IMG/VR virus record: IMGVR_UViG_3300031088_000782
Coordinates: 160,001-224,000 of that record
Source of the DNA: a virus
Lineage: Duplodnaviria; Caudoviricetes
Length of the DNA: 64,000 bases
Reading direction: 5' to 3' (one strand)
This document shows, piece by piece, positions 1-64,000 of this stretch. The notes below the pieces were generated by a model. It was not told where the DNA came from. It saw nothing but the letters and a program-made list of their open reading frames with translations, and searched no databases. The position numbers and the translations under genes are program-made. The stretch's first letter is position 1. The number at the start of each line of letters is the position of its first letter.

Positions 1-24
1 TAAAGAAAAAGTTAAACAATAAAT

Positions 25-53
25 TTGACAAGTTTGAAAAACTTTGATAAACT
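25..53 (+). promoter_or_regulatory. Sigma70/SigA-type promoter upstream of tRNA-Leu
   Basis: TTGACA (25-30), 17-bp spacer, TGn extended -10 TAAACT (48-53). Confidence 0.7.
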
Positions 54-77
54 TATTGAGTAACAAAAACAAAATAT

Positions 78-161
78 GGCTCTATGGTGGAATTGGTTTA
101 CACAGCGCACTTAAAATGCGTCGCCCCTTGCGGCTTACGGGTTCGAGTCCCGTTGGAGCTA
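78..161 (+). tRNA. tRNA-Leu(TAA)
   Basis: Acceptor GGCTCTA/TGGAGCT, anticodon arm GCGCA-CTTAAAA-TGCGT, long variable arm, T-arm ACGGG-TTCGAGT-CCCGT; no encoded CCA. Confidence 0.93.
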
Positions 162-305
162 CGATTTGACAAAACAATTTAACAATGATATGATAAAATT
201 GTTGAAAGTTAGTCAAATTAACAAAAATAAATAATTGGCACTCGCTTAACCGTCCCGATAGTAAGAGCAAAGGTTGTAAATATTGCCGCCAATTATTTAA
301 TATAT

Positions 306-378
306 GCCCCTGTAGCTCAGTGGATAGAGCAATCGGTTTCTACCCGATTGGCCGGGAGTTCGAATCTCTCCAGGGGTG
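306..378 (+). tRNA. tRNA-Arg(TCT)
   Basis: GCCCCTG/CAGGGGT acceptor, ATCGG-TTTCTAC-CCGAT anticodon arm, GGGAG-TTCGAAT-CTCTC T-arm. Confidence 0.93.
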
Positions 379-551
379 CTTAGATGTAAATGCCGATTAG
401 GTTAGTAACCTCCTGTGTGAGCACGACTTGGTAACGCCAAGATATTTACATCATTAAATTTTTGATAAGTTGAAAAACTTTGATAAAAAATTTGACAAAC
501 GATATAAAAATTTGGTAAAATAAGTTTGTTAAAGAAAAAATAAAAGAATAT

Positions 552-625
552 GGGGCTGTAGTCAAGTGGGTTAAGACATCTCACTCATAATGAGAGGATC
601 GGGGGTTCAAGTCCCTCCAGCCCTA
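552..625 (+). tRNA. tRNA with CAT anticodon, elongator type (Ile2 if lysidine-modified, otherwise Met)
   Basis: GGGGCTG/CAGCCCT acceptor (paired 1:72), TCTCA-CTCATAA-TGAGA anticodon arm; lies directly upstream of tilS. Confidence 0.9.
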
Positions 626-638
626 CCCATTAAATATT

Positions 639-682
639 AAGCGGCAATCAGAATAATAAACGTTCTGATTGCCGCTTTTTTT
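639..682 (+). terminator. Intrinsic terminator after tRNA-CAT
   Basis: AAGCGGCAATCAGAA / TTCTGATTGCCGCTT stem followed by a T tract. Confidence 0.8.
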
Positions 683-698
683 GCTTCCTTTTTTACAA

Positions 699-727
699 TT
701 GACAAATTTCTTCAAAAATGATAAAAT
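699..727 (+). promoter_or_regulatory. Promoter of tilS
   Basis: TTGACA, 17-bp spacer, TGa-TAAAAT. Confidence 0.7.
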
Positions 728-797
728 ATTAACAGATTAAGTAAGTATAAGAATAAATATAAGAAATTTTTGCAAAGGTTCGAAAAGGGGTTTTAAC

Positions 798-1766
798 GTG
801 AGAAAAGATCATTACACTATGGTTGCTCGTAATTCAGTTAAAAACGCGCTACAAGACATTTCTGCGTCCTCTCACGTAGGTTTTGGTTGTTCTGGCGGCG
901 CTGATAGTCTTGCTTTGATGTTTTCTCTTGCTACTCTTTACAAAAAGGACCGCGCTAAGCTGGTTCATGTGATTATTGTCGATCATCAACTTCAAGATAT
1001 TACTGCAGAAATTTCTCAAAAAACTGCTGATCTTGCAGAGTCTTTGGGATTCAATGCTCATATTATTCCTATTGAAATTGTTTCTACGAAAGAGGGCATG
1101 GAGAGCGATGCTCGTAAGGCTCGTTATGAAGCTTTTGAAAATGCTATTGGTGAATATAATCTTGAATCTTTTTTGATTGGTCATACTAAGACTGATCAGG
1201 CTGAGCAGGTTTTTCTTGGTATGCTTCGAGGTTCTGGGACAAAGAGCCTTTCTGGGATTCCTCAAAAGCGTGGAATTTTTGTTCGTCCTTTCTTAAATTC
1301 TCTTTCTCGTGAGGATACTCAAAAAGTTTGTGAAGAGAATAATTATGATTATTGGTGCGATCCTCATAATGACTCTACCGAATACCGTCGTGTTATTGTT
1401 CGCAAAATGATTAAAGATGTTCAAAAAGAAACTGGTCAAAGTATTGTAGATCCTCTTGTCAGAACTTCTCAAATGAATGCTGAAGATACAGAGGCTCTTG
1501 ATTTCTATGCTGATATGGCTTTTGATAATTTTGTCAAATCAAATTGGGACGTTAATGTTCTTGCTGATTCTCCTGCAGCTATTAGAAAACGAGCTTATCG
1601 TAAGATGATTATTGGGATTGGATCTGATAGTGATTCTGTTGATTTTGAATTGACTAATCGTGTGGATGATTTTGTTGTCAAGTGGAGGGGGCAAAAGGCT
1701 GTTTTCTTCTCTAATGGCGTTCGCGTTAAGAGGGACGATGGATGCTTAATTTTCTCTGTTGAATAA
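798..1766 (+). CDS. tilS: tRNA(Ile)-lysidine synthetase
   Basis: PP-loop SGGADS, DHQLQ, ARKARY, GHTKTDQAEQVFLGMLRGSG, DPHN; C-terminal WRGQKAV..GVRVKR resembles actinobacterial TilS. Confidence 0.93.
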   Translation: MRKDHYTMVARNSVKNALQDISASSHVGFGCSGGADSLALMFSLATLYKKDRAKLVHVIIVDHQLQDITAEISQKTADLAESLGFNAHIIPIEIVSTKEGMESDARKARYEAFENAIGEYNLESFLIGHTKTDQAEQVFLGMLRGSGTKSLSGIPQKRGIFVRPFLNSLSREDTQKVCEENNYDYWCDPHNDSTEYRRVIVRKMIKDVQKETGQSIVDPLVRTSQMNAEDTEALDFYADMAFDNFVKSNWDVNVLADSPAAIRKRAYRKMIIGIGSDSDSVDFELTNRVDDFVVKWRGQKAVFFSNGVRVKRDDGCLIFSVE

Positions 1767-1842
1767 TTGTTAAAATCATAATCCTCCGCGCTCAATTTGG
1801 TAAAATAATTGTAGTAAGTTATTAAATAAAAGAGCAGGAATT

Positions 1843-2704
1843 ATGGATATTGATTTTACAAAATATGGTTATATTTACCGAATGACTAATTTAGTAAATG
1901 GTAAAACCTATATTGGTCAACATAAAATCAAATCAAATGAAAAATTCCTCGATTATATGGGCAGTGGAAGAATCATTCGCCAAGCTATTCATAAATACGG
2001 TAAAGAAAATTTTTCAAAAGAAATTCTTGAATATGCTATAAACAAAGAAGAGTTAGACATCTTAGAGAAGAGTTATATTCATAAAGAAATTTTGAATAGT
2101 AAATCAGAATACAATATTGAATATAGTAGCTCTTCTTTACAATTTAAATTCAAAGAATTGTTAATAAACGATAATGATTTATTAAACTGGTATTTTGATA
2201 AAAATATGAGCTATAAAGACATTGCTTTAAAACTTGGTTGTTCTGAACCTTCTATTTATAGATATATGAACAAATTTCGTAAATCTGATGAAAGATTTAA
2301 AAATATTAAGCACGGAGATAACAGAGGAAAAAAGTGGATTTACTCCAGAAGAAAGAGAAAAAGCCATTAAGTCTGCTAAGGTAAAAGTTAAGTGCGAAAA
2401 TTGCGGACATCCAATTAGTAAATTTAATTATCCAAAGCATTATAATGTATGTATTGACGAAAACTTTACTTATGTTGATGGAATTAAGAAAAAGAAGTGT
2501 CCTGTAGATAACTGTGATACCTTAATCTACACTAAAAATAAAACTTGTAAAGAACATAGAACAGCAGGATCAAATTTGAATAATATAAAAACTCCTGAAA
2601 GTTTACGAAAAGCTGGACTTTCTTCAACGCATAAGAAATGGCACGTTAATAGAGATATAATTAATCCTAACTGTCCTTTATGCAATCCTGTTGACAAACC
2701 TTAA
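1843..2704 (+). pseudogene. GIY-YIG (Seg-like) endonuclease with C-terminal Cys/His domain, split by an apparent +1 frameshift (ORFs 1843-2370 and 2288-2704)
   Basis: GYIY..TNLVNGKTYIGQH..DYMGSG..FSKEIL; removing one A from the A6 run at 2328-2333 joins NRGK to SGFTPEEREK...HKKWHVNRDIINPNCPLC. Confidence 0.7.
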
Positions 2705-2963
2705 TCAACTTTTTCAACAATCTTTCAACAACCTTTCAGAAACACAGAAATAGCCCGTATAGGCGATAGCTTGCTTAATTCGCACAGACTTACACAAATA
2801 TGTAAAACCCGCTTAAACAACCGTTTTTCAATGTTTCAACAAACGATTCATTAATCTATTTCAATACCCTCGAACGATGACAAAATTAATGAATATTGTT
2901 GAATAACATTGGTAAACTGCTATAGCAAGAAACTTTATCCATTAAGTATAGGAGAGGTAACAA

Positions 2964-3173
2964 ATGAGCGAAAATGCTGAAAATCTTAAAAAAGATATGG
3001 AAGACAATAAAGAGTTATTGAATTTAAGCGATAAAGAGAAAAAAGTATATGATGCTGCTTTCATTGCTATAGCGAATAAGCCAGTTCATAATTCTCCACC
3101 AATCATTCAGATAGCGCTTATGATTATTATTGCTATTGCTTTAATTATTGGAGTTGTTCAAATTGCAGGTTGA
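2964..3173 (+). CDS. Small membrane protein
   Basis: SD GGAGAGG; hydrophobic C-terminal helix IIQIALMIIIAIALIIGVV. Confidence 0.7.
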   Translation: MSENAENLKKDMEDNKELLNLSDKEKKVYDAAFIAIANKPVHNSPPIIQIALMIIIAIALIIGVVQIAG

Positions 3174-3384
3174 TGAAATTAATGAAGATGATGATTTTTT
3201 AATTTCAAAAGGTTTTATTATAACTATGTTAGCATTTATGTTTATTTTTATTGCTGTTATGATCCTTGCAGGAGTTATGGCAGTTAATAAGATATCTCCT
3301 AATAATCTTCTTGCTCATTTAATGCTTGTTGAAGATTTAGATTCTTGTAAACCAATTCTTAATGGTTTTTTGTTAAAATGCTAA
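3148..3384 (+). CDS. Small membrane protein (start uncertain)
   Basis: One TM segment FIITMLAFMFIFIAVMILAGV. Confidence 0.5.
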   Translation: MELFKLQVDEINEDDDFLISKGFIITMLAFMFIFIAVMILAGVMAVNKISPNNLLAHLMLVEDLDSCKPILNGFLLKC

Positions 3385-3617
3385 AAATATTTTGAAATGG
3401 ATTTGACTTTTTGAAATTAATTGTGTTAAGATAATATTGTCAAAGAGAGATTGAGGACTTGTTAGAGAAACAACGAGATAAAGATTTGACAAATAGTTTC
3501 AAAATGTGTTAGAATATTTTTTGTAAGACAGAAAAATTTTGATAAGTTAATAATGAAGCAAAGTTGATATTGTTAAAGTTATTTGATACAATATTAAAGT
3601 GATAAAAATTCACGTAT

Positions 3618-3691
3618 CGCGGGGTGGAGTAGTTAGGTAACTCGTATGGCTCATAACCATAAGATCGTAGGTTCAAATCCTACCCCCGCCA
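3618..3691 (+). tRNA. Initiator-type tRNA-fMet(CAT) with atypical anticodon stem
   Basis: CGCGGGG 5' end with C1:C72 mismatch; anticodon arm TATGG-CTCATAA-CCATA; T-loop TTCAAAT. Confidence 0.88.
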
Positions 3692-3721
3692 CTAAATCTG
3701 ATTGAAAAATTGGATTTTATT

Positions 3722-3805
3722 GCCCTTGTGGTGGAATTGGTTTACACAGCGCACTTAAAATGCGTAACTCATAGCAGTTTGCGGGTTCGAGTCCCGCCAG
3801 GGGCA
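3722..3805 (+). tRNA. tRNA-Leu(TAA), second copy
   Basis: GCCCTTG/CAGGGGC acceptor; 37 nt (3729-3765) identical to 85-121 of the first copy. Confidence 0.93.
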
Positions 3806-3806
3806 C

Positions 3807-4382
3807 ATGATTAATTGGAATATGAGAACATATACAAAAGAAGATTTTATAAAAGCATGGAATTCTTCTGAATCAATAAGACAAGTATTGATTAAATTAG
3901 GGTTAAAGCCTATTGGTGGAAATTACCATACTGTAAAGAAAATGGCAAAAGAGCTAAATTTAAAAAATGATCATATGCTGGGGCAAGCTATAAATCGCGG
4001 AAAATCAATAGTTAATAGTAAATCTATTTATGATTACTTGACAAAAGACAGCCATATTTCTTCTTATCATTTAAAGAACAAACTCTTTAAAGCAGAAATT
4101 TTTAAAAAAGAATGTTCTATATGCTATAATAGTATGTGGATGGGCAAACCAATTCCACTTGAATTAGATCATAAGAACGGGGATCATTATGATAATCGTA
4201 TAGAAAATTTAAGAATTTTATGCGCTAATTGTCATGCTCAGACAAAAAATTATAGAGGTAAAAATAAAAAGATTCACAGGAATTTTAAAAACAATGCCAA
4301 CAAATGTTTAGTTTGCTCAAAAGAAATTTCAAGAAACGCCAAAAAATGCAGGAAATGCGAATCAAATTCAAGAAAAACATGA
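3807..4382 (+). CDS. HNH endonuclease
   Basis: CSIC..WMGKPIPLELDHKNGDHYDNRIENLRILCANCHAQT; C-terminal Cys cluster. Confidence 0.9.
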   Translation: MINWNMRTYTKEDFIKAWNSSESIRQVLIKLGLKPIGGNYHTVKKMAKELNLKNDHMLGQAINRGKSIVNSKSIYDYLTKDSHISSYHLKNKLFKAEIFKKECSICYNSMWMGKPIPLELDHKNGDHYDNRIENLRILCANCHAQTKNYRGKNKKIHRNFKNNANKCLVCSKEISRNAKKCRKCESNSRKT

Positions 4383-4504
4383 ATAATTAATTTTAATCAA
4401 TGGGATATGGTATTTTTGCTGTATCCTATTTTTTTACTTCATTTAGAAAAATATTAAATATTATGACTTGATTGACATTAACTATGGCAAAAGGATTTTT
4501 AACA

Positions 4505-5473
4505 ATGAGCAAATTTCATATTTCAAAAGATGGGATAGCAAGACAGTGCCGTGCGCAAACACCTGATGCTTGCCGCGCCACAAAATCAGACCAAAAAGAA
4601 CACTATGAAACAAGAGAAGAAGCAGAAAAAGCTTACGAGAAAAAGAATACAACAGTAAAAAGTTTAAGTAAGAAAAATAAGAATGATTTTGTTACTAAAA
4701 AAGTTTCTTTAAAAGAACAACTTGCGAAAAGTGAAGAAAAAGTTAGGGAAAGTTTTTCTGAACATCAGCATCACAATGATCAACAATTAGATAAAATAGC
4801 TAAACGAAATCAAACAACAACAGTAGATCTTATCAATAATTATAATGATTCTACTGATAATTATAATAAGTTTCTCAATAATAGATACGAAAATTATAAA
4901 AATGATAGTAAAATTCCATTAGAAAAATTGTCAAATGAAGTAAAAGCCGGAGAAGACTTTATTTATCATAGCAGGAAAATAGCCAGCACATCTGACGAAA
5001 GAATGGAATCATATCTAAAAAATATTAGATTATACAAAAATAGTTTGAATTTGGAAAACAAGGCTTTGAGAAAAGAAATTGAAAAAGTTGAGAAATCTGG
5101 AAGAATTCGTAGTGCTTTTGATAATGATTTCAAAACTGAAAAAGAGAATAAATTAAATGAGCTTAATAATAGATTAAAAGATAACAGAAGTTCTATTGTA
5201 AAAGCAATAAATTCAGAAGAGTCAGTTGCTGCAGGATTACAAGCAAAAAGGATTAAAATTTTAGAATCCAAAGGTTATAAGCCTGTTACTGCATATAGTG
5301 GAATGAATATGTCTTTTCATCCACAAGGTCCAGAGTTTAGATATACTTGCCCAAATTGTGGAATTGAACATACTAATAGATTGAGAAGACTTCAGTATGT
5401 TCAAGAAGTTGGATATACAGATGCTTGTAGATCATGCCGTAAAAGAATGATTTTACCTGTTACACCTGAATAA
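4505..5473 (+). CDS. Hypothetical protein with shared N-terminal KxH-C-C-H tag, coiled coil and C-terminal CxxC..CxxC
   Basis: Starts MSKFHISKDGIARQCRAQTPDACRA...HYETREEA; ends YTCPNCG...ACRSCR. Confidence 0.8.
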   Translation: MSKFHISKDGIARQCRAQTPDACRATKSDQKEHYETREEAEKAYEKKNTTVKSLSKKNKNDFVTKKVSLKEQLAKSEEKVRESFSEHQHHNDQQLDKIAKRNQTTTVDLINNYNDSTDNYNKFLNNRYENYKNDSKIPLEKLSNEVKAGEDFIYHSRKIASTSDERMESYLKNIRLYKNSLNLENKALRKEIEKVEKSGRIRSAFDNDFKTEKENKLNELNNRLKDNRSSIVKAINSEESVAAGLQAKRIKILESKGYKPVTAYSGMNMSFHPQGPEFRYTCPNCGIEHTNRLRRLQYVQEVGYTDACRSCRKRMILPVTPE

Positions 5474-5536
5474 TCTAATCTACTTTCACTATGGTGTTTA
5501 GCCCCATTTTACAATAATAATGATACTGACTCTCTA

Positions 5537-6097
5537 ATGGACAAGTATCAAAAAGAACATGGTAAATTAAAAGATCACGAAGATTTTGAAAAATATCGTG
5601 AATGGCGAGATGAATATGTTTATCAAGAATTAAAAAAGATCGAAGCATCTAAAGACAAAAATTATAATAATATAAGAAAAATGACAGCAGAGGGAGTAGA
5701 AGCACTTGATGACAAGCTAAGTGATTTAACATCTCGTGCTGTTGAATTTGAACAATCAGAATATGTTAATGAAGATGGCGAAAAAATTACTTATGATGTA
5801 ATTACTTTTAATGATTTGAGCGATATCAATTACAACATTTACAAAAAGAATGGACAATATTTTATTAAATCAGACTATCTTATGAAAAATAAAGATGGAT
5901 ATAAACCTATCACTAATGAGTTAGACACAGATAGACTATTCTCTAACAGCGAAGAATTTATGAACAATACTCATGGAGATGACTTCACTTACAACAAAAA
6001 TGAAGCTAATTCAAATAAATTATATATTAAAGATTTTGCAAACAAACATTTCTCTGAAGCTTCTGAAATATTAAAGAAAAGGTATAATATTGAGTAA
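5537..6097 (+). CDS. Hypothetical protein (in frame with the upstream ORF, no clear SD)
   Basis: 186-aa ORF; the 21 codons between the TAA at 5471-5473 and this ATG are open in the same frame. Confidence 0.6.
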   Translation: MDKYQKEHGKLKDHEDFEKYREWRDEYVYQELKKIEASKDKNYNNIRKMTAEGVEALDDKLSDLTSRAVEFEQSEYVNEDGEKITYDVITFNDLSDINYNIYKKNGQYFIKSDYLMKNKDGYKPITNELDTDRLFSNSEEFMNNTHGDDFTYNKNEANSNKLYIKDFANKHFSEASEILKKRYNIE

Positions 6098-6128
6098 ATA
6101 ACATTAATTAAAAAGAAAGAGAAGTCTT

Positions 6129-6248
6129 ATGCATAAAAACAATATTCCTACAGTAAAAGAAGTTTTAAAAGATTTTAATAATGTTGTGGAACGATGGAAG
6201 AATCATGAAATGAATGATTCTGACATGGTTGATTTTATATTCGTCTAG
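6129..6248 (+). CDS. Small ORF (39 aa)
   Basis: Read manually: MHKNNIPTVKEVLKDFNNVVERWKNHEMNDSDMVDFIFV. Confidence 0.35.
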   Translation: MHKNNIPTVKEVLKDFNNVVERWKNHEMNDSDMVDFIFV

Positions 6249-6259
6249 AGGGTCGAAAA

Positions 6260-6364
6260 TTGAACAAAGTTAATTCTGTTTGTTATTGTAATGAACCAGA
6301 TGTGTGTTGCGTTGCTCATAATAATCATAATTCAGAGATTCATAAAGGATGTATTTTAAGGTAA
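6260..6364 (+). CDS. Small Cys/His-rich ORF (34 aa)
   Basis: TTG start after AGAGGG; MNKVNSVCYCNEPDVCCVAHNNHNSEIHKGCILR. Confidence 0.45.
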   Translation: MNKVNSVCYCNEPDVCCVAHNNHNSEIHKGCILR

Positions 6365-6449
6365 TTTTGTTATTATTAATAAAATAAGTTATGGATATAT
6401 ATGTTAGAATTAAAATATTGGAAAAGTTCGACTAGTTTCAAAATAAGAA

Positions 6450-6497
6450 AGATAAGGTGACACAATTTTAAAGAATATTAGTTGTGTCACTTTATCT
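6450..6497. terminator. Inverted repeat / probable terminator
   Basis: AGATAAGGTGACACAA ... TTGTGTCACTTTATCT. Confidence 0.6.
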
Positions 6498-6572
6498 CTT
6501 TATCCTTGATCTTTTTGGAATAATTCATTAATTATATCAGTTAATAATTTTACTCTCAAAAGGACGGATAAA

Positions 6573-7163
6573 ATGGAACATCATAATAATAATTTTCAAC
6601 ATAATCATATTAACCACGAAGATCATTCTCATCATAGTGGTGGTCATGAAGGAATGGCTCTTTCAGCAACCCTCCATTGTTTAACGGGTTGCGCAATTGG
6701 CGAAATCTTAGGAATGATTATTGGGACTTCGCTTGGTCTTCATAATTTATCAACTGTTATTATTTCAATAGGATTAGCTTTTGTTTTTGGTTATGCTTTA
6801 TCAATGAAACCTTTATTGATAAATGGAATTAAATTAAACCAAGCTTTAAAACTTGTTCTGGTGGCTGACACTTTATCAATTCTCTCTATGGAAATTGCAG
6901 AAAATTTAATAATGCTTGTTATTCCTGGTGCAATGTCTGCAGGTGTTTCTAATCCTATGTTTTGGGTGTCTATGAGTATCGCTTTTCTTGTCGGTTTTGC
7001 AGTTGCTTATCCTGTTAATAAAGTTTTGCTTAAGAAAAATAAAGGACATGCTATTACTCATGAAGCCACTGGACATCATGAGATGAATAATGCTCCACTT
7101 ATCTTTGCTTTAGTATCATTTATGTTAGGTGGTTTAATTACATCACTTTTAGGAAATTTTTAA
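6573..7163 (+). CDS. DUF4396-like membrane protein with His-rich N-terminus
   Basis: ATLHCLTGCAIGEILG, ADTLSILSMEI, AYPVN motifs; several TM segments. Confidence 0.8.
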   Translation: MEHHNNNFQHNHINHEDHSHHSGGHEGMALSATLHCLTGCAIGEILGMIIGTSLGLHNLSTVIISIGLAFVFGYALSMKPLLINGIKLNQALKLVLVADTLSILSMEIAENLIMLVIPGAMSAGVSNPMFWVSMSIAFLVGFAVAYPVNKVLLKKNKGHAITHEATGHHEMNNAPLIFALVSFMLGGLITSLLGNF

Positions 7164-7217
7164 ATATTATTTAGAAAAATATAATATATTAATATTATTT
7201 AAATTAGGAAAAAGAAA

Positions 7218-8138
7218 ATGACTAAATATCACATAAATCCTGAAACAGAAAGAGTAAATATCTGTCGTGCTGAAAAGAAGTGCCAGTTTGCAGACGATCA
7301 AGGAAATGAACCACCACACTTTAACACTAAACAAGAAGCGCGCGCCTATAACGAAAATAATCTTAAAAAAGAATTAGGAACTTTCTCAACTATTTCAAAA
7401 ACAAAAAATAGTAAAAAGAAAATTAACACTTTGACAGAAAACGAAAATATTGAATTAACAAATAAAATGGTTAATGAATTTAATAAAATGTATAAATCTT
7501 TATCTAATACAGAACAAAGAGCAATTGATTATTACACTTTTTGTGGATCATCTTCAATGAATAGACTATTACATGGAACCCCAAGAGAAGATGAAGAAGC
7601 TTCAGTAGAATCCACTATGAAACATATTAAAAATCTTGATAATGTTATAAATAGACACTACGAGGAACACAAAGGAGAAAAGAAAACTTTGTATCGTTAT
7701 CTTTCATTAGACAAGAATACTGATGTTAATGAATTTATAAAAGAAAATTTTCAAGAAGGTAAAGAATATTCTGATACCGGGTTTATGAGCACTACTGAAG
7801 ATATTTCTTTTATTGCTGGATATGCTAAAAAGCACAGTAGAAACAGAAAGTTTGTTATTTTAGAGATGGAAACAGATAAAGGAATAAGTTGCCAAAAACA
7901 AGAAGAGCAAACTGGAACTATCCAAAGCTTTGAAAAAGAAAGATTATTACCACGAAATATGAAATTTAAAGTTGATGAAATTTTTGAATCAAATGTTAAA
8001 ATTGATAAATCAAGAGAAAAACTTCATAAACAATTTGGGGGAAATGGTTATATGTTAAGCGAACACATTAATTATATTCCATCTAAAAAATTCAATTTTA
8101 TCAAACTAATAGAACAAGAGGACAATAAAAGTGACTAA
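7218..8138 (+). CDS. ADP-ribosyltransferase (R-S-E class, VIP2/Alt-like) with shared N-terminal tag
   Basis: AIDYYT..MNRLL, TLYR, GFMSTT, FEKERLLPRN catalytic motifs; N-term MTKYHINPETERVNICRAEKKCQF..HFNT. Confidence 0.85.
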   Translation: MTKYHINPETERVNICRAEKKCQFADDQGNEPPHFNTKQEARAYNENNLKKELGTFSTISKTKNSKKKINTLTENENIELTNKMVNEFNKMYKSLSNTEQRAIDYYTFCGSSSMNRLLHGTPREDEEASVESTMKHIKNLDNVINRHYEEHKGEKKTLYRYLSLDKNTDVNEFIKENFQEGKEYSDTGFMSTTEDISFIAGYAKKHSRNRKFVILEMETDKGISCQKQEEQTGTIQSFEKERLLPRNMKFKVDEIFESNVKIDKSREKLHKQFGGNGYMLSEHINYIPSKKFNFIKLIEQEDNKSD

Positions 8139-9567
8139 ATATCATATAAGCGATTCAGGTAAAGTAGTCATTTGTCGTGCAACTAAAACTGTTTGCCCAA
8201 AAGAAAATTTTGACAGTATTGAAGATGCTGAAAATTTTAAAGAAACTCTATACAATAATACTATTCCAACTATGTCTAAACAGTCCAATAAGGGACTTAG
8301 GGAAGCTGAAAAGTATTATGGCGGTAAGTTCCTCACTTATCATAATATATCGCTTGAAAAAGGCGTAGAAAGCGTTTTAGATGATTTGAAAAAGATAGGG
8401 AACCCATTAATTGTTGGCGGGGCTGTAAGAGATTCGTTTGTAGGATCAGAAAATAAAGATATAGATATCGAAGTTCATAAAACAGATATAGACACACTTG
8501 TTAAAACATTGAAAAATGATGGATATATAGTTGATGAAGTAGGAAAACAATTCGGTGTTCTCAAAGTTTCTAAAAAAGGTGTTGTGAATGACTTAGACAT
8601 ATCTGTTCCTCGTAAAGAAAATCGTTTAGGAGCAGGTCATCGATCTTTTAATGTTGAAATGGATGAAAATATGACCGTTCAAGAATCTGCGGAAAGAAGA
8701 GATTTCACTTTCAATGCTGTCATGTATGATCATACAAGAAAAGTTATCATCGATCCTTCTGGTGGAAAGAATGACTTAAACAATAAAGTCATTCGTCATG
8801 TTTCTGAGAAATTTTCTGAAGATCCTTTAAGAGCTTTGAGAGGATTTCAGTTTGCAGGTAGATTTGATATGACTGTTGCTCCTGAAACAGCAACTTTATG
8901 TAAAAAATTGAGAAATGAATATGAACACTTGTCAATAGAAAGGGTGCAAGAAGAGTGGGGTAAATTCTTCACTAAAAGCGCACACCCAGCAAAAGGAATT
9001 CAAGCTTTAAAAGATATGGGATGGAATGACACTATACCCGGACTTCAAAAAGCATTAGACAATTCTTTTACAAAAGAATCTCTGAATAATCTCCCTACTG
9101 TCAGCAAGCAGAATAAAATAATTTTCGGATCTGCTGCTATCGCTCGAAATATGAATAATAACGAAAGAAAAAGTTTTATCTCTTCAACAGTCATTGGAAA
9201 TAAAGAGCAATTAAAAACTTATACTCTTAGCAGTTTTGACAATAATGAAGCCAGAACTTCTTATGAAAGAAAAAAAATTGCTAAAAAACTTGAGAAAACA
9301 GGCTTTACCTTTAGAGATTATCATAATTTCTCTCAAATGAATAATGACAGCGAAGGTGTTAAATTAAGTGAGAAAGCTGTTGCTGAAGGTTTAGCGGATG
9401 GCCCTGAAAAAGATTTGATTGCTGGTAAAGATATTTTTTCTTTGACTGATAAAAAACCTGGTCCTTGGATGGGTAAATTATTGAATGAAATAAGAGACAA
9501 ACAGTATCAGGGTGCTTTTTTAAATAAAAATGAAGCAATGATGTTTGCAAAAAGTAGAATACAGTGA
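8131..9567 (+). CDS. cca: CCA-adding tRNA nucleotidyltransferase (class II) with shared N-terminal tag
   Basis: VGGAVRD..DIDIEV, RRDFTFNA, EDPLRALRGFQFAGR, ERVQEEW; N-term MTKYHISDSGKVVICRATKTVCP. Confidence 0.88.
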   Translation: MTKYHISDSGKVVICRATKTVCPKENFDSIEDAENFKETLYNNTIPTMSKQSNKGLREAEKYYGGKFLTYHNISLEKGVESVLDDLKKIGNPLIVGGAVRDSFVGSENKDIDIEVHKTDIDTLVKTLKNDGYIVDEVGKQFGVLKVSKKGVVNDLDISVPRKENRLGAGHRSFNVEMDENMTVQESAERRDFTFNAVMYDHTRKVIIDPSGGKNDLNNKVIRHVSEKFSEDPLRALRGFQFAGRFDMTVAPETATLCKKLRNEYEHLSIERVQEEWGKFFTKSAHPAKGIQALKDMGWNDTIPGLQKALDNSFTKESLNNLPTVSKQNKIIFGSAAIARNMNNNERKSFISSTVIGNKEQLKTYTLSSFDNNEARTSYERKKIAKKLEKTGFTFRDYHNFSQMNNDSEGVKLSEKAVAEGLADGPEKDLIAGKDIFSLTDKKPGPWMGKLLNEIRDKQYQGAFLNKNEAMMFAKSRIQ

Positions 9568-9634
9568 TATAATAGTTTTAATCAACAATTGACGAATATA
9601 TTTAATAATATTTTTGAATAAATCGTCAATTTAT

Positions 9635-9721
9635 GGAAGTGTGGCTGAGTCCGGTTTAAGGCGTTCGTCTCGAAAGCGAAAGTAGGTAACACTACCGCAG
9701 GTTCAAATCCTGTCACTTCCG
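9635..9721 (+). tRNA. tRNA-Ser(CGA)
   Basis: GGAAGTG/CACTTCC acceptor, TTCGT-CTCGAAA-GCGAA, long variable arm, G discriminator. Confidence 0.92.
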
Positions 9722-9766
9722 CATAATTGTTGTTGATAAATGATTTTATAAAGTGAGGATCTAACT

Positions 9767-9961
9767 ATGATTAACAAAGATTATAGAAAAACTGTTTATT
9801 TGTCTTTGGAAGAAAGAAAATCTATTGCAGATGAAGCTTTAAGGAAAAGCGGGTTCTCTTTTGAAGAATTGAAAAATCAATCTAAAAACAGACGATTTGA
9901 AACATTGCAAGCTAAACTTTCTTGGATGGTTATTTCAGCATACAAAAAACAGTCAAGATGA
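9767..9961 (+). CDS. Small hypothetical protein
   Basis: SD GAGGA; 64-aa ORF. Confidence 0.55.
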   Translation: MINKDYRKTVYLSLEERKSIADEALRKSGFSFEELKNQSKNRRFETLQAKLSWMVISAYKKQSR

Positions 9962-10045
9962 AAATTAAAAAAATAAGATATAATTTATTTAGTTTTATTT
10001 GACAAAATGTGATATAATTAAATAAAATGAATATAAATGTATTAA

Positions 10046-10118
10046 GCCCTTATAAGCTAATAGGATAAACTACCTCTCTCCTAAAGAGGATTTTTGGGTT
10101 CGAATCCCAATGAGGGCA
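10046..10118 (+). tRNA. tRNA-Arg(CCT)
   Basis: GCCCTTA/TGAGGGC acceptor, CCTCT-CTCCTAA-AGAGG, TTGGG-TTCGAAT-CCCAA. Confidence 0.88.
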
Positions 10119-10162
10119 CAATATGACAATTGCAATTTTTATTGGCGGGAGGTAAGATTATA

Positions 10163-10453
10163 ATGAAAAAAGTTCGAGAGGACATGAAGCCAATACCTTC
10201 GCCTTCTTTGCCGAAAATTTCTGAAATGACTAAAAATGATGCTAAAATAGCTATTGAAAAATTTTTAGTTGAATTCGAAAGTGTTATTGAAAAAAATCAC
10301 AAAAGAAACAAAAAGGCGCTCAAATATTGTATTCTTTGTGGAATTCGCAAAGGGTTTCTCATGTCTTGCGGAAGAAAAAATGTCAAATGTGCTTCATGGT
10401 GTCCAAGACCTTATTGGGAGATTGACAAAAGCGGAAATTATATTAAACAATAA
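10163..10453 (+). CDS. Hypothetical Cys-containing protein
   Basis: SD GGAGGT before ATG 10163; CxxC...C..C..WCP pattern. Confidence 0.6.
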   Translation: MKKVREDMKPIPSPSLPKISEMTKNDAKIAIEKFLVEFESVIEKNHKRNKKALKYCILCGIRKGFLMSCGRKNVKCASWCPRPYWEIDKSGNYIKQ

Positions 10454-10586
10454 TTGATAAAAATTTTCAAAGAAACACCAGTTAAATAATGATTAATTTC
10501 AATAAAGTTTGATATACTTATTAAAATAAAACTAACAATTATTTTTTAAAGCAATATGTAATAGATTCATTTATAGAAAGGCTACA

Positions 10587-10793
10587 ATGATGGCAAAAGT
10601 AACTTTTTCCGAAACAGAAGGAAAGCAGCAGAAGTATTCTTATACAGTGGATTATACTCTTCCTAAAGGATCATGGGATGCACGAGAAGTGCCTTCTGAG
10701 GTAGTTCAAGAGCTTGAAGCTGTTGTTCAGTCAGCCGATTGCCCTGATTTCATGTATTCACCAAGTGGAAATGTTTTAGTAACAGTTAGCTAA
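10587..10793 (+). CDS. Small hypothetical protein
   Basis: SD AAAGG; 68-aa ORF followed by a long hairpin. Confidence 0.65.
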   Translation: MMAKVTFSETEGKQQKYSYTVDYTLPKGSWDAREVPSEVVQELEAVVQSADCPDFMYSPSGNVLVTVS

Positions 10794-10820
10794 AAACAAA
10801 ACAATTAAAATATTAAATTT

Positions 10821-10876
10821 CAGGATAGGGACATTAATAAGTTTTATGGCTTTGACTTATTAATGTCCCTATCCTG
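10821..10876. terminator. 22-bp perfect inverted repeat
   Basis: CAGGATAGGGACATTAATAAGT / ACTTATTAATGTCCCTATCCTG. Confidence 0.7.
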
Positions 10877-10910
10877 CTTCATCATATAATTAAATAATTG
10901 ATATAATTAT

Positions 10911-11378
10911 ATGTCGATGAAGATATCTTACAAAACAATTTTAAAGAAACAGGAGCAAATTTTGTCAATTTTCAAAAGAAAACACCAAGAAGTCAAATAT
11001 AAAGATAACCGTTTCATCAGGAAAGAAAGAAAACTTTTTTCTGCCTATATTGAAATCGAACCGAAAATAGAAAATGCAAAAACTGGATACACAGTGAGAT
11101 ATTTTGAAGACACCGTTACCAAAGGATGGGAATCTTGCTTATACCGTCAAGGAAGCGAACGAATTAAATTAGCTAATGACCAAATGGTTTATAAAGGAGT
11201 TATCGAAATAAGGGCAAAAGATAAAGAAACTCTTCACGAAAGAATAAATAAAGTTATGGCGAATTCGAGTGAAGAAGCAGAAGTATCTTATAATCCCAAT
11301 AAACAAACTTTTTTATCTCGCACAACTCAACGATTTATCAAAATATCCTCTCAAAAAGAAGCAAATACTCCAGTATAA
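10911..11378 (+). CDS. Hypothetical basic protein
   Basis: 155-aa ORF, no recognised motif. Confidence 0.65.
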   Translation: MSMKISYKTILKKQEQILSIFKRKHQEVKYKDNRFIRKERKLFSAYIEIEPKIENAKTGYTVRYFEDTVTKGWESCLYRQGSERIKLANDQMVYKGVIEIRAKDKETLHERINKVMANSSEEAEVSYNPNKQTFLSRTTQRFIKISSQKEANTPV

Positions 11379-11472
11379 AAGCTCAATATTGATTTCATAA
11401 CAAATTTATGTTAAAATAATTGTGTAGTCATATTTCACAATGTTGATAAAATTTAATATATGTCTACATGAT

Positions 11473-11546
11473 GCCTCCATAGCTCAATTGGATAGAGCGT
11501 CTGACTTCGGATCAGAAGGTTGTGGGTTCGAATCCTACTGGAGGTG
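11473..11546 (+). tRNA. tRNA-Arg(TCG)
   Basis: GCCTCCA/TGGAGGT acceptor, TCTGA-CTTCGGA-TCAGA, GTGGG-TTCGAAT-CCTAC. Confidence 0.93.
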
Positions 11547-11672
11547 CAATGAATTTAATCGAGAAAGAAAACAGAATCGCACTTTTATTAAAATTATATT
11601 AATTTCATTTTTGAAATAAAAGAATAAAAATAAATAATAAGTTCGACAAATAAATCCATACGGAGATGAAAT

Positions 11673-12302
11673 ATGGAACAAACGAAAAAAGAATCAATAA
11701 ATGCACGAAGAAAAGTATTAAACAAAAGAAGAGCAGAAGCATTCTATCCTACACTTACAAAAGGGAAACACAAAATTCTTACAGAAATTTTCGACATTCC
11801 TCTTTATTACACAAAACGAGATGAAGAAACAGACATCGTTCTTTATGGAGAGGGATACAACAGATTCCCCCTCACTGTTATACCTATCAAACAGGCGATT
11901 GCATCACATATTTGTACATACTTACAGAATTCTCATGAAAATGCCTTAGAAGGACTTCTGCAGTCTTTTATAGTCAGAGGGTATACAGATAATAACACAG
12001 ATTTGATGAACAGTTTAAACAAATTTTCAGAAAATATTTACAAGCCCTCTTCTTCTGAGAGTAGCGTTGAATCAAATCCTCTATTGCATTGGCAAGACGG
12101 ATTGAGAGTTTCATACAAACCAAGCAAAAACAGCGCTTATACCAATCGAAACATCAGTGCAGAACAATTTGTATTGTCTAAAATCGGGGAATACATTCTT
12201 CAAGAACGACCTGAACTTATGAAAGATATGTTCACTTCTGAAGAAGAAAACATTTTGACGATTTTCAAAGATTCATCAAGATACGATAAGATAGACAAAT
12301 AA
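11673..12302 (+). CDS. Hypothetical protein
   Basis: SD GGAG; 209-aa ORF. Confidence 0.7.
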   Translation: MEQTKKESINARRKVLNKRRAEAFYPTLTKGKHKILTEIFDIPLYYTKRDEETDIVLYGEGYNRFPLTVIPIKQAIASHICTYLQNSHENALEGLLQSFIVRGYTDNNTDLMNSLNKFSENIYKPSSSESSVESNPLLHWQDGLRVSYKPSKNSAYTNRNISAEQFVLSKIGEYILQERPELMKDMFTSEEENILTIFKDSSRYDKIDK

Positions 12303-12407
12303 TAATTCAAGTTTCACAAAAACGATATAATAAAAGGGCAGAATCGAAAATCTGTCCTTTTATTATGACAAAATTCAACAAAAAGCAAAAACAACAAAGG
12401 TAGGAAA

Positions 12408-13382
12408 ATGGTTAAAGAAATAGAAGAGAAGACTTTTGATTACAAAAACGTCAGGCTGTTAGCTAAAAAATGCATTATCGAATCTCGATCACAAGCAGAC
12501 GTAACTGTTAGATTAGGAAACAGAGTTTTCAATAGCCCAGCATTGCCTGCAAATATGTCTACAATTATTGATGAAACCCTTGCACAATGGTTAGCTGAAA
12601 ATAATTTTTTCTACGTGATGCATAGATTTGATGTAGATCCTGTTGAATTTGTCAAAAATTTCAACAGCAAAAAACTTTTCACATCTATTTCATTAGGGAT
12701 TAAAGAAATAGATTACACACATGTTGACAATCTTAAAAAAGAAAACCTATCTCCTGATTACATTACTATTGATGTTGCTCACGGACATTCTGATTATGTG
12801 ATCAAAATGATTAAATACGTTAAAAACCATCTTCCAAAATCTTATGTTATTGCGGGAAATGTGGGTACCGCAGAAGGTGCTCTTGAATTAGAAGAAGCGG
12901 GGGCAGATTGTTTGAAGATTGGGTTGGGACCTGGTTCAGCATGTTTAACTTCACCTAACACTGGTTTCGGAACACGAGATCATCAATTATCCTCTATACT
13001 TAAAATTTCTGAAGTTTTAAAAACCGCAGATTTGATCGCTGATGGCGGAATTAGAGAATATGGAGATATTGCCAAATCAATAGCTTTTGGTGCTGATATG
13101 GTGATGATCGGTGGTATGTTTGCAGGTCATGACGAAAACCCCGGAGATCTTATCGAAGATGAAAATGGTGAAAAGTTTAAAATATTCTTTGGTAGTGCAA
13201 GTGAGCACCAAAAAGGCGAATCAAAGCATGTCGAAGGAAAGAAGATGCTTGTTTCATACAAAGGATCTATCTCTTCAACTTTGCAAACAATTACAGAAAA
13301 CTTGCAATCATCTGTTTCTTATGCAGGAGGGAAAGAGCTTAAAGATTTAAGAAACGTAGACTATGTTTTAGTTGATATGTGA
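12408..13382 (+). CDS. guaC: GMP reductase
   Basis: [61 protein letters not shown]. Confidence 0.92.
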
Positions 13383-13483
13383 AAATTTTGACAAAATTGA
13401 TATAACTTAATAACAATTTTCAAAAAGGCTGGTGCAATTTAAATAAAATTTTGCACCAGCCTGAATTTATAAGGAGAGAAAAA

Positions 13484-14227
13484 ATGGACACTTCGAAAAT
13501 TGAAACTAAACCTGCTTTTGCCTATACAGAGACAGAAAACAAAACCAATACTTTCACTGGTGGAAAGCCATTCATCAATGATGATTTCAAATTTCCTTAT
13601 GATAAGGACGGTAATCCACTTGTGTTCTTCTGCCAATTAGATTTAAGTGAGGTGGATCAAAGAATAATCAATCATCTTCATCTCCCTGAAAGGGGATTTA
13701 TACAGTTCTATCATGGTGGAGACGATCTTATGGGAATGGACTTTGATTCAGACAATTATATGGACAATAGTGTTTCGAAAATATTATATCTTGATAAAGC
13801 GTTTGATGAAGATTTTGATATGCCAAAAGAATACAAAGAAGACATGACCGATTATTCTCCTTTGGAAAATTCTATCAACAGAGACAATAGAAGGATTTTT
13901 TATAAAGGCGAATATATTGATATGCTTCCTTTTCCAAATTCTAACGATAATCCAGCTATCACAGAAGAAGACAGCTACGGAGAAGAGTATATGGATTATT
14001 ATGAAAAATCTAACGAAAAATATTATGAATTGTATTTAGGAGGATATCCACATTTTGTTCAATGGGACTTTAGGAACAAAGATCGCGAAATGAGCCTTCT
14101 TCTTGGCTCTGAAAGCGGTAACACTATAATGTGGGGAGATACAGGGGCTGGAGGATTTTGGGTTCCTCAGAATAATCTTGAGGAGCAAGATTATTCGCAA
14201 TCTTTCATCTTCTGGGATTGTGGATGA
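13484..14227 (+). CDS. DUF1963 (YwqG-like) protein
   Basis: GGKP, PLVFFCQLDL, LPERGFIQF, LGGYPHFVQ, MWGDTG, WDC. Confidence 0.85.
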   Translation: MDTSKIETKPAFAYTETENKTNTFTGGKPFINDDFKFPYDKDGNPLVFFCQLDLSEVDQRIINHLHLPERGFIQFYHGGDDLMGMDFDSDNYMDNSVSKILYLDKAFDEDFDMPKEYKEDMTDYSPLENSINRDNRRIFYKGEYIDMLPFPNSNDNPAITEEDSYGEEYMDYYEKSNEKYYELYLGGYPHFVQWDFRNKDREMSLLLGSESGNTIMWGDTGAGGFWVPQNNLEEQDYSQSFIFWDCG

Positions 14228-14239
14228 TTAATAATTTAT

Positions 14240-14294
14240 TAATGAACAGGATAATAGTCGCTAATCTACTTAAAAGGTGCTATCCTGTTCATTA
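14240..14294. terminator. Inverted repeat after DUF1963 gene
   Basis: TAATGAACAGGATA / TATCCTGTTCATTA. Confidence 0.5.
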
Positions 14295-14398
14295 AGTAAA
14301 AAATATGACTTTTATTCAATCGCAGTAGTTCTACCAACTATATCTTTGTTTTAATTTGGTAGAATAAGAATTATCAAATAACTTCAAAACCAAGATAG

Positions 14399-15124
14399 GT
14401 GAATTTTATGAACATTTCTGAATCAAAACTTCCTGAATGGTTGAAAAAAGAACTTCCTGAACCTCAACTTCCATCAGTAATTTCATGGACAGAAGAAGAT
14501 GGATATATAGTTTTTGATGAAATTCATGAAGAAACAGACAATTTTGAAACTCTTGAAGAGGCATATGATTTTACTGAAAATTATCTTAAAACTGAAGTAA
14601 TTTTTGATGAATCAATTCCAGAATTAAACGAAGAAAATAATAATAATTTTTCAAGAATGCTATTTGGTACTCCTGATGATCGCGGAAATTCAAGATTGCT
14701 ATTTTCCTCACCAGATAAACAAAAAATTGAAGACCTTGAAGAAGTATACGAAAATTTTCTCAACCTCGCAGAAAAATATTATAACAACAAAAACGACTTC
14801 ATGACAGCTTATGATTTTGTTGATACACATCCTGCTTTTTGGGTAAAACTCTTAAAAGACAAAGAAAAAACATTTCTCTGGGAAACTGAATCTCATTGTA
14901 TAAAAATCTGGTCAATGCCGATTAAAAACGATGATAATATGTTTTGGGCTTTGGAAACAGGTATGCACATTGATCCAGATTATGTTGAACATTATCACGA
15001 CTGGCGAATTGATGCATCTGGTAGTACTATTGAAGAAGCTTATATAAATCTTGCTGCAAATATTGATAAATACTACAATCTTGATGGAACTGAAAAAGAA
15101 ATAGAGACAGATGACGAAGAATGA
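14399..15124 (+). CDS. Hypothetical acidic protein
   Basis: 241-aa ORF overlapping the next gene. Confidence 0.7.
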   Translation: MNFMNISESKLPEWLKKELPEPQLPSVISWTEEDGYIVFDEIHEETDNFETLEEAYDFTENYLKTEVIFDESIPELNEENNNNFSRMLFGTPDDRGNSRLLFSSPDKQKIEDLEEVYENFLNLAEKYYNNKNDFMTAYDFVDTHPAFWVKLLKDKEKTFLWETESHCIKIWSMPIKNDDNMFWALETGMHIDPDYVEHYHDWRIDASGSTIEEAYINLAANIDKYYNLDGTEKEIETDDEE

Positions 15125-15599
15125 CGAAAACTCAAAAAGGAATGACATTCTGACATGGGATGAAACTTTTATATCTATTGCACATGTTGTCAAACAACGT
15201 TCAAAAGATCCAGTTACTCAAGTAGGAGCATGTATTGTATCTTCGGATAACAGAATTTTGACGTTGGGATACAATGGTGCTCCCAACGGTTTTGATGATG
15301 ATGACTTTCCTTGGGGCAAAACAGGCGATGAAATTTCGACAAAATATCCTTATGTTGTTCACGCTGAAAGAAATGCCATTTTGAATTTCAGGGGTTCTTT
15401 AAGAGAATTCAATAACGCAACCATTTATGTTACTCTTTTTCCTTGCAATGAATGCGCAAAAGAAATCATTCAAACAGGAATAAAAGAGGTAGTTTATGAA
15501 AAAATGCCTGATAAAAGAAAAACATCAACAGAAGCGTCTATTATCATGTTCGAAAAAACAGGTGTGAAAATACGAGAAATTGGCAGTTATGAAATATAA
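15111..15599 (+). CDS. dCMP deaminase
   Basis: RSKDP.TQVGACIV, GYNG, VVHAERNAI, TLFPCNECAK. Confidence 0.93.
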   Translation: MTKNDENSKRNDILTWDETFISIAHVVKQRSKDPVTQVGACIVSSDNRILTLGYNGAPNGFDDDDFPWGKTGDEISTKYPYVVHAERNAILNFRGSLREFNNATIYVTLFPCNECAKEIIQTGIKEVVYEKMPDKRKTSTEASIIMFEKTGVKIREIGSYEI

Positions 15600-15688
15600 C
15601 AAACATTTTTAAAAATAATTTTGAAAAGTTTTTTAATTTTCGATCTTTTAAATAAAAATGTGGTATACTGATATTAGAAACTAAACAT

Positions 15689-15762
15689 CGCGGGATGGAG
15701 TAGTTAGGTAACTCGTGTGGCTCATAATCACAAGATCGGGGGTTCAAATCCCTCTCCCGCCA
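15689..15762 (+). tRNA. Initiator-type tRNA-fMet(CAT), second copy, atypical anticodon stem
   Basis: CGCGGGA/TCCCGCC with C1:C72 mismatch; TGTGG-CTCATAA-TCACA; D-arm identical to the 3618 copy. Confidence 0.86.
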
Positions 15763-15766
15763 CAAC

Positions 15767-15804
15767 AAAAAGAAGCTCTTTCGTAATGGAAGAGCTTCTT
15801 TTTT
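15767..15804 (+). terminator. Intrinsic terminator
   Basis: AAGAAGCTCTT / AAGAGCTTCTT plus T tract. Confidence 0.75.
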
Positions 15805-15895
15805 AATATTTTCAAAAAAACAGTTGACATGATGAACAAAAATGTGTTATTATATAGGTATTGAAAGAAACACTACTAACAGGAGTAAGATTAAA

Positions 15896-16885
15896 ATGTC
15901 ACAGTTTATCAAAATGGCTTGGATGTTCTTCTGGCGTATCAGTCTTGTTACCGCCATTCTCGGAGACCTCCATATCCTTGCCAATGCTTTTGTTTCACTT
16001 GCTCTTGCTGGTGTTATTCGATTTGTTTTCAAGAAGACGGTTCCCGTTTTCCCTATTATCAATCTGTTCAAGGGAAACAGTATTTTCAGGAATCATGATG
16101 GAAGTGTTTCTCAGACTAAGCAGAATGTTGATAACACTCCTTATGCCAACAAGACTATCGTTGAGCATCCTGTCTATAATGGACAATTCACAGGATACGA
16201 ACCTATGCCCCTGAGCAATGTTTCTGTCCCTAATCCTCAGCTTGTTGCAAGTATGCGAGGAGTCCCCGGATCTGGTCTTGATTCAGCTATGCATATGGGA
16301 GAAGCAAACATCAAGAGCGGACAGATTGGTGAGGCTAATTTCTCCAAAGCCCTCAGTATCACCAATGTGGGAGGATATAATCAGGGATTCATGGATAATA
16401 ATTCTATTATCAACAATGTCAATAGTTTCTGGTCTGTTGCTATGCCTACCAAAGAAAGTATTTCTGAGCGAGATAACAACAATACAGACATTGACTGTGT
16501 TCTCGTTTCAGGAGATGAAATTCTCCTTGTTGATACGAAGTTTTACAAGTCAGGTGATGTTACCTACAAGGCTCATGAAGATATGATTTACTGTGAGGAT
16601 AACTATAACGGAAACCTTGTCGGACAACCTCATCGCATGACTAAGAACATGCAAATGGCACAAGATCGATTCAAGAAGCATTTCCCGAATATGCGTGTTT
16701 CTTCTATTGTTGTTCTCATGCCTACTGATTCAGGAACGCCTAATATTAAAAACGTCTATTGGCCGGGAAATATCCAAGCTGTAAATGTTTATGATGCTCT
16801 TCGTAGGGCGGGGCAGATGTCTTACAATAAGGCATCCACTGACACTGAAGTTCTTTACAAGATTTCAATGCTCATTAAAAACTAA
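15896..16885 (+). CDS. Membrane-anchored NERD-like nuclease-domain protein
   Basis: N-terminal TM; GQIGE, DIDCVLVSGDEILLVDTKFYK. Confidence 0.7.
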   Translation: MSQFIKMAWMFFWRISLVTAILGDLHILANAFVSLALAGVIRFVFKKTVPVFPIINLFKGNSIFRNHDGSVSQTKQNVDNTPYANKTIVEHPVYNGQFTGYEPMPLSNVSVPNPQLVASMRGVPGSGLDSAMHMGEANIKSGQIGEANFSKALSITNVGGYNQGFMDNNSIINNVNSFWSVAMPTKESISERDNNNTDIDCVLVSGDEILLVDTKFYKSGDVTYKAHEDMIYCEDNYNGNLVGQPHRMTKNMQMAQDRFKKHFPNMRVSSIVVLMPTDSGTPNIKNVYWPGNIQAVNVYDALRRAGQMSYNKASTDTEVLYKISMLIKN

Positions 16886-16899
16886 AAATTGCTAAACCC

Positions 16900-16940
16900 A
16901 AAAAGCGGTGTCATCTAAAAATAGGTGGCACCGCTTTTTT
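16900..16940 (+). terminator. Intrinsic terminator
   Basis: AAAAAGCGGTGTCATCT / AGGTGGCACCGCTTTTT. Confidence 0.75.
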
Positions 16941-17001
16941 GATATGATAAATAAAGGTAATAAACATAGAAAAATAAACAACTTCAACAAAAGGAAAATA
17001 C

Positions 17002-17553
17002 ATGACTGACAATAGAACAGATTACGACAAAGTTCTAGAATTTTACACAGCATTCAAACAGGATGAATTCATTCCCTCAAAAGACAAAAAAGCCTCTTTG
17101 GATAAGGATACAATTTCAGAGGACAGATTGAGCCTTAAAATGGATTTGATTGCCGAAGAATTTATTGAACTTATTGAAGCTGTTTACGGACTCAAAGCCG
17201 CTCAAGAATTAGAAGAGGGATGGCTGAAAGCTAAGTCTTTAGATGACGGAACTCGTGACATCGTTGGTGCAGCAGACGCTTTAGGTGATATGAGATATGT
17301 CATTTCTGGTTTAGAAATCGAATCAAACATTCCCTCTACTCTAATTTTTGATGAAATTCATAAATCCAATCTTAGCAAATTAGATGATAACGGAGATCCG
17401 ATTCTTTCAGATGGAATTACACCTGCAGTGCATGATGGAAAAATTAAACCAAAAGGTAAAATTCTTAAAGGAGAAAACTATTTCGAACCAGATTTGCAGG
17501 CAATCATTGATGGACAAGAGCCAGATCGAACTCCTGAATTAAAAAATAAGTAA
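17002..17553 (+). CDS. MazG-like / PRA-PH-like nucleotide pyrophosphohydrolase
   Basis: LIAEEFIEL, ADALGDMRYV, FDEIHKSNLSK, GKILKG. Confidence 0.85.
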   Translation: MTDNRTDYDKVLEFYTAFKQDEFIPSKDKKASLDKDTISEDRLSLKMDLIAEEFIELIEAVYGLKAAQELEEGWLKAKSLDDGTRDIVGAADALGDMRYVISGLEIESNIPSTLIFDEIHKSNLSKLDDNGDPILSDGITPAVHDGKIKPKGKILKGENYFEPDLQAIIDGQEPDRTPELKNK

Positions 17554-17600
17554 TAATTATTTTTTCAAAATAGAATCTACATTAGGAGAGATCTAAAATT

Positions 17601-18296
17601 ATGAAAATAAAATATATTGGAAGGTTTGTTTCATCAACATTGATTGTAGGCTTGTTATTATCAGGATGCACAAGTAACAATACACCTGATGACGAACAAA
17701 CTGCTACCTCTGCACCAACTCAGCAGGAAACAACAGAACAGTCAATTAACAAATTCTTCACTGACTATTACACAACATGGATCAACAATCCTGATTCAGT
17801 AGAAGATTCTATTAAAGTTGACGAAGCTTTTATGGAAATTTTCGGGCCAGAAAATTATGAAGGTTTATATGATACTGCGAATGATCCAGAAAAATTATTT
17901 AAAAAATTAGATGATAAACAAATTAAGGAATTAGCAGATAAACTTGAAGAAATTAATAAAATTTCTAAATTTTATGATTTCCGTAAAACTTCTGATAAAG
18001 ATAGAGCTTATGTTAATTTAACGGCTATAACTTATTCTCAAATGCTTCAAGGAGCAAGCGGGAAAAAAGTTAATGTAACTGTTTCTTCAAATGATAATTT
18101 TGCAATAAAAGATAACTCAATAACAATTCAATCCTCTGATGTAATTTTTGAATTAGACGGAACAAGATTACCTAATAGCAATGAAGAATCAGGAATTGAA
18201 AAAACAAAACTTAATCGTGTTGATGGAAAATGGAAAATTGATGCGTCTGACATGATGAAACAAGTAAACAAAAAGCTCAAAGAAAATAAAAAGTAA
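17601..18296 (+). CDS. Putative lipoprotein
   Basis: Signal peptide with lipobox LLSG-C, then Thr/Gln-rich linker. Confidence 0.75.
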   Translation: MKIKYIGRFVSSTLIVGLLLSGCTSNNTPDDEQTATSAPTQQETTEQSINKFFTDYYTTWINNPDSVEDSIKVDEAFMEIFGPENYEGLYDTANDPEKLFKKLDDKQIKELADKLEEINKISKFYDFRKTSDKDRAYVNLTAITYSQMLQGASGKKVNVTVSSNDNFAIKDNSITIQSSDVIFELDGTRLPNSNEESGIEKTKLNRVDGKWKIDASDMMKQVNKKLKENKK

Positions 18297-18310
18297 TTTT
18301 AATCTTTAAA

Positions 18311-18353
18311 AACTGTGGGTGAAGATTGATTAAGTTGATCTTCACCCACAGTT
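18311..18353. terminator. 16-bp hairpin whose right arm overlaps the next promoter
   Basis: AACTGTGGGTGAAGAT / ATCTTCACCCACAGTT. Confidence 0.65.
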
Positions 18354-18363
18354 CTGATATAAT
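18335..18363 (+). promoter_or_regulatory. Promoter for the SRP RNA-tmRNA unit
   Basis: TTGATC (18335-18340), 17 bp, TGa-TATAAT (18358-18363); predicted start coincides with the hairpin 5' end. Confidence 0.75.
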
Positions 18364-18367
18364 GATA

Positions 18368-18459
18368 ATGTAAGAAGCTCAGGTGTGATTTTTTACTCAA
18401 CGGTTCAGGTTGGGAACAAAGCAGACCAAGTAGAATTGAACAGGTTGGACTTCTTACAT
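18368..18459 (+). ncRNA. ffs: Small bacterial-type SRP (4.5S) RNA
   Basis: Long hairpin closed by ATGTAAGAAG/CTTCTTACAT; apical GGT-TCAGG-TTG-GGAA-CAA-AGCAG-ACC reproduces the helix-8 symmetric loop and GNRA tetraloop; 4/1 asymmetric loop CAAC/A. Confidence 0.85.
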
Positions 18460-18463
18460 ATAA

Positions 18464-18813
18464 GGGGATGCATTAGGTTTCGACTTATGATCTGATTATT
18501 AAAAAGCAGGTAGCCATTAAGAAGTTGGCTTTAAAAAATCTTAAACAAATAATTGCAAACGCAAATAAAAACGCTTACGCACTAGCTGCCTGAGCCGTTC
18601 ATATTAGATATATTGTTCTCGATACTAATATGAACGTCATTTTAAGAGAACACTTTACCTGAACTAAGTTTCATAAGGATAAAGTAAAAGAAACTAAACT
18701 AAATATAATTTTTGGCAACAGTTGAAATATTTAGTTAATAAACAGTTGCGAAACCTGTAATTCTTTTTAATATGACAATCGTAAGGACAGGGGTTCGACT
18801 CCCCTCATCTCCA
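18464..18813 (+). ncRNA. ssrA: tmRNA
   Basis: 5' GGGGATG..TTTCGAC; 3' GGGGTTCGACTCCCCTCATCTCCA; tag frame 18555-18593 ANANKNAYALAA-stop. Confidence 0.93.
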
Positions 18814-18848
18814 CGATTATTTTTATTTCAAAAACAAGGAGAGCTATT

Positions 18849-19571
18849 ATGAAAAACATAATTGATGAATCAGAAAAAATAGTTGTCCTCACTGGAGCAG
18901 GAGTTTCCACAGAATCAGGAATTCCAGATTTTCAACAAAGAGATGAAAACTGGGAACATGACGTTGATAGGGAAATAGCAACATCTATATGGTATTTCAA
19001 GCAAGAACCGCAAAAATTTTGGAATATTTATAAAGAAATTTTTGGCAGTAAAGCATATGCCAGACCTAACAGATTCCATTATTTTTTAGCCTCATTGCAA
19101 AACAATCATGATATCACTATTGTCACACAAAATGTTGATGGATTACATACAAAAGCCGGAAGCGAAAAAGTTATCGAATCTCATGGGAATCTCAATTATG
19201 TCATATGCTTAAATAAAAATTGTAGACGAAAATACCCTTATGAAAAGTTTTCGAATGATACTCTTCCTACATGCCCTTCTTGTGGAAATATCCTCAAACC
19301 CAATGTGTCTTTATTTGGGGAAGGGATTAATGGATTCTCCGAGGCTAGGGATCTGATCATTGATTCTGATTTGTTAATAATCGCTGGGACAAGCCTAAGA
19401 GTTGGGCCATTTAATGAGCTTCCTCTCTTGTCTCAATACTACTCTCCTCATACGAAAAGATTATGGATAAACAAAGAGACTCCTGAAGAGATAGGCTTAA
19501 TGGAAGAACTGACTTTTCATAAATCATTCAATGGAACCTTTGAAAATTTCATTGACACCTATCATCAATGA
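18849..19571 (+). CDS. Sir2-family NAD-dependent deacylase
   Basis: LTGAGVSTESGIPDF, VTQNVDGLH, HG, C..C/C..C Zn module, GTSL.V.P. Confidence 0.92.
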   Translation: MKNIIDESEKIVVLTGAGVSTESGIPDFQQRDENWEHDVDREIATSIWYFKQEPQKFWNIYKEIFGSKAYARPNRFHYFLASLQNNHDITIVTQNVDGLHTKAGSEKVIESHGNLNYVICLNKNCRRKYPYEKFSNDTLPTCPSCGNILKPNVSLFGEGINGFSEARDLIIDSDLLIIAGTSLRVGPFNELPLLSQYYSPHTKRLWINKETPEEIGLMEELTFHKSFNGTFENFIDTYHQ

Positions 19572-20839
19572 ATCAGCAAAATAAATTGTTAAACTGTATT
19601 TATGAAAAGTTTGACAAAAATAATGGAGGAAAAGTGCCTAAGCAAGAAAAAACCGGAAGTAGACCAGAATTTGTTGATTCAATTGTAGAAGTATTGAAAA
19701 CAAACGGAACACTTCTCACCGGAATAGCTGTAGTCCTAATCATTCTGACAGGTCTCACTCTTGTCAATAGTCCTGAACAGTGGTGGATAATCGGTGCAGC
19801 AGTCCTTCTTTTTGGCGCAATAATATTTCTTTTCATGAACGCAAGAGTAGTGATAAAAATTTTTGTTGTCTCTATTATAAATATTTTAATGGCTTCCGAA
19901 TCTTTTAAGTTTGGTAGTGCATTTGATCAATATAGCATAGGTGGTCTCATATGGATGTGCGGAACTTTCTTTACATTCTTTATTTTGATTGCTTATAGTT
20001 ACCTAACAAACAGCGGAGCAAGCCGATGGGGATCTATCGGAGTTTCAAGTGTGTTTGGATATGTTTCAACATTCTTACTATCTATGGTGTTTGAATTAGA
20101 TGTAAAAATATCTACTTGTATAGGAGTTCTTATCTCCGGTTTAATTTTCACTTACCTTTATAAAGGAACAAGAAAAACTCGATACTCTAAATTTCGTATG
20201 CCTGCCAATATATTTGATGAAAAAATTGAAGAAAAATTAGTTAAAAGCGCAGAAGAATCCGGGTGGAATATTACTCCATTACCTCATAAAAAAGATTCAA
20301 CATCAGGCGGATTTTTAATTTGGGATGAAAGAGCATACTACCTTTATCCTATTGATATGGATTCTCCGTTTAGCAATATTGGAAGAAAAACTTTTAGACT
20401 AGGGTATTCCAAAAAAGATATCAATCCTTGGCTTCTTAATTTAGCGTTCAAAGAGCCTCCACTATGGCGTTCAAGAGGGGCTAATATAAATGTTGTTCTT
20501 TTAGACATGAACAGTAAAAATGGCTTAGATCATAAAATTATCGGAGTAAGCCTCCCTGACTCAAAGAAAAAACTTCCCATAGGTATTTTCCCAGCAAAAA
20601 TAATTAAAACAGAAAAAGACAGCAAAGTCAGCAAACTTTTTGACAAAATTGATTTGGAAATGTCTCCCTTCACGACTGATCTTAATGAAAAACAGAAAGC
20701 TGCCCTTGGTAGAATAAATAAGACAGAAGAGGATGAAGAAACAGAAATTGTTGATGAAAACAAATCAACTTCTGAAGAAGAATCAAACTCAACCGCCGTA
20801 GAACAGAATCCCAAGGAGGATAACATCGAAAATGATTGA
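19568..20839 (+). CDS. Multi-pass membrane protein
   Basis: About six hydrophobic segments in the N-half, soluble C-half; overlaps both neighbours. Confidence 0.75.
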   Translation: MNQQNKLLNCIYEKFDKNNGGKVPKQEKTGSRPEFVDSIVEVLKTNGTLLTGIAVVLIILTGLTLVNSPEQWWIIGAAVLLFGAIIFLFMNARVVIKIFVVSIINILMASESFKFGSAFDQYSIGGLIWMCGTFFTFFILIAYSYLTNSGASRWGSIGVSSVFGYVSTFLLSMVFELDVKISTCIGVLISGLIFTYLYKGTRKTRYSKFRMPANIFDEKIEEKLVKSAEESGWNITPLPHKKDSTSGGFLIWDERAYYLYPIDMDSPFSNIGRKTFRLGYSKKDINPWLLNLAFKEPPLWRSRGANINVVLLDMNSKNGLDHKIIGVSLPDSKKKLPIGIFPAKIIKTEKDSKVSKLFDKIDLEMSPFTTDLNEKQKAALGRINKTEEDEETEIVDENKSTSEEESNSTAVEQNPKEDNIEND

Positions 20840-22310
20840 TTTCGTATCTTTACACACTCACACTCACAGCTCACTGCTTGATGGGTTTTCAACAGAAGAT
20901 GACTATCTCACCAAAGCACAACAACTTGGGCAAAGAGGTTTAGGAGTTTCCGATCATGGAAATCTTCATACTATATACAGCTTTTTGAAAAAATCAAAAG
21001 ATATGGGAATGATAGGTGTTCCAGGATGCGAATTTTATGTTGCTCCAATCAATCCTGATGGAGCAAAAAGGAAATCTTCGGTATTCTATGGACCAGGCGG
21101 AAAAAAATCCGAAAAATACGATGTTTCTTCTAACGGAGCTTATCTTCACCTTACAGTGTGGGCATACAACAATGTAGGATTACACAATCTTTTTAAACTT
21201 TCTACAGCCTCAAACGACCCTACACGTTTTTATCAGAAACCAAGAATTGATTTTGATCTTCTTGTCGACCATTCAGAAGGTCTCATTGTTTCTACTGGAT
21301 GCCCAAGCTCTGAAATCAGCACACGTTTTCTTCTGGGACAAGACGATAAGGCTTATGAATACGCTGGAAGATTAAAAGAGGTCTTTAACGATAGATTATT
21401 TGTTGAGGTCATGGATCACAATATGCCCATTGATCTTGAAAAACAACTTCTCCCTAAGCAACTTGAGTTATCTAAAAAAATGGGAATCCCTCTTTTAGCA
21501 ACAAATGACTGCCATTATGCGGAAAAAGAAGATTACATTTCTCATGAAGAAATGCTTTGTGTTCAGTCAGGAGCAAAAATGAGTGACAGCACATATGATG
21601 AAGGTGGACCAAGATTTGCATTTACAGGTCACGAATACTATCTCAAATCTGCTGAAGAAATGGATAAACTATTTCCCCAGAAGGATTTTCCAGATGCTTT
21701 ATCAAACTCTGTTGCTATTACCGAAATGGCATCAGATATCAGTCTTGAATTCAACCCTAACTTAAAGCCTAAACCAGTCTTACCTCCTGAATTTTCAACA
21801 GAAGTAGAATATTATAAACATCTTATTCAAACAGGATTCAAAGAACGTTATGGAAATGCCCCAATCGAAGTAAAGAGAGAAGCTGTCAAAAGGAACAAAA
21901 AAGAATTCGACGTTATCTACTCATCTGATTTCATTGGGTATATGCTTGTTGTGCGAGATTACATTCAATTCGCACGAGATAATTTTTCAACAAAAAACGT
22001 GCAAGATGAAATAATTGCACTTGGCGTTGGCAGTGGGAGGGGATCAGTTGGTGGAAGTATTCACGCCTACGAATTAGGTATTTCTGAAGTCGATCCAATC
22101 AAGCATGATCTCATTTTTGAAAGATTCTTGTCAGCCGGTCGTGGAGCTACTTATTTGTTAGAATATGATGACGGAAGTACAGAAGAGATTATTGTATCTG
22201 ACAAAAAGAATGTTTTATCAGATGATAGCGAAGAAGCCTCTCGAAAATACATTCATCAACTTCAAGTGGGCGATAAAATAGTTGTAGATGATGATACTAA
22301 TAATGAGTAA
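20832..22310 (+). CDS. dnaE: DNA polymerase III alpha, N-terminal fragment (PHP domain to FERFL) with 54-aa extension
   Basis: FVSLHTHTHSSLLDG, SDHGN, ATNDCHY, GSGRGSVGGS, DPIKHDLIFERFL. Confidence 0.92.
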   Translation: MIDFVSLHTHTHSSLLDGFSTEDDYLTKAQQLGQRGLGVSDHGNLHTIYSFLKKSKDMGMIGVPGCEFYVAPINPDGAKRKSSVFYGPGGKKSEKYDVSSNGAYLHLTVWAYNNVGLHNLFKLSTASNDPTRFYQKPRIDFDLLVDHSEGLIVSTGCPSSEISTRFLLGQDDKAYEYAGRLKEVFNDRLFVEVMDHNMPIDLEKQLLPKQLELSKKMGIPLLATNDCHYAEKEDYISHEEMLCVQSGAKMSDSTYDEGGPRFAFTGHEYYLKSAEEMDKLFPQKDFPDALSNSVAITEMASDISLEFNPNLKPKPVLPPEFSTEVEYYKHLIQTGFKERYGNAPIEVKREAVKRNKKEFDVIYSSDFIGYMLVVRDYIQFARDNFSTKNVQDEIIALGVGSGRGSVGGSIHAYELGISEVDPIKHDLIFERFLSAGRGATYLLEYDDGSTEEIIVSDKKNVLSDDSEEASRKYIHQLQVGDKIVVDDDTNNE

Positions 22311-22337
22311 TATAAACAACAAAGGAAGCAAGGTAAA

Positions 22338-23420
22338 ATGAGCGAAGAACAATATGTAGAGCTGTATAAAAAATACAAGCCTCAAACATGGGACGATCTT
22401 GTTGGACAAACGAAGACTGCTAGATCCCTACAGACAGCTGTGGTTAACAATAAAATTCCTACTGCTTTCCTATTTCTTGGTCCGAGAGGAACTGGAAAAA
22501 CTAGTTCCGCGTTTCTTTTAGCTAAATCACTCAATTGCCAAAATCCCATTAAAGGAGGGAATCCTTGCAATATTTGTGAAACATGCATAAGTATTGACGA
22601 AGGTTCACAAATTGGTATCAATTATGAATCAATGGCAAATCGTGGCTCTGTTGATGATGTAAGATCTATTGTACAGAAAGCAAAACTTAGTCAACCTGTG
22701 AAAAAACAAGTATGGATTCTTGATGAGATACATAATCTTTCCAAAGCAGCTTTTGACGCTCTTCTTATCCCTCTTGAAGATAAAAACATGCCATCTCTTT
22801 TCATTTTTTGTTCAACAGAAGCTGATAAAATTCCTGCGACAATTACCTCCAGAGTCCAACAGAGAAGGCTTGTATTGGTTTCGCCAGAAGATATGCTTCC
22901 CTATTTACAAAACATTAGAGACAAAGAAAATCTTGACTGCGGAGAAGAAGATCTGACAGAAGCAATCAGGCAGGGGAGAGGATCGGTTAGAGATACCCTG
23001 AGTGCCCTTGAATCGCTCTTATCAACCGGAGAAACCACTTCTTCGTTCGGTGGTGCCATGCTGGAATCTATCGCCTCACACAGCCTTCCAGACGCTCTCA
23101 AAGTCACTGCGGATGCTATTCACGAAGGATACGATGGAAGAGATTTGGCAGAACAACTTTTCTCTGATTTGAGGGATCTTCTATTACTTGTTTCAGGAGT
23201 TGACAAGTCAGTTGCAGGAACAATAAATGTTTCAGATGTGAGATCTGTTGCGAAAGGTTTAATAGGAAAAACAGGAATCGCAATAGTAGCAGAAGAAATA
23301 GCTGACGCAATAACACATATGACGCTTGGATCTGATTCAAGAATACATTTTGAAATTGCATTAGTTAAATCAATCACTAAATTAAATAAACTTCAAAAAG
23401 CAGTTGATGCTAAAAGTTAA
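22338..23420 (+). CDS. dnaX: DNA polymerase III gamma/tau clamp-loader subunit
   Basis: LYKKYKPQTWDDLVGQ, GPRGTGKT, LNC..PCNICETC, ILDEIHNLS, TITSR. Confidence 0.9.
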   Translation: MSEEQYVELYKKYKPQTWDDLVGQTKTARSLQTAVVNNKIPTAFLFLGPRGTGKTSSAFLLAKSLNCQNPIKGGNPCNICETCISIDEGSQIGINYESMANRGSVDDVRSIVQKAKLSQPVKKQVWILDEIHNLSKAAFDALLIPLEDKNMPSLFIFCSTEADKIPATITSRVQQRRLVLVSPEDMLPYLQNIRDKENLDCGEEDLTEAIRQGRGSVRDTLSALESLLSTGETTSSFGGAMLESIASHSLPDALKVTADAIHEGYDGRDLAEQLFSDLRDLLLLVSGVDKSVAGTINVSDVRSVAKGLIGKTGIAIVAEEIADAITHMTLGSDSRIHFEIALVKSITKLNKLQKAVDAKS

Positions 23421-23591
23421 ATTGTAACATAATATAAATTCATAACACTCAAATGCTAAGGAATACGGAAAATAAAACTTCTGTACCCTTAGCATTTATT
23501 GAATTCATGTGATATAAGATATTTAATCTGTTCATGAATTTTTTGATAAGATACTCATGTATAAAATATGTAATAAATAGGAGAGGTTACT

Positions 23592-26366
23592 GTGGCGGAA
23601 ATAAAAACCATTAAGAACATCAAAGTAGTTGCAAGCGGCAGCAACCCTGACGTGGATTCTGACTTCCACACTGCTCATAGAGAAAAAGTTCTTGAATATG
23701 TCACAGATCTTTATGGAAAGAAAAACGTTTCTAATATTGTTACTTTCGGTACGCTTGCAGCTAAAGGTGCTGTTAAGGCGATGTGTACAATTTACAATAT
23801 TCCTTTTGTTCAAGCCGGTAAATTAGCTGCTCTTGTTCCGCCTCCAATTGAAGGCAAAGAATGCACTCTTAATGATATATATGACCCAACAAGTGACCGT
23901 TATGAAGAAGCTTCTGAATTTAGATCTTTTGCTTCTGGTGCTGATTGGGAAAAAATTATTGAAGGTGCAAGAAAAATTGAGGGTAAGAACAAAAGCACAG
24001 GGGTCCACGCTTGCGGGATCATAATCTCAGCTGAACCTTTGGAAGAGGTTATTCCGCTCCATGTTCGACAAACAGATGAGCGAGTAATTACTCAATGGAC
24101 TTATAAAGAATGCGAATCCCTTGGTCTCATTAAAATGGACTTTTTGGGACTAGATACTGTTGACCTTATTCAGAATACGGTTGATTACATTATCAAAAAT
24201 GGAAAAACACCGCCAAATATGGCTCAACTTGTTCACGGCGAGATGGATGATCCTGATGTTTACAAACTTTTCCAAGATGCAAAAACAACAGGTATTTTCC
24301 AATTCGGTTCTGAAATGGTTCAAAACCTTCTGAAACTTGTCAAGCCTACGGAGTTTAATGACCTTGCAGCTACAACCGCTGTGGCGCGTCCTGGGCCTAT
24401 GGGAATGCTCTCACACATTAAATACGCTGACAGAAAGAATGGACGTGAAGAAATTGATTACATTCACCCAGAATTTATTGGCTCTCCATTAGAAGAGATT
24501 CTTAACCCTACATATGGATTGATTGTATACCAGGAGTCCATTATTAAAATTGCTTCTGAAATCGCTGGTATGACTCTTCAGGAAGGTGACGACCTTCGCT
24601 CAGCTATGGGTAAAAAGAAAATGGCTGTGATGATGAGTATGAAGCCTAAATTCTTCGAGGGGTGCCTAAAAAATGGCTATTCTGAAGAGGCTACAACAAT
24701 TCTTTGGGAAACTATTGAGGAATTCGCTAAGTATGGGTTTAATAAAAGCCATTCTGTTGCTTATGCTATGACTTCTTATCAGTCAGCATTTTTGAAGACA
24801 CATTACCCTGTGGAATTCATGGCTTCTTTAATTGCTCAGAATGTTGATGACAAAAAGAAAACTTTGACATTTTTGCGTGAAGCTAAGAGTATGGGCATCA
24901 GCGTTGGAACTGTGGATATCAATTTGTCTGACATTAAAGTCGCACCTGATTACTTGAAAAAGGGGAAAAACGACATTTTGTTTGGAATTTCTGGTGTTAA
25001 ATCTGTTTCCGAAGATATTGCAAAAATCATTGTTGAAGAAAGAAACGCTAATGGGGTTTTTGAATCTGTTCAAGATCTTGTTAATAGATGTGTTCCTTTA
25101 GGTGTTTCTAATAGAGCAATTTACGAGAATCTTGCTAAAGCAGGAGCTTTTGACACTATGGGGGTTAGTAGAAAATCTGTTGTTGAGTCTGTTCCTGACT
25201 TAATGGGTGATGCTAAGAAGAAAACATCTAAAGGTGAATCTCTGTTTGATATGTTTGCTCTTGAGGAAGATCCTTCTGAAATTAACTTGAATGGTGAAGA
25301 ATATGATTATGTGAAGAAACTTCAGGAAGAAGCCAATATGCTTGGTCTTTATCTTACATCAAATCCCCTTGATAATCTTGGCCCTGGCAGTTCAAAATTG
25401 AGGACAAACAATATTAGCAAAATTTTGAAAAGCCCACGAATGCTTACAACAACTATTCTTGGGTCTATTATTGAAATTACCAAAAAACAGAGAAGGCAGG
25501 GAAAATCAATCATTGTTGACATTGATGACGGAACTGATTATATGACTGCTCTTTTGGCTAAAGACATTGTTAAAAATATGGACAAATACAATGCCCAAGA
25601 AAATGTGAAGAAACTCTATCAGAACGGGGAAAACTCTGTATCTACAGATAATAGAGAGTTAGCTGTTAATCCTGAGTATAAGCCTATGGAAGAGCTTGAA
25701 GTTAACAATGTCTATATGATGAATGTGACTTACAGACCTGGTAAAGGAGATAACCCCTATAACGCTAAAATCAATTGGATTAAACCTTTGAAGCTTTCTC
25801 ACAACGGATCTCTCCCTGTGAGAATACGATTCAAAGCTACGAAAGAAAATTTGGACAAAATGAAGAAGCTGTATAAGGCTTTGCCTATAAATTTGGCTCA
25901 AAAACTTCCTGGTGAATACCCTATTCATGTTTCTTTGCATAGCAAATTGACAAAAGATTCTCATACTCTTGATGATATGTACATGTCTGCTCTTCAGATT
26001 ATGGATGAAGATCTTCAAAATGGCGTTGACCTTAAAGAACAATTCGATAATGCTAATAAAAGAGAGGATTCTAATTCTTTGATGGGTGGAAAAAATAAAG
26101 CTCCTTCTAAGAAAAAGAAGAAATCTGCCTCTAAAACAGATGAGCCTTTGAGAGTATGGCCTCCAGAAGGATTTGAGAAAACGCGAAATAATGGCGTTGA
26201 AGCTTTGACGGTTGAAGATATTACTGATGCCATAGAATCTTTAAATTATATAGATACAGGTTTAACTTGTGATAAAAGTCAAAAAGTAGAACTGGCTATA
26301 GAAAAATTCTTAGGTATTGAAAGCTACGATTTTGGAGTTTTTGATTCTTCAATATTGACTGATTGA
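23592..26366 (+). CDS. dnaE: DNA polymerase III alpha, C-terminal fragment with 16-aa N-terminal extension
   Basis: PDVDSDF catalytic motif, GVHACGIII, GLIKMDFLGL, RRSAMGKK-like LRSAMGKK, YGFNKSHS, OB-fold region. Confidence 0.92.
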   Translation: MAEIKTIKNIKVVASGSNPDVDSDFHTAHREKVLEYVTDLYGKKNVSNIVTFGTLAAKGAVKAMCTIYNIPFVQAGKLAALVPPPIEGKECTLNDIYDPTSDRYEEASEFRSFASGADWEKIIEGARKIEGKNKSTGVHACGIIISAEPLEEVIPLHVRQTDERVITQWTYKECESLGLIKMDFLGLDTVDLIQNTVDYIIKNGKTPPNMAQLVHGEMDDPDVYKLFQDAKTTGIFQFGSEMVQNLLKLVKPTEFNDLAATTAVARPGPMGMLSHIKYADRKNGREEIDYIHPEFIGSPLEEILNPTYGLIVYQESIIKIASEIAGMTLQEGDDLRSAMGKKKMAVMMSMKPKFFEGCLKNGYSEEATTILWETIEEFAKYGFNKSHSVAYAMTSYQSAFLKTHYPVEFMASLIAQNVDDKKKTLTFLREAKSMGISVGTVDINLSDIKVAPDYLKKGKNDILFGISGVKSVSEDIAKIIVEERNANGVFESVQDLVNRCVPLGVSNRAIYENLAKAGAFDTMGVSRKSVVESVPDLMGDAKKKTSKGESLFDMFALEEDPSEINLNGEEYDYVKKLQEEANMLGLYLTSNPLDNLGPGSSKLRTNNISKILKSPRMLTTTILGSIIEITKKQRRQGKSIIVDIDDGTDYMTALLAKDIVKNMDKYNAQENVKKLYQNGENSVSTDNRELAVNPEYKPMEELEVNNVYMMNVTYRPGKGDNPYNAKINWIKPLKLSHNGSLPVRIRFKATKENLDKMKKLYKALPINLAQKLPGEYPIHVSLHSKLTKDSHTLDDMYMSALQIMDEDLQNGVDLKEQFDNANKREDSNSLMGGKNKAPSKKKKKSASKTDEPLRVWPPEGFEKTRNNGVEALTVEDITDAIESLNYIDTGLTCDKSQKVELAIEKFLGIESYDFGVFDSSILTD

Positions 26367-26392
26367 ATATAAGTGTAAAGGTTGAATTTTAG

Positions 26393-28189
26393 ATGCCATT
26401 GCCAAGACGCATAGAAAATATTCCACAAGAATACAACAAGGATTCTTCTCACCAGACCGAAAAAAACAATGTGCGGTCTGGTGAGTCTCTTGCCCGAAAA
26501 TCGAATTCTATTCCTACAAAACGACCAGTCAGAGATGACACTTTTATGGAAGATGAACCTTTACCACCCATTGCGGAAGTCTCTCCTCATGGAGTTAAAA
26601 ATCTTGATGAAAAAGAGTTAGATGAACTTTTAGGTATAAATGATGTAATTAATGTAGATGAAGAAGAAAACGACAATTCTTTATCTACACCTGTTGATGA
26701 TGCCTTACCTGATTTTGACAATAACGAAATGATTTTACCTTCTTCTGAAAAAACCATCATCAAATCGGATACCAATATTAAAGATACCGAAAATAATGAT
26801 ACTGATGATGATTTTGAAATAGATTCATTACTAAAATCCTTAAATATTGATGAAAATGATGAATCTTCTGAAAATGAAATATTGCCAGAAACAGAATTGG
26901 AATTATCTGAAAATGACTCTGTTATTGATGATAATGATTTTGAAGGACTTTTTGATGAAATTGACAATGACGATAATACCCAAAACGCAGAGAATGTTTC
27001 TTTAGATACAGACGATGACGAAATAATTATTGATTTCGAAGATGACTCTGAGGATGACACTATTATCAATAACAAAAACAGTGATGACTCTGAGGATGAT
27101 TTTTATTTTGAAAATGAAACAGATAGTGATGACTCTGAGGATGGAGATGATTTTGAAATAGATTCACTGTTAAAATCTTTGGATGCAGATGATGACGAAA
27201 GTAACAGCGATAACGAAATTGAACAAGATGAAGACTGGGGGTTCAGTGAAAACGAAAATGATTCTGATGATGACGGCAATGATGCATTTACTTCCGTAGA
27301 AGTAGAAGATAAAGAAAACGATGAATCTGAAATAGTTAATGATTATTTTGATGATGAAGAGGTTGAAGAAATTGACGAGGAAAGCAAACCTTTCAATTTC
27401 TATGATGACGATGAAGATAATGTCAACGAAGAAAAGAAAACATCTCAAGACAAAGAATCTATGCCAAAGACCTCTAAGAACAAGAAGAGTGGAAAAGGAT
27501 TTAAAAACAAATTCGAAAACATTAAAAATCAGGTTCTAGCTGACCTCAAAGGAGAAGATTCTCCAATTCAGAACAGTTTTGATGAGCAGCATGACGAAGA
27601 TGAGAAATATAATGACGAAAACACTGAATCAAATAAGTCCAAGTCATCTTTGCCTGGCTCAAAAGCACTTGATTTAATCAAAAAACCTTATCTGTTTATT
27701 GCAAATATTTTCTTCAGTATTCTCAAAGGTATATTTGGATTTTTAGCACAGATTCCTCTTATTGGCATAGTGTTTAAACCGTTACTGTCTGCAACAAAGA
27801 TTCTTGAGAAAATTTCTTTGTTCATGCCTTTAATTTTTGTCATTGGTGTTTTTGTTACTATCAGTTATTTCCAAGTTCCGAGAGAATCTATGATTGAATT
27901 ACCTGATAATGGAGGCGGTACGTTTAGCGAATTTAAATATGATTATAAAACAAATTCAGCAATAGGTAAAGTTACAAATACTGGTGAAATTATTCTTGAA
28001 TCCAAACCCGAATTCACTGTTCATGCTATTGTTCCTGGCCTTAATCCTAAAACATGGTTTATTCCTGTTGAGGTTGGAAAATGTGAAGGAAAAATTGAAA
28101 AAGTAGATATTGATAGTAGTAAAGAAGTTACAGCAGAATGCGAAAAAACTAACGGTTATATTAAGAGGACGAGCGGAGTTTTGAAGTGA
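26393..28189 (+). CDS. Large Asp/Glu-rich low-complexity protein with TM segments and a C-terminal domain
   Basis: Long D/E-rich stretch with internal repeats (DDDFEIDSLLKSL twice); hydrophobic region after residue ~430. Confidence 0.75.
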   Translation: MPLPRRIENIPQEYNKDSSHQTEKNNVRSGESLARKSNSIPTKRPVRDDTFMEDEPLPPIAEVSPHGVKNLDEKELDELLGINDVINVDEEENDNSLSTPVDDALPDFDNNEMILPSSEKTIIKSDTNIKDTENNDTDDDFEIDSLLKSLNIDENDESSENEILPETELELSENDSVIDDNDFEGLFDEIDNDDNTQNAENVSLDTDDDEIIIDFEDDSEDDTIINNKNSDDSEDDFYFENETDSDDSEDGDDFEIDSLLKSLDADDDESNSDNEIEQDEDWGFSENENDSDDDGNDAFTSVEVEDKENDESEIVNDYFDDEEVEEIDEESKPFNFYDDDEDNVNEEKKTSQDKESMPKTSKNKKSGKGFKNKFENIKNQVLADLKGEDSPIQNSFDEQHDEDEKYNDENTESNKSKSSLPGSKALDLIKKPYLFIANIFFSILKGIFGFLAQIPLIGIVFKPLLSATKILEKISLFMPLIFVIGVFVTISYFQVPRESMIELPDNGGGTFSEFKYDYKTNSAIGKVTNTGEIILESKPEFTVHAIVPGLNPKTWFIPVEVGKCEGKIEKVDIDSSKEVTAECEKTNGYIKRTSGVLK

Positions 28190-29004
28190 GTGAAGAAGAT
28201 ACAGTTGAAGAAAAAATTGACCCTAAAGACATAGTTGTTAATTCCCCTATGAAAGATACTGAGGGAGTAAAAAACAATGTTTCGGAAAAAATTTACGAAA
28301 TGCTTGAAAAAGGAAGAAGGTATTTTGGATCTTCAGGTGCAGCAATGACTCACCAAGCTTTTAATCCTGAGTATGCCGAAAAAAACGTAAAACCGGACAA
28401 AGCAAAAGAACATCTTGACGGCGAGCGAGACACAACCACTGTTCTCAAAAAATGGGTGAAAGATAAACCTGGAGCTGTTCTTATAGATTCAGTTTATGTT
28501 CCTGATTGGGACGAAGAAGATAAAGTTGACGAAGAAACAGGGATTATTGATGACGGAAACACAGATCATGTAATTATCATTGGATCTGAAGTGATTCTTA
28601 TTGATACAAGACGATGGAAGAAGAAAAAAGGATACAGTGTTGGTGATGACGGGGAAGCTTTAATGACGAATAAGCAATTTGCCGGTGGAGAGGTCACAAT
28701 GAACAAATCTATTCATATGTGGCTTGAATATCTTGATGAAGATGCCTATGTCACTGGAATAGTCTGCATTAACCAAGAAGAAGTTAATGTCATGAGAAAT
28801 AGAAACTGGTACACTCAAAGCTACAGACTTGTCGAGTTAGATAGATTTATAGAACTTCTTGATGAGAAGTGGAAGCTTGTTGATGAATATGACAAGAAAC
28901 ATATCAATACCACTCTTGTTTCACAAGTTGTTGTTAAATGTATAAAGCCTTTTGACCCCTATAGTAAGGTGTTTGATATGAAAACTTTGGGTAATTTTAA
29001 ATAA
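28186..29004 (+). CDS. NERD-like nuclease-domain protein
   Basis: DGE..T, TDHVIIIGSEVILIDTRRWK; paralog of the next ORF. Confidence 0.7.
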   Translation: MSEEDTVEEKIDPKDIVVNSPMKDTEGVKNNVSEKIYEMLEKGRRYFGSSGAAMTHQAFNPEYAEKNVKPDKAKEHLDGERDTTTVLKKWVKDKPGAVLIDSVYVPDWDEEDKVDEETGIIDDGNTDHVIIIGSEVILIDTRRWKKKKGYSVGDDGEALMTNKQFAGGEVTMNKSIHMWLEYLDEDAYVTGIVCINQEEVNVMRNRNWYTQSYRLVELDRFIELLDEKWKLVDEYDKKHINTTLVSQVVVKCIKPFDPYSKVFDMKTLGNFK

Positions 29005-29016
29005 GGATAAATTTTT

Positions 29017-29793
29017 ATGTCAATTATTGTAGATCCTCCTTTAAAAAACATCAATGGTGTAAAAAAATACGAAATAAGCTTATCTGTTGCTAAAATGCTT
29101 GAAAAAGGAAGAAAATATTTTGGTTCTTCAGGTGCTTCACTGACTCACCATGTTAATAATCCTGACTATAAATCAGACTTCAAAAGAAAGCTTGTAAACA
29201 CAGGGATGGAGGGTGAGAGAAGCACTTCTAAAGCACTCAAAGAATGGATAAAAGATAAACCTACTGCTATTCTATTAGATTCAGTTCATATCAAAGGTTT
29301 CGGAAAAGAAGAAATTGATGAAGAGACCGGAACTGTTGAAGGTGGAGATACAGATCATATTCTTGTCATCGGAACTCATGTGATTCTTATTGACACTAAA
29401 AGATGGAAAAGCAGAAGATCTTATTCCATCAGCCCAAAAGGGAAAATTCTTCGTAGCGGAAAATATTTTGGCGGCGGAAATGTTAAAGCTAAACAAGCAA
29501 AATACATGTGGAAAAAATATCTAGATAAAGATGCAAAGGTTTCAAGCATAGTTTGCATAAATTCAGAAAAAGTTTTTTCAAAAATAGATGCTAACAGCAA
29601 AAAAGCAGGGTTTCAATTAGTAACTATTGAGAATCTAACTAAAACCCTTGATTGGCGTTATGAAAAAATCAGCGATTATGACAAAACACATATTAATAGC
29701 ACTCTTATTGCTCAAATATCCATGTGTTGTATAAAACCATTTGATGCATATACACGAGTGTTCAATGATGACTCAATAAAAGATTTCAAGTAG
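29017..29793 (+). CDS. NERD-like nuclease-domain protein
   Basis: GMEGERST, GDTDHILVIGTHVILIDTKRWK. Confidence 0.72.
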   Translation: MSIIVDPPLKNINGVKKYEISLSVAKMLEKGRKYFGSSGASLTHHVNNPDYKSDFKRKLVNTGMEGERSTSKALKEWIKDKPTAILLDSVHIKGFGKEEIDEETGTVEGGDTDHILVIGTHVILIDTKRWKSRRSYSISPKGKILRSGKYFGGGNVKAKQAKYMWKKYLDKDAKVSSIVCINSEKVFSKIDANSKKAGFQLVTIENLTKTLDWRYEKISDYDKTHINSTLIAQISMCCIKPFDAYTRVFNDDSIKDFK

Positions 29794-29884
29794 CCTGAAT
29801 ACTTACTCTACTTAGCTCTGTCTAAGCCCTGTATGGCGTTCTGAGGGGACAATAGTGGAAAACTAGGCAACCTTATGCAGAATG

Positions 29885-29923
29885 TTTGAAACCCCCTGTA
29901 ATCGCCGTACAGGGGGTTTCAAA
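29885..29923. terminator. Bidirectional terminator between convergent operons
   Basis: TTTGAAACCCCCTGTA / TACAGGGGGTTTCAAA. Confidence 0.75.
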
Positions 29924-29960
29924 TTAAGTAAGTAGAGATTGATTAACTAACTCTATGTTC

Positions 29961-31313
29961 TCATTCTACTCCAAGTTGATTAAGAACATTTTTTGTGTCA
30001 TATTTGCGAATAGTTTCTGAATCCTGTCGCACAGCATTCATAGCATTTGCAATCAAAGCGGACTGTGCTTCTTCAGAAGCCTCTCGAATAGCTTTTTCAC
30101 TCTGCTGAATAACTTTCAAACTGCTTTCACGAATAGCTCTACCATTCTTTTCTGCTTCGACAATAGCGGTAAATTGATCACGAATTCCATCAGCAATTTT
30201 AATGATAGTCTCTTCTGAAACCATTGCTCTCTGGTTAGCGTCAGCAATTTCAGAAACAGCCTCAGCAGTCCCTTGAGATGCTCCAGCAAGCAATCGATCT
30301 ACACCTGCATTAGCACTTTCAGCCATACGCGCCCCTTGTCGACCTTTTTCAGCTTGCTGCCATACAACAAGTTGGCTTCGAGCTGCTGGAATAGCATCAA
30401 CGCGAACACGCTGACATGTTCTCTGTAGACCGAAAGACATGTTGATAATGTTGCGAGTTGCAGTCACATTAGCTCCATAGATGAAGAACTTTTGTCGCCA
30501 CGCAAACCATGTTTTTTCAATTTCTCCAAGCGTAGAAGTTTGATTAGCAAGAACTTCTCTAAATTCTTCAATAGTGTAAGATTTGTTTTCCCATTTAATG
30601 ATAGTGTCATCGCCTTTTGATTTTGCATCATTATAAGCTGATTCCATCTTCAATGCAGTTTCTTGTGAAACTTCGATAACTTCTTCAAAAACAGCCAACA
30701 CTTTAACCATATCATTCAAAGCTTTAAGCGTTGCTTTTCTTAACTCGTGACCACGAAGAACATTATCCCGAAGTTCATTCTCCATCTTCTGCAATTGTCC
30801 GCTAGCAATATCAAGTTTAGTTGCAATAGGACGAGAATCACGAATCATAGCCTGCAGAGTGTAGGTTGTTCCGCGCATTTTGTGAATAATCTTATTGAAA
30901 AAATTCTTCATCTTAGGATCACTGTATTTTGCAGAATATCCATCAATTTCACGAAGAATTCCGTTGACAATAGCATCAGCTTGAGGAACTTCTGTATCTT
31001 TCTGTTCATCCAAAAGACGCGCATTGATCTCATTCACAGATTCCATTACTTCACTACCGAAATCGATAATAGAAGACCAATTATTGACAAATTTCTTGGC
31101 AAGTTTAGGTGCAGCTTCTTGCACTGATTTCAAATCTTCATCAGAAAGCTGACTGCGGAATTTCAAGCTTGACTTTTCAGGAGACTTTACCTGAACTTCT
31201 TCAACAGAAACACGAGACACTGTTTTGTCCAATTGAGAATCCACTGTATCTTCATCAGCGAATTCAGTTCCCGTCAAAGAATCAATGATATTTTCTTCTT
31301 GCATTGCACTCAT
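29961..31313 (-). CDS. telA: TelA-like toxic anion resistance protein
   Basis: IIDFGSEV, long helical protein, size and pattern of TelA/YaaN. Confidence 0.65.
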   Translation of the reverse strand: MSAMQEENIIDSLTGTEFADEDTVDSQLDKTVSRVSVEEVQVKSPEKSSLKFRSQLSDEDLKSVQEAAPKLAKKFVNNWSSIIDFGSEVMESVNEINARLLDEQKDTEVPQADAIVNGILREIDGYSAKYSDPKMKNFFNKIIHKMRGTTYTLQAMIRDSRPIATKLDIASGQLQKMENELRDNVLRGHELRKATLKALNDMVKVLAVFEEVIEVSQETALKMESAYNDAKSKGDDTIIKWENKSYTIEEFREVLANQTSTLGEIEKTWFAWRQKFFIYGANVTATRNIINMSFGLQRTCQRVRVDAIPAARSQLVVWQQAEKGRQGARMAESANAGVDRLLAGASQGTAEAVSEIADANQRAMVSEETIIKIADGIRDQFTAIVEAEKNGRAIRESSLKVIQQSEKAIREASEEAQSALIANAMNAVRQDSETIRKYDTKNVLNQLGVE

Positions 31314-31420
31314 ATATAATCTCCTACCTACTTATTACTTACTTTAAATTTTTGTTTTCATCTATATTTTAACACTTTTTACTATACAAACAACTTTAAG
31401 TGAAGATTTTCATAAAATAT

Positions 31421-32140
31421 TTATGAATTTTTCATATTTTTAACAACATTATCTTCATTATATTGGAAAACATGTTCTAAATTAGAATCATTCTTTCCAA
31501 TAAGAGCTTCCATAGCTACCTTGAAATCCAAATCACCATTTTTATTCACTTGCTTAATATTTTCAAGAACTTGTTTATGAACAACTTTTAGAATATTTTC
31601 AGAATCTTTGATAAGCTTTTCAGGCTCATCATAGTAATGAGGATTTTTTCTCACATCAAGATAAACTTTTTCACCGAAAATAATGTTAAGCTTTTTAAAA
31701 ATGTCAGCATATTTCACAGAGGTCTCAATCATTTTAGAATCACTTCCATGCTCTTTTATCCTCTGAAACAGTTCTCTTGTCTCTTTCATGACAGCATTCA
31801 ATTGTGCCGCAACTTTATTGTTCCCCAGAGCATAATGTTTTTGAATGAGTTCATTAAGATTTTCAGATTCTTCGACAAAATCACCAGTATGGTCTTTAAA
31901 AGAAAAACGAACAGGTTTCAGTTTCGGTTTTAGCCATGTTTTCTTAATAGTAACAGCTGCAATCGTAATAAGCACAGAAACGCTTAAAAATCCACTTCCG
32001 GCACCTATTACAGCATCAATAGGATCTATCATTCCAACATAATCGACCGTGGATGACTGTGTATGAGTATCAGAAATCGAAACACCACTGATGTTCTGTA
32101 AAACATTCTGATACTCAACAACTTCATGTTTAAAATTCAT
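31421..32140 (-). CDS. Membrane-anchored helical protein, possibly XpaC-like
   Basis: One TM, then YAD..KL..G..Y..KNP..QVLENIKQ.N..DFKVA; upstream of telA. Confidence 0.55.
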   Translation of the reverse strand: MNFKHEVVEYQNVLQNISGVSISDTHTQSSTVDYVGMIDPIDAVIGAGSGFLSVSVLITIAAVTIKKTWLKPKLKPVRFSFKDHTGDFVEESENLNELIQKHYALGNNKVAAQLNAVMKETRELFQRIKEHGSDSKMIETSVKYADIFKKLNIIFGEKVYLDVRKNPHYYDEPEKLIKDSENILKVVHKQVLENIKQVNKNGDLDFKVAMEALIGKNDSNLEHVFQYNEDNVVKNMKNS

Positions 32141-32277
32141 ACACAACCCTCCCCGAGATTATGACTTCTATAATTCAATATCTTCTGTATCTGACAATTC
32201 TTCAAAAATTTCTTTACTTAATCTTAACAGAACAATTCAATTAAGTCAAATAAGAGAAAATAATAAATCAATAATCG

Positions 32278-33603
32278 TCAGTTAGTGTTGAACATAGCTC
32301 TCAGCTTAGAAAAAGGCCTTGATGAAACATACTTCTGAGACACGGATTCTGGCTCATCATCAAAATTTTCGGTATCGTTCAAAAGCACATTCAAAGCAAC
32401 AACAAAATCAATTTCTTTATCTTCATTAATTTGACGAATGTTTTCAAGAATTTGCTCATTTAAAGCATCAACAGCTGCCTCAACTCGTCTGGTTCTTTTA
32501 TCTGCCTTATTCCAGAAGGAGGGATTCTTAGAAATGTTCATATAATAATCAGTTCCGAGCAAGGAGTTCAATTTGTTCAAACGGTCAGTATACTCAACTT
32601 CAACAGAAATTCGCCTACTTTCAGAAACATCTTTTGTTTTGATGATCCGTGCCAATTCATTCATGTTCACATAAACTTCATTAATCTTTCTCTCCAAAGA
32701 CTTACTTCCGTCCAATTCTGAATGATGAAGTTTTATCATATTGTTTAAATCATACACAGCATTGATTAAACCTTCTGAATAATTTTGGAAAGTTTTCTTA
32801 ATCGTTTTCTTTTCTTTCTTTTCGCGCAGCTTCTCAGATTTATTGCGTTTCCTGATAATATAAACAGTTGTTGTGGCACCTGCACCAAGGAGAACTATGA
32901 TTCCAATAACTTTCCCAACAGCTTCCATATCTTTACCAAATTTAGCATTTTGCGCATCAATCTCTGCATGAATAACGTTGTCATAAGAAGAAATTAATTT
33001 ATCACTGTTAGAAATTAAGCTCCATCCAGCATCATCAACTGGGGTTTGTCCGAGAATATTATTGAATTCTTTTTCAACTTCACCCTGATCGCTTGAAACA
33101 GAAAAAGCATCTTGTTTTCCATCAGAAACAACAATAATAGTATCATATTGGTCACCTACGCCATCTTTGATAGCTTGAGTGATTTCATCAACGTTTTTGT
33201 TTTTCAGTGCAGATTCGGGAATGACAGTAATTCCGATGTCAGTATTAGAAAATTTTTGCGCTATTGTTTTACCCTCAGACAGAGACGTTCCTTTTTGTTT
33301 AAAAACCGTGTAATCGGATAGTCCAACAATAGAATCTTCGATAATGTTGCTATCTGTTTTTTGAGCAGAAACATTTTTTGCTTTTACATCAGATTTATTT
33401 TTCTCTTGCTTGTATTCAGTAGAGGCAGAATAGGAAACCGAATTCTCTTCAGCTTTATTTGCGAGTGCAGAATATCCCAAAAGTCCACCGAGCGTCAAAC
33501 TCAAAGTAATTCCAAGTGAAACAACAAGCTCTAACAATGTATATCCTGAATCATTTTTTGATAATTTTATTTTAAAAACAAACTTCTTGAACTTCTCCCT
33601 CAT
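32278..33603 (-). CDS. Protein with prepilin-type N-terminal motif, second TM and C-terminal domain paralogous to 31421-32140
   Basis: SGYTLLELVVSLGI; C-term YTD..KL..G..YY..KNP..QILENIRQIN..DFVVA. Confidence 0.65.
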   Translation of the reverse strand: MREKFKKFVFKIKLSKNDSGYTLLELVVSLGITLSLTLGGLLGYSALANKAEENSVSYSASTEYKQEKNKSDVKAKNVSAQKTDSNIIEDSIVGLSDYTVFKQKGTSLSEGKTIAQKFSNTDIGITVIPESALKNKNVDEITQAIKDGVGDQYDTIIVVSDGKQDAFSVSSDQGEVEKEFNNILGQTPVDDAGWSLISNSDKLISSYDNVIHAEIDAQNAKFGKDMEAVGKVIGIIVLLGAGATTTVYIIRKRNKSEKLREKKEKKTIKKTFQNYSEGLINAVYDLNNMIKLHHSELDGSKSLERKINEVYVNMNELARIIKTKDVSESRRISVEVEYTDRLNKLNSLLGTDYYMNISKNPSFWNKADKRTRRVEAAVDALNEQILENIRQINEDKEIDFVVALNVLLNDTENFDDEPESVSQKYVSSRPFSKLRAMFNTN

Positions 33604-33717
33604 AACAAGCCTTTCTGAAATATGACACAATTATTTAAAATAATTCTACCAAACAGAAATAACATAGATTCGATATTCAATAATGCACAATAAAATAACT
33701 ACCGCGAATGGAGCAAT

Positions 33718-34287
33718 ATGTCTAATTTCTTACCTCACAACGAAGAAAATGCAAGAGCCTTAGAGGAAAAACTTAGCGAATCAATGTTCAGAAGTGTTAA
33801 AGATTTCGTTCAATTCTACAACTCTGGACTAATCAACAAAAGTTTCGATCTTGTCAAAGAAACAGCAAAAGAAATTACCGAAACTTTCAAAAATGTCAAA
33901 GAGAAAAGCGGTCAGCTTGTTCTCATTTCACAAGAAGAAGTTTTCTTAGAGGAAATTCTCGAAACTTTGAAGCCGTGGGAAGGTATTGTCAAAGCAAAAA
34001 GAGAAATCGAGTCAAGCGTCAAAGAGGGGAAGATTAACGAAAATACAATACTTGTTTTAGATGCTAACAAGTTCATTTTCGAAGCCATAAATAATGAAGG
34101 CGAAAGATTCAGTCTCAATGGAGAAAAATTATTCAACAAATCTGATAACATTGACACACTTTTGAAGAAATCATCCTATGGAGATGATTTTAATGAAGAA
34201 TATGATGGATATGTTTTCGCCGCAAAAGATCTGCTTGACATAGACACAAATTTTGTTCAAGCTATCAAAAGCAACCTTCCTCAATGA
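33718..34287 (+). CDS. Hypothetical protein
   Basis: SD GGAG; 189-aa ORF. Confidence 0.7.
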   Translation: MSNFLPHNEENARALEEKLSESMFRSVKDFVQFYNSGLINKSFDLVKETAKEITETFKNVKEKSGQLVLISQEEVFLEEILETLKPWEGIVKAKREIESSVKEGKINENTILVLDANKFIFEAINNEGERFSLNGEKLFNKSDNIDTLLKKSSYGDDFNEEYDGYVFAAKDLLDIDTNFVQAIKSNLPQ

Positions 34288-34308
34288 TAAGTAAAAAATA
34301 ATCAAATA

Positions 34309-34352
34309 GTATTAAAGCCAACTACAATTAATTCAGTAGTTGGCTTTAATAC
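34309..34352. terminator. Bidirectional terminator
   Basis: 17-bp GTATTAAAGCCAACTAC / GTAGTTGGCTTTAATAC between convergent genes. Confidence 0.7.
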
Positions 34353-34381
34353 TTATAAACCTTTGAAAAAGTTTTTAATTA

Positions 34382-35020
34382 TCAGATCATCACTATTTCT
34401 TGGACCATTCCACCCAAAGCTGTTTTTGTTTCCTCATTAGGCTCCACAAGAACAGAATAAGATGCGCTCTCAAAAAGCGGAGAATCTGACTGTGTATCAC
34501 CAAAGGCGAAGATATCCGCATACCTATTTAGCCCCAGAGTTGTCAAATACTTCCTCTTTGCATCTCCATTGAACATACCTTCAACCTTACCAGTGAAAAA
34601 ACCTTTACTATCAGTAATATAACGACTTCCAGCTGACTTGAATCCATAATGATCAGCAAATTTATCAACAAGATAACTAGGCGAACCGCTGATTAGAACA
34701 ACCTTAACTCCATTATTCTTAAATTCAACAAGACGATCAAGAATGCTATAAAAATTTTCATCATTTGAAACAACTTCAGCAATATATTCATCAACAAGAA
34801 GCTGTTCAGTGTTTTTGCCAATAATCTGTTTCCGGTAATTACTTGCCAGTTCGGTAATCAGATCTTCATTTTTCATATCTGAACGCCACATGTCAGGAAG
34901 ATCACCAAGATCAATAACACCCTTATCATGCAAAGTCGAAGCGTGATTAAGAACCAGAGACTTTTTGACAATAGTTCCATCAACATCACTGACTACAATC
35001 TTACTCATATCCTTTACCAT
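34382..35020 (-). CDS. HAD-IB family phosphatase
   Basis: DVDGT, ISGS, K, FGDTQSD motifs I-IV. Confidence 0.88.
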   Translation of the reverse strand: MVKDMSKIVVSDVDGTIVKKSLVLNHASTLHDKGVIDLGDLPDMWRSDMKNEDLITELASNYRKQIIGKNTEQLLVDEYIAEVVSNDENFYSILDRLVEFKNNGVKVVLISGSPSYLVDKFADHYGFKSAGSRYITDSKGFFTGKVEGMFNGDAKRKYLTTLGLNRYADIFAFGDTQSDSPLFESASYSVLVEPNEETKTALGGMVQEIVMI

Positions 35021-35247
35021 AACTCAACAACCTTTCAAAATTCTTTCATATATATTTTCAATTACTTACATAATAGCCTAAAAAATAACGAAAGTCAAGT
35101 ATTATAAAATGTCGTATAATATACCCAAATTATGCCTATATTATACAGGTCAAAAACTTACACGGTATGTTCTAGCTTGTCGGAGGGGGTTTACGGGCTT
35201 TAAAAATCTTTCTTTAAAGACAAGTCCAAAAGCATTTAAAAACACAA

Positions 35248-35286
35248 GCAGTGGTGCATTATCACAGCATAATAATGCACCACTGC
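35248..35286. terminator. Hairpin downstream of 35305-36588
   Basis: GCAGTGGTGCATTAT / ATAATGCACCACTGC. Confidence 0.65.
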
Positions 35287-35304
35287 TGAATGATTTAAAA
35301 TTTA

Positions 35305-36588
35305 TCAATATTCGGAATCAAAATCTAAACTTTTAAGAATAGAATCTTCTTCTGACAAATTCTTATCTTTTTCAGGAGTTGGAAAATGTTCTTCTTTCCA
35401 TTCAGCGAAACCAGGTAATTTTTCAGACAAAATAGCATTCCAATCTAATCGTGGAGCATTTCTGATAAGAGTTTCGTCGTTATCCAAAGTCCCATTCTGA
35501 GCTTCTTTCATGAAATATGTCAAAGTTTTTGCAGCTCTTTGTCTTTCTTCTCCGCTTATCTCAGCATAGAACAAATTTTTAGAGTCAGCAGCATATGGCA
35601 AATCAGTTCCATTCCAGTTGGTTGTTCCATTGATAATGATACTATCTGTGTTTCTATGTTCATAAACTGAAAATGTTCGAGTATTCCCATCTGGACTCAT
35701 AACAGTATAAGCATTTCCCCATTCTCTACCATTTTCAAAAGGCGAAACAGACACATTTGAAATGTTTTCTCTATCCATTTCTTTTTTCAATTCATTGTCT
35801 GGAAATGCTGTAGCCAAATATAATTGATTTTCGTTTTCCAAACGATTCATAAACCGATCATGCTTAGGAGTGAAATAATGCTCATCCTCACCATCATATT
35901 CTTCGCCGTTAGCAACCCGATCCAAAGTTTTATCAAAATAATTAATTGCACTGTCACCCATAATTGTTTTTCCACTTGAACCCACCGTTTTATTAAAACT
36001 GTTGAAATTCTCTAATTGAGCTTCGCGCAAGCCTATAATTCTATCATTCACATCTCTTTCTGGAGCAGGATCTGGCTCAGGAATATCCATAATTCTGCGT
36101 TGTTTAATTAGCCCCTTTCCCAACTCTCGAATAGAATCTCCACGCCCCTCATCTTTAATCCACGGCATAGTTTTCTGATGTATAGACGGCTTCATATGTT
36201 TAGAAAGATTCTCTACTTCACACCAATCATCTTCGCTCAATTTCTTTTTATTCACAATAGACGAGATTTTTTCCAAACGATACAAATTTTCCTTGTCAAC
36301 CTCGCTCCAATATTTACGATCATCTTCTTGAATCTTTTTCATTTGATATTGAATCAAATCAAAATCTCGATTGTCATTATTATAAAAGTTTGAATTTTTC
36401 TCAATGAGGGAAACATATTTGTCTGTATCAATATTTTCAGAAGCCAAACTTATTTCAGCACCTTTTATTGCTTCTTCTTTGGTTTCGTAATGTTCTGCAT
36501 CACTCATATTGAAACGACATTTATACATTGCTTTACATTGATTTGCATTGCCTGTTTCAGGGTTAATATGGTATTTTACATCTGACAT
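35305..36588 (-). CDS. Hypothetical protein with shared N-terminal tag
   Basis: MSDVKYHINPETGNANQCKAMYKCRF..EHYETKEEA. Confidence 0.8.
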   Translation of the reverse strand: MSDVKYHINPETGNANQCKAMYKCRFNMSDAEHYETKEEAIKGAEISLASENIDTDKYVSLIEKNSNFYNNDNRDFDLIQYQMKKIQEDDRKYWSEVDKENLYRLEKISSIVNKKKLSEDDWCEVENLSKHMKPSIHQKTMPWIKDEGRGDSIRELGKGLIKQRRIMDIPEPDPAPERDVNDRIIGLREAQLENFNSFNKTVGSSGKTIMGDSAINYFDKTLDRVANGEEYDGEDEHYFTPKHDRFMNRLENENQLYLATAFPDNELKKEMDRENISNVSVSPFENGREWGNAYTVMSPDGNTRTFSVYEHRNTDSIIINGTTNWNGTDLPYAADSKNLFYAEISGEERQRAAKTLTYFMKEAQNGTLDNDETLIRNAPRLDWNAILSEKLPGFAEWKEEHFPTPEKDKNLSEEDSILKSLDFDSEY

Positions 36589-36755
36589 TGAAAACTCCTT
36601 ATTTTACGATTATTAAATGTTTGTAAATATCTTTCATAGCTTTTTCTATCTCAAAAAAAAGTCAAAAAAAGAGAAACGAAAACACATAATTATGAGTGTC
36701 TATATGATATAATAATATTGAGAAAACATTCGTAAAAACAAGACAGAAGGCGAGT

Positions 36756-38849
36756 ATGTTTATGACTGTAAGAGATGATTATCTTCAAAAAATCGAACAA
36801 ATAAAGAAGTTTTCAGAACACTATTATCATAAGAATGAAAGCCTAATTTCGGATCAAACATATGACCTTCTTGTTGAAGAAACCGCAAGAGCAGGGGAAG
36901 AAAACGGATGGACAGAGCATCTTCCTCTTGTTAAAGAAGTTGCCGCTGGGACAATAGATTACGAAGCTGACATTGAACACAAAACACGAATGTTATCTCT
37001 CAACAAAGTGAATTCAGAAGAAGAGCTGGAAAAGTTCATTACAAAACTTAATCCTGACGATGATAACAATTTCTTTATTATCGAACCTAAACTTGACGGA
37101 TTGGCTTTTCGTGTCTTTTACAACAAAGGAAAAAGAGAGTTAGTATCCTCTCGCGGCGATTCTTATTATGGGAAAAATCTCACTCTACGTGCCAACGAAT
37201 TAAATATCGAGGGACTTCCCAAAACTATTTCAAGCACACAAAAATTCGAAGTCAGAGGGGAACTGTTTATCACCAACGAAAACTATGCAAAAGTTCAACA
37301 ATTTAGAACTGCACGTTGGGCTAAGTACGAAACTGAAAAGAAGAAAGCGAAAGCAGAAAAGCGTAGATCGTCAATGACAGCACCTTCTAAACCTTTCTCA
37401 TTACAAAGGTCAGCTGTGTCAGGATCAATCAATGCAAAACCGGGAACCGACACAACCGAAATCATTCTCAGTTTCGCCGCTTATGATGTTCTCTTTGACA
37501 ATGAATCAAAACAGCCCGATACATATATTGAAGTATTGGATTTCGCCAAAGAAAACGGTATCTTAACAGCATTGTCGCTGATGACGGAAATTGATTCAAA
37601 TTTGAACACACTTGAACAAATTGAAGAATTCGGAAAGTTAAGAAATTTTCTACCTTATCCTACTGATGGATCTGTTGTGAAAGCAAATTATACAGAAACA
37701 AGAAAACTCTTAGGTGCCGGAGAAAAGCATCCGAATTGGGCAGTAGCCTACAAGTACGAAGAAGAGGTAAAACCGGCTGTAATGGCCCGTATTGAACGTT
37801 CTGTGGGCAAATCAGGTGCAATCTCCTATGTCGGAATATTTGAAAAACCTGTAGAACTTTCAGGATCGCAAGTCAGTCGAGCAACATTAAACAACGCAGA
37901 CATGATAAAAACTCTTGATGTAAGAATTGGAGATACTGTCATGGTTCGAAAAGCAAACGGTATTATCCCAGAAGTGCTTGCCGTGAGAATCGCTGATCGA
38001 GAAAAGAAAAATGTTGGAGAACCTTACGAGGCACCCACGACATGTCCACAATGCTCTGAAGATTTGGATACACAATCATCAATCATCTGGAGATGCCACA
38101 ATCCAAATTGCTCAAAACTTGAAACAATCATTTACGCAATCAGTAAAAAGAATCTAGACATACAAGGTTTAGGTCGATCCACTGTTGAAACACTTGTTGA
38201 ACAAGAAAAAATTAGTGACGTAGCAGACCTGTTTTCGATGACTCAACAAGATTGGGAAAATTTGATCATTCGATACAGCGAAGCAGGAAAGCCTGTCTAT
38301 TACGGAAAAACAAAAACAGTTACAACACTAAAAAGCTTAGCCAAAGCCCTTGAAGCACCATTAGAAAAAATTATCTCATCCCTGAACATTCGATTTGCAG
38401 GAAGCACATTCGGAAGAAGATTCGCTAAACATTACAAAAGTTTCGACAAGTTTGTCAGCACCAATATTTCTGAACTCACTCAAATCGAAGGAGTCAAAGA
38501 CAAAGCACAAATTATTATTGAAGAATTATCAAAGAAAAAAGACCTTGTTGATAAATACAGAAAAGTTGGTTTTGTCAATCTTGAAATAGAAGAAACATCT
38601 CAAAATGATTCTCAAACTATTTTCGACAATGAGAATATTGTGATCACAGGTGCTGTACCAGGATATTCACGAGATGAGATAAAGAGCCTTATTGTTAATT
38701 TTGGTGGTAAATCAGGCGGAAGTGTTTCAAGTAAGACAACGCTATTAGTAGCACCTGAAAATGAAAGAGAAACAACTAAAGCCAAAAAAGCAAAAGAATT
38801 AGGAATAAAAATAATTACGCCAGAAGAATTTTTAGACAAAATTCAATAA
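36756..38849 (+). CDS. ligA: NAD-dependent DNA ligase
   Basis: MLSLNK, EPKLDG adenylation motif, EVRGE, YPTDG.V.K, AVAYKY, RATL, Zn finger, HhH, BRCT. Confidence 0.93.
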   Translation: MFMTVRDDYLQKIEQIKKFSEHYYHKNESLISDQTYDLLVEETARAGEENGWTEHLPLVKEVAAGTIDYEADIEHKTRMLSLNKVNSEEELEKFITKLNPDDDNNFFIIEPKLDGLAFRVFYNKGKRELVSSRGDSYYGKNLTLRANELNIEGLPKTISSTQKFEVRGELFITNENYAKVQQFRTARWAKYETEKKKAKAEKRRSSMTAPSKPFSLQRSAVSGSINAKPGTDTTEIILSFAAYDVLFDNESKQPDTYIEVLDFAKENGILTALSLMTEIDSNLNTLEQIEEFGKLRNFLPYPTDGSVVKANYTETRKLLGAGEKHPNWAVAYKYEEEVKPAVMARIERSVGKSGAISYVGIFEKPVELSGSQVSRATLNNADMIKTLDVRIGDTVMVRKANGIIPEVLAVRIADREKKNVGEPYEAPTTCPQCSEDLDTQSSIIWRCHNPNCSKLETIIYAISKKNLDIQGLGRSTVETLVEQEKISDVADLFSMTQQDWENLIIRYSEAGKPVYYGKTKTVTTLKSLAKALEAPLEKIISSLNIRFAGSTFGRRFAKHYKSFDKFVSTNISELTQIEGVKDKAQIIIEELSKKKDLVDKYRKVGFVNLEIEETSQNDSQTIFDNENIVITGAVPGYSRDEIKSLIVNFGGKSGGSVSSKTTLLVAPENERETTKAKKAKELGIKIITPEEFLDKIQ

Positions 38850-38906
38850 ATTATTTAGAAAAGTTATATAACTTAGGTGTTTTTTATATAATTGGAGAGC
38901 GCTATT

Positions 38907-49218: not shown

Positions 49219-49451
49219 CGTGTCAATCTACCAGCCTTTGTCATCTCTTTGTTCTTTTTTTTAAAATTTTAATAAATGTTCCATAAGTTATATCTTTATG
49301 GAGCCAATATTCTTTTCTAATAAATAATGACAATCTTAACTTTGACAATTTCTGTTTCAATGTTGATAAAATAGCTAAAGAATAATTTATAAAAAATAGA
49401 TGAGCAAATACAAAAAGAATATACGTAAAAGAAAAGGTTGAGGTAGCGAAT

Positions 49452-50429
49452 ATGATGGATGAATTAGACGAGAAACTTGTAATTATGGACAAAGATGGAT
49501 TACATGTCAAGTCAGAAAAAGTTGCCGAAAAACTTGAAAAGAAAAACATTTCAGCTTCAATGGTGACAGGATTAAACCAATGTGCTGCTAAATGGCTCGC
49601 TGATTCCTTCGTTATTCGTGAACTTGTTGAAGAAGAGCCTGACAATGCAGCGAGACGTGGATCGCTATTTCACAAAGTTATGGAAGATTTCTTTGAATTG
49701 GAACCAGAAGCAAGAACACAAGCACAAGTGAAAGAAATTGTTACGCAAACTTTCAAATCAGAAGAATTTGCTGATCTTGCACAAATTGAAGATGTTCATG
49801 TATGGTTGAGACAAGCAATCAACAACTACTACTCAATGGGCGCAAACCCACAGAAAGTTCAAATTGCTGAAATTGTCATGAAAGAAGGAGAAGCCCCGAA
49901 AAAAGGCTTGGAACTGTTTGTCAAAGGAAAAATTGGCAACGCTAAAAGAGAAGTTCTTGGATTTATTGATCGCCTTGTTGTTGATGCAAAAAAAGATGAT
50001 GGGTCTGTTCTGATCGAAGATTGGAAATCAGGAACCAAGCCAAAGAAATGGAAATCACACACAAAATCGGATGAAGGTCTTGCCGAACAAAGACAACAAT
50101 TGATTTATCGAATTCTTCTTGAAAATCAGGGAGTGAAAGTTTCAGGAGCACGTCTCATCTATCCTGTTGCAAAAGAAATCGTGAATGTTGATTTCAACGA
50201 TCAAGAACTTTTCGATAGAGTTGTCAAAGATGTTGAAGAAACAGACAAAGCCCTTGATGCAATGATTGAAAAAAACACATTCGAATATACGCCATCATTT
50301 TTGTGTGCTTGGTGCCCACTGTCTCGAATCTGTATGTCCGCAACGATCAAGCCATATCCAAAAATGCAAGAAGCTTTCGCAAAACAACCTGATGCTGAAG
50401 TATTGCTAAAAGGTATTGAATTAAGATGA
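49452..50429 (+). CDS. PD-(D/E)XK RecB-like exonuclease
   Basis: SASM..QC, RGSLFH, GFIDRL, IEDWKSG, QQLIY, CAWCP. Confidence 0.85.
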   Translation: MMDELDEKLVIMDKDGLHVKSEKVAEKLEKKNISASMVTGLNQCAAKWLADSFVIRELVEEEPDNAARRGSLFHKVMEDFFELEPEARTQAQVKEIVTQTFKSEEFADLAQIEDVHVWLRQAINNYYSMGANPQKVQIAEIVMKEGEAPKKGLELFVKGKIGNAKREVLGFIDRLVVDAKKDDGSVLIEDWKSGTKPKKWKSHTKSDEGLAEQRQQLIYRILLENQGVKVSGARLIYPVAKEIVNVDFNDQELFDRVVKDVEETDKALDAMIEKNTFEYTPSFLCAWCPLSRICMSATIKPYPKMQEAFAKQPDAEVLLKGIELR

Positions 50430-50436
50430 TTTTATG

Positions 50437-50487
50437 AATAGGATAGTATCTTCAAACAGATTAGAACCTTGAAGATACTATCCTATT
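50437..50487. terminator. 19-bp inverted repeat
   Basis: AATAGGATAGTATCTTCAA / TTGAAGATACTATCCTATT. Confidence 0.65.
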
Positions 50488-50565
50488 TTGCAAAAACTAT
50501 TGAAAATCATCTGATATTACAGTTAACCAACAATTTACACAAATATTCAACAATCGTCTAAGGAA

Positions 50566-50922
50566 GTGTATTTTATGAATGAGAAAAATGAAATACATGA
50601 TGAAACAACTGAATCTGGAATTGTTGAAGGTTCCGAAACCGTTTTTAAAGAAAATACCGATGACGAGAATATTAACAATGATTTCCATCAAGACGAGAAT
50701 GTCATTTATAAAAAAGAGAAGAATCCTTTCATAAAGATCGGTCTCTGGCTTGTTGGATCTATTACTGTATATTGTGTTGTGTTGTTTGCTGTGGGGTTCA
50801 TTATAGGTTTGAATGGGCTGAGACCACCTACTGTTGATCCTGATGCCATACAGAACCAATGGTATAAAATCACAGGTGAACAGCCGCCAACAGATCATTC
50901 ATCTGAACTTGATAAAAAATAA
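50566..50922 (+). CDS. Single-pass membrane protein
   Basis: Acidic N-terminus, TM IGLWLVGSITVYCVVLFAVGFIIGL. Confidence 0.65.
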   Translation: MYFMNEKNEIHDETTESGIVEGSETVFKENTDDENINNDFHQDENVIYKKEKNPFIKIGLWLVGSITVYCVVLFAVGFIIGLNGLRPPTVDPDAIQNQWYKITGEQPPTDHSSELDKK

Positions 50923-51049
50923 TCATTGATAAAATGTTGATAAGATGTGACTATAAGAATGGATAGGCGCACACTCACAGATTCAATAGTTGTTATTAAA
51001 TTTCCTATCGATTTATATACAATTACTATCAACAGAGGAATAGTTATTT

Positions 51050-51634
51050 ATGAAAAAAGCAAAACAAGTAGATTTTCCCCAAGATCGTCATTTAACTTCT
51101 GAAGAATATGAAGAACTTTCGAAACACGCTTATAACAGTGCTTTATGGTATGTGACCAATTACAATAAAAACAGTTATCAGATCCGAACTAAACTCTACG
51201 ACAAAGGATATCTTAAAGATGAGGTTCCTGTTATTAAAAATGATGAAAAAACTTATCATAATATTGTTGAAGAAACCATTACAAAATTGAAAGATTTCAG
51301 TTATATCAATGATGAATCTTATGTTGAGAGCGCAATTTATTCGGGGTTAAGAAAAGGGAAAAGTATCTCATCTATTCGCACAAAACTTTTTCAAACCGGA
51401 CTACCGAAAGATCTGATTGACAAAGGAATGGAAAACTTCAGCGAAGAAGCGCAAACAGAAATGGAAGATGATGCTCTTGACAAAGCAGCTTCGAAAATCG
51501 TAAATTCATATTCATTCACAAAAATTACTGATCCATTCAAAGCGAAACAAAAAATAGTGCAGTCTTTGGCAACAAAAGGATTTCCTATGGGAAAGATTTT
51601 CGAATGGATTGATGAAAACTTAGATTTAGAATGA
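51050..51634 (+). CDS. recX: RecX-family regulator
   Basis: AYNSALWY..IRTKL..KGY; YINDESY; KGKS..IRTKL..GL; K..QSLATKGF three-helix repeat pattern. Confidence 0.75.
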   Translation: MKKAKQVDFPQDRHLTSEEYEELSKHAYNSALWYVTNYNKNSYQIRTKLYDKGYLKDEVPVIKNDEKTYHNIVEETITKLKDFSYINDESYVESAIYSGLRKGKSISSIRTKLFQTGLPKDLIDKGMENFSEEAQTEMEDDALDKAASKIVNSYSFTKITDPFKAKQKIVQSLATKGFPMGKIFEWIDENLDLE

Positions 51635-51780
51635 ATTATTGAACATTCCCTAACTTTTATTAATTAATTTTTATAAGATTTTAGCCTATCGAATTCAATC
51701 GGAATAAAATGTTTTGTTGATAATAAATTATAGAGGAAAAATAAACAATATATGTTTCAACAATAAATCAAGGAGGACAC

Positions 51781-52260
51781 ATGCATATCAATTCGGATTT
51801 TTTAAGTTTGCGTATTGATTTTCTTCGTAAACTTTTATTTGGTCAACATGTTGTTCCTATTAGTCAATATGAAGTGGAATCTTTGAATAGATCTGAAGAT
51901 TTGATGCATATTGACAAATTGCATCAAAATAATGGACATGGAACTCTTTTATTTCTTCTTATCCGTTTAGATGGATTAGTGAAAACTGTTGATGCTGTCA
52001 TGTTCTTGTTAGATGTTGCTGAGAATGCCAACGATGAAGGATTAGAGATAGCACTAGAAACCCTAGAAGGGGCGGTAGAAGACAATTTGGTGCTGACTGC
52101 TGATAATCTCATAGAAGTATTTAAAGACTGCGCTAACGGGGACATGGCACCATCTCTGATGATCAATGTTGTTGGAGAAGAAAAGAAAGAAGAAGTTACC
52201 ACTGAACCTATTATTAAAAAATCATCATTAAATCTTGATGCAATGCGAGATTTCAAATAA
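51781..52260 (+). CDS. Hypothetical protein
   Basis: SD GGAGG; 159 aa. Confidence 0.7.
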   Translation: MHINSDFLSLRIDFLRKLLFGQHVVPISQYEVESLNRSEDLMHIDKLHQNNGHGTLLFLLIRLDGLVKTVDAVMFLLDVAENANDEGLEIALETLEGAVEDNLVLTADNLIEVFKDCANGDMAPSLMINVVGEEKKEEVTTEPIIKKSSLNLDAMRDFK

Positions 52261-52534
52261 AAATAGATCAATTCTGCTATCTTTAAAAACGTTACAGAAT
52301 CGTTTTTAAGATGAATCGAAATGTTTTCAATACGTGACACATAAAACAACCTTTCTTGAAAATTCCCTTAAAATTACAGAAAAACATGCTGAAAACATAC
52401 CATAAAACCTAACGTTTTCAAGTGGCGTTCTCATTCCCTTTTTAAAGAGATCTATTTCATTGAAAAATGTTATAATAAACCATATAGATAATATAATAAA
52501 CCATCTATATTCAAAAGAAGAAGGTTGATGAAAA

Positions 52535-52744
52535 ATGGATAAACAAAAACGAAGAATTATAGAACTAGAATTCGATGAAAACGACACAAATATCACACAT
52601 CATAAAACGATGATAAATATTCGAGAATCACTTCATGTTCCCAAGATTACAGCATCAGAAAATGACACAGAAAAAGAAAACAATTTAAGAAGATTTGAAA
52701 ACGGGATAAGTTTTAAGTACACAACAAAAAGAAGTATCTTCTAA
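52535..52744 (+). CDS. Small hypothetical protein
   Basis: 69-aa ORF. Confidence 0.4.
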   Translation: MDKQKRRIIELEFDENDTNITHHKTMINIRESLHVPKITASENDTEKENNLRRFENGISFKYTTKRSIF

Positions 52745-52887
52745 CAAACATTTATTAATTAATGAATGCATCATCTTAAAAACTGTAATCAAAGGAACAA
52801 AAAACAACAGATTGATTCTTGATTCCTTCTGAAAACAATGTTATAATATTCTTATATTTTGCGAATTTTCAAAAAGATAGGGAAAAA

Positions 52888-53604
52888 ATGACTACAGTAG
52901 ATAAGATTGCGCCCAAAAAAATAAAAACATTTAAAGAAACACATAAATGGATAAATGTCAGTATCAATCTTATTTCCATCTTAGTCACTATTACATTTTC
53001 TTTTAACGCATTTTTTATCAATTCATTCACTCCTGGAAGCATTCAAACAGGACACCAATCAAAGCTGTATAAAAAATTTGGAACAATATCAATATATTCA
53101 GCAGAAAATCTTAGTAGCGGAGGATTAGGCCCATTCAGTATAGGCACAATTGGATATGTTAATCTTTTAGAAGAAGAAAGAAACATTTACATTAACAAAA
53201 AGAAAATCAAGAAAACAGGAATTAACCAAACTCATTTTCTTTATCGTCACGAAATGGCTCACATCGAACAAAAACGTATAGTAGCTGACAAAGCTGGCGG
53301 ATATCCAAATTGGTCTAATCCAATCAAAACTGCCAAATACATCTACTACCTATTCAAACTTGATTCTGACTACAAAAAAGTTATGCCAAAAATAAGCTCT
53401 CATTATCATGGCAAAGTTATTTTCGAAGGATTAGAGACAGCTGCAGATTGTCGCTCTATCAAAAAAGACCAAACTGATGAAGGATACTTAAACTATATTG
53501 GAACACAACAATGCACAGAAAAACAAAGAATGATAGCCTACAATGCGATCTCAGGAGAATGGCCTAACATTCATCAAAATTCAAGCAAAGAAATTATTGA
53601 ATAA
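52888..53604 (+). CDS. Membrane-anchored protein with HExxH motif (possible Zn peptidase)
   Basis: N-terminal TM; YRHEMAHIEQ. Confidence 0.6.
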   Translation: MTTVDKIAPKKIKTFKETHKWINVSINLISILVTITFSFNAFFINSFTPGSIQTGHQSKLYKKFGTISIYSAENLSSGGLGPFSIGTIGYVNLLEEERNIYINKKKIKKTGINQTHFLYRHEMAHIEQKRIVADKAGGYPNWSNPIKTAKYIYYLFKLDSDYKKVMPKISSHYHGKVIFEGLETAADCRSIKKDQTDEGYLNYIGTQQCTEKQRMIAYNAISGEWPNIHQNSSKEIIE

Positions 53605-53747
53605 ATTGCTGAATCATTTGTAAATAGTGATTAAATATATCATTGAATAGACGGACAGCCTTTCTTGAATATTGATAAAAATTGGCGTTTCTGCTGGTAA
53701 AAATTGGTAAAATAAGAGAGGAAAGATATTTGACAGGAGAGGGGTGA

Positions 53748-54887
53748 ATGGTGGATAGAGAGAATAAAGTGAAGTATAAAATATGCGATCAGTGTGGATA
53801 TTCAACTTCGAAAATCTTTGTGAAGTATTGTCATTCACAGTATTTTTATAAATGTGTTATTTGTAATTCTGATTTTATTCGTGAATGTAAAGCAAATACC
53901 CCTCAGACATGCTCAAAGAGCTGTAGTAGCAGATTAGTAAGATTAAATACAGGGAAAAAGAATGTAGTTAAATGCGAAATTTGCGAAGAATCTTTTCAAG
54001 GTCAATCAGCTAATTCTAAATACTGCAATAAAATAATAATTGTAAATTGTAATGGATTCGATAGTGATTTTGAAAGAAAATGCAATAACGAAAATGGAAG
54101 TTATTGTTCTACAAGTTGTCGAAATAAATATATGAGAAAAAACTTATACAAAATTAATTTCACAAAGAAATGCAAAAATTGCGGAAATGAATTTTACCCT
54201 ACTACAAGCGGACAAAGATTTTGCGATAATAATCATTATAGAAAATGTGAATATTGTGAAGATGATTATATTGTAAAAAACAACACTAACAAATATAATA
54301 ATTCTAAATTTTGCAGCAATTCATGCTCAACTTTTTCTCAGATGGATTCTCAATTTGATAAGAATTTGCTGCATGATTATAGAAATATTAACGAATGGGC
54401 GAAAAATTTTAAAAAAGAAAACAAAAGAAAGCCAAAACTTGCTGATTTTTTAATTTACTTCAATCTACAAAAGATACCTTCTTACGCTGACAGGTCTCTA
54501 TTTTCAAGATCTATTGATTCAAAAATAGAATTAATAGTTTTATATTATTTAAAATATATAGGACTTCATACTAATATAATTAGACGATATAGGAGAAGGA
54601 TTAATGGGAAATTATTAGAGATTGATATATTCTTTCCTGAATATAATTTTGGTTTCGAGATTCAAGATTTTGCTACTCACTGCAAAGAGAAAAGCGAAAA
54701 CTTATCAAAATTTGGAAGCCCTATGAAAGATGAAAGATATCATAATATGAAAAAAGATTATTTTAAAAGTGTTGGGATAAATATATATGAGTTATGGGAA
54801 GATGAAATTTACGATAAATCATTTCAATCTATTGTTGATGAAGTGTGTAAAAATATACCAAAAGACAACAAATGTAAAGTAAGTTGA
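53748..54887 (+). CDS. Zn-repeat protein with C-terminal Vsr/DUF559-like nuclease domain
   Basis: CKNCGNEFYPT..Q.FC..NH repeats; LEIDIFFPEYNFGFEIQ..H..K..GINIYELWE. Confidence 0.7.
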   Translation: MVDRENKVKYKICDQCGYSTSKIFVKYCHSQYFYKCVICNSDFIRECKANTPQTCSKSCSSRLVRLNTGKKNVVKCEICEESFQGQSANSKYCNKIIIVNCNGFDSDFERKCNNENGSYCSTSCRNKYMRKNLYKINFTKKCKNCGNEFYPTTSGQRFCDNNHYRKCEYCEDDYIVKNNTNKYNNSKFCSNSCSTFSQMDSQFDKNLLHDYRNINEWAKNFKKENKRKPKLADFLIYFNLQKIPSYADRSLFSRSIDSKIELIVLYYLKYIGLHTNIIRRYRRRINGKLLEIDIFFPEYNFGFEIQDFATHCKEKSENLSKFGSPMKDERYHNMKKDYFKSVGINIYELWEDEIYDKSFQSIVDEVCKNIPKDNKCKVS

Positions 54888-54960
54888 TATATAAAAATTG
54901 TTAAACTTATATTAAGAACGATTTTAAAGCAATTAAGCAAAACAAAAGTGAAGGAATAAA

Positions 54961-57096
54961 ATGGCTGATAAAGAACAAAATAGTAGCTATACAGCAGACG
55001 ATATCACAAAACTTGAATATCCATACAATGTTATAAAAAGACCGTCGATGTACTTAGGCGAAAGAGGATCACAACAAACGGTCGGTACTCGTGAGATCAT
55101 TGATAATGCTGTTGGAGAAAGCGTTAAAGGGTTCGCTAATCGCGTTAAGGTTACTTTCTGCAAAGACAAATCAGTCATTGTTCAAGATAACGGTAGAGGA
55201 CTTCCGACAGATACAAACAAAAAGACAGGGCTTAACGGAATTATTTTAACAATGGCAACACTTCACGCTGGAGCTAATTTTAGCAATAATGTAGCTGTTG
55301 GAAAAGCTGGTGCTGGGTTGAACGGTGTGGGAGGATCAGTCGTTACTGGGCTTTCAAAACGACTTGATGCCATAGTTTACAAGGGAGGAAAGAAATTTCA
55401 ACTGAGTTTCCAAGATGGATTTGCTGGTACTTTTAGTGGAGACACTCCAGAAGGAACATTCACTCGTTCAGATAAGATTATTGAAACAAAAGATGAACGT
55501 TCGGCAAAAGAAAAAAAGCTTTTTAAGCAAGGAACAATAATTCATTTTTGGTATAACGAAGAAAGATTCCCATCAGATGAAGCCATAGACATTGACGATC
55601 TTGTAGATAGGCTGAAATACACGGCCTATATTGTCCCTAAGCTAAACATTGATGTTGTTGATGAAAATAGACAATATGAAGACGGAACAAATTACAACTG
55701 GCACTTTTACAGTGAGCATGGTCTTGAAGAAATGGTAGAAGTTACTGCTCCTGATGAAAAGCTTCCCGGAACAGAATCAAAAGGTGACACATTCATTGAA
55801 AAAGGAATTTATCACCTTCAAACACAAGGTCACTATAATGAAGTCACAACAGATGAAAGCGGCAAAATAGCCGAAATTAAACGAACTGTCACCGCTGAAC
55901 TTGCTTTCCGTTATGGAACAGGGTATGAAAAGACTTTGGCAAGTTTCGTCAATACCATTCACACTCATTTGGGTGGAGTGCATGAGCAAGCTTTGGAAAA
56001 AGCTATTGTTGATAGTTTCGGAGCAAGAATGTCTTCAATGCGCGGTATCCTTACAGCCAAAGATGAACCACCTATCATTGATGATTTTTTTGAAGGCATG
56101 ACAGTTGCTCTATCCATTAATGTTCCTGAACCGCAGTTCGTTGGGCAGCAGAAAGATAAGCTGTCTGGTCCGGAAGTTCGTAAAGCATTGACAAAGGCTC
56201 TTACCGAATCTTTGACTAAATTTGCCAATGATTCAAGCAATCAGAAGTTTTTGAAACCAATGTTTGAAAAGGTTGCGCAAGCGTCTAAGAATCGCCGTGA
56301 AGCAGCTGTTGCAAAACTTGCTAAACGTAAAAACAGTCAGGTTTCTTCTTCCGCTATGCCAGCTAAATTGTCTGATTGTGATTTAATTGGAACCGAAGAA
56401 TCTGAATTGTTGATTTGCGAGGGTGACTCTGCAAAAGGAACAATTGTAAAAGCTCGTGATGCTACATATCAGGCTGTTATCCCTATTCGTGGAAAGATTC
56501 TCAATTCTTACAAAGCTGATATGAAACAAATTATGAACAACTCTGAAATCACCGATATTGCGAAAGCTCTTGGTGCAGGATTTGGTAAAGATTTTGATGT
56601 TGAGCGTATTCGTTATGGTAAAGTTTTGTTTGCCGCTGACGCTGATGTTGATGGTTCTCACATTAATATACTTCTTTACACAGTATTCAACAGAATGTTC
56701 AAGAAAATGATTGAAGAAGGAAGAGTTTACCAAACTGTTCCCCCTCTTTTCGAAATTACTTCAGGAACAGGAAGAAATCAGAAAGTTGAATATGTTTCGA
56801 ATGAAGCAGACTTGAATCAGGTTGTGAAAAAATTGGAAAAGTCTGGGAAAAAGTATAAAGTAGAGCGTAATAAAGGTCTTGGAGAGATGACACCGGAGGC
56901 TTTTTCTGAAACTGTGCTTGATCCTGAAACTCGTTCTCTACGCAGAATTACTTTGGAAGATGTTGAAAAAGCAGAACAGGCTTTGATTCTGACTATGGGA
57001 GATAACTCGCAAGAGAGAAAAGATTTCATTGGAGATAACTTCCAGACTGCTATCGACTCTGGTCTTGTTGAAGGGTTTGAATCAGGCAACGAGTAA
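54961..57096 (+). CDS. gyrB: Type IIA topoisomerase B subunit (gyrase/topo IV)
   Basis: KRPSMY, EIIDNA, DNGRG, CEGDSA, PIRGKILN, DADVDGSHI, KGLGEM. Confidence 0.93.
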   Translation: MADKEQNSSYTADDITKLEYPYNVIKRPSMYLGERGSQQTVGTREIIDNAVGESVKGFANRVKVTFCKDKSVIVQDNGRGLPTDTNKKTGLNGIILTMATLHAGANFSNNVAVGKAGAGLNGVGGSVVTGLSKRLDAIVYKGGKKFQLSFQDGFAGTFSGDTPEGTFTRSDKIIETKDERSAKEKKLFKQGTIIHFWYNEERFPSDEAIDIDDLVDRLKYTAYIVPKLNIDVVDENRQYEDGTNYNWHFYSEHGLEEMVEVTAPDEKLPGTESKGDTFIEKGIYHLQTQGHYNEVTTDESGKIAEIKRTVTAELAFRYGTGYEKTLASFVNTIHTHLGGVHEQALEKAIVDSFGARMSSMRGILTAKDEPPIIDDFFEGMTVALSINVPEPQFVGQQKDKLSGPEVRKALTKALTESLTKFANDSSNQKFLKPMFEKVAQASKNRREAAVAKLAKRKNSQVSSSAMPAKLSDCDLIGTEESELLICEGDSAKGTIVKARDATYQAVIPIRGKILNSYKADMKQIMNNSEITDIAKALGAGFGKDFDVERIRYGKVLFAADADVDGSHINILLYTVFNRMFKKMIEEGRVYQTVPPLFEITSGTGRNQKVEYVSNEADLNQVVKKLEKSGKKYKVERNKGLGEMTPEAFSETVLDPETRSLRRITLEDVEKAEQALILTMGDNSQERKDFIGDNFQTAIDSGLVEGFESGNE

Positions 57097-57106
57097 AACT
57101 AAAATT

Positions 57107-57172
57107 AATTATTAAAAATATGGAAAAGTTATTATACAACATTTTAATAACTTTTCCATATTTTTAATAATT
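57107..57172. repeat. 28-bp perfect inverted repeat with 10-nt loop
   Basis: AATTATTAAAAATATGGAAAAGTTATTA / TAATAACTTTTCCATATTTTTAATAATT. Confidence 0.8.
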
Positions 57173-57245
57173 TTTAGTCATTTAACCTTTTGTTTTGATA
57201 GAATATTGTTATACATACTTTATAACGGAATCGGCGGCGATAAAA

Positions 57246-58775
57246 ATGAAAAATCTTTATGCTAGAAAAACTATTGTAAAGAAGATTGAAAATTTACAAG
57301 CACAAGAATTTGTTGAAGAACATCATTCTCAAGGTTCATCAAAAGGAACTTTTAGCAAAAATTCGATTGGAATGTTTTTCGAGGATGAATTGATTGCTGT
57401 TGCTCAATTCTGTTCACCAAGAACTCCTCTTAAAAAAGAAAAATATAACACTGAATTATTGAGATTGTGTTTTAAAGAAAATATTCGTGTTGTAGGAGGG
57501 GCTTCTAAACTTATTAAATATTATATTGAAAAATACAATCCATCTGACATTTTTACTTATCAAGACACTACTGGTGAAAACACAAATATATATGAAAATT
57601 GTGGATTCACATTAGTATCTCAGGATAAAAAGAAACAATATTTAATAGCTCCTGGAAAAAGAGTTTCAACCGCTAATAGAAAAGATAGGGAGATATTTTC
57701 TACTTCTTATGTTGCTCAATACGGACCTGACAGGATTTTAGGGACTAAATTAGGTGAGGTATTCGATAGTGATGGTTCACGAAAAACAAATATCCAATTA
57801 TTTAAAGATCTTGGCTGGCATATAGAGGAAACCACTGGAGATAAAGTGTATGAGTGGTTTAATCCTAACCTAAGTTTTTACACATATAAAATAACCGCTA
57901 CTGATTCCAATAAATACTACTATGGAGTTTCGAGTATAAAAATGCCTTTCAATAAGGTTACAGAAAACGATTGTGAAAACGATGGGTATTTTGGTAGCGG
58001 TGGAAACACTTTAAAAAACAACAAATTCAAAAACTGGAAGAAAAAGCACAAGAAAAATCTTAAAAAAGAGATTATTCAAATATTTGAAAAGAAGAATGTT
58101 GCTTATAATGCAGAAAGAAAACTAATTGGAGATCTATGGGAAACAGATAAATTGTGTTTAAATAGTGCTGCTGGTGGCGTTTATACAGGATTCAATAAAG
58201 GATGGAGAGAGAATGTTGATCTGAAGAGATGCCCTACTCATGGTATTACTAAACATCGAGGGAATGCTTGCTACAAATGTTTCATGAATAAATTAGTCAA
58301 TACTCAGGTGTGCTCTATTCATGGTGAAACTAAATTCCAAGGCAACTCTTGTTCTAAGTGTTCAGTTGACAAAACTTTCAGTGAAAAAGTGTGCGAAATT
58401 CATGGATTAACTAAGTTTTCAGGAAATCATTGCAGAAAATGTACTGTCTCAAAAACAGTGAATATGAAAGAATGCTCTATTCATGGTTTGACAAAGCATC
58501 AGGGAGACGTATGCAATTCTTGTAATGCTTTGAGTAGTATTTCTGTGAAAAACTGCCCCACTCACGGAGAAACTAAGTTCACTGGGGACAAGTGCCGCAA
58601 ATGCATTTCATCTAAAAACAACAACATGAAAGAATGCTCGATTCATGGACTTTCTAATTATCGTGGATCAAAATGTATGAAGTGCAGTGCGCAGAAACGT
58701 AAACATAATAACAATCTTCACGATAACAAGGCAGAATCTTTGTGTTATTTATGTCTGGGTATCTCCATAGATTAA
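57246..58775 (+). CDS. Mom/GNAT-like domain + GIY-YIG nuclease + 6 tandem 27-aa zinc fingers
   Basis: YARK..HHSQG..ELLRLCF..GGASKL..TYQD; YTY..KYYYG..YFGSGG..ERKLI..LN; CxxHG.TK[FH].G..CxxC x6. Confidence 0.75.
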   Translation: MKNLYARKTIVKKIENLQAQEFVEEHHSQGSSKGTFSKNSIGMFFEDELIAVAQFCSPRTPLKKEKYNTELLRLCFKENIRVVGGASKLIKYYIEKYNPSDIFTYQDTTGENTNIYENCGFTLVSQDKKKQYLIAPGKRVSTANRKDREIFSTSYVAQYGPDRILGTKLGEVFDSDGSRKTNIQLFKDLGWHIEETTGDKVYEWFNPNLSFYTYKITATDSNKYYYGVSSIKMPFNKVTENDCENDGYFGSGGNTLKNNKFKNWKKKHKKNLKKEIIQIFEKKNVAYNAERKLIGDLWETDKLCLNSAAGGVYTGFNKGWRENVDLKRCPTHGITKHRGNACYKCFMNKLVNTQVCSIHGETKFQGNSCSKCSVDKTFSEKVCEIHGLTKFSGNHCRKCTVSKTVNMKECSIHGLTKHQGDVCNSCNALSSISVKNCPTHGETKFTGDKCRKCISSKNNNMKECSIHGLSNYRGSKCMKCSAQKRKHNNNLHDNKAESLCYLCLGISID

Positions 58776-58815
58776 AACTCGCCAATAATGAAGTTTAGCG
58801 CACATCTGATGTTTT

Positions 58816-58863
58816 AATGTGCGGGAATTCTTTCACAAACGAATATAAGAATTCCCGCACATT
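58816..58863. terminator. 16-bp inverted repeat between convergent genes
   Basis: AATGTGCGGGAATTCT / AGAATTCCCGCACATT. Confidence 0.7.
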
Positions 58864-58875
58864 TTATTATGTTTA

Positions 58876-59361
58876 TTAAAGTTTGCGATTAATCCTCACA
58901 TCATCTTCTGTGTCATAAACAGCGTAGAATGATTTTTCATCAGAATTGGTTTTTCTCCATTCGACAATATATTTTTCAATATTTTCATCAAATTTTACGG
59001 AAACACATTCAGCATAAGTGTTTGCATAATCGGAAGATCCTGGTTTATCCAAATACCTTGCATAATCTCCTACTGTAAGATCAGAAACGCTGATGCTTTG
59101 AAAAATAGATTTCTCAAAGTAAGGTAACTCCCCTGATTTTTTTGACAATTTTACATATCTTCTGAAAGACAATTCGTTTTTGATTTCACACATATAACAA
59201 TCCCAATCAATGTGCATATATTCATCTTCTTCATTGTCATACTCGTAATTATGTTCAATTACTTCGCCAGCTGTTGTTGATTCATTTTTGACAATATAAA
59301 TCAATTCGTCATCACTGAAGTTATTGAATTTCTCGTTGCTTGGCATTTTTTCACCTATCAT
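58876..59361 (-). CDS. Hypothetical acidic protein
   Basis: 161-aa ORF between the two zinc-array genes. Confidence 0.6.
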   Translation of the reverse strand: MIGEKMPSNEKFNNFSDDELIYIVKNESTTAGEVIEHNYEYDNEEDEYMHIDWDCYMCEIKNELSFRRYVKLSKKSGELPYFEKSIFQSISVSDLTVGDYARYLDKPGSSDYANTYAECVSVKFDENIEKYIVEWRKTNSDEKSFYAVYDTEDDVRINRKL

Positions 59362-59528
59362 CGGTTTATAAAATTTTATTCATCGTTCATATTATCAGAA
59401 TTTTTCGCAACAGTCAAGAAAAGAAATATTGATAAAATGAGCCGTGTAGAGATATTATTTTTTGTAAACAATTTGTTAAAATGATATAAGAAATTGTTGT
59501 TTTTTTTGAATTTTCTGGGAGCTTGTAG

Positions 59529-64000: not shown

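Follow-up and report, generated by a model that had tools for sequence, protein, structure and literature searches.

An ATA-free lysidine synthetase gene next to a probable tRNA-Ile2 in a huge phage-like element, and depletion of ATA in phage tilS genes

Phages carry tRNAs for codons that their hosts read poorly. At one locus of a huge phage-like element, a CAU tRNA gene lies upstream of tilS, the gene for the tRNA(Ile)-lysidine synthetase that enables AUA decoding, and this tilS contains no ATA codon. We asked if the gene is written so that it can be translated before AUA decoding is boosted, as an earlier reading of the letters (the sequence-only reading) had proposed, or if the missing codon follows from the codon usage of the gene as a whole. 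The element is represented by a single virus record (IMGVR_UViG_3300031088_000782) of 309,534 bases and 35% G+C, with 66 tRNA genes, a tmRNA and an SRP RNA. The window, meaning the whole stretch of DNA that was analysed, comprises its bases 160001-224000 (64,000 nucleotides), and the first 8 kb gave no match to GenBank phages by megablast.

Three successive tRNA genes open the window, each preceded by a promoter-like site close to the consensus (TTGACA / TG-n-TAnnnT): Leu(UAA) at 78-162, Arg(UCU) at 306-379, and the elongator CAU tRNA at 552..625 on the plus strand (anticodon at 586-588). The site before the CAU tRNA (492..521, plus strand) is of the sigma-70 type, with TTGACA, an 18-nt spacer, TAAAAT and a TG before the -10, and is predicted from 11/12 consensus matches. 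On the 3' side of the tRNA are an intrinsic-terminator-like hairpin with a T run (639..677, plus strand; 16 pairs, 7 of them G-C) and a second sigma-70-type promoter-like site (699..727, plus strand; TTGACA, 17-nt spacer, TAAAAT, TG before the -10), which likewise has 11/12 consensus matches and would belong to the class of sites that precede the tRNAs. Next comes tilS (798..1766, plus strand), which has a GTG start with a purine-rich ribosome-binding stretch, AAAAGGGG (783..790, plus strand), 7 bases 5' of it; GIY-YIG and HNH homing-endonuclease genes lie 3' of tilS. The sequence-only reading had placed the tRNA directly before tilS, in a cassette with it. The elongator tRNA at 552-625 was confirmed, but "directly" amounts to 172 bases, and "cassette" overstated the arrangement, since this gap contains the predicted terminator hairpin (639-677) and a promoter-like site (699-727) and each gene has its own predicted promoter. 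These consensus predictions argue against a single transcript: as read from the sequence, the tRNA and tilS are neighbours, not an operon.

The 322-aa product of tilS is almost certainly a TilS, judged by its profile matches. It matched the PP-loop family PF01171 at 1.4e-35 and scored 134.7 bits against TIGR02432 (lysidine_TilS_N), compared to a cut-off of 93.6, while the sister PP-loop models gave merely 17 bits (nadE) or no match (TtcA). The PP-loop itself, S32-G-G-A-D-S37, is invariant across 24 aligned homologues, and the start at 798 is backed by an N-terminus, MR-x-x-HYTM, that is conserved in homologues of the same clade. Its relatives in the PDB are 3A2K (G. kaustophilus, 4e-17), 1WY5 (A. 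aeolicus type II, 317 aa), with a direct match over residues 21-273, and 1NI5 (E. coli). The type I relatives among them are 432-464 aa long compared to 322 aa here, no further domain was detected on the 322-aa protein, and CTD2 is lacking; this length and the absence of a further domain indicate a type II TilS. Type II is the form without CTD2, which reads the acceptor stem in type I; it accounts for ~30% of TilS enzymes and is also found in Mycobacterium smegmatis and Helicobacter pylori (PMC12514573). There was no Pfam match to the tRNA-binding C-terminal domain CTD1 (PF09179) on the phage protein, and 95-98% of its length aligns with bacterial TilS proteins that bear PF09179.

The enzyme resembles the type II TilS of Aquifex aeolicus (1WY5/2E21/2E89) in having an N-terminal PP-loop domain and a probable single C-terminal domain in ~320 aa, without CTD2. 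It differs from the bacterial type II enzymes in being encoded by a virus, in forming part of a clade of its own with 37-42% identity to any cellular enzyme (full-length alignment to ~320-aa bacterial TilS), and in a conserved stretch of the catalytic domain, which reads HTK-T-DQAEQ. The nearest cellular enzymes are actinobacterial and acidobacterial type II TilS of 318-329 aa, which carry PF01171 and PF09179. The phage clade comprises about 45 protein clusters that are 49-89% identical, some of them on contigs of 540-730 kb (the largest contig encoding a member is 727 kb). In IMG/VR, no member of this clade was found apart from the record itself; among the matches listed by a metagenome scan, which were ordinary bacterial TilS, there was no member either. 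A scan of species genomes for relatives returned only one actinobacterial MAG, at 39% identity, and a pattern scan for relatives using the tRNA sequence found nothing.

A TilS acts on a particular tRNA, and the identity of the neighbouring CAU tRNA was examined next to that of the enzyme. ARAGORN called a tRNA(cat) at 551-629 and labelled it Met by its anticodon, and Rfam RF00005 placed it at 552-625 with 69.6 bits and canonical numbering. In the Rfam alignment, its acceptor stem is G1.U72, G2-C71, G3-C70, G4-C69, C5-G68, U6-A67 and G7-C66, followed by A73. Initiator marks are absent: positions 1 and 72 form a G.U pair with no mismatch, positions 11 and 24 are U11-A24 and not A11-U24, and the anticodon stem lacks three consecutive G-C pairs. 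Silva et al. 2006 sorted 1070 CAU tRNAs and reported that G3 or A3 with C70 or U70 indicates tRNA-Ile and excludes Met and fMet, that fMet is marked by A11-U24 with G12-C23, and that tRNA-Ile often has C4-G69 and C5-G68 (PMC1635315). Of these discriminators, the tRNA at 552-625 has G3-C70 and C5-G68, with G-C and not C-G at 4-69. G3:C70 is also required by the TilS of Burkholderia (PMC12514573). Among the seven CAU tRNAs of the element, G3-C70 is unique to this one; that at genome position 152299 shows the Met elongator pattern (C3-G70, U4-A69), and the other five are initiator-like, with a 1-72 mismatch and, in 4/5, the fMet D-stem pairs as well. Similar stems occur elsewhere. An actinobacterial MAG contains three CAU tRNAs in all, of which the G3-C70 one shares G3, G4 and C5 with the tRNA at 552-625, while the CAU tRNA beside TilS in the phage locus L016 has the same first six acceptor pairs (GGGGCU). 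Because of the G3-C70 discriminator, the absence of initiator marks and the like stems elsewhere, we read the tRNA at 552-625 as a very probable tRNA-Ile2 and TilS substrate.

An alternative is that this tRNA is a second elongator tRNA-Met, that TilS acts only on the tRNA-Ile2 of the host, and that the adjacency is incidental. The Met label from ARAGORN and the separate predicted transcription units are consistent with this, and an array of 66 tRNAs makes some tRNA neighbour inevitable. However, G3-C70 is reported to exclude Met and fMet tRNAs completely (PMC1635315), and a Met-type elongator is already encoded elsewhere in the element, at genome 152299. The third argument against incidental adjacency comes from other phages. 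A CAU tRNA was present within 6 kb of tilS at 15/54 diverged phage loci, and at 11/54 it lay on the same strand within 50 bases of tilS, in most cases immediately 3' of a gene for a one-domain TilS; almost all of the phage CAU tRNAs adjacent to tilS have G3 or A3. We therefore regard a second tRNA-Met as highly improbable.

The window resembles these close-paired phage loci in carrying TilS and a substrate-type tRNA on one strand, with the same acceptor-stem type. It differs in that its tRNA lies upstream of a two-domain TilS, whereas in the close-paired loci the tRNA is mostly downstream of a one-domain TilS of 200-225 aa, which it nearly abuts and with which it probably shares a transcript, and in that a predicted terminator and promoter separate its tRNA from tilS. 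The pairing suggests that many phages carry TilS along with its substrate tRNA, which would make AUA decoding a self-contained viral module.

We propose that the locus probably serves a huge phage-like element as a kit for AUA decoding, with tilS written AUA-free so that its translation needs none of the capacity that it supplies. The tRNA at 552-625 would be transcribed with CAU while its acceptor stem marks it as the minor isoleucine tRNA, and TilS would add lysine to C34 of this tRNA-Ile2 (lysidine), switching it from Met/AUG to Ile/AUA. The need for such a kit may lie in the heavy AUA use of the element. In 297 non-overlapping ORFs (our own calls), which together span 84% of the genome, ATA accounts for 19.4% of Ile codons and 13.6 per 1000 codons overall, and there is no tRNA-Ile(UAU) among the element's 66 tRNAs; the kit would thus top up a capacity that is low in bacteria. 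Since the host must already decode AUA, TilS would boost this capacity and not start it from nothing. The tRNA and tilS each appear to lie behind their own near-consensus sigma-70-type promoter, of the class predicted to drive the element's tRNA array. As the codon dialect of tilS has no AUA and little UUA or AGA, its translation would not have to await capacity from tilS and its neighbours. We infer that tilS is expressed early and that this tRNA carries lysidine.

The codon content of tilS was compared with that of the rest of the genome. Its Ile codons are 21 ATT, 0 ATC and 0 ATA, and its Leu codons are 13 CTT, 4 TTG, 2 TTA, 1 CTA and 1 CTG, in exact agreement with the earlier counts by eye of 21/21 ATT for Ile and 2 TTA for Leu. 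Neighbouring genes had also been said to use ATA, and they do so at 2/18, 4/10, 6/16 and 4/16 of their Ile codons, but two of them are homing-endonuclease genes and make a poor yardstick. Relative to the genome mean, the probability of finding 0 ATA among 21 Ile codons is 0.011, and that of 21/21 ATT is 4e-5. Among genes with at least 15 Ile codons, 12/163 are without ATA, and tilS is the sole all-ATT gene.

These probabilities change when the general usage of the gene is taken into account. At its four-fold sites, T reaches 0.725, the third highest value of the genes with enough sites, while A is at 0.11, among the lowest of the 297 ORFs, and the preference for T is visible in all amino-acid families of the gene. 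A binomial regression on A-ending use in other codon families predicted 1.7 ATA for tilS (P(0) = 0.17), and genes with similar A-ending use predicted 2.1 (P(0) = 0.11). The three tRNAs just upstream of tilS read UUA, AGA and AUA, and the other two codons are low as well: AGA accounts for 3/20 compared to 44% genome-wide (P = 0.006), and an index of ATA, TTA and AGA use was 0.081 in tilS compared to 0.261 for the genome, the 16th lowest of 199 genes. Thus, tilS shares a dialect in which the codons of its three upstream tRNAs are avoided, and its lack of ATA is one aspect of this usage. Avoidance is incomplete, as tilS still contains 2 TTA, 3 AGA, 2 AGG and 2 CGA, along with many CAA, GAA and AAA, and so keeps some of the codons that the element's own tRNAs serve.

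A subset of genes that avoids the codons of the phage's own tRNAs is a feature of phage T4, in which Cowe and Sharp reportedly described two codon-usage classes in 1991, and it is present here too, with about 16/199 genes as low as tilS. The T4 tRNA cluster, which includes a CAU-encoded tRNA-Ile, serves codons that are rare in the host, and homing-endonuclease genes lie among its tRNA genes. The element resembles T4 in its tRNAs for host-rare codons, in the gene subset that avoids those codons and in the homing-endonuclease genes among the tRNAs. T4 is not known to encode a TilS. The element further differs from T4 in that the gene that would activate one of its tRNAs is itself in the avoiding class, and in that the avoidance narrows to AUA across phage tilS genes.

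The most serious alternative for the missing ATA is that it is a by-product of this dialect, in which a T-ending class is set by expression level or by C-to-T mutation of the coding strand linked to transcription, with no selection related to the function of TilS. Much of the local evidence is consistent with this. The extreme T and A values at four-fold sites leave an expectation of only 1.7-2.1 ATA, T is preferred across all amino-acid families with AGA and TTA low too, the dialect is common to other genes behind the same promoter class, and phages with two dialects are a known pattern. The sequence-only reading had itself named an ATA absence within the normal range of comparable genes as evidence against its proposal, and the per-gene ATA count across the genome placed tilS within that range. 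Since the missing ATA fits the dialect of the T-ending class, tilS alone shows no Ile-specific design. An interpretation of the T-ending dialect as a single functional class was rejected, as the most T-biased genes are mixed (a T2SSE-type ATPase, a signal peptidase, a MoxR-like ATPase, a homing endonuclease and unknowns); the lack of a clear expression class among them also argues against the by-product explanation.

To look beyond a single gene, we turned to other phage tilS genes. Two scans of IMG/VR yielded 103 TilS loci with up to 6 kb per side, of more than 550 existing, and one locus was kept per 70% protein-identity cluster, which left 53. Expected codon counts were taken from flanking ORFs of at least 150 codons (our own calls). 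The TIGR02432 cut-off was passed by 10/10 of the phage TilS products tested, and the neighbours at these loci are phage genes, including type II topoisomerase subunits, a CHAP domain protein and an intein-split thymidylate synthase. In the 53 tilS genes, we observed 131 ATA compared to 323.6 expected, a ratio of 0.405 or a 2.5-fold depletion. Fewer ATA than expected were found at 49/53 loci, 17 of the 53 had none, and when clusters at <40% identity were compared, 14/15 had fewer than expected. The ATA-rich exceptions are the loci L005, L173, L179, L180 and L206. The depletion was stronger in the long form of the enzyme, with a ratio of 0.34 for two-domain compared to 0.52 for one-domain TilS.

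The ratio for ATA was the lowest of all synonymous codons, which indicates that the depletion in phage tilS is specific to ATA. The next lowest was TTA at 0.83, and the codons other than ATA ranged over 0.83-1.6; AGA (0.96), AGG (0.99), CTA (1.10) and the remaining A-ending codons (0.88-1.03) were close to expectation, while ATT (1.29) and ATC (1.31) were both raised equally. Controls from the flanks behaved differently from tilS. In 5000 draws of random flank genes as pseudo-targets, the mean ratio was 1.085 (sd 0.088) and the minimum 0.755, the largest flank genes had ratios of 0.88-1.18, and the median ATA ratio per gene was 0.21 for tilS compared to 1.02 for 257 flank genes (Mann-Whitney p = 2e-9). 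A model with AGA/AGG, TTA and A-ending use as covariates still expected 290 ATA (ratio 0.45). On these codon ratios and controls, general avoidance of A-ending codons, membership in an optimised class, gene size and donor composition were each rejected as causes of the phage-wide depletion. ATA-specific depletion is therefore a strong, family-wide regularity of phage tilS.

This regularity bears on the by-product explanation, which accounts for the gene in the window but fails for the family, where ATA alone is depleted in 53 other phage tilS genes, with AGA at 0.96, other A-ending codons at about 1.0 and ATT and ATC up equally. We consider a by-product possible but rather unlikely. The proposal that tilS is free of ATA by design, so that the phage can bootstrap its own AUA decoding, thus gains support from the 53 phage genes, whereas for the gene in the window, whose ATA count is within the range of its T-ending class, it is unproven by that gene alone. 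On balance, we favour codon-specific selection against AUA in phage tilS, which would make synthesis of the enzyme independent of the decoding capacity that it creates.

Bacterial tilS genes provided a further comparison. At 23 metagenomic bacterial loci with low GC3, tilS had 11 ATA compared to about 42 expected, making ATA the lowest codon, and AGA and GGG were enriched. However, all 23 belong to one lineage of low-GC freshwater Actinobacteria with a syntenic tilS-hpt-ftsH arrangement (13 clusters at 70% identity, 4 at 60%), and a broad depletion in bacteria was rejected on the grounds that the depleted set is this single actinobacterial lineage. Eight other bacterial loci, encoding TilS of 432-648 aa (Acinetobacter-like, Listeria, Enterococcus, four gut-sample contigs and E. 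coli K-12), had 42 ATA compared to 25.5 expected, so that avoidance in all bacteria was rejected as well and there is no universal bacterial rule of ATA avoidance in tilS. GenBank matches labelled as phage TilS look bacterial; the one annotated record among them, labelled Acinetobacter phage, has only chromosomal genes, and these matches were used only as bacterial controls. Depletion in phages but not generally in bacteria fits the bootstrap idea, since cells inherit TilS together with modified tRNA, whereas an incoming phage has to make TilS anew when AUA decoding is scarce. We lean towards a self-referential rule of this kind, which would hold in at least 15 deeply diverged phage lineages and would not be general in bacterial tilS.

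The actinobacterial lineage raises another possibility, namely that tilS was taken from an ATA-poor bacterium too recently for its synonymous sites to have taken on the codon usage of the element. The nearest cellular TilS are the actinobacterial and acidobacterial type II enzymes, and the ATA-poor tilS genes (11 observed, 42 expected) are from that actinobacterial lineage. With cellular homologues at 37-42% identity and the phage clade itself extending down to 49%, however, synonymous sites would long have been overwritten, no donor examined matches the extreme T-ending usage of tilS, and AGA, AGG and CTA, which are rare in bacteria, are not depleted in phage tilS. A donor relic is thus very unlikely. 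With these alternatives weighed, we infer selection as the cause of the ATA-free tilS and think it somewhat probable that independence from AUA is the selected reason.

Several parts of this locus are of known kinds, namely phage TilS, phage tRNA-Ile2 and a T4-like codon dialect. TilS is encoded by the Pseudomonas jumbo phages MIJ3 and PA5oct, whose account, in the excerpt available, leaves its function open (PMC6892783), and by pelagimyophages, again according to an excerpt (PMC7029224). As far as these excerpts go, they likewise describe large phages with their own lysidine synthetase alongside tRNA genes, but they do not mention a partner tRNA-Ile2 or the codon content of tilS, whereas in the window the tRNA is adjacent and tilS is ATA-free. 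Phage TilS has been noted in a few papers, without a role in the parts available. A tilS-trnI(CAU) module is also found in green-algal plastids, where, according to the available part of the account, AUA use is only loosely tied to retention of the module (PMC13494906). These plastids have small genomes and resemble the element in keeping both the enzyme and the tRNA as a module for AUA decoding; the difference is that the plastid is an organelle and not a virus, and AUA within tilS is not mentioned in that part of the account. AUA use and TilS kinetics have been compared (PMC12514573), and a full-text literature search found no statement that tilS avoids AUA. The AUA-avoidance rule for tilS is apparently unreported.

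The avoidance in phage tilS of the one codon that the enzyme enables, and of that codon alone, would be direct evidence at the sequence level that translation during infection is limited by AUA decoding, and would point to selection on individual synonymous codons within one gene. There is a parallel in amino-acid biosynthetic enzymes, which are depleted in their cognate amino acid. Avoidance of ATA could also flag other genes that are made before the decoding kit of a phage works. About 6% of flank genes at the phage loci are nearly ATA-free. Phages whose sole kit is for AUA may thus have a small ATA-free gene class, of which tilS may be a very frequent member and not special in itself. In the element studied here, 4/6 of the protein genes that come first behind the strict promoter motif are without ATA, tilS included (p = 0.017 in this small sample).

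Three tRNA genes, for Leu(UAA), Arg(UCU) and Ile2(CAU), lie just 5' of tilS (window 78-625; tilS at 798-1766 on the plus strand), and each has its own promoter-like site, composed of TTGACA and a TG-extended -10. The codons they read, UUA, AGA and AUA respectively, are exactly the three that tilS uses least, and the same holds for about 16 further genes of the element.

The ends of the Ile2 tRNA, the predicted TilS substrate, can be placed in two ways. As read canonically (window 552-625), A73 is followed by CCCA, and CCA addition after trimming would therefore be needed. The alternative ARAGORN reading (window 551-629) has an acceptor stem of eight pairs, extended by U551-A625, with C626 as the discriminator and an encoded CCA at 627-629. 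In 14 of the 66 tRNAs of the whole virus record (G000:C1), among them Ile2, the Met elongator and an Ile(GAU) tRNA, the first pair of the acceptor stem is a G1.U72 wobble instead of G1-C72. Examples are found at G000:C1 146804, 147749, 149629, 152299 (the Met elongator), 160078, 160306 and 171473, as well as at window 552-625. The same wobble was observed in several phage tRNA-Ile2 genes adjoining TilS genes in IMG/VR (loci L013, L016 and L199).

The record also carries five initiator-like CAU tRNAs (window 3618-3692 and 15689-15763; G000:C1:145864, 147042 and 158547). Two of the five have the classic CGCGGGG stem, but with a C1xC72 mismatch rather than C1xA72, and the foot of their anticodon stem contains only two G-C pairs. 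The other three have A1xC72, and one of these looks truncated.

Outside the window, the array encodes four tRNAs with A34, namely Pro(AGG), Arg(ACG), Leu(AAG) and Thr(AGU) (G000:C1:145968, 148047, 151554 and 153389), of which bacteria usually have Arg alone. These tRNAs would decode CCT, CGT, CTT and ACT, T-ending codons that are dominant in tilS (6/6, 10/20, 13/21 and 10/14, respectively). A further tRNA outside the window, called tRNA-Stop by ARAGORN, has the anticodon UUA (G000:C1:152966-153037) and would read the stop codon UAA; tilS ends in TAA.

Among the IMG/VR phage loci, L013, L014, L016-L019, L197-L199, L202 and L206-L209 encode a one-domain TilS and have a CAU tRNA on the same strand, 2-47 bases away. 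These proteins of 200-225 aa comprise the catalytic domain alone, and the ones tested exceed the cut-off of the TilS-specific profile TIGR02432. ATA avoidance was weaker in one-domain phage genes than in two-domain genes (observed/expected ratios of 0.52 and 0.34, respectively). Contrary to the general depletion of ATA in phage tilS, five IMG/VR genes were ATA-rich, with ATA making up 8/26 Ile codons at L005, 23/45 at L173, 12/25 at L179, 9/16 at L180 (on the same contig as L009) and 12/22 at L206. In the genes flanking L173 and L179, ATA accounts for about 60% of Ile codons.

ATA depletion was not found in tilS of eight bacterial loci other than those of freshwater Actinobacteria. In this actinobacterial lineage (metagenome loci L025-L105, with tilS-hpt-ftsH synteny), tilS was specifically depleted of ATA (11 compared to about 42 expected) and enriched in AGA and GGG. 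Three GenBank records deposited as phage, CAKLQH020000014.1, OR846750.1 and OR846589.1 (L225-L227), are probably bacterial DNA. In the one labelled Acinetobacter phage, tilS lies amid the ordinary chromosomal genes pheT, himA, rho, trxA, accA, proC and polA, and long bacterial-type tilS genes are also present in the other two, the unannotated Listeria and Enterococcus 'phage' records.

Follow-up and report, generated by a model that had tools for sequence, protein, structure and literature searches.

SRP RNA is regarded as a universal cellular housekeeping gene. Helix 8 of this RNA and its GNRA loop bind the M domain of Ffh and speed the assembly of Ffh with FtsY. Genes for tmRNA and tRNAs are carried by huge phages (PMC7162821) and by the Bifidobacterium megaplasmid pMP7017, whose tmRNA is highly expressed (PMC10832533), and mycobacteria contain extra copies of tmRNA and RNase P RNA (PMC9569102). 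In each of these cases, as at the locus described here, the RNA half of a host ribonucleoprotein is found without its protein partner, in or beside a tRNA island; the element analysed here has a tmRNA without SmpB and an SRP RNA without Ffh. None of the three papers (PMC7162821, PMC10832533, PMC9569102) mentions an SRP RNA.

Two further systems resemble the locus in other respects. In the Enterococcus phage phiEf11, ffs is the attachment site (PMC12540744). That phage, which inserts itself into the host gene, has no more than a short identical core, and the likeness consists of SRP sequence in prophage-bearing DNA. In contrast, the gene described here is complete, divergent, equipped with a promoter and deep inside its element, with no integrase adjacent. 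GOLLD (RF02032) is, like the present RNA, a structured non-coding RNA among phage tRNAs. We know of no cellular housekeeping role for GOLLD, whereas SRP RNA copies an essential cellular RNA.

Two candidates for a closer comparison were rejected. A Curtobacterium plasmid of 567 kb, pCPAA3, is cited as a tmRNA carrier; no match to SRP RNA was obtained in it, and its DnaE is unsplit and only 34% identical. The Inocle elements of oral streptococci are described as circular, with a gene orientation that switches at origin and terminus and with no mention of tmRNA or SRP RNA. Nearly all genes of our record lie on one strand, unlike those of the described Inocles, and we made no link to these elements, setting them apart by description only.

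In the full-text literature searched, the coverage of which is incomplete, we came across no SRP RNA encoded by a phage or plasmid; an earlier mention is possible. Within that coverage, the statement of an earlier note on this DNA that no characterised phage SRP RNA was known holds. The RNA family is a known one in a new setting, and this setting is common to other large mobile elements.

The SRP RNA hairpin and its promoter

The window, the whole 64,000-nucleotide stretch of DNA analysed here, contains a match to the Bacteria_small_SRP family (RF00169) that spans the full model (positions 1-97 of 97). Infernal gave it 42.7 bits against a gathering score of 40, only 2.7 bits over the cut-off, with E-values of 7.9e-6 (64-kb window, all 4227 families), 3.3e-8 (local stretch) and 9.3e-9 (309-kb record). 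The earlier note, which had recognised the hairpin from the sequence alone, had proposed this search, and its outcome is significant by the curated cut-off. The window copy has a GNRA tetraloop, an AGG/AGCA symmetric loop and an asymmetric loop of about 4 nt opposite a single A, and all the helix-8 landmarks listed in the earlier note lie exactly where it had placed them, both in the sequence and in the Infernal alignment (Table 1). Its measurements need small corrections: the hairpin is 90 nt long rather than 92, and the closing stem at its base has 9 bp rather than 10. We take the helix-8 core to correspond to the Ffh M-domain binding site of characterised SRP RNAs.

Table 1. Features of the SRP RNA-tmRNA locus, in window coordinates.
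Feature	Position	Strand	Description
Perfect 14-bp hairpin, CTGTGGGTGAAGAT / ATCTTCACCCACAG	18313-18351	+	17 nt 3' of the stop of a 231-aa ORF (17601-18296); probably its terminator
Sigma-70-type promoter	18335-18363	+	-35 TTGATC 18335-40, 17-nt spacer, TG 18355-56, -10 TATAAT 18358-63
Small SRP RNA (4.5S-type, Alu-less)	18369-18461	+	RF00169 match; hairpin proper 18369-18458, 90 nt
Basal 9-bp stem	18369-77/18450-58	+	
Helix-8 (domain IV) core, 45 nt	18391-18435	+	7-bp stem to GGAA tetraloop
7-bp stem	18391-97/18429-35	+	
Asymmetric loop	18398-18401 vs 18428	+	CAAC vs single A
GGU/ACC stem	18402-04/18425-27	+	
Symmetric loop	18405-18409 / 18420-18424	+	UCAGG / AGCAG
UUG/CAA stem	18410-12/18417-19	+	Closes GGAA tetraloop 18413-16
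Spacer UAUAA, 5 nt	18459-18463	+	Between SRP hairpin and tmRNA 5' end
tmRNA	18464-18816	+	RF00023, 133.4 bits; ARAGORN tag ANANKNAYALAA

The minimum free energy (MFE) fold of the hairpin has the same architecture at -24.4 kcal/mol (z = -3.1), and none of 200 shuffled sequences was as stable. No ORF of at least 60 aa overlaps positions 18297-18848. The SRP-tmRNA stretch is also present on contigs from two other studies, with 2-5 substitutions. Both substitutions within 18335-18461 are unpaired in the MFE fold: 18365 lies past the -10 hexamer and ahead of the start, and 18378 is a bulged base. A search of RNA sequencing runs returned none with this stretch.

The window copy is like the bacterial small SRP RNA (4.5S RNA, ffs, RF00169) of E. 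coli and Actinomycetota in forming a single hairpin with the helix-8 motifs. Five cellular Actinomycetota SRP RNAs that we sampled have a GAAC or CAAC 5' loop, similar to the CAAC of the window copy, and a CCAGG/AGCAA symmetric loop where the window copy has UCAGG/AGCAG. These five score 52-69 bits, compared to 42.7 for the AT-rich window copy, which has a GC content of 40% against 62-68% in the core of the cellular actinobacterial copies. It also differs from cellular SRP RNA in its context, as it lies on a giant mobile element that lacks ffh and ftsY and is joined to a tmRNA under one promoter. By every criterion that can be tested on the sequence, we assign 18369-18461 to the small SRP RNA family.

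A promoter scan found 10 of 12 matches to the sigma-70 hexamers plus the extended -10 TG. The predicted start, at about 18369-18371 (6-8 nt past the -10), matches the hairpin's 5' terminus and its first paired bases. Just upstream, the loop and 3' arm of the probable terminator of the 231-aa ORF overlap the -35 hexamer. The earlier note had given the hairpin a promoter of its own, TTGATC-17-TATAAT, and had set it 4 nt upstream of the tmRNA. The adjacency stands, at 5 nt (UAUAA), and so does the promoter, but not its private use. In the three closest relatives of the element (L024-L026), whose DnaE N-terminal fragments are 82-83% identical to that of the window and whose gene order and tmRNA tag (ANANKNAYALAA) are the same, a terminator hairpin is followed by the promoter TGATATAAT, which drives the tmRNA directly, 19-44 nt further on. 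The SRP hairpin is absent from the tmRNA locus of all three. Because these relatives have the promoter and the tmRNA without the hairpin, the SRP RNA of the window sits in the tmRNA leader and the promoter is common to both RNAs. The missing hairpin also indicates that the SRP RNA is dispensable, at least at that locus.

The element and its relatives

The window comes from a 309,534-bp IMG/VR record (G000), of which it covers bases 160001-224000; the record is from a phyllosphere (leaf-surface) metagenome and is classed as a provirus. A protein of this record is also on record on a 681,645-bp contig, which indicates that the record was excised from a contig of far greater length. Rfam models found about 65 tRNAs, one tmRNA and one SRP RNA in the whole 309 kb, and no rRNA, RNase P RNA or 6S RNA at or above the gathering score; GOLLD likewise stayed below its gathering score. 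The tRNA genes are all on the plus strand and lie between about 145,000 and 176,000 of the record (L009, L010 and window 78-15762), mostly in one 15-kb array. The bulk of the array is just upstream of the window, and further tRNAs are dispersed among ORFs in the window's first 16 kb.

A Pfam scan of 47 large ORFs of the record identified a set of replication genes: a split DnaE with dnaX between its halves, DnaB, DnaG, GyrA/B, LigA, NrdE, RecG, PIF1 and RadA. The two pieces of DnaE (window 20832-26366) measure 492 aa (PHP/N-terminal) and 924 aa (C-terminal) and are separated by a dnaX-like clamp-loader gene, a layout that is kept across the element family. In some relatives, either DnaE piece contains inteins (Intein_splicing/Hint Pfam matches), and one (L027) has extra genes between the pieces. 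The same scan found genes of conjugation type, namely a TraG/TrwB-like coupling protein (TrwB_AAD_bind, 31.9 bits; TraG-D_C, 32.1 bits), TcpC (43.6 bits), two secretion ATPases of the T2SSE family, all above their cut-offs, a VirB6/TrbL-like protein whose TrbL match, at 23.8 bits, is slightly below the cut-off of 25.9, and a lysozyme-like hydrolase. Coupling protein, TcpC, VirB6/TrbL-like protein and secretion ATPase together make up a Gram-positive-type set of type IV secretion genes, and TcpC was found in three other members of the family as well (G002, G003, G005). Other Pfam families in the record include an RHS protein, PASTA domains and many DUF4379 and Mom-like proteins. The RHS-repeat protein (2123 aa; PF05593, DUF6531) is the product of a polymorphic-toxin-type gene at 226568-232939 of the record (L011:2868-9239). 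Directly after the tmRNA, at window 18849-19571, lies a gene for a Sir2-family protein (PF02146, E = 7e-40), which has the same position in the closest relatives; in one of them (L025), the tmRNA and the Sir2-family gene are separated by an inserted DUF4379 gene, which may encode a homing endonuclease.

The virus label fared less well. The Pfam scan found no virion family, RNA polymerase or aminoacyl-tRNA synthetase among the 47 large ORFs. PHROGs gave a single weak match, of unknown function, for 10 large proteins of the record, 8 of which have no Pfam match. The terminase families PF03237 and PF03354 are absent from the record, which covers 309 kb of the 681-kb contig, and from eight relatives. 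The HK97-type capsid family PF05065 is also absent from the record, although divergent capsid genes could evade such models. The large terminase (TerL) of Streptomyces phage Mildred21, used as a query, found nothing in the element family; it does find four of the contigs discussed below (G017, G018, G019, G020). Among cultured phages, megablast found no match, and distant blastn matches were only to the tRNA-like ends of the tmRNA. With conjugation-type genes present and terminase and capsid not found, the viral nature of the contig, which the earlier note had asked to confirm, is doubtful, as is the viral label of the record. On the gene content of the 309 of 681 kb that was read, the record resembles a giant extrachromosomal element of conjugative type more than it does a tailed phage. 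Its DnaE N-terminal fragment has its best cellular homologues exclusively in Actinomycetota (36-40% identity), and from such best protein matches only, the element is probably associated with an actinomycetotal host.

The earlier note had allowed that the contig might be an ordinary cellular chromosome, where ffs would be expected. Neither Rfam models for rRNA and RNase P RNA nor PF00448, the model for Ffh and FtsY, has a match in the 309 kb, which bears out on the larger record the note's observation that the window lacks ffh and ftsY, and SmpB was not found in five records tested, this one included. The lack of rRNA, Ffh/FtsY, SmpB and terminase indicates that the record is not a cell. It is true that IMG/VR classes the record as a provirus cut from a 681,645-bp contig, that phage integration into ffs is possible (PMC12540744), and that many IMG/VR contigs start with an SRP RNA fragment, as would be the case if the DNA were a small cellular genome, a host flank or an attachment-site remnant and the SRP RNA simply the cell's ffs. 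We consider this extremely unlikely. The gene lies 178 kb inside the record, complete and with a promoter, in DNA that has about 65 tRNAs in one array, no rRNA, Ffh/FtsY or SmpB in 309 kb, and neither RNA polymerase nor aminoacyl-tRNA synthetase among the 47 large ORFs scanned against Pfam. Moreover, two relatives with terminal repeats (G004, G005) carry an SRP RNA without 16S rRNA or Ffh/FtsY.

The two ORFs that flank the locus had no matches in IMG/VR, but the N-terminal fragment of the split DnaE succeeded as a query, with hundreds of homologues on metagenome contigs, some of them 573-727 kb long. We collected eleven related IMG/VR records, which measure 94-438 kb and in several cases have terminal repeats, direct or inverted; the GC content of the locus ranges from 32 to 56% among relatives. 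Among the family's members are several assemblies of about 0.57-0.73 Mb, independent of one another (the contigs behind P0021, P0023, P0032 and P0047) and obtained from plant, phyllosphere and other samples, and two distinct members (L018 and L028) come from a single phyllosphere run, SRR8867410. If complete, contigs of about 0.57-0.73 Mb would be among the largest plasmid- or phage-like elements. Ffh/FtsY (PF00448) is absent from all 11 related records, and 16S rRNA is absent from the five relatives tested, including the terminal-repeat records G004 and G005.

An SRP RNA is present in 6 of about 13 family members examined. In a 438-kb record with inverted terminal repeats (G004), it scores 40.4 bits and follows a tRNA-Val as a stand-alone gene, with a terminator-like hairpin and a U tract at its 3' end. 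A 420-kb record with direct terminal repeats (G005) has a copy of 37.1 bits, with close copies in two more records (G003, G006); each of these three has a TTGACA-type promoter and abuts a tRNA-Leu. The copy in a 670-kb JGI contig (L019) is a GC-rich SRP hairpin, about 60 nt long and capped by a GAGA loop, which lies 3-5 nt before a tRNA-Arg and adjoins a short RNase P-like RNA. Such RNAs of about 250 nt occur in two of the relatives (L019:2327-2572 and G004:167306-167563), each within about 1 kb of the SRP RNA; they match the full bacterial RNase P class A model at 77.9 and 49.5 bits, respectively, against a gathering score of 100.

Mobile SRP RNAs and the conservation of their fold

Beyond the family, two pattern scans of IMG/VR returned at least 30 and at least 14 SRP-like cores. 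Many of these, among the matches listed, lie at contig ends and have one identical sequence; L172, L178, L222, L247, L270 and other contigs, to all appearance unrelated, begin exactly 68 nt before the same core, GGGTCAGGGGAGGAATCCAGCAGCCC. Since ffs is a known phage attachment site (PMC12540744), the identical contig-end cores are likely to be prophage/host junctions with ffs as the integration site. A scan of IMG/VR with the exact core pattern GGTTCAGG...AGCAGACC had two matches in all, both of them unrelated archaeal SRP fragments located at contig ends.

Other cores are internal to their contigs and lie in tRNA islands. Two contigs of 497 and 372 kb (G017, G018) have copies of 57.7 bits and a distant terminase homologue, a 290-kb contig (G021) has one of 58.7 bits, and three further copies score 47.2 (L386), 42.3 (L306) and 42.1 bits (L379). 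On a 436-kb contig (L351), an SRP-like core directly precedes a tRNA, with a tmRNA 1.8 kb further on. We also observed GOLLD RNAs (RF02032, 157-227 bits) within about 0.5 kb of an SRP RNA or SRP-like core at L306:10491-11427, L386:4390-5348 and L300:1787-2303; these pairs sit inside the tRNA arrays of large IMG/VR contigs, one of them 372 kb long. The smallest versions are on two phage-like contigs, from uncultured relatives of the Streptomyces phages of the Stanwilliamsviridae, whose terminases are 57-63% identical to that of Streptomyces phage Mildred21. There, promoter-driven mini SRP hairpins of about 38-50 nt stand at the head of tRNA clusters (G019:49978-50022, L199; G020:92028-92065, L280), the second of them 6 nt before a tRNA-Gln. 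The terminase ORF of G019 has 1471 aa, which suggests inteins. Six cultured Streptomyces phages of the Stanwilliamsviridae (Mildred21, Tomas, MulchMansion, Wofford, Bmoc and Naboo) lack the SRP hairpin. Among the matches listed and the relatives, mobile SRP RNAs are almost always in tRNA islands, and in several elements (G005/G003/G006, L019, G020) the hairpin ends 0-6 nt before a tRNA. Judged by these matches, SRP RNA is a recurrent cargo of the tRNA islands of large phages and giant elements.

We examined whether the fold is kept in these divergent sequences. Four copies, each folded alone, give the same structure, in which a stem, a 4/1 asymmetric loop, a 3-bp stem, a 5x5 loop and a second 3-bp stem lead to a GNRA loop. 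A MAFFT alignment of four full hairpins misaligned the GC-rich copy, and gapless 45-nt cores and a model-based alignment were used instead. In the three-core alignment (the window and two relatives), 39 of 39 cells are paired, with compensatory changes at 12 of the 13 pairs. A covariance model built on it (R1) turned up further copies; its match in one contig (L029) was a false positive, a plain hairpin without AGCA. Nine mobile-element cores aligned to the model have 97.4% of cells paired and compensatory double changes at 13 of 13 pairs, and slid-partner controls bring pairing down to 36-47%; the three cores were chosen by structure and the nine were fitted to the model, which makes these figures lean toward the structure, and the contrast with the controls is still large. 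The AGG, GNRA and AGCA motifs are invariant in all nine. Because the structure is kept by compensatory changes at all 13 pairs in very different sequences, the fold appears to be under purifying selection.

This pattern bears on two alternative readings of the hairpin. One is that it is a host ffs copy of recent capture, a functionless sequence, neutral or decaying, within the tmRNA leader. Three findings could be read in this way: the hairpin is missing at this site in the three nearest relatives, its spread in the family is patchy, and it scores below cellular copies (42.7 vs 52-69 bits). However, a decaying copy fits poorly with functional motifs that are all intact, a strong promoter directly upstream, a GC content adapted to the element (40%, compared to 62-68% in actinobacterial cores), a stretch kept in three studies, and a fold that compensatory changes have preserved at 13 of 13 pairs in divergent elements. 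We therefore hold this reading to be distinctly improbable.

The other is that the hairpin serves mainly as a structured 5' leader, which would stabilise or guide the processing of tmRNA and tRNA precursors, with its likeness to SRP RNA secondary. A generic leader would have no need of invariant AGG, GNRA and AGCA motifs and a 4/1 loop in nine divergent copies, and one relative (G004) has its copy as a stand-alone gene with its own terminator-like hairpin and U tract. These observations make a leader function very unlikely as the main one, despite the location of the hairpin between promoter and tmRNA, where the relatives show about 20-45 nt of plain leader, and directly before tRNAs in other elements.

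Possible roles of a mobile SRP RNA

With a probability of about 0.65, we favor the reading that the window carries a genuine small SRP RNA gene on a giant, probably actinobacterial element, and that its RNA is made as one transcript with the tmRNA, set free by RNase P and taken up by host Ffh. We infer each of these steps, from transcription through RNase P processing to the binding of Ffh, as well as any gain for the element. The promoter would give rise to a two-RNA precursor with the SRP RNA as its 5' part and the tmRNA after it. Starting at the base of the hairpin, the transcript would need no 5' trimming. E. coli 4.5S RNA is a substrate of RNase P, and here a cut by this enzyme at the tRNA-like 5' end of the tmRNA (18463/18464) would free the SRP RNA with a 5-nt tail, which exonucleases would then trim. 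The recurring layout of an SRP hairpin, a few nucleotides and a tRNA in unrelated sequences supports a 3' processing of the tRNA type.

Once released, the RNA would load onto Ffh through its helix-8 motifs and add to or replace the host's 4.5S RNA pool. As the element has no genes for Ffh or FtsY, the SRP RNA would have to use the host's Ffh, and the strict conservation of the Ffh-contacting loops supports such binding. The SRP RNA may be one item of an RNA-only island for translation support, together with about 65 tRNAs, a tmRNA without SmpB and, in relatives, an RNase P-like RNA. The earlier note had suggested that it might reprogram or replenish the host's SRP, or stand in for an RNA destroyed by host defence nucleases. 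Possible benefits would be more SRP RNA for the element's many membrane proteins, such as parts of its secretion system, independence from host transcription, or modulation of the host's SRP cycle.

The last of these borders on a different proposal, in which the RNA is a modulator or decoy that binds host Ffh and either sequesters it or biases the SRP cycle to the element's needs. Mobile versions run from 93 nt in the window to about 38-50 nt in the two phage-like contigs (G019, G020). All of them keep the Ffh-binding loops, the short ones lack the distal helix, and none is accompanied by Ffh or FtsY. In E. coli, the distal end of 4.5S RNA is required for late GTPase activation. On the other hand, some bacteria have naturally short SRP RNAs that are functional, and the window copy spans positions 1-97 of the 97 in the model and is not truncated. 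A decoy fits the mini versions better than the full-length copy of the window, for which we consider it quite unlikely.

Returning to our preferred reading of a functional SRP RNA that uses host Ffh, a broader form of it is speculative and, as a whole, unlikely. It holds that large phages and giant conjugative elements, mostly seemingly actinobacterial, would routinely carry "half-ribonucleoproteins" (SRP RNA, tmRNA and RNase P-like RNA, with no Ffh, SmpB or RnpA) packed in tRNA islands, freed by tRNA-processing enzymes and capturing their partners from the host. The SRP RNAs, including minis of about 40-50 nt without the distal helix, might then be an unrecognised class of takeover RNAs that reprogram co-translational membrane targeting.

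The finding has practical consequences for the annotation of such elements. SRP RNA cargo will escape pipelines limited to tRNA and tmRNA finders, and an SRP RNA match is no proof of cellular or host DNA when viruses are called and provirus boundaries drawn. The natural size series, from 93 to about 40 nt, lends itself directly to working out which portions of SRP RNA are important. If the copies are active, mobile elements would reach into the co-translational targeting of membrane proteins, a step that had not been linked to them before.
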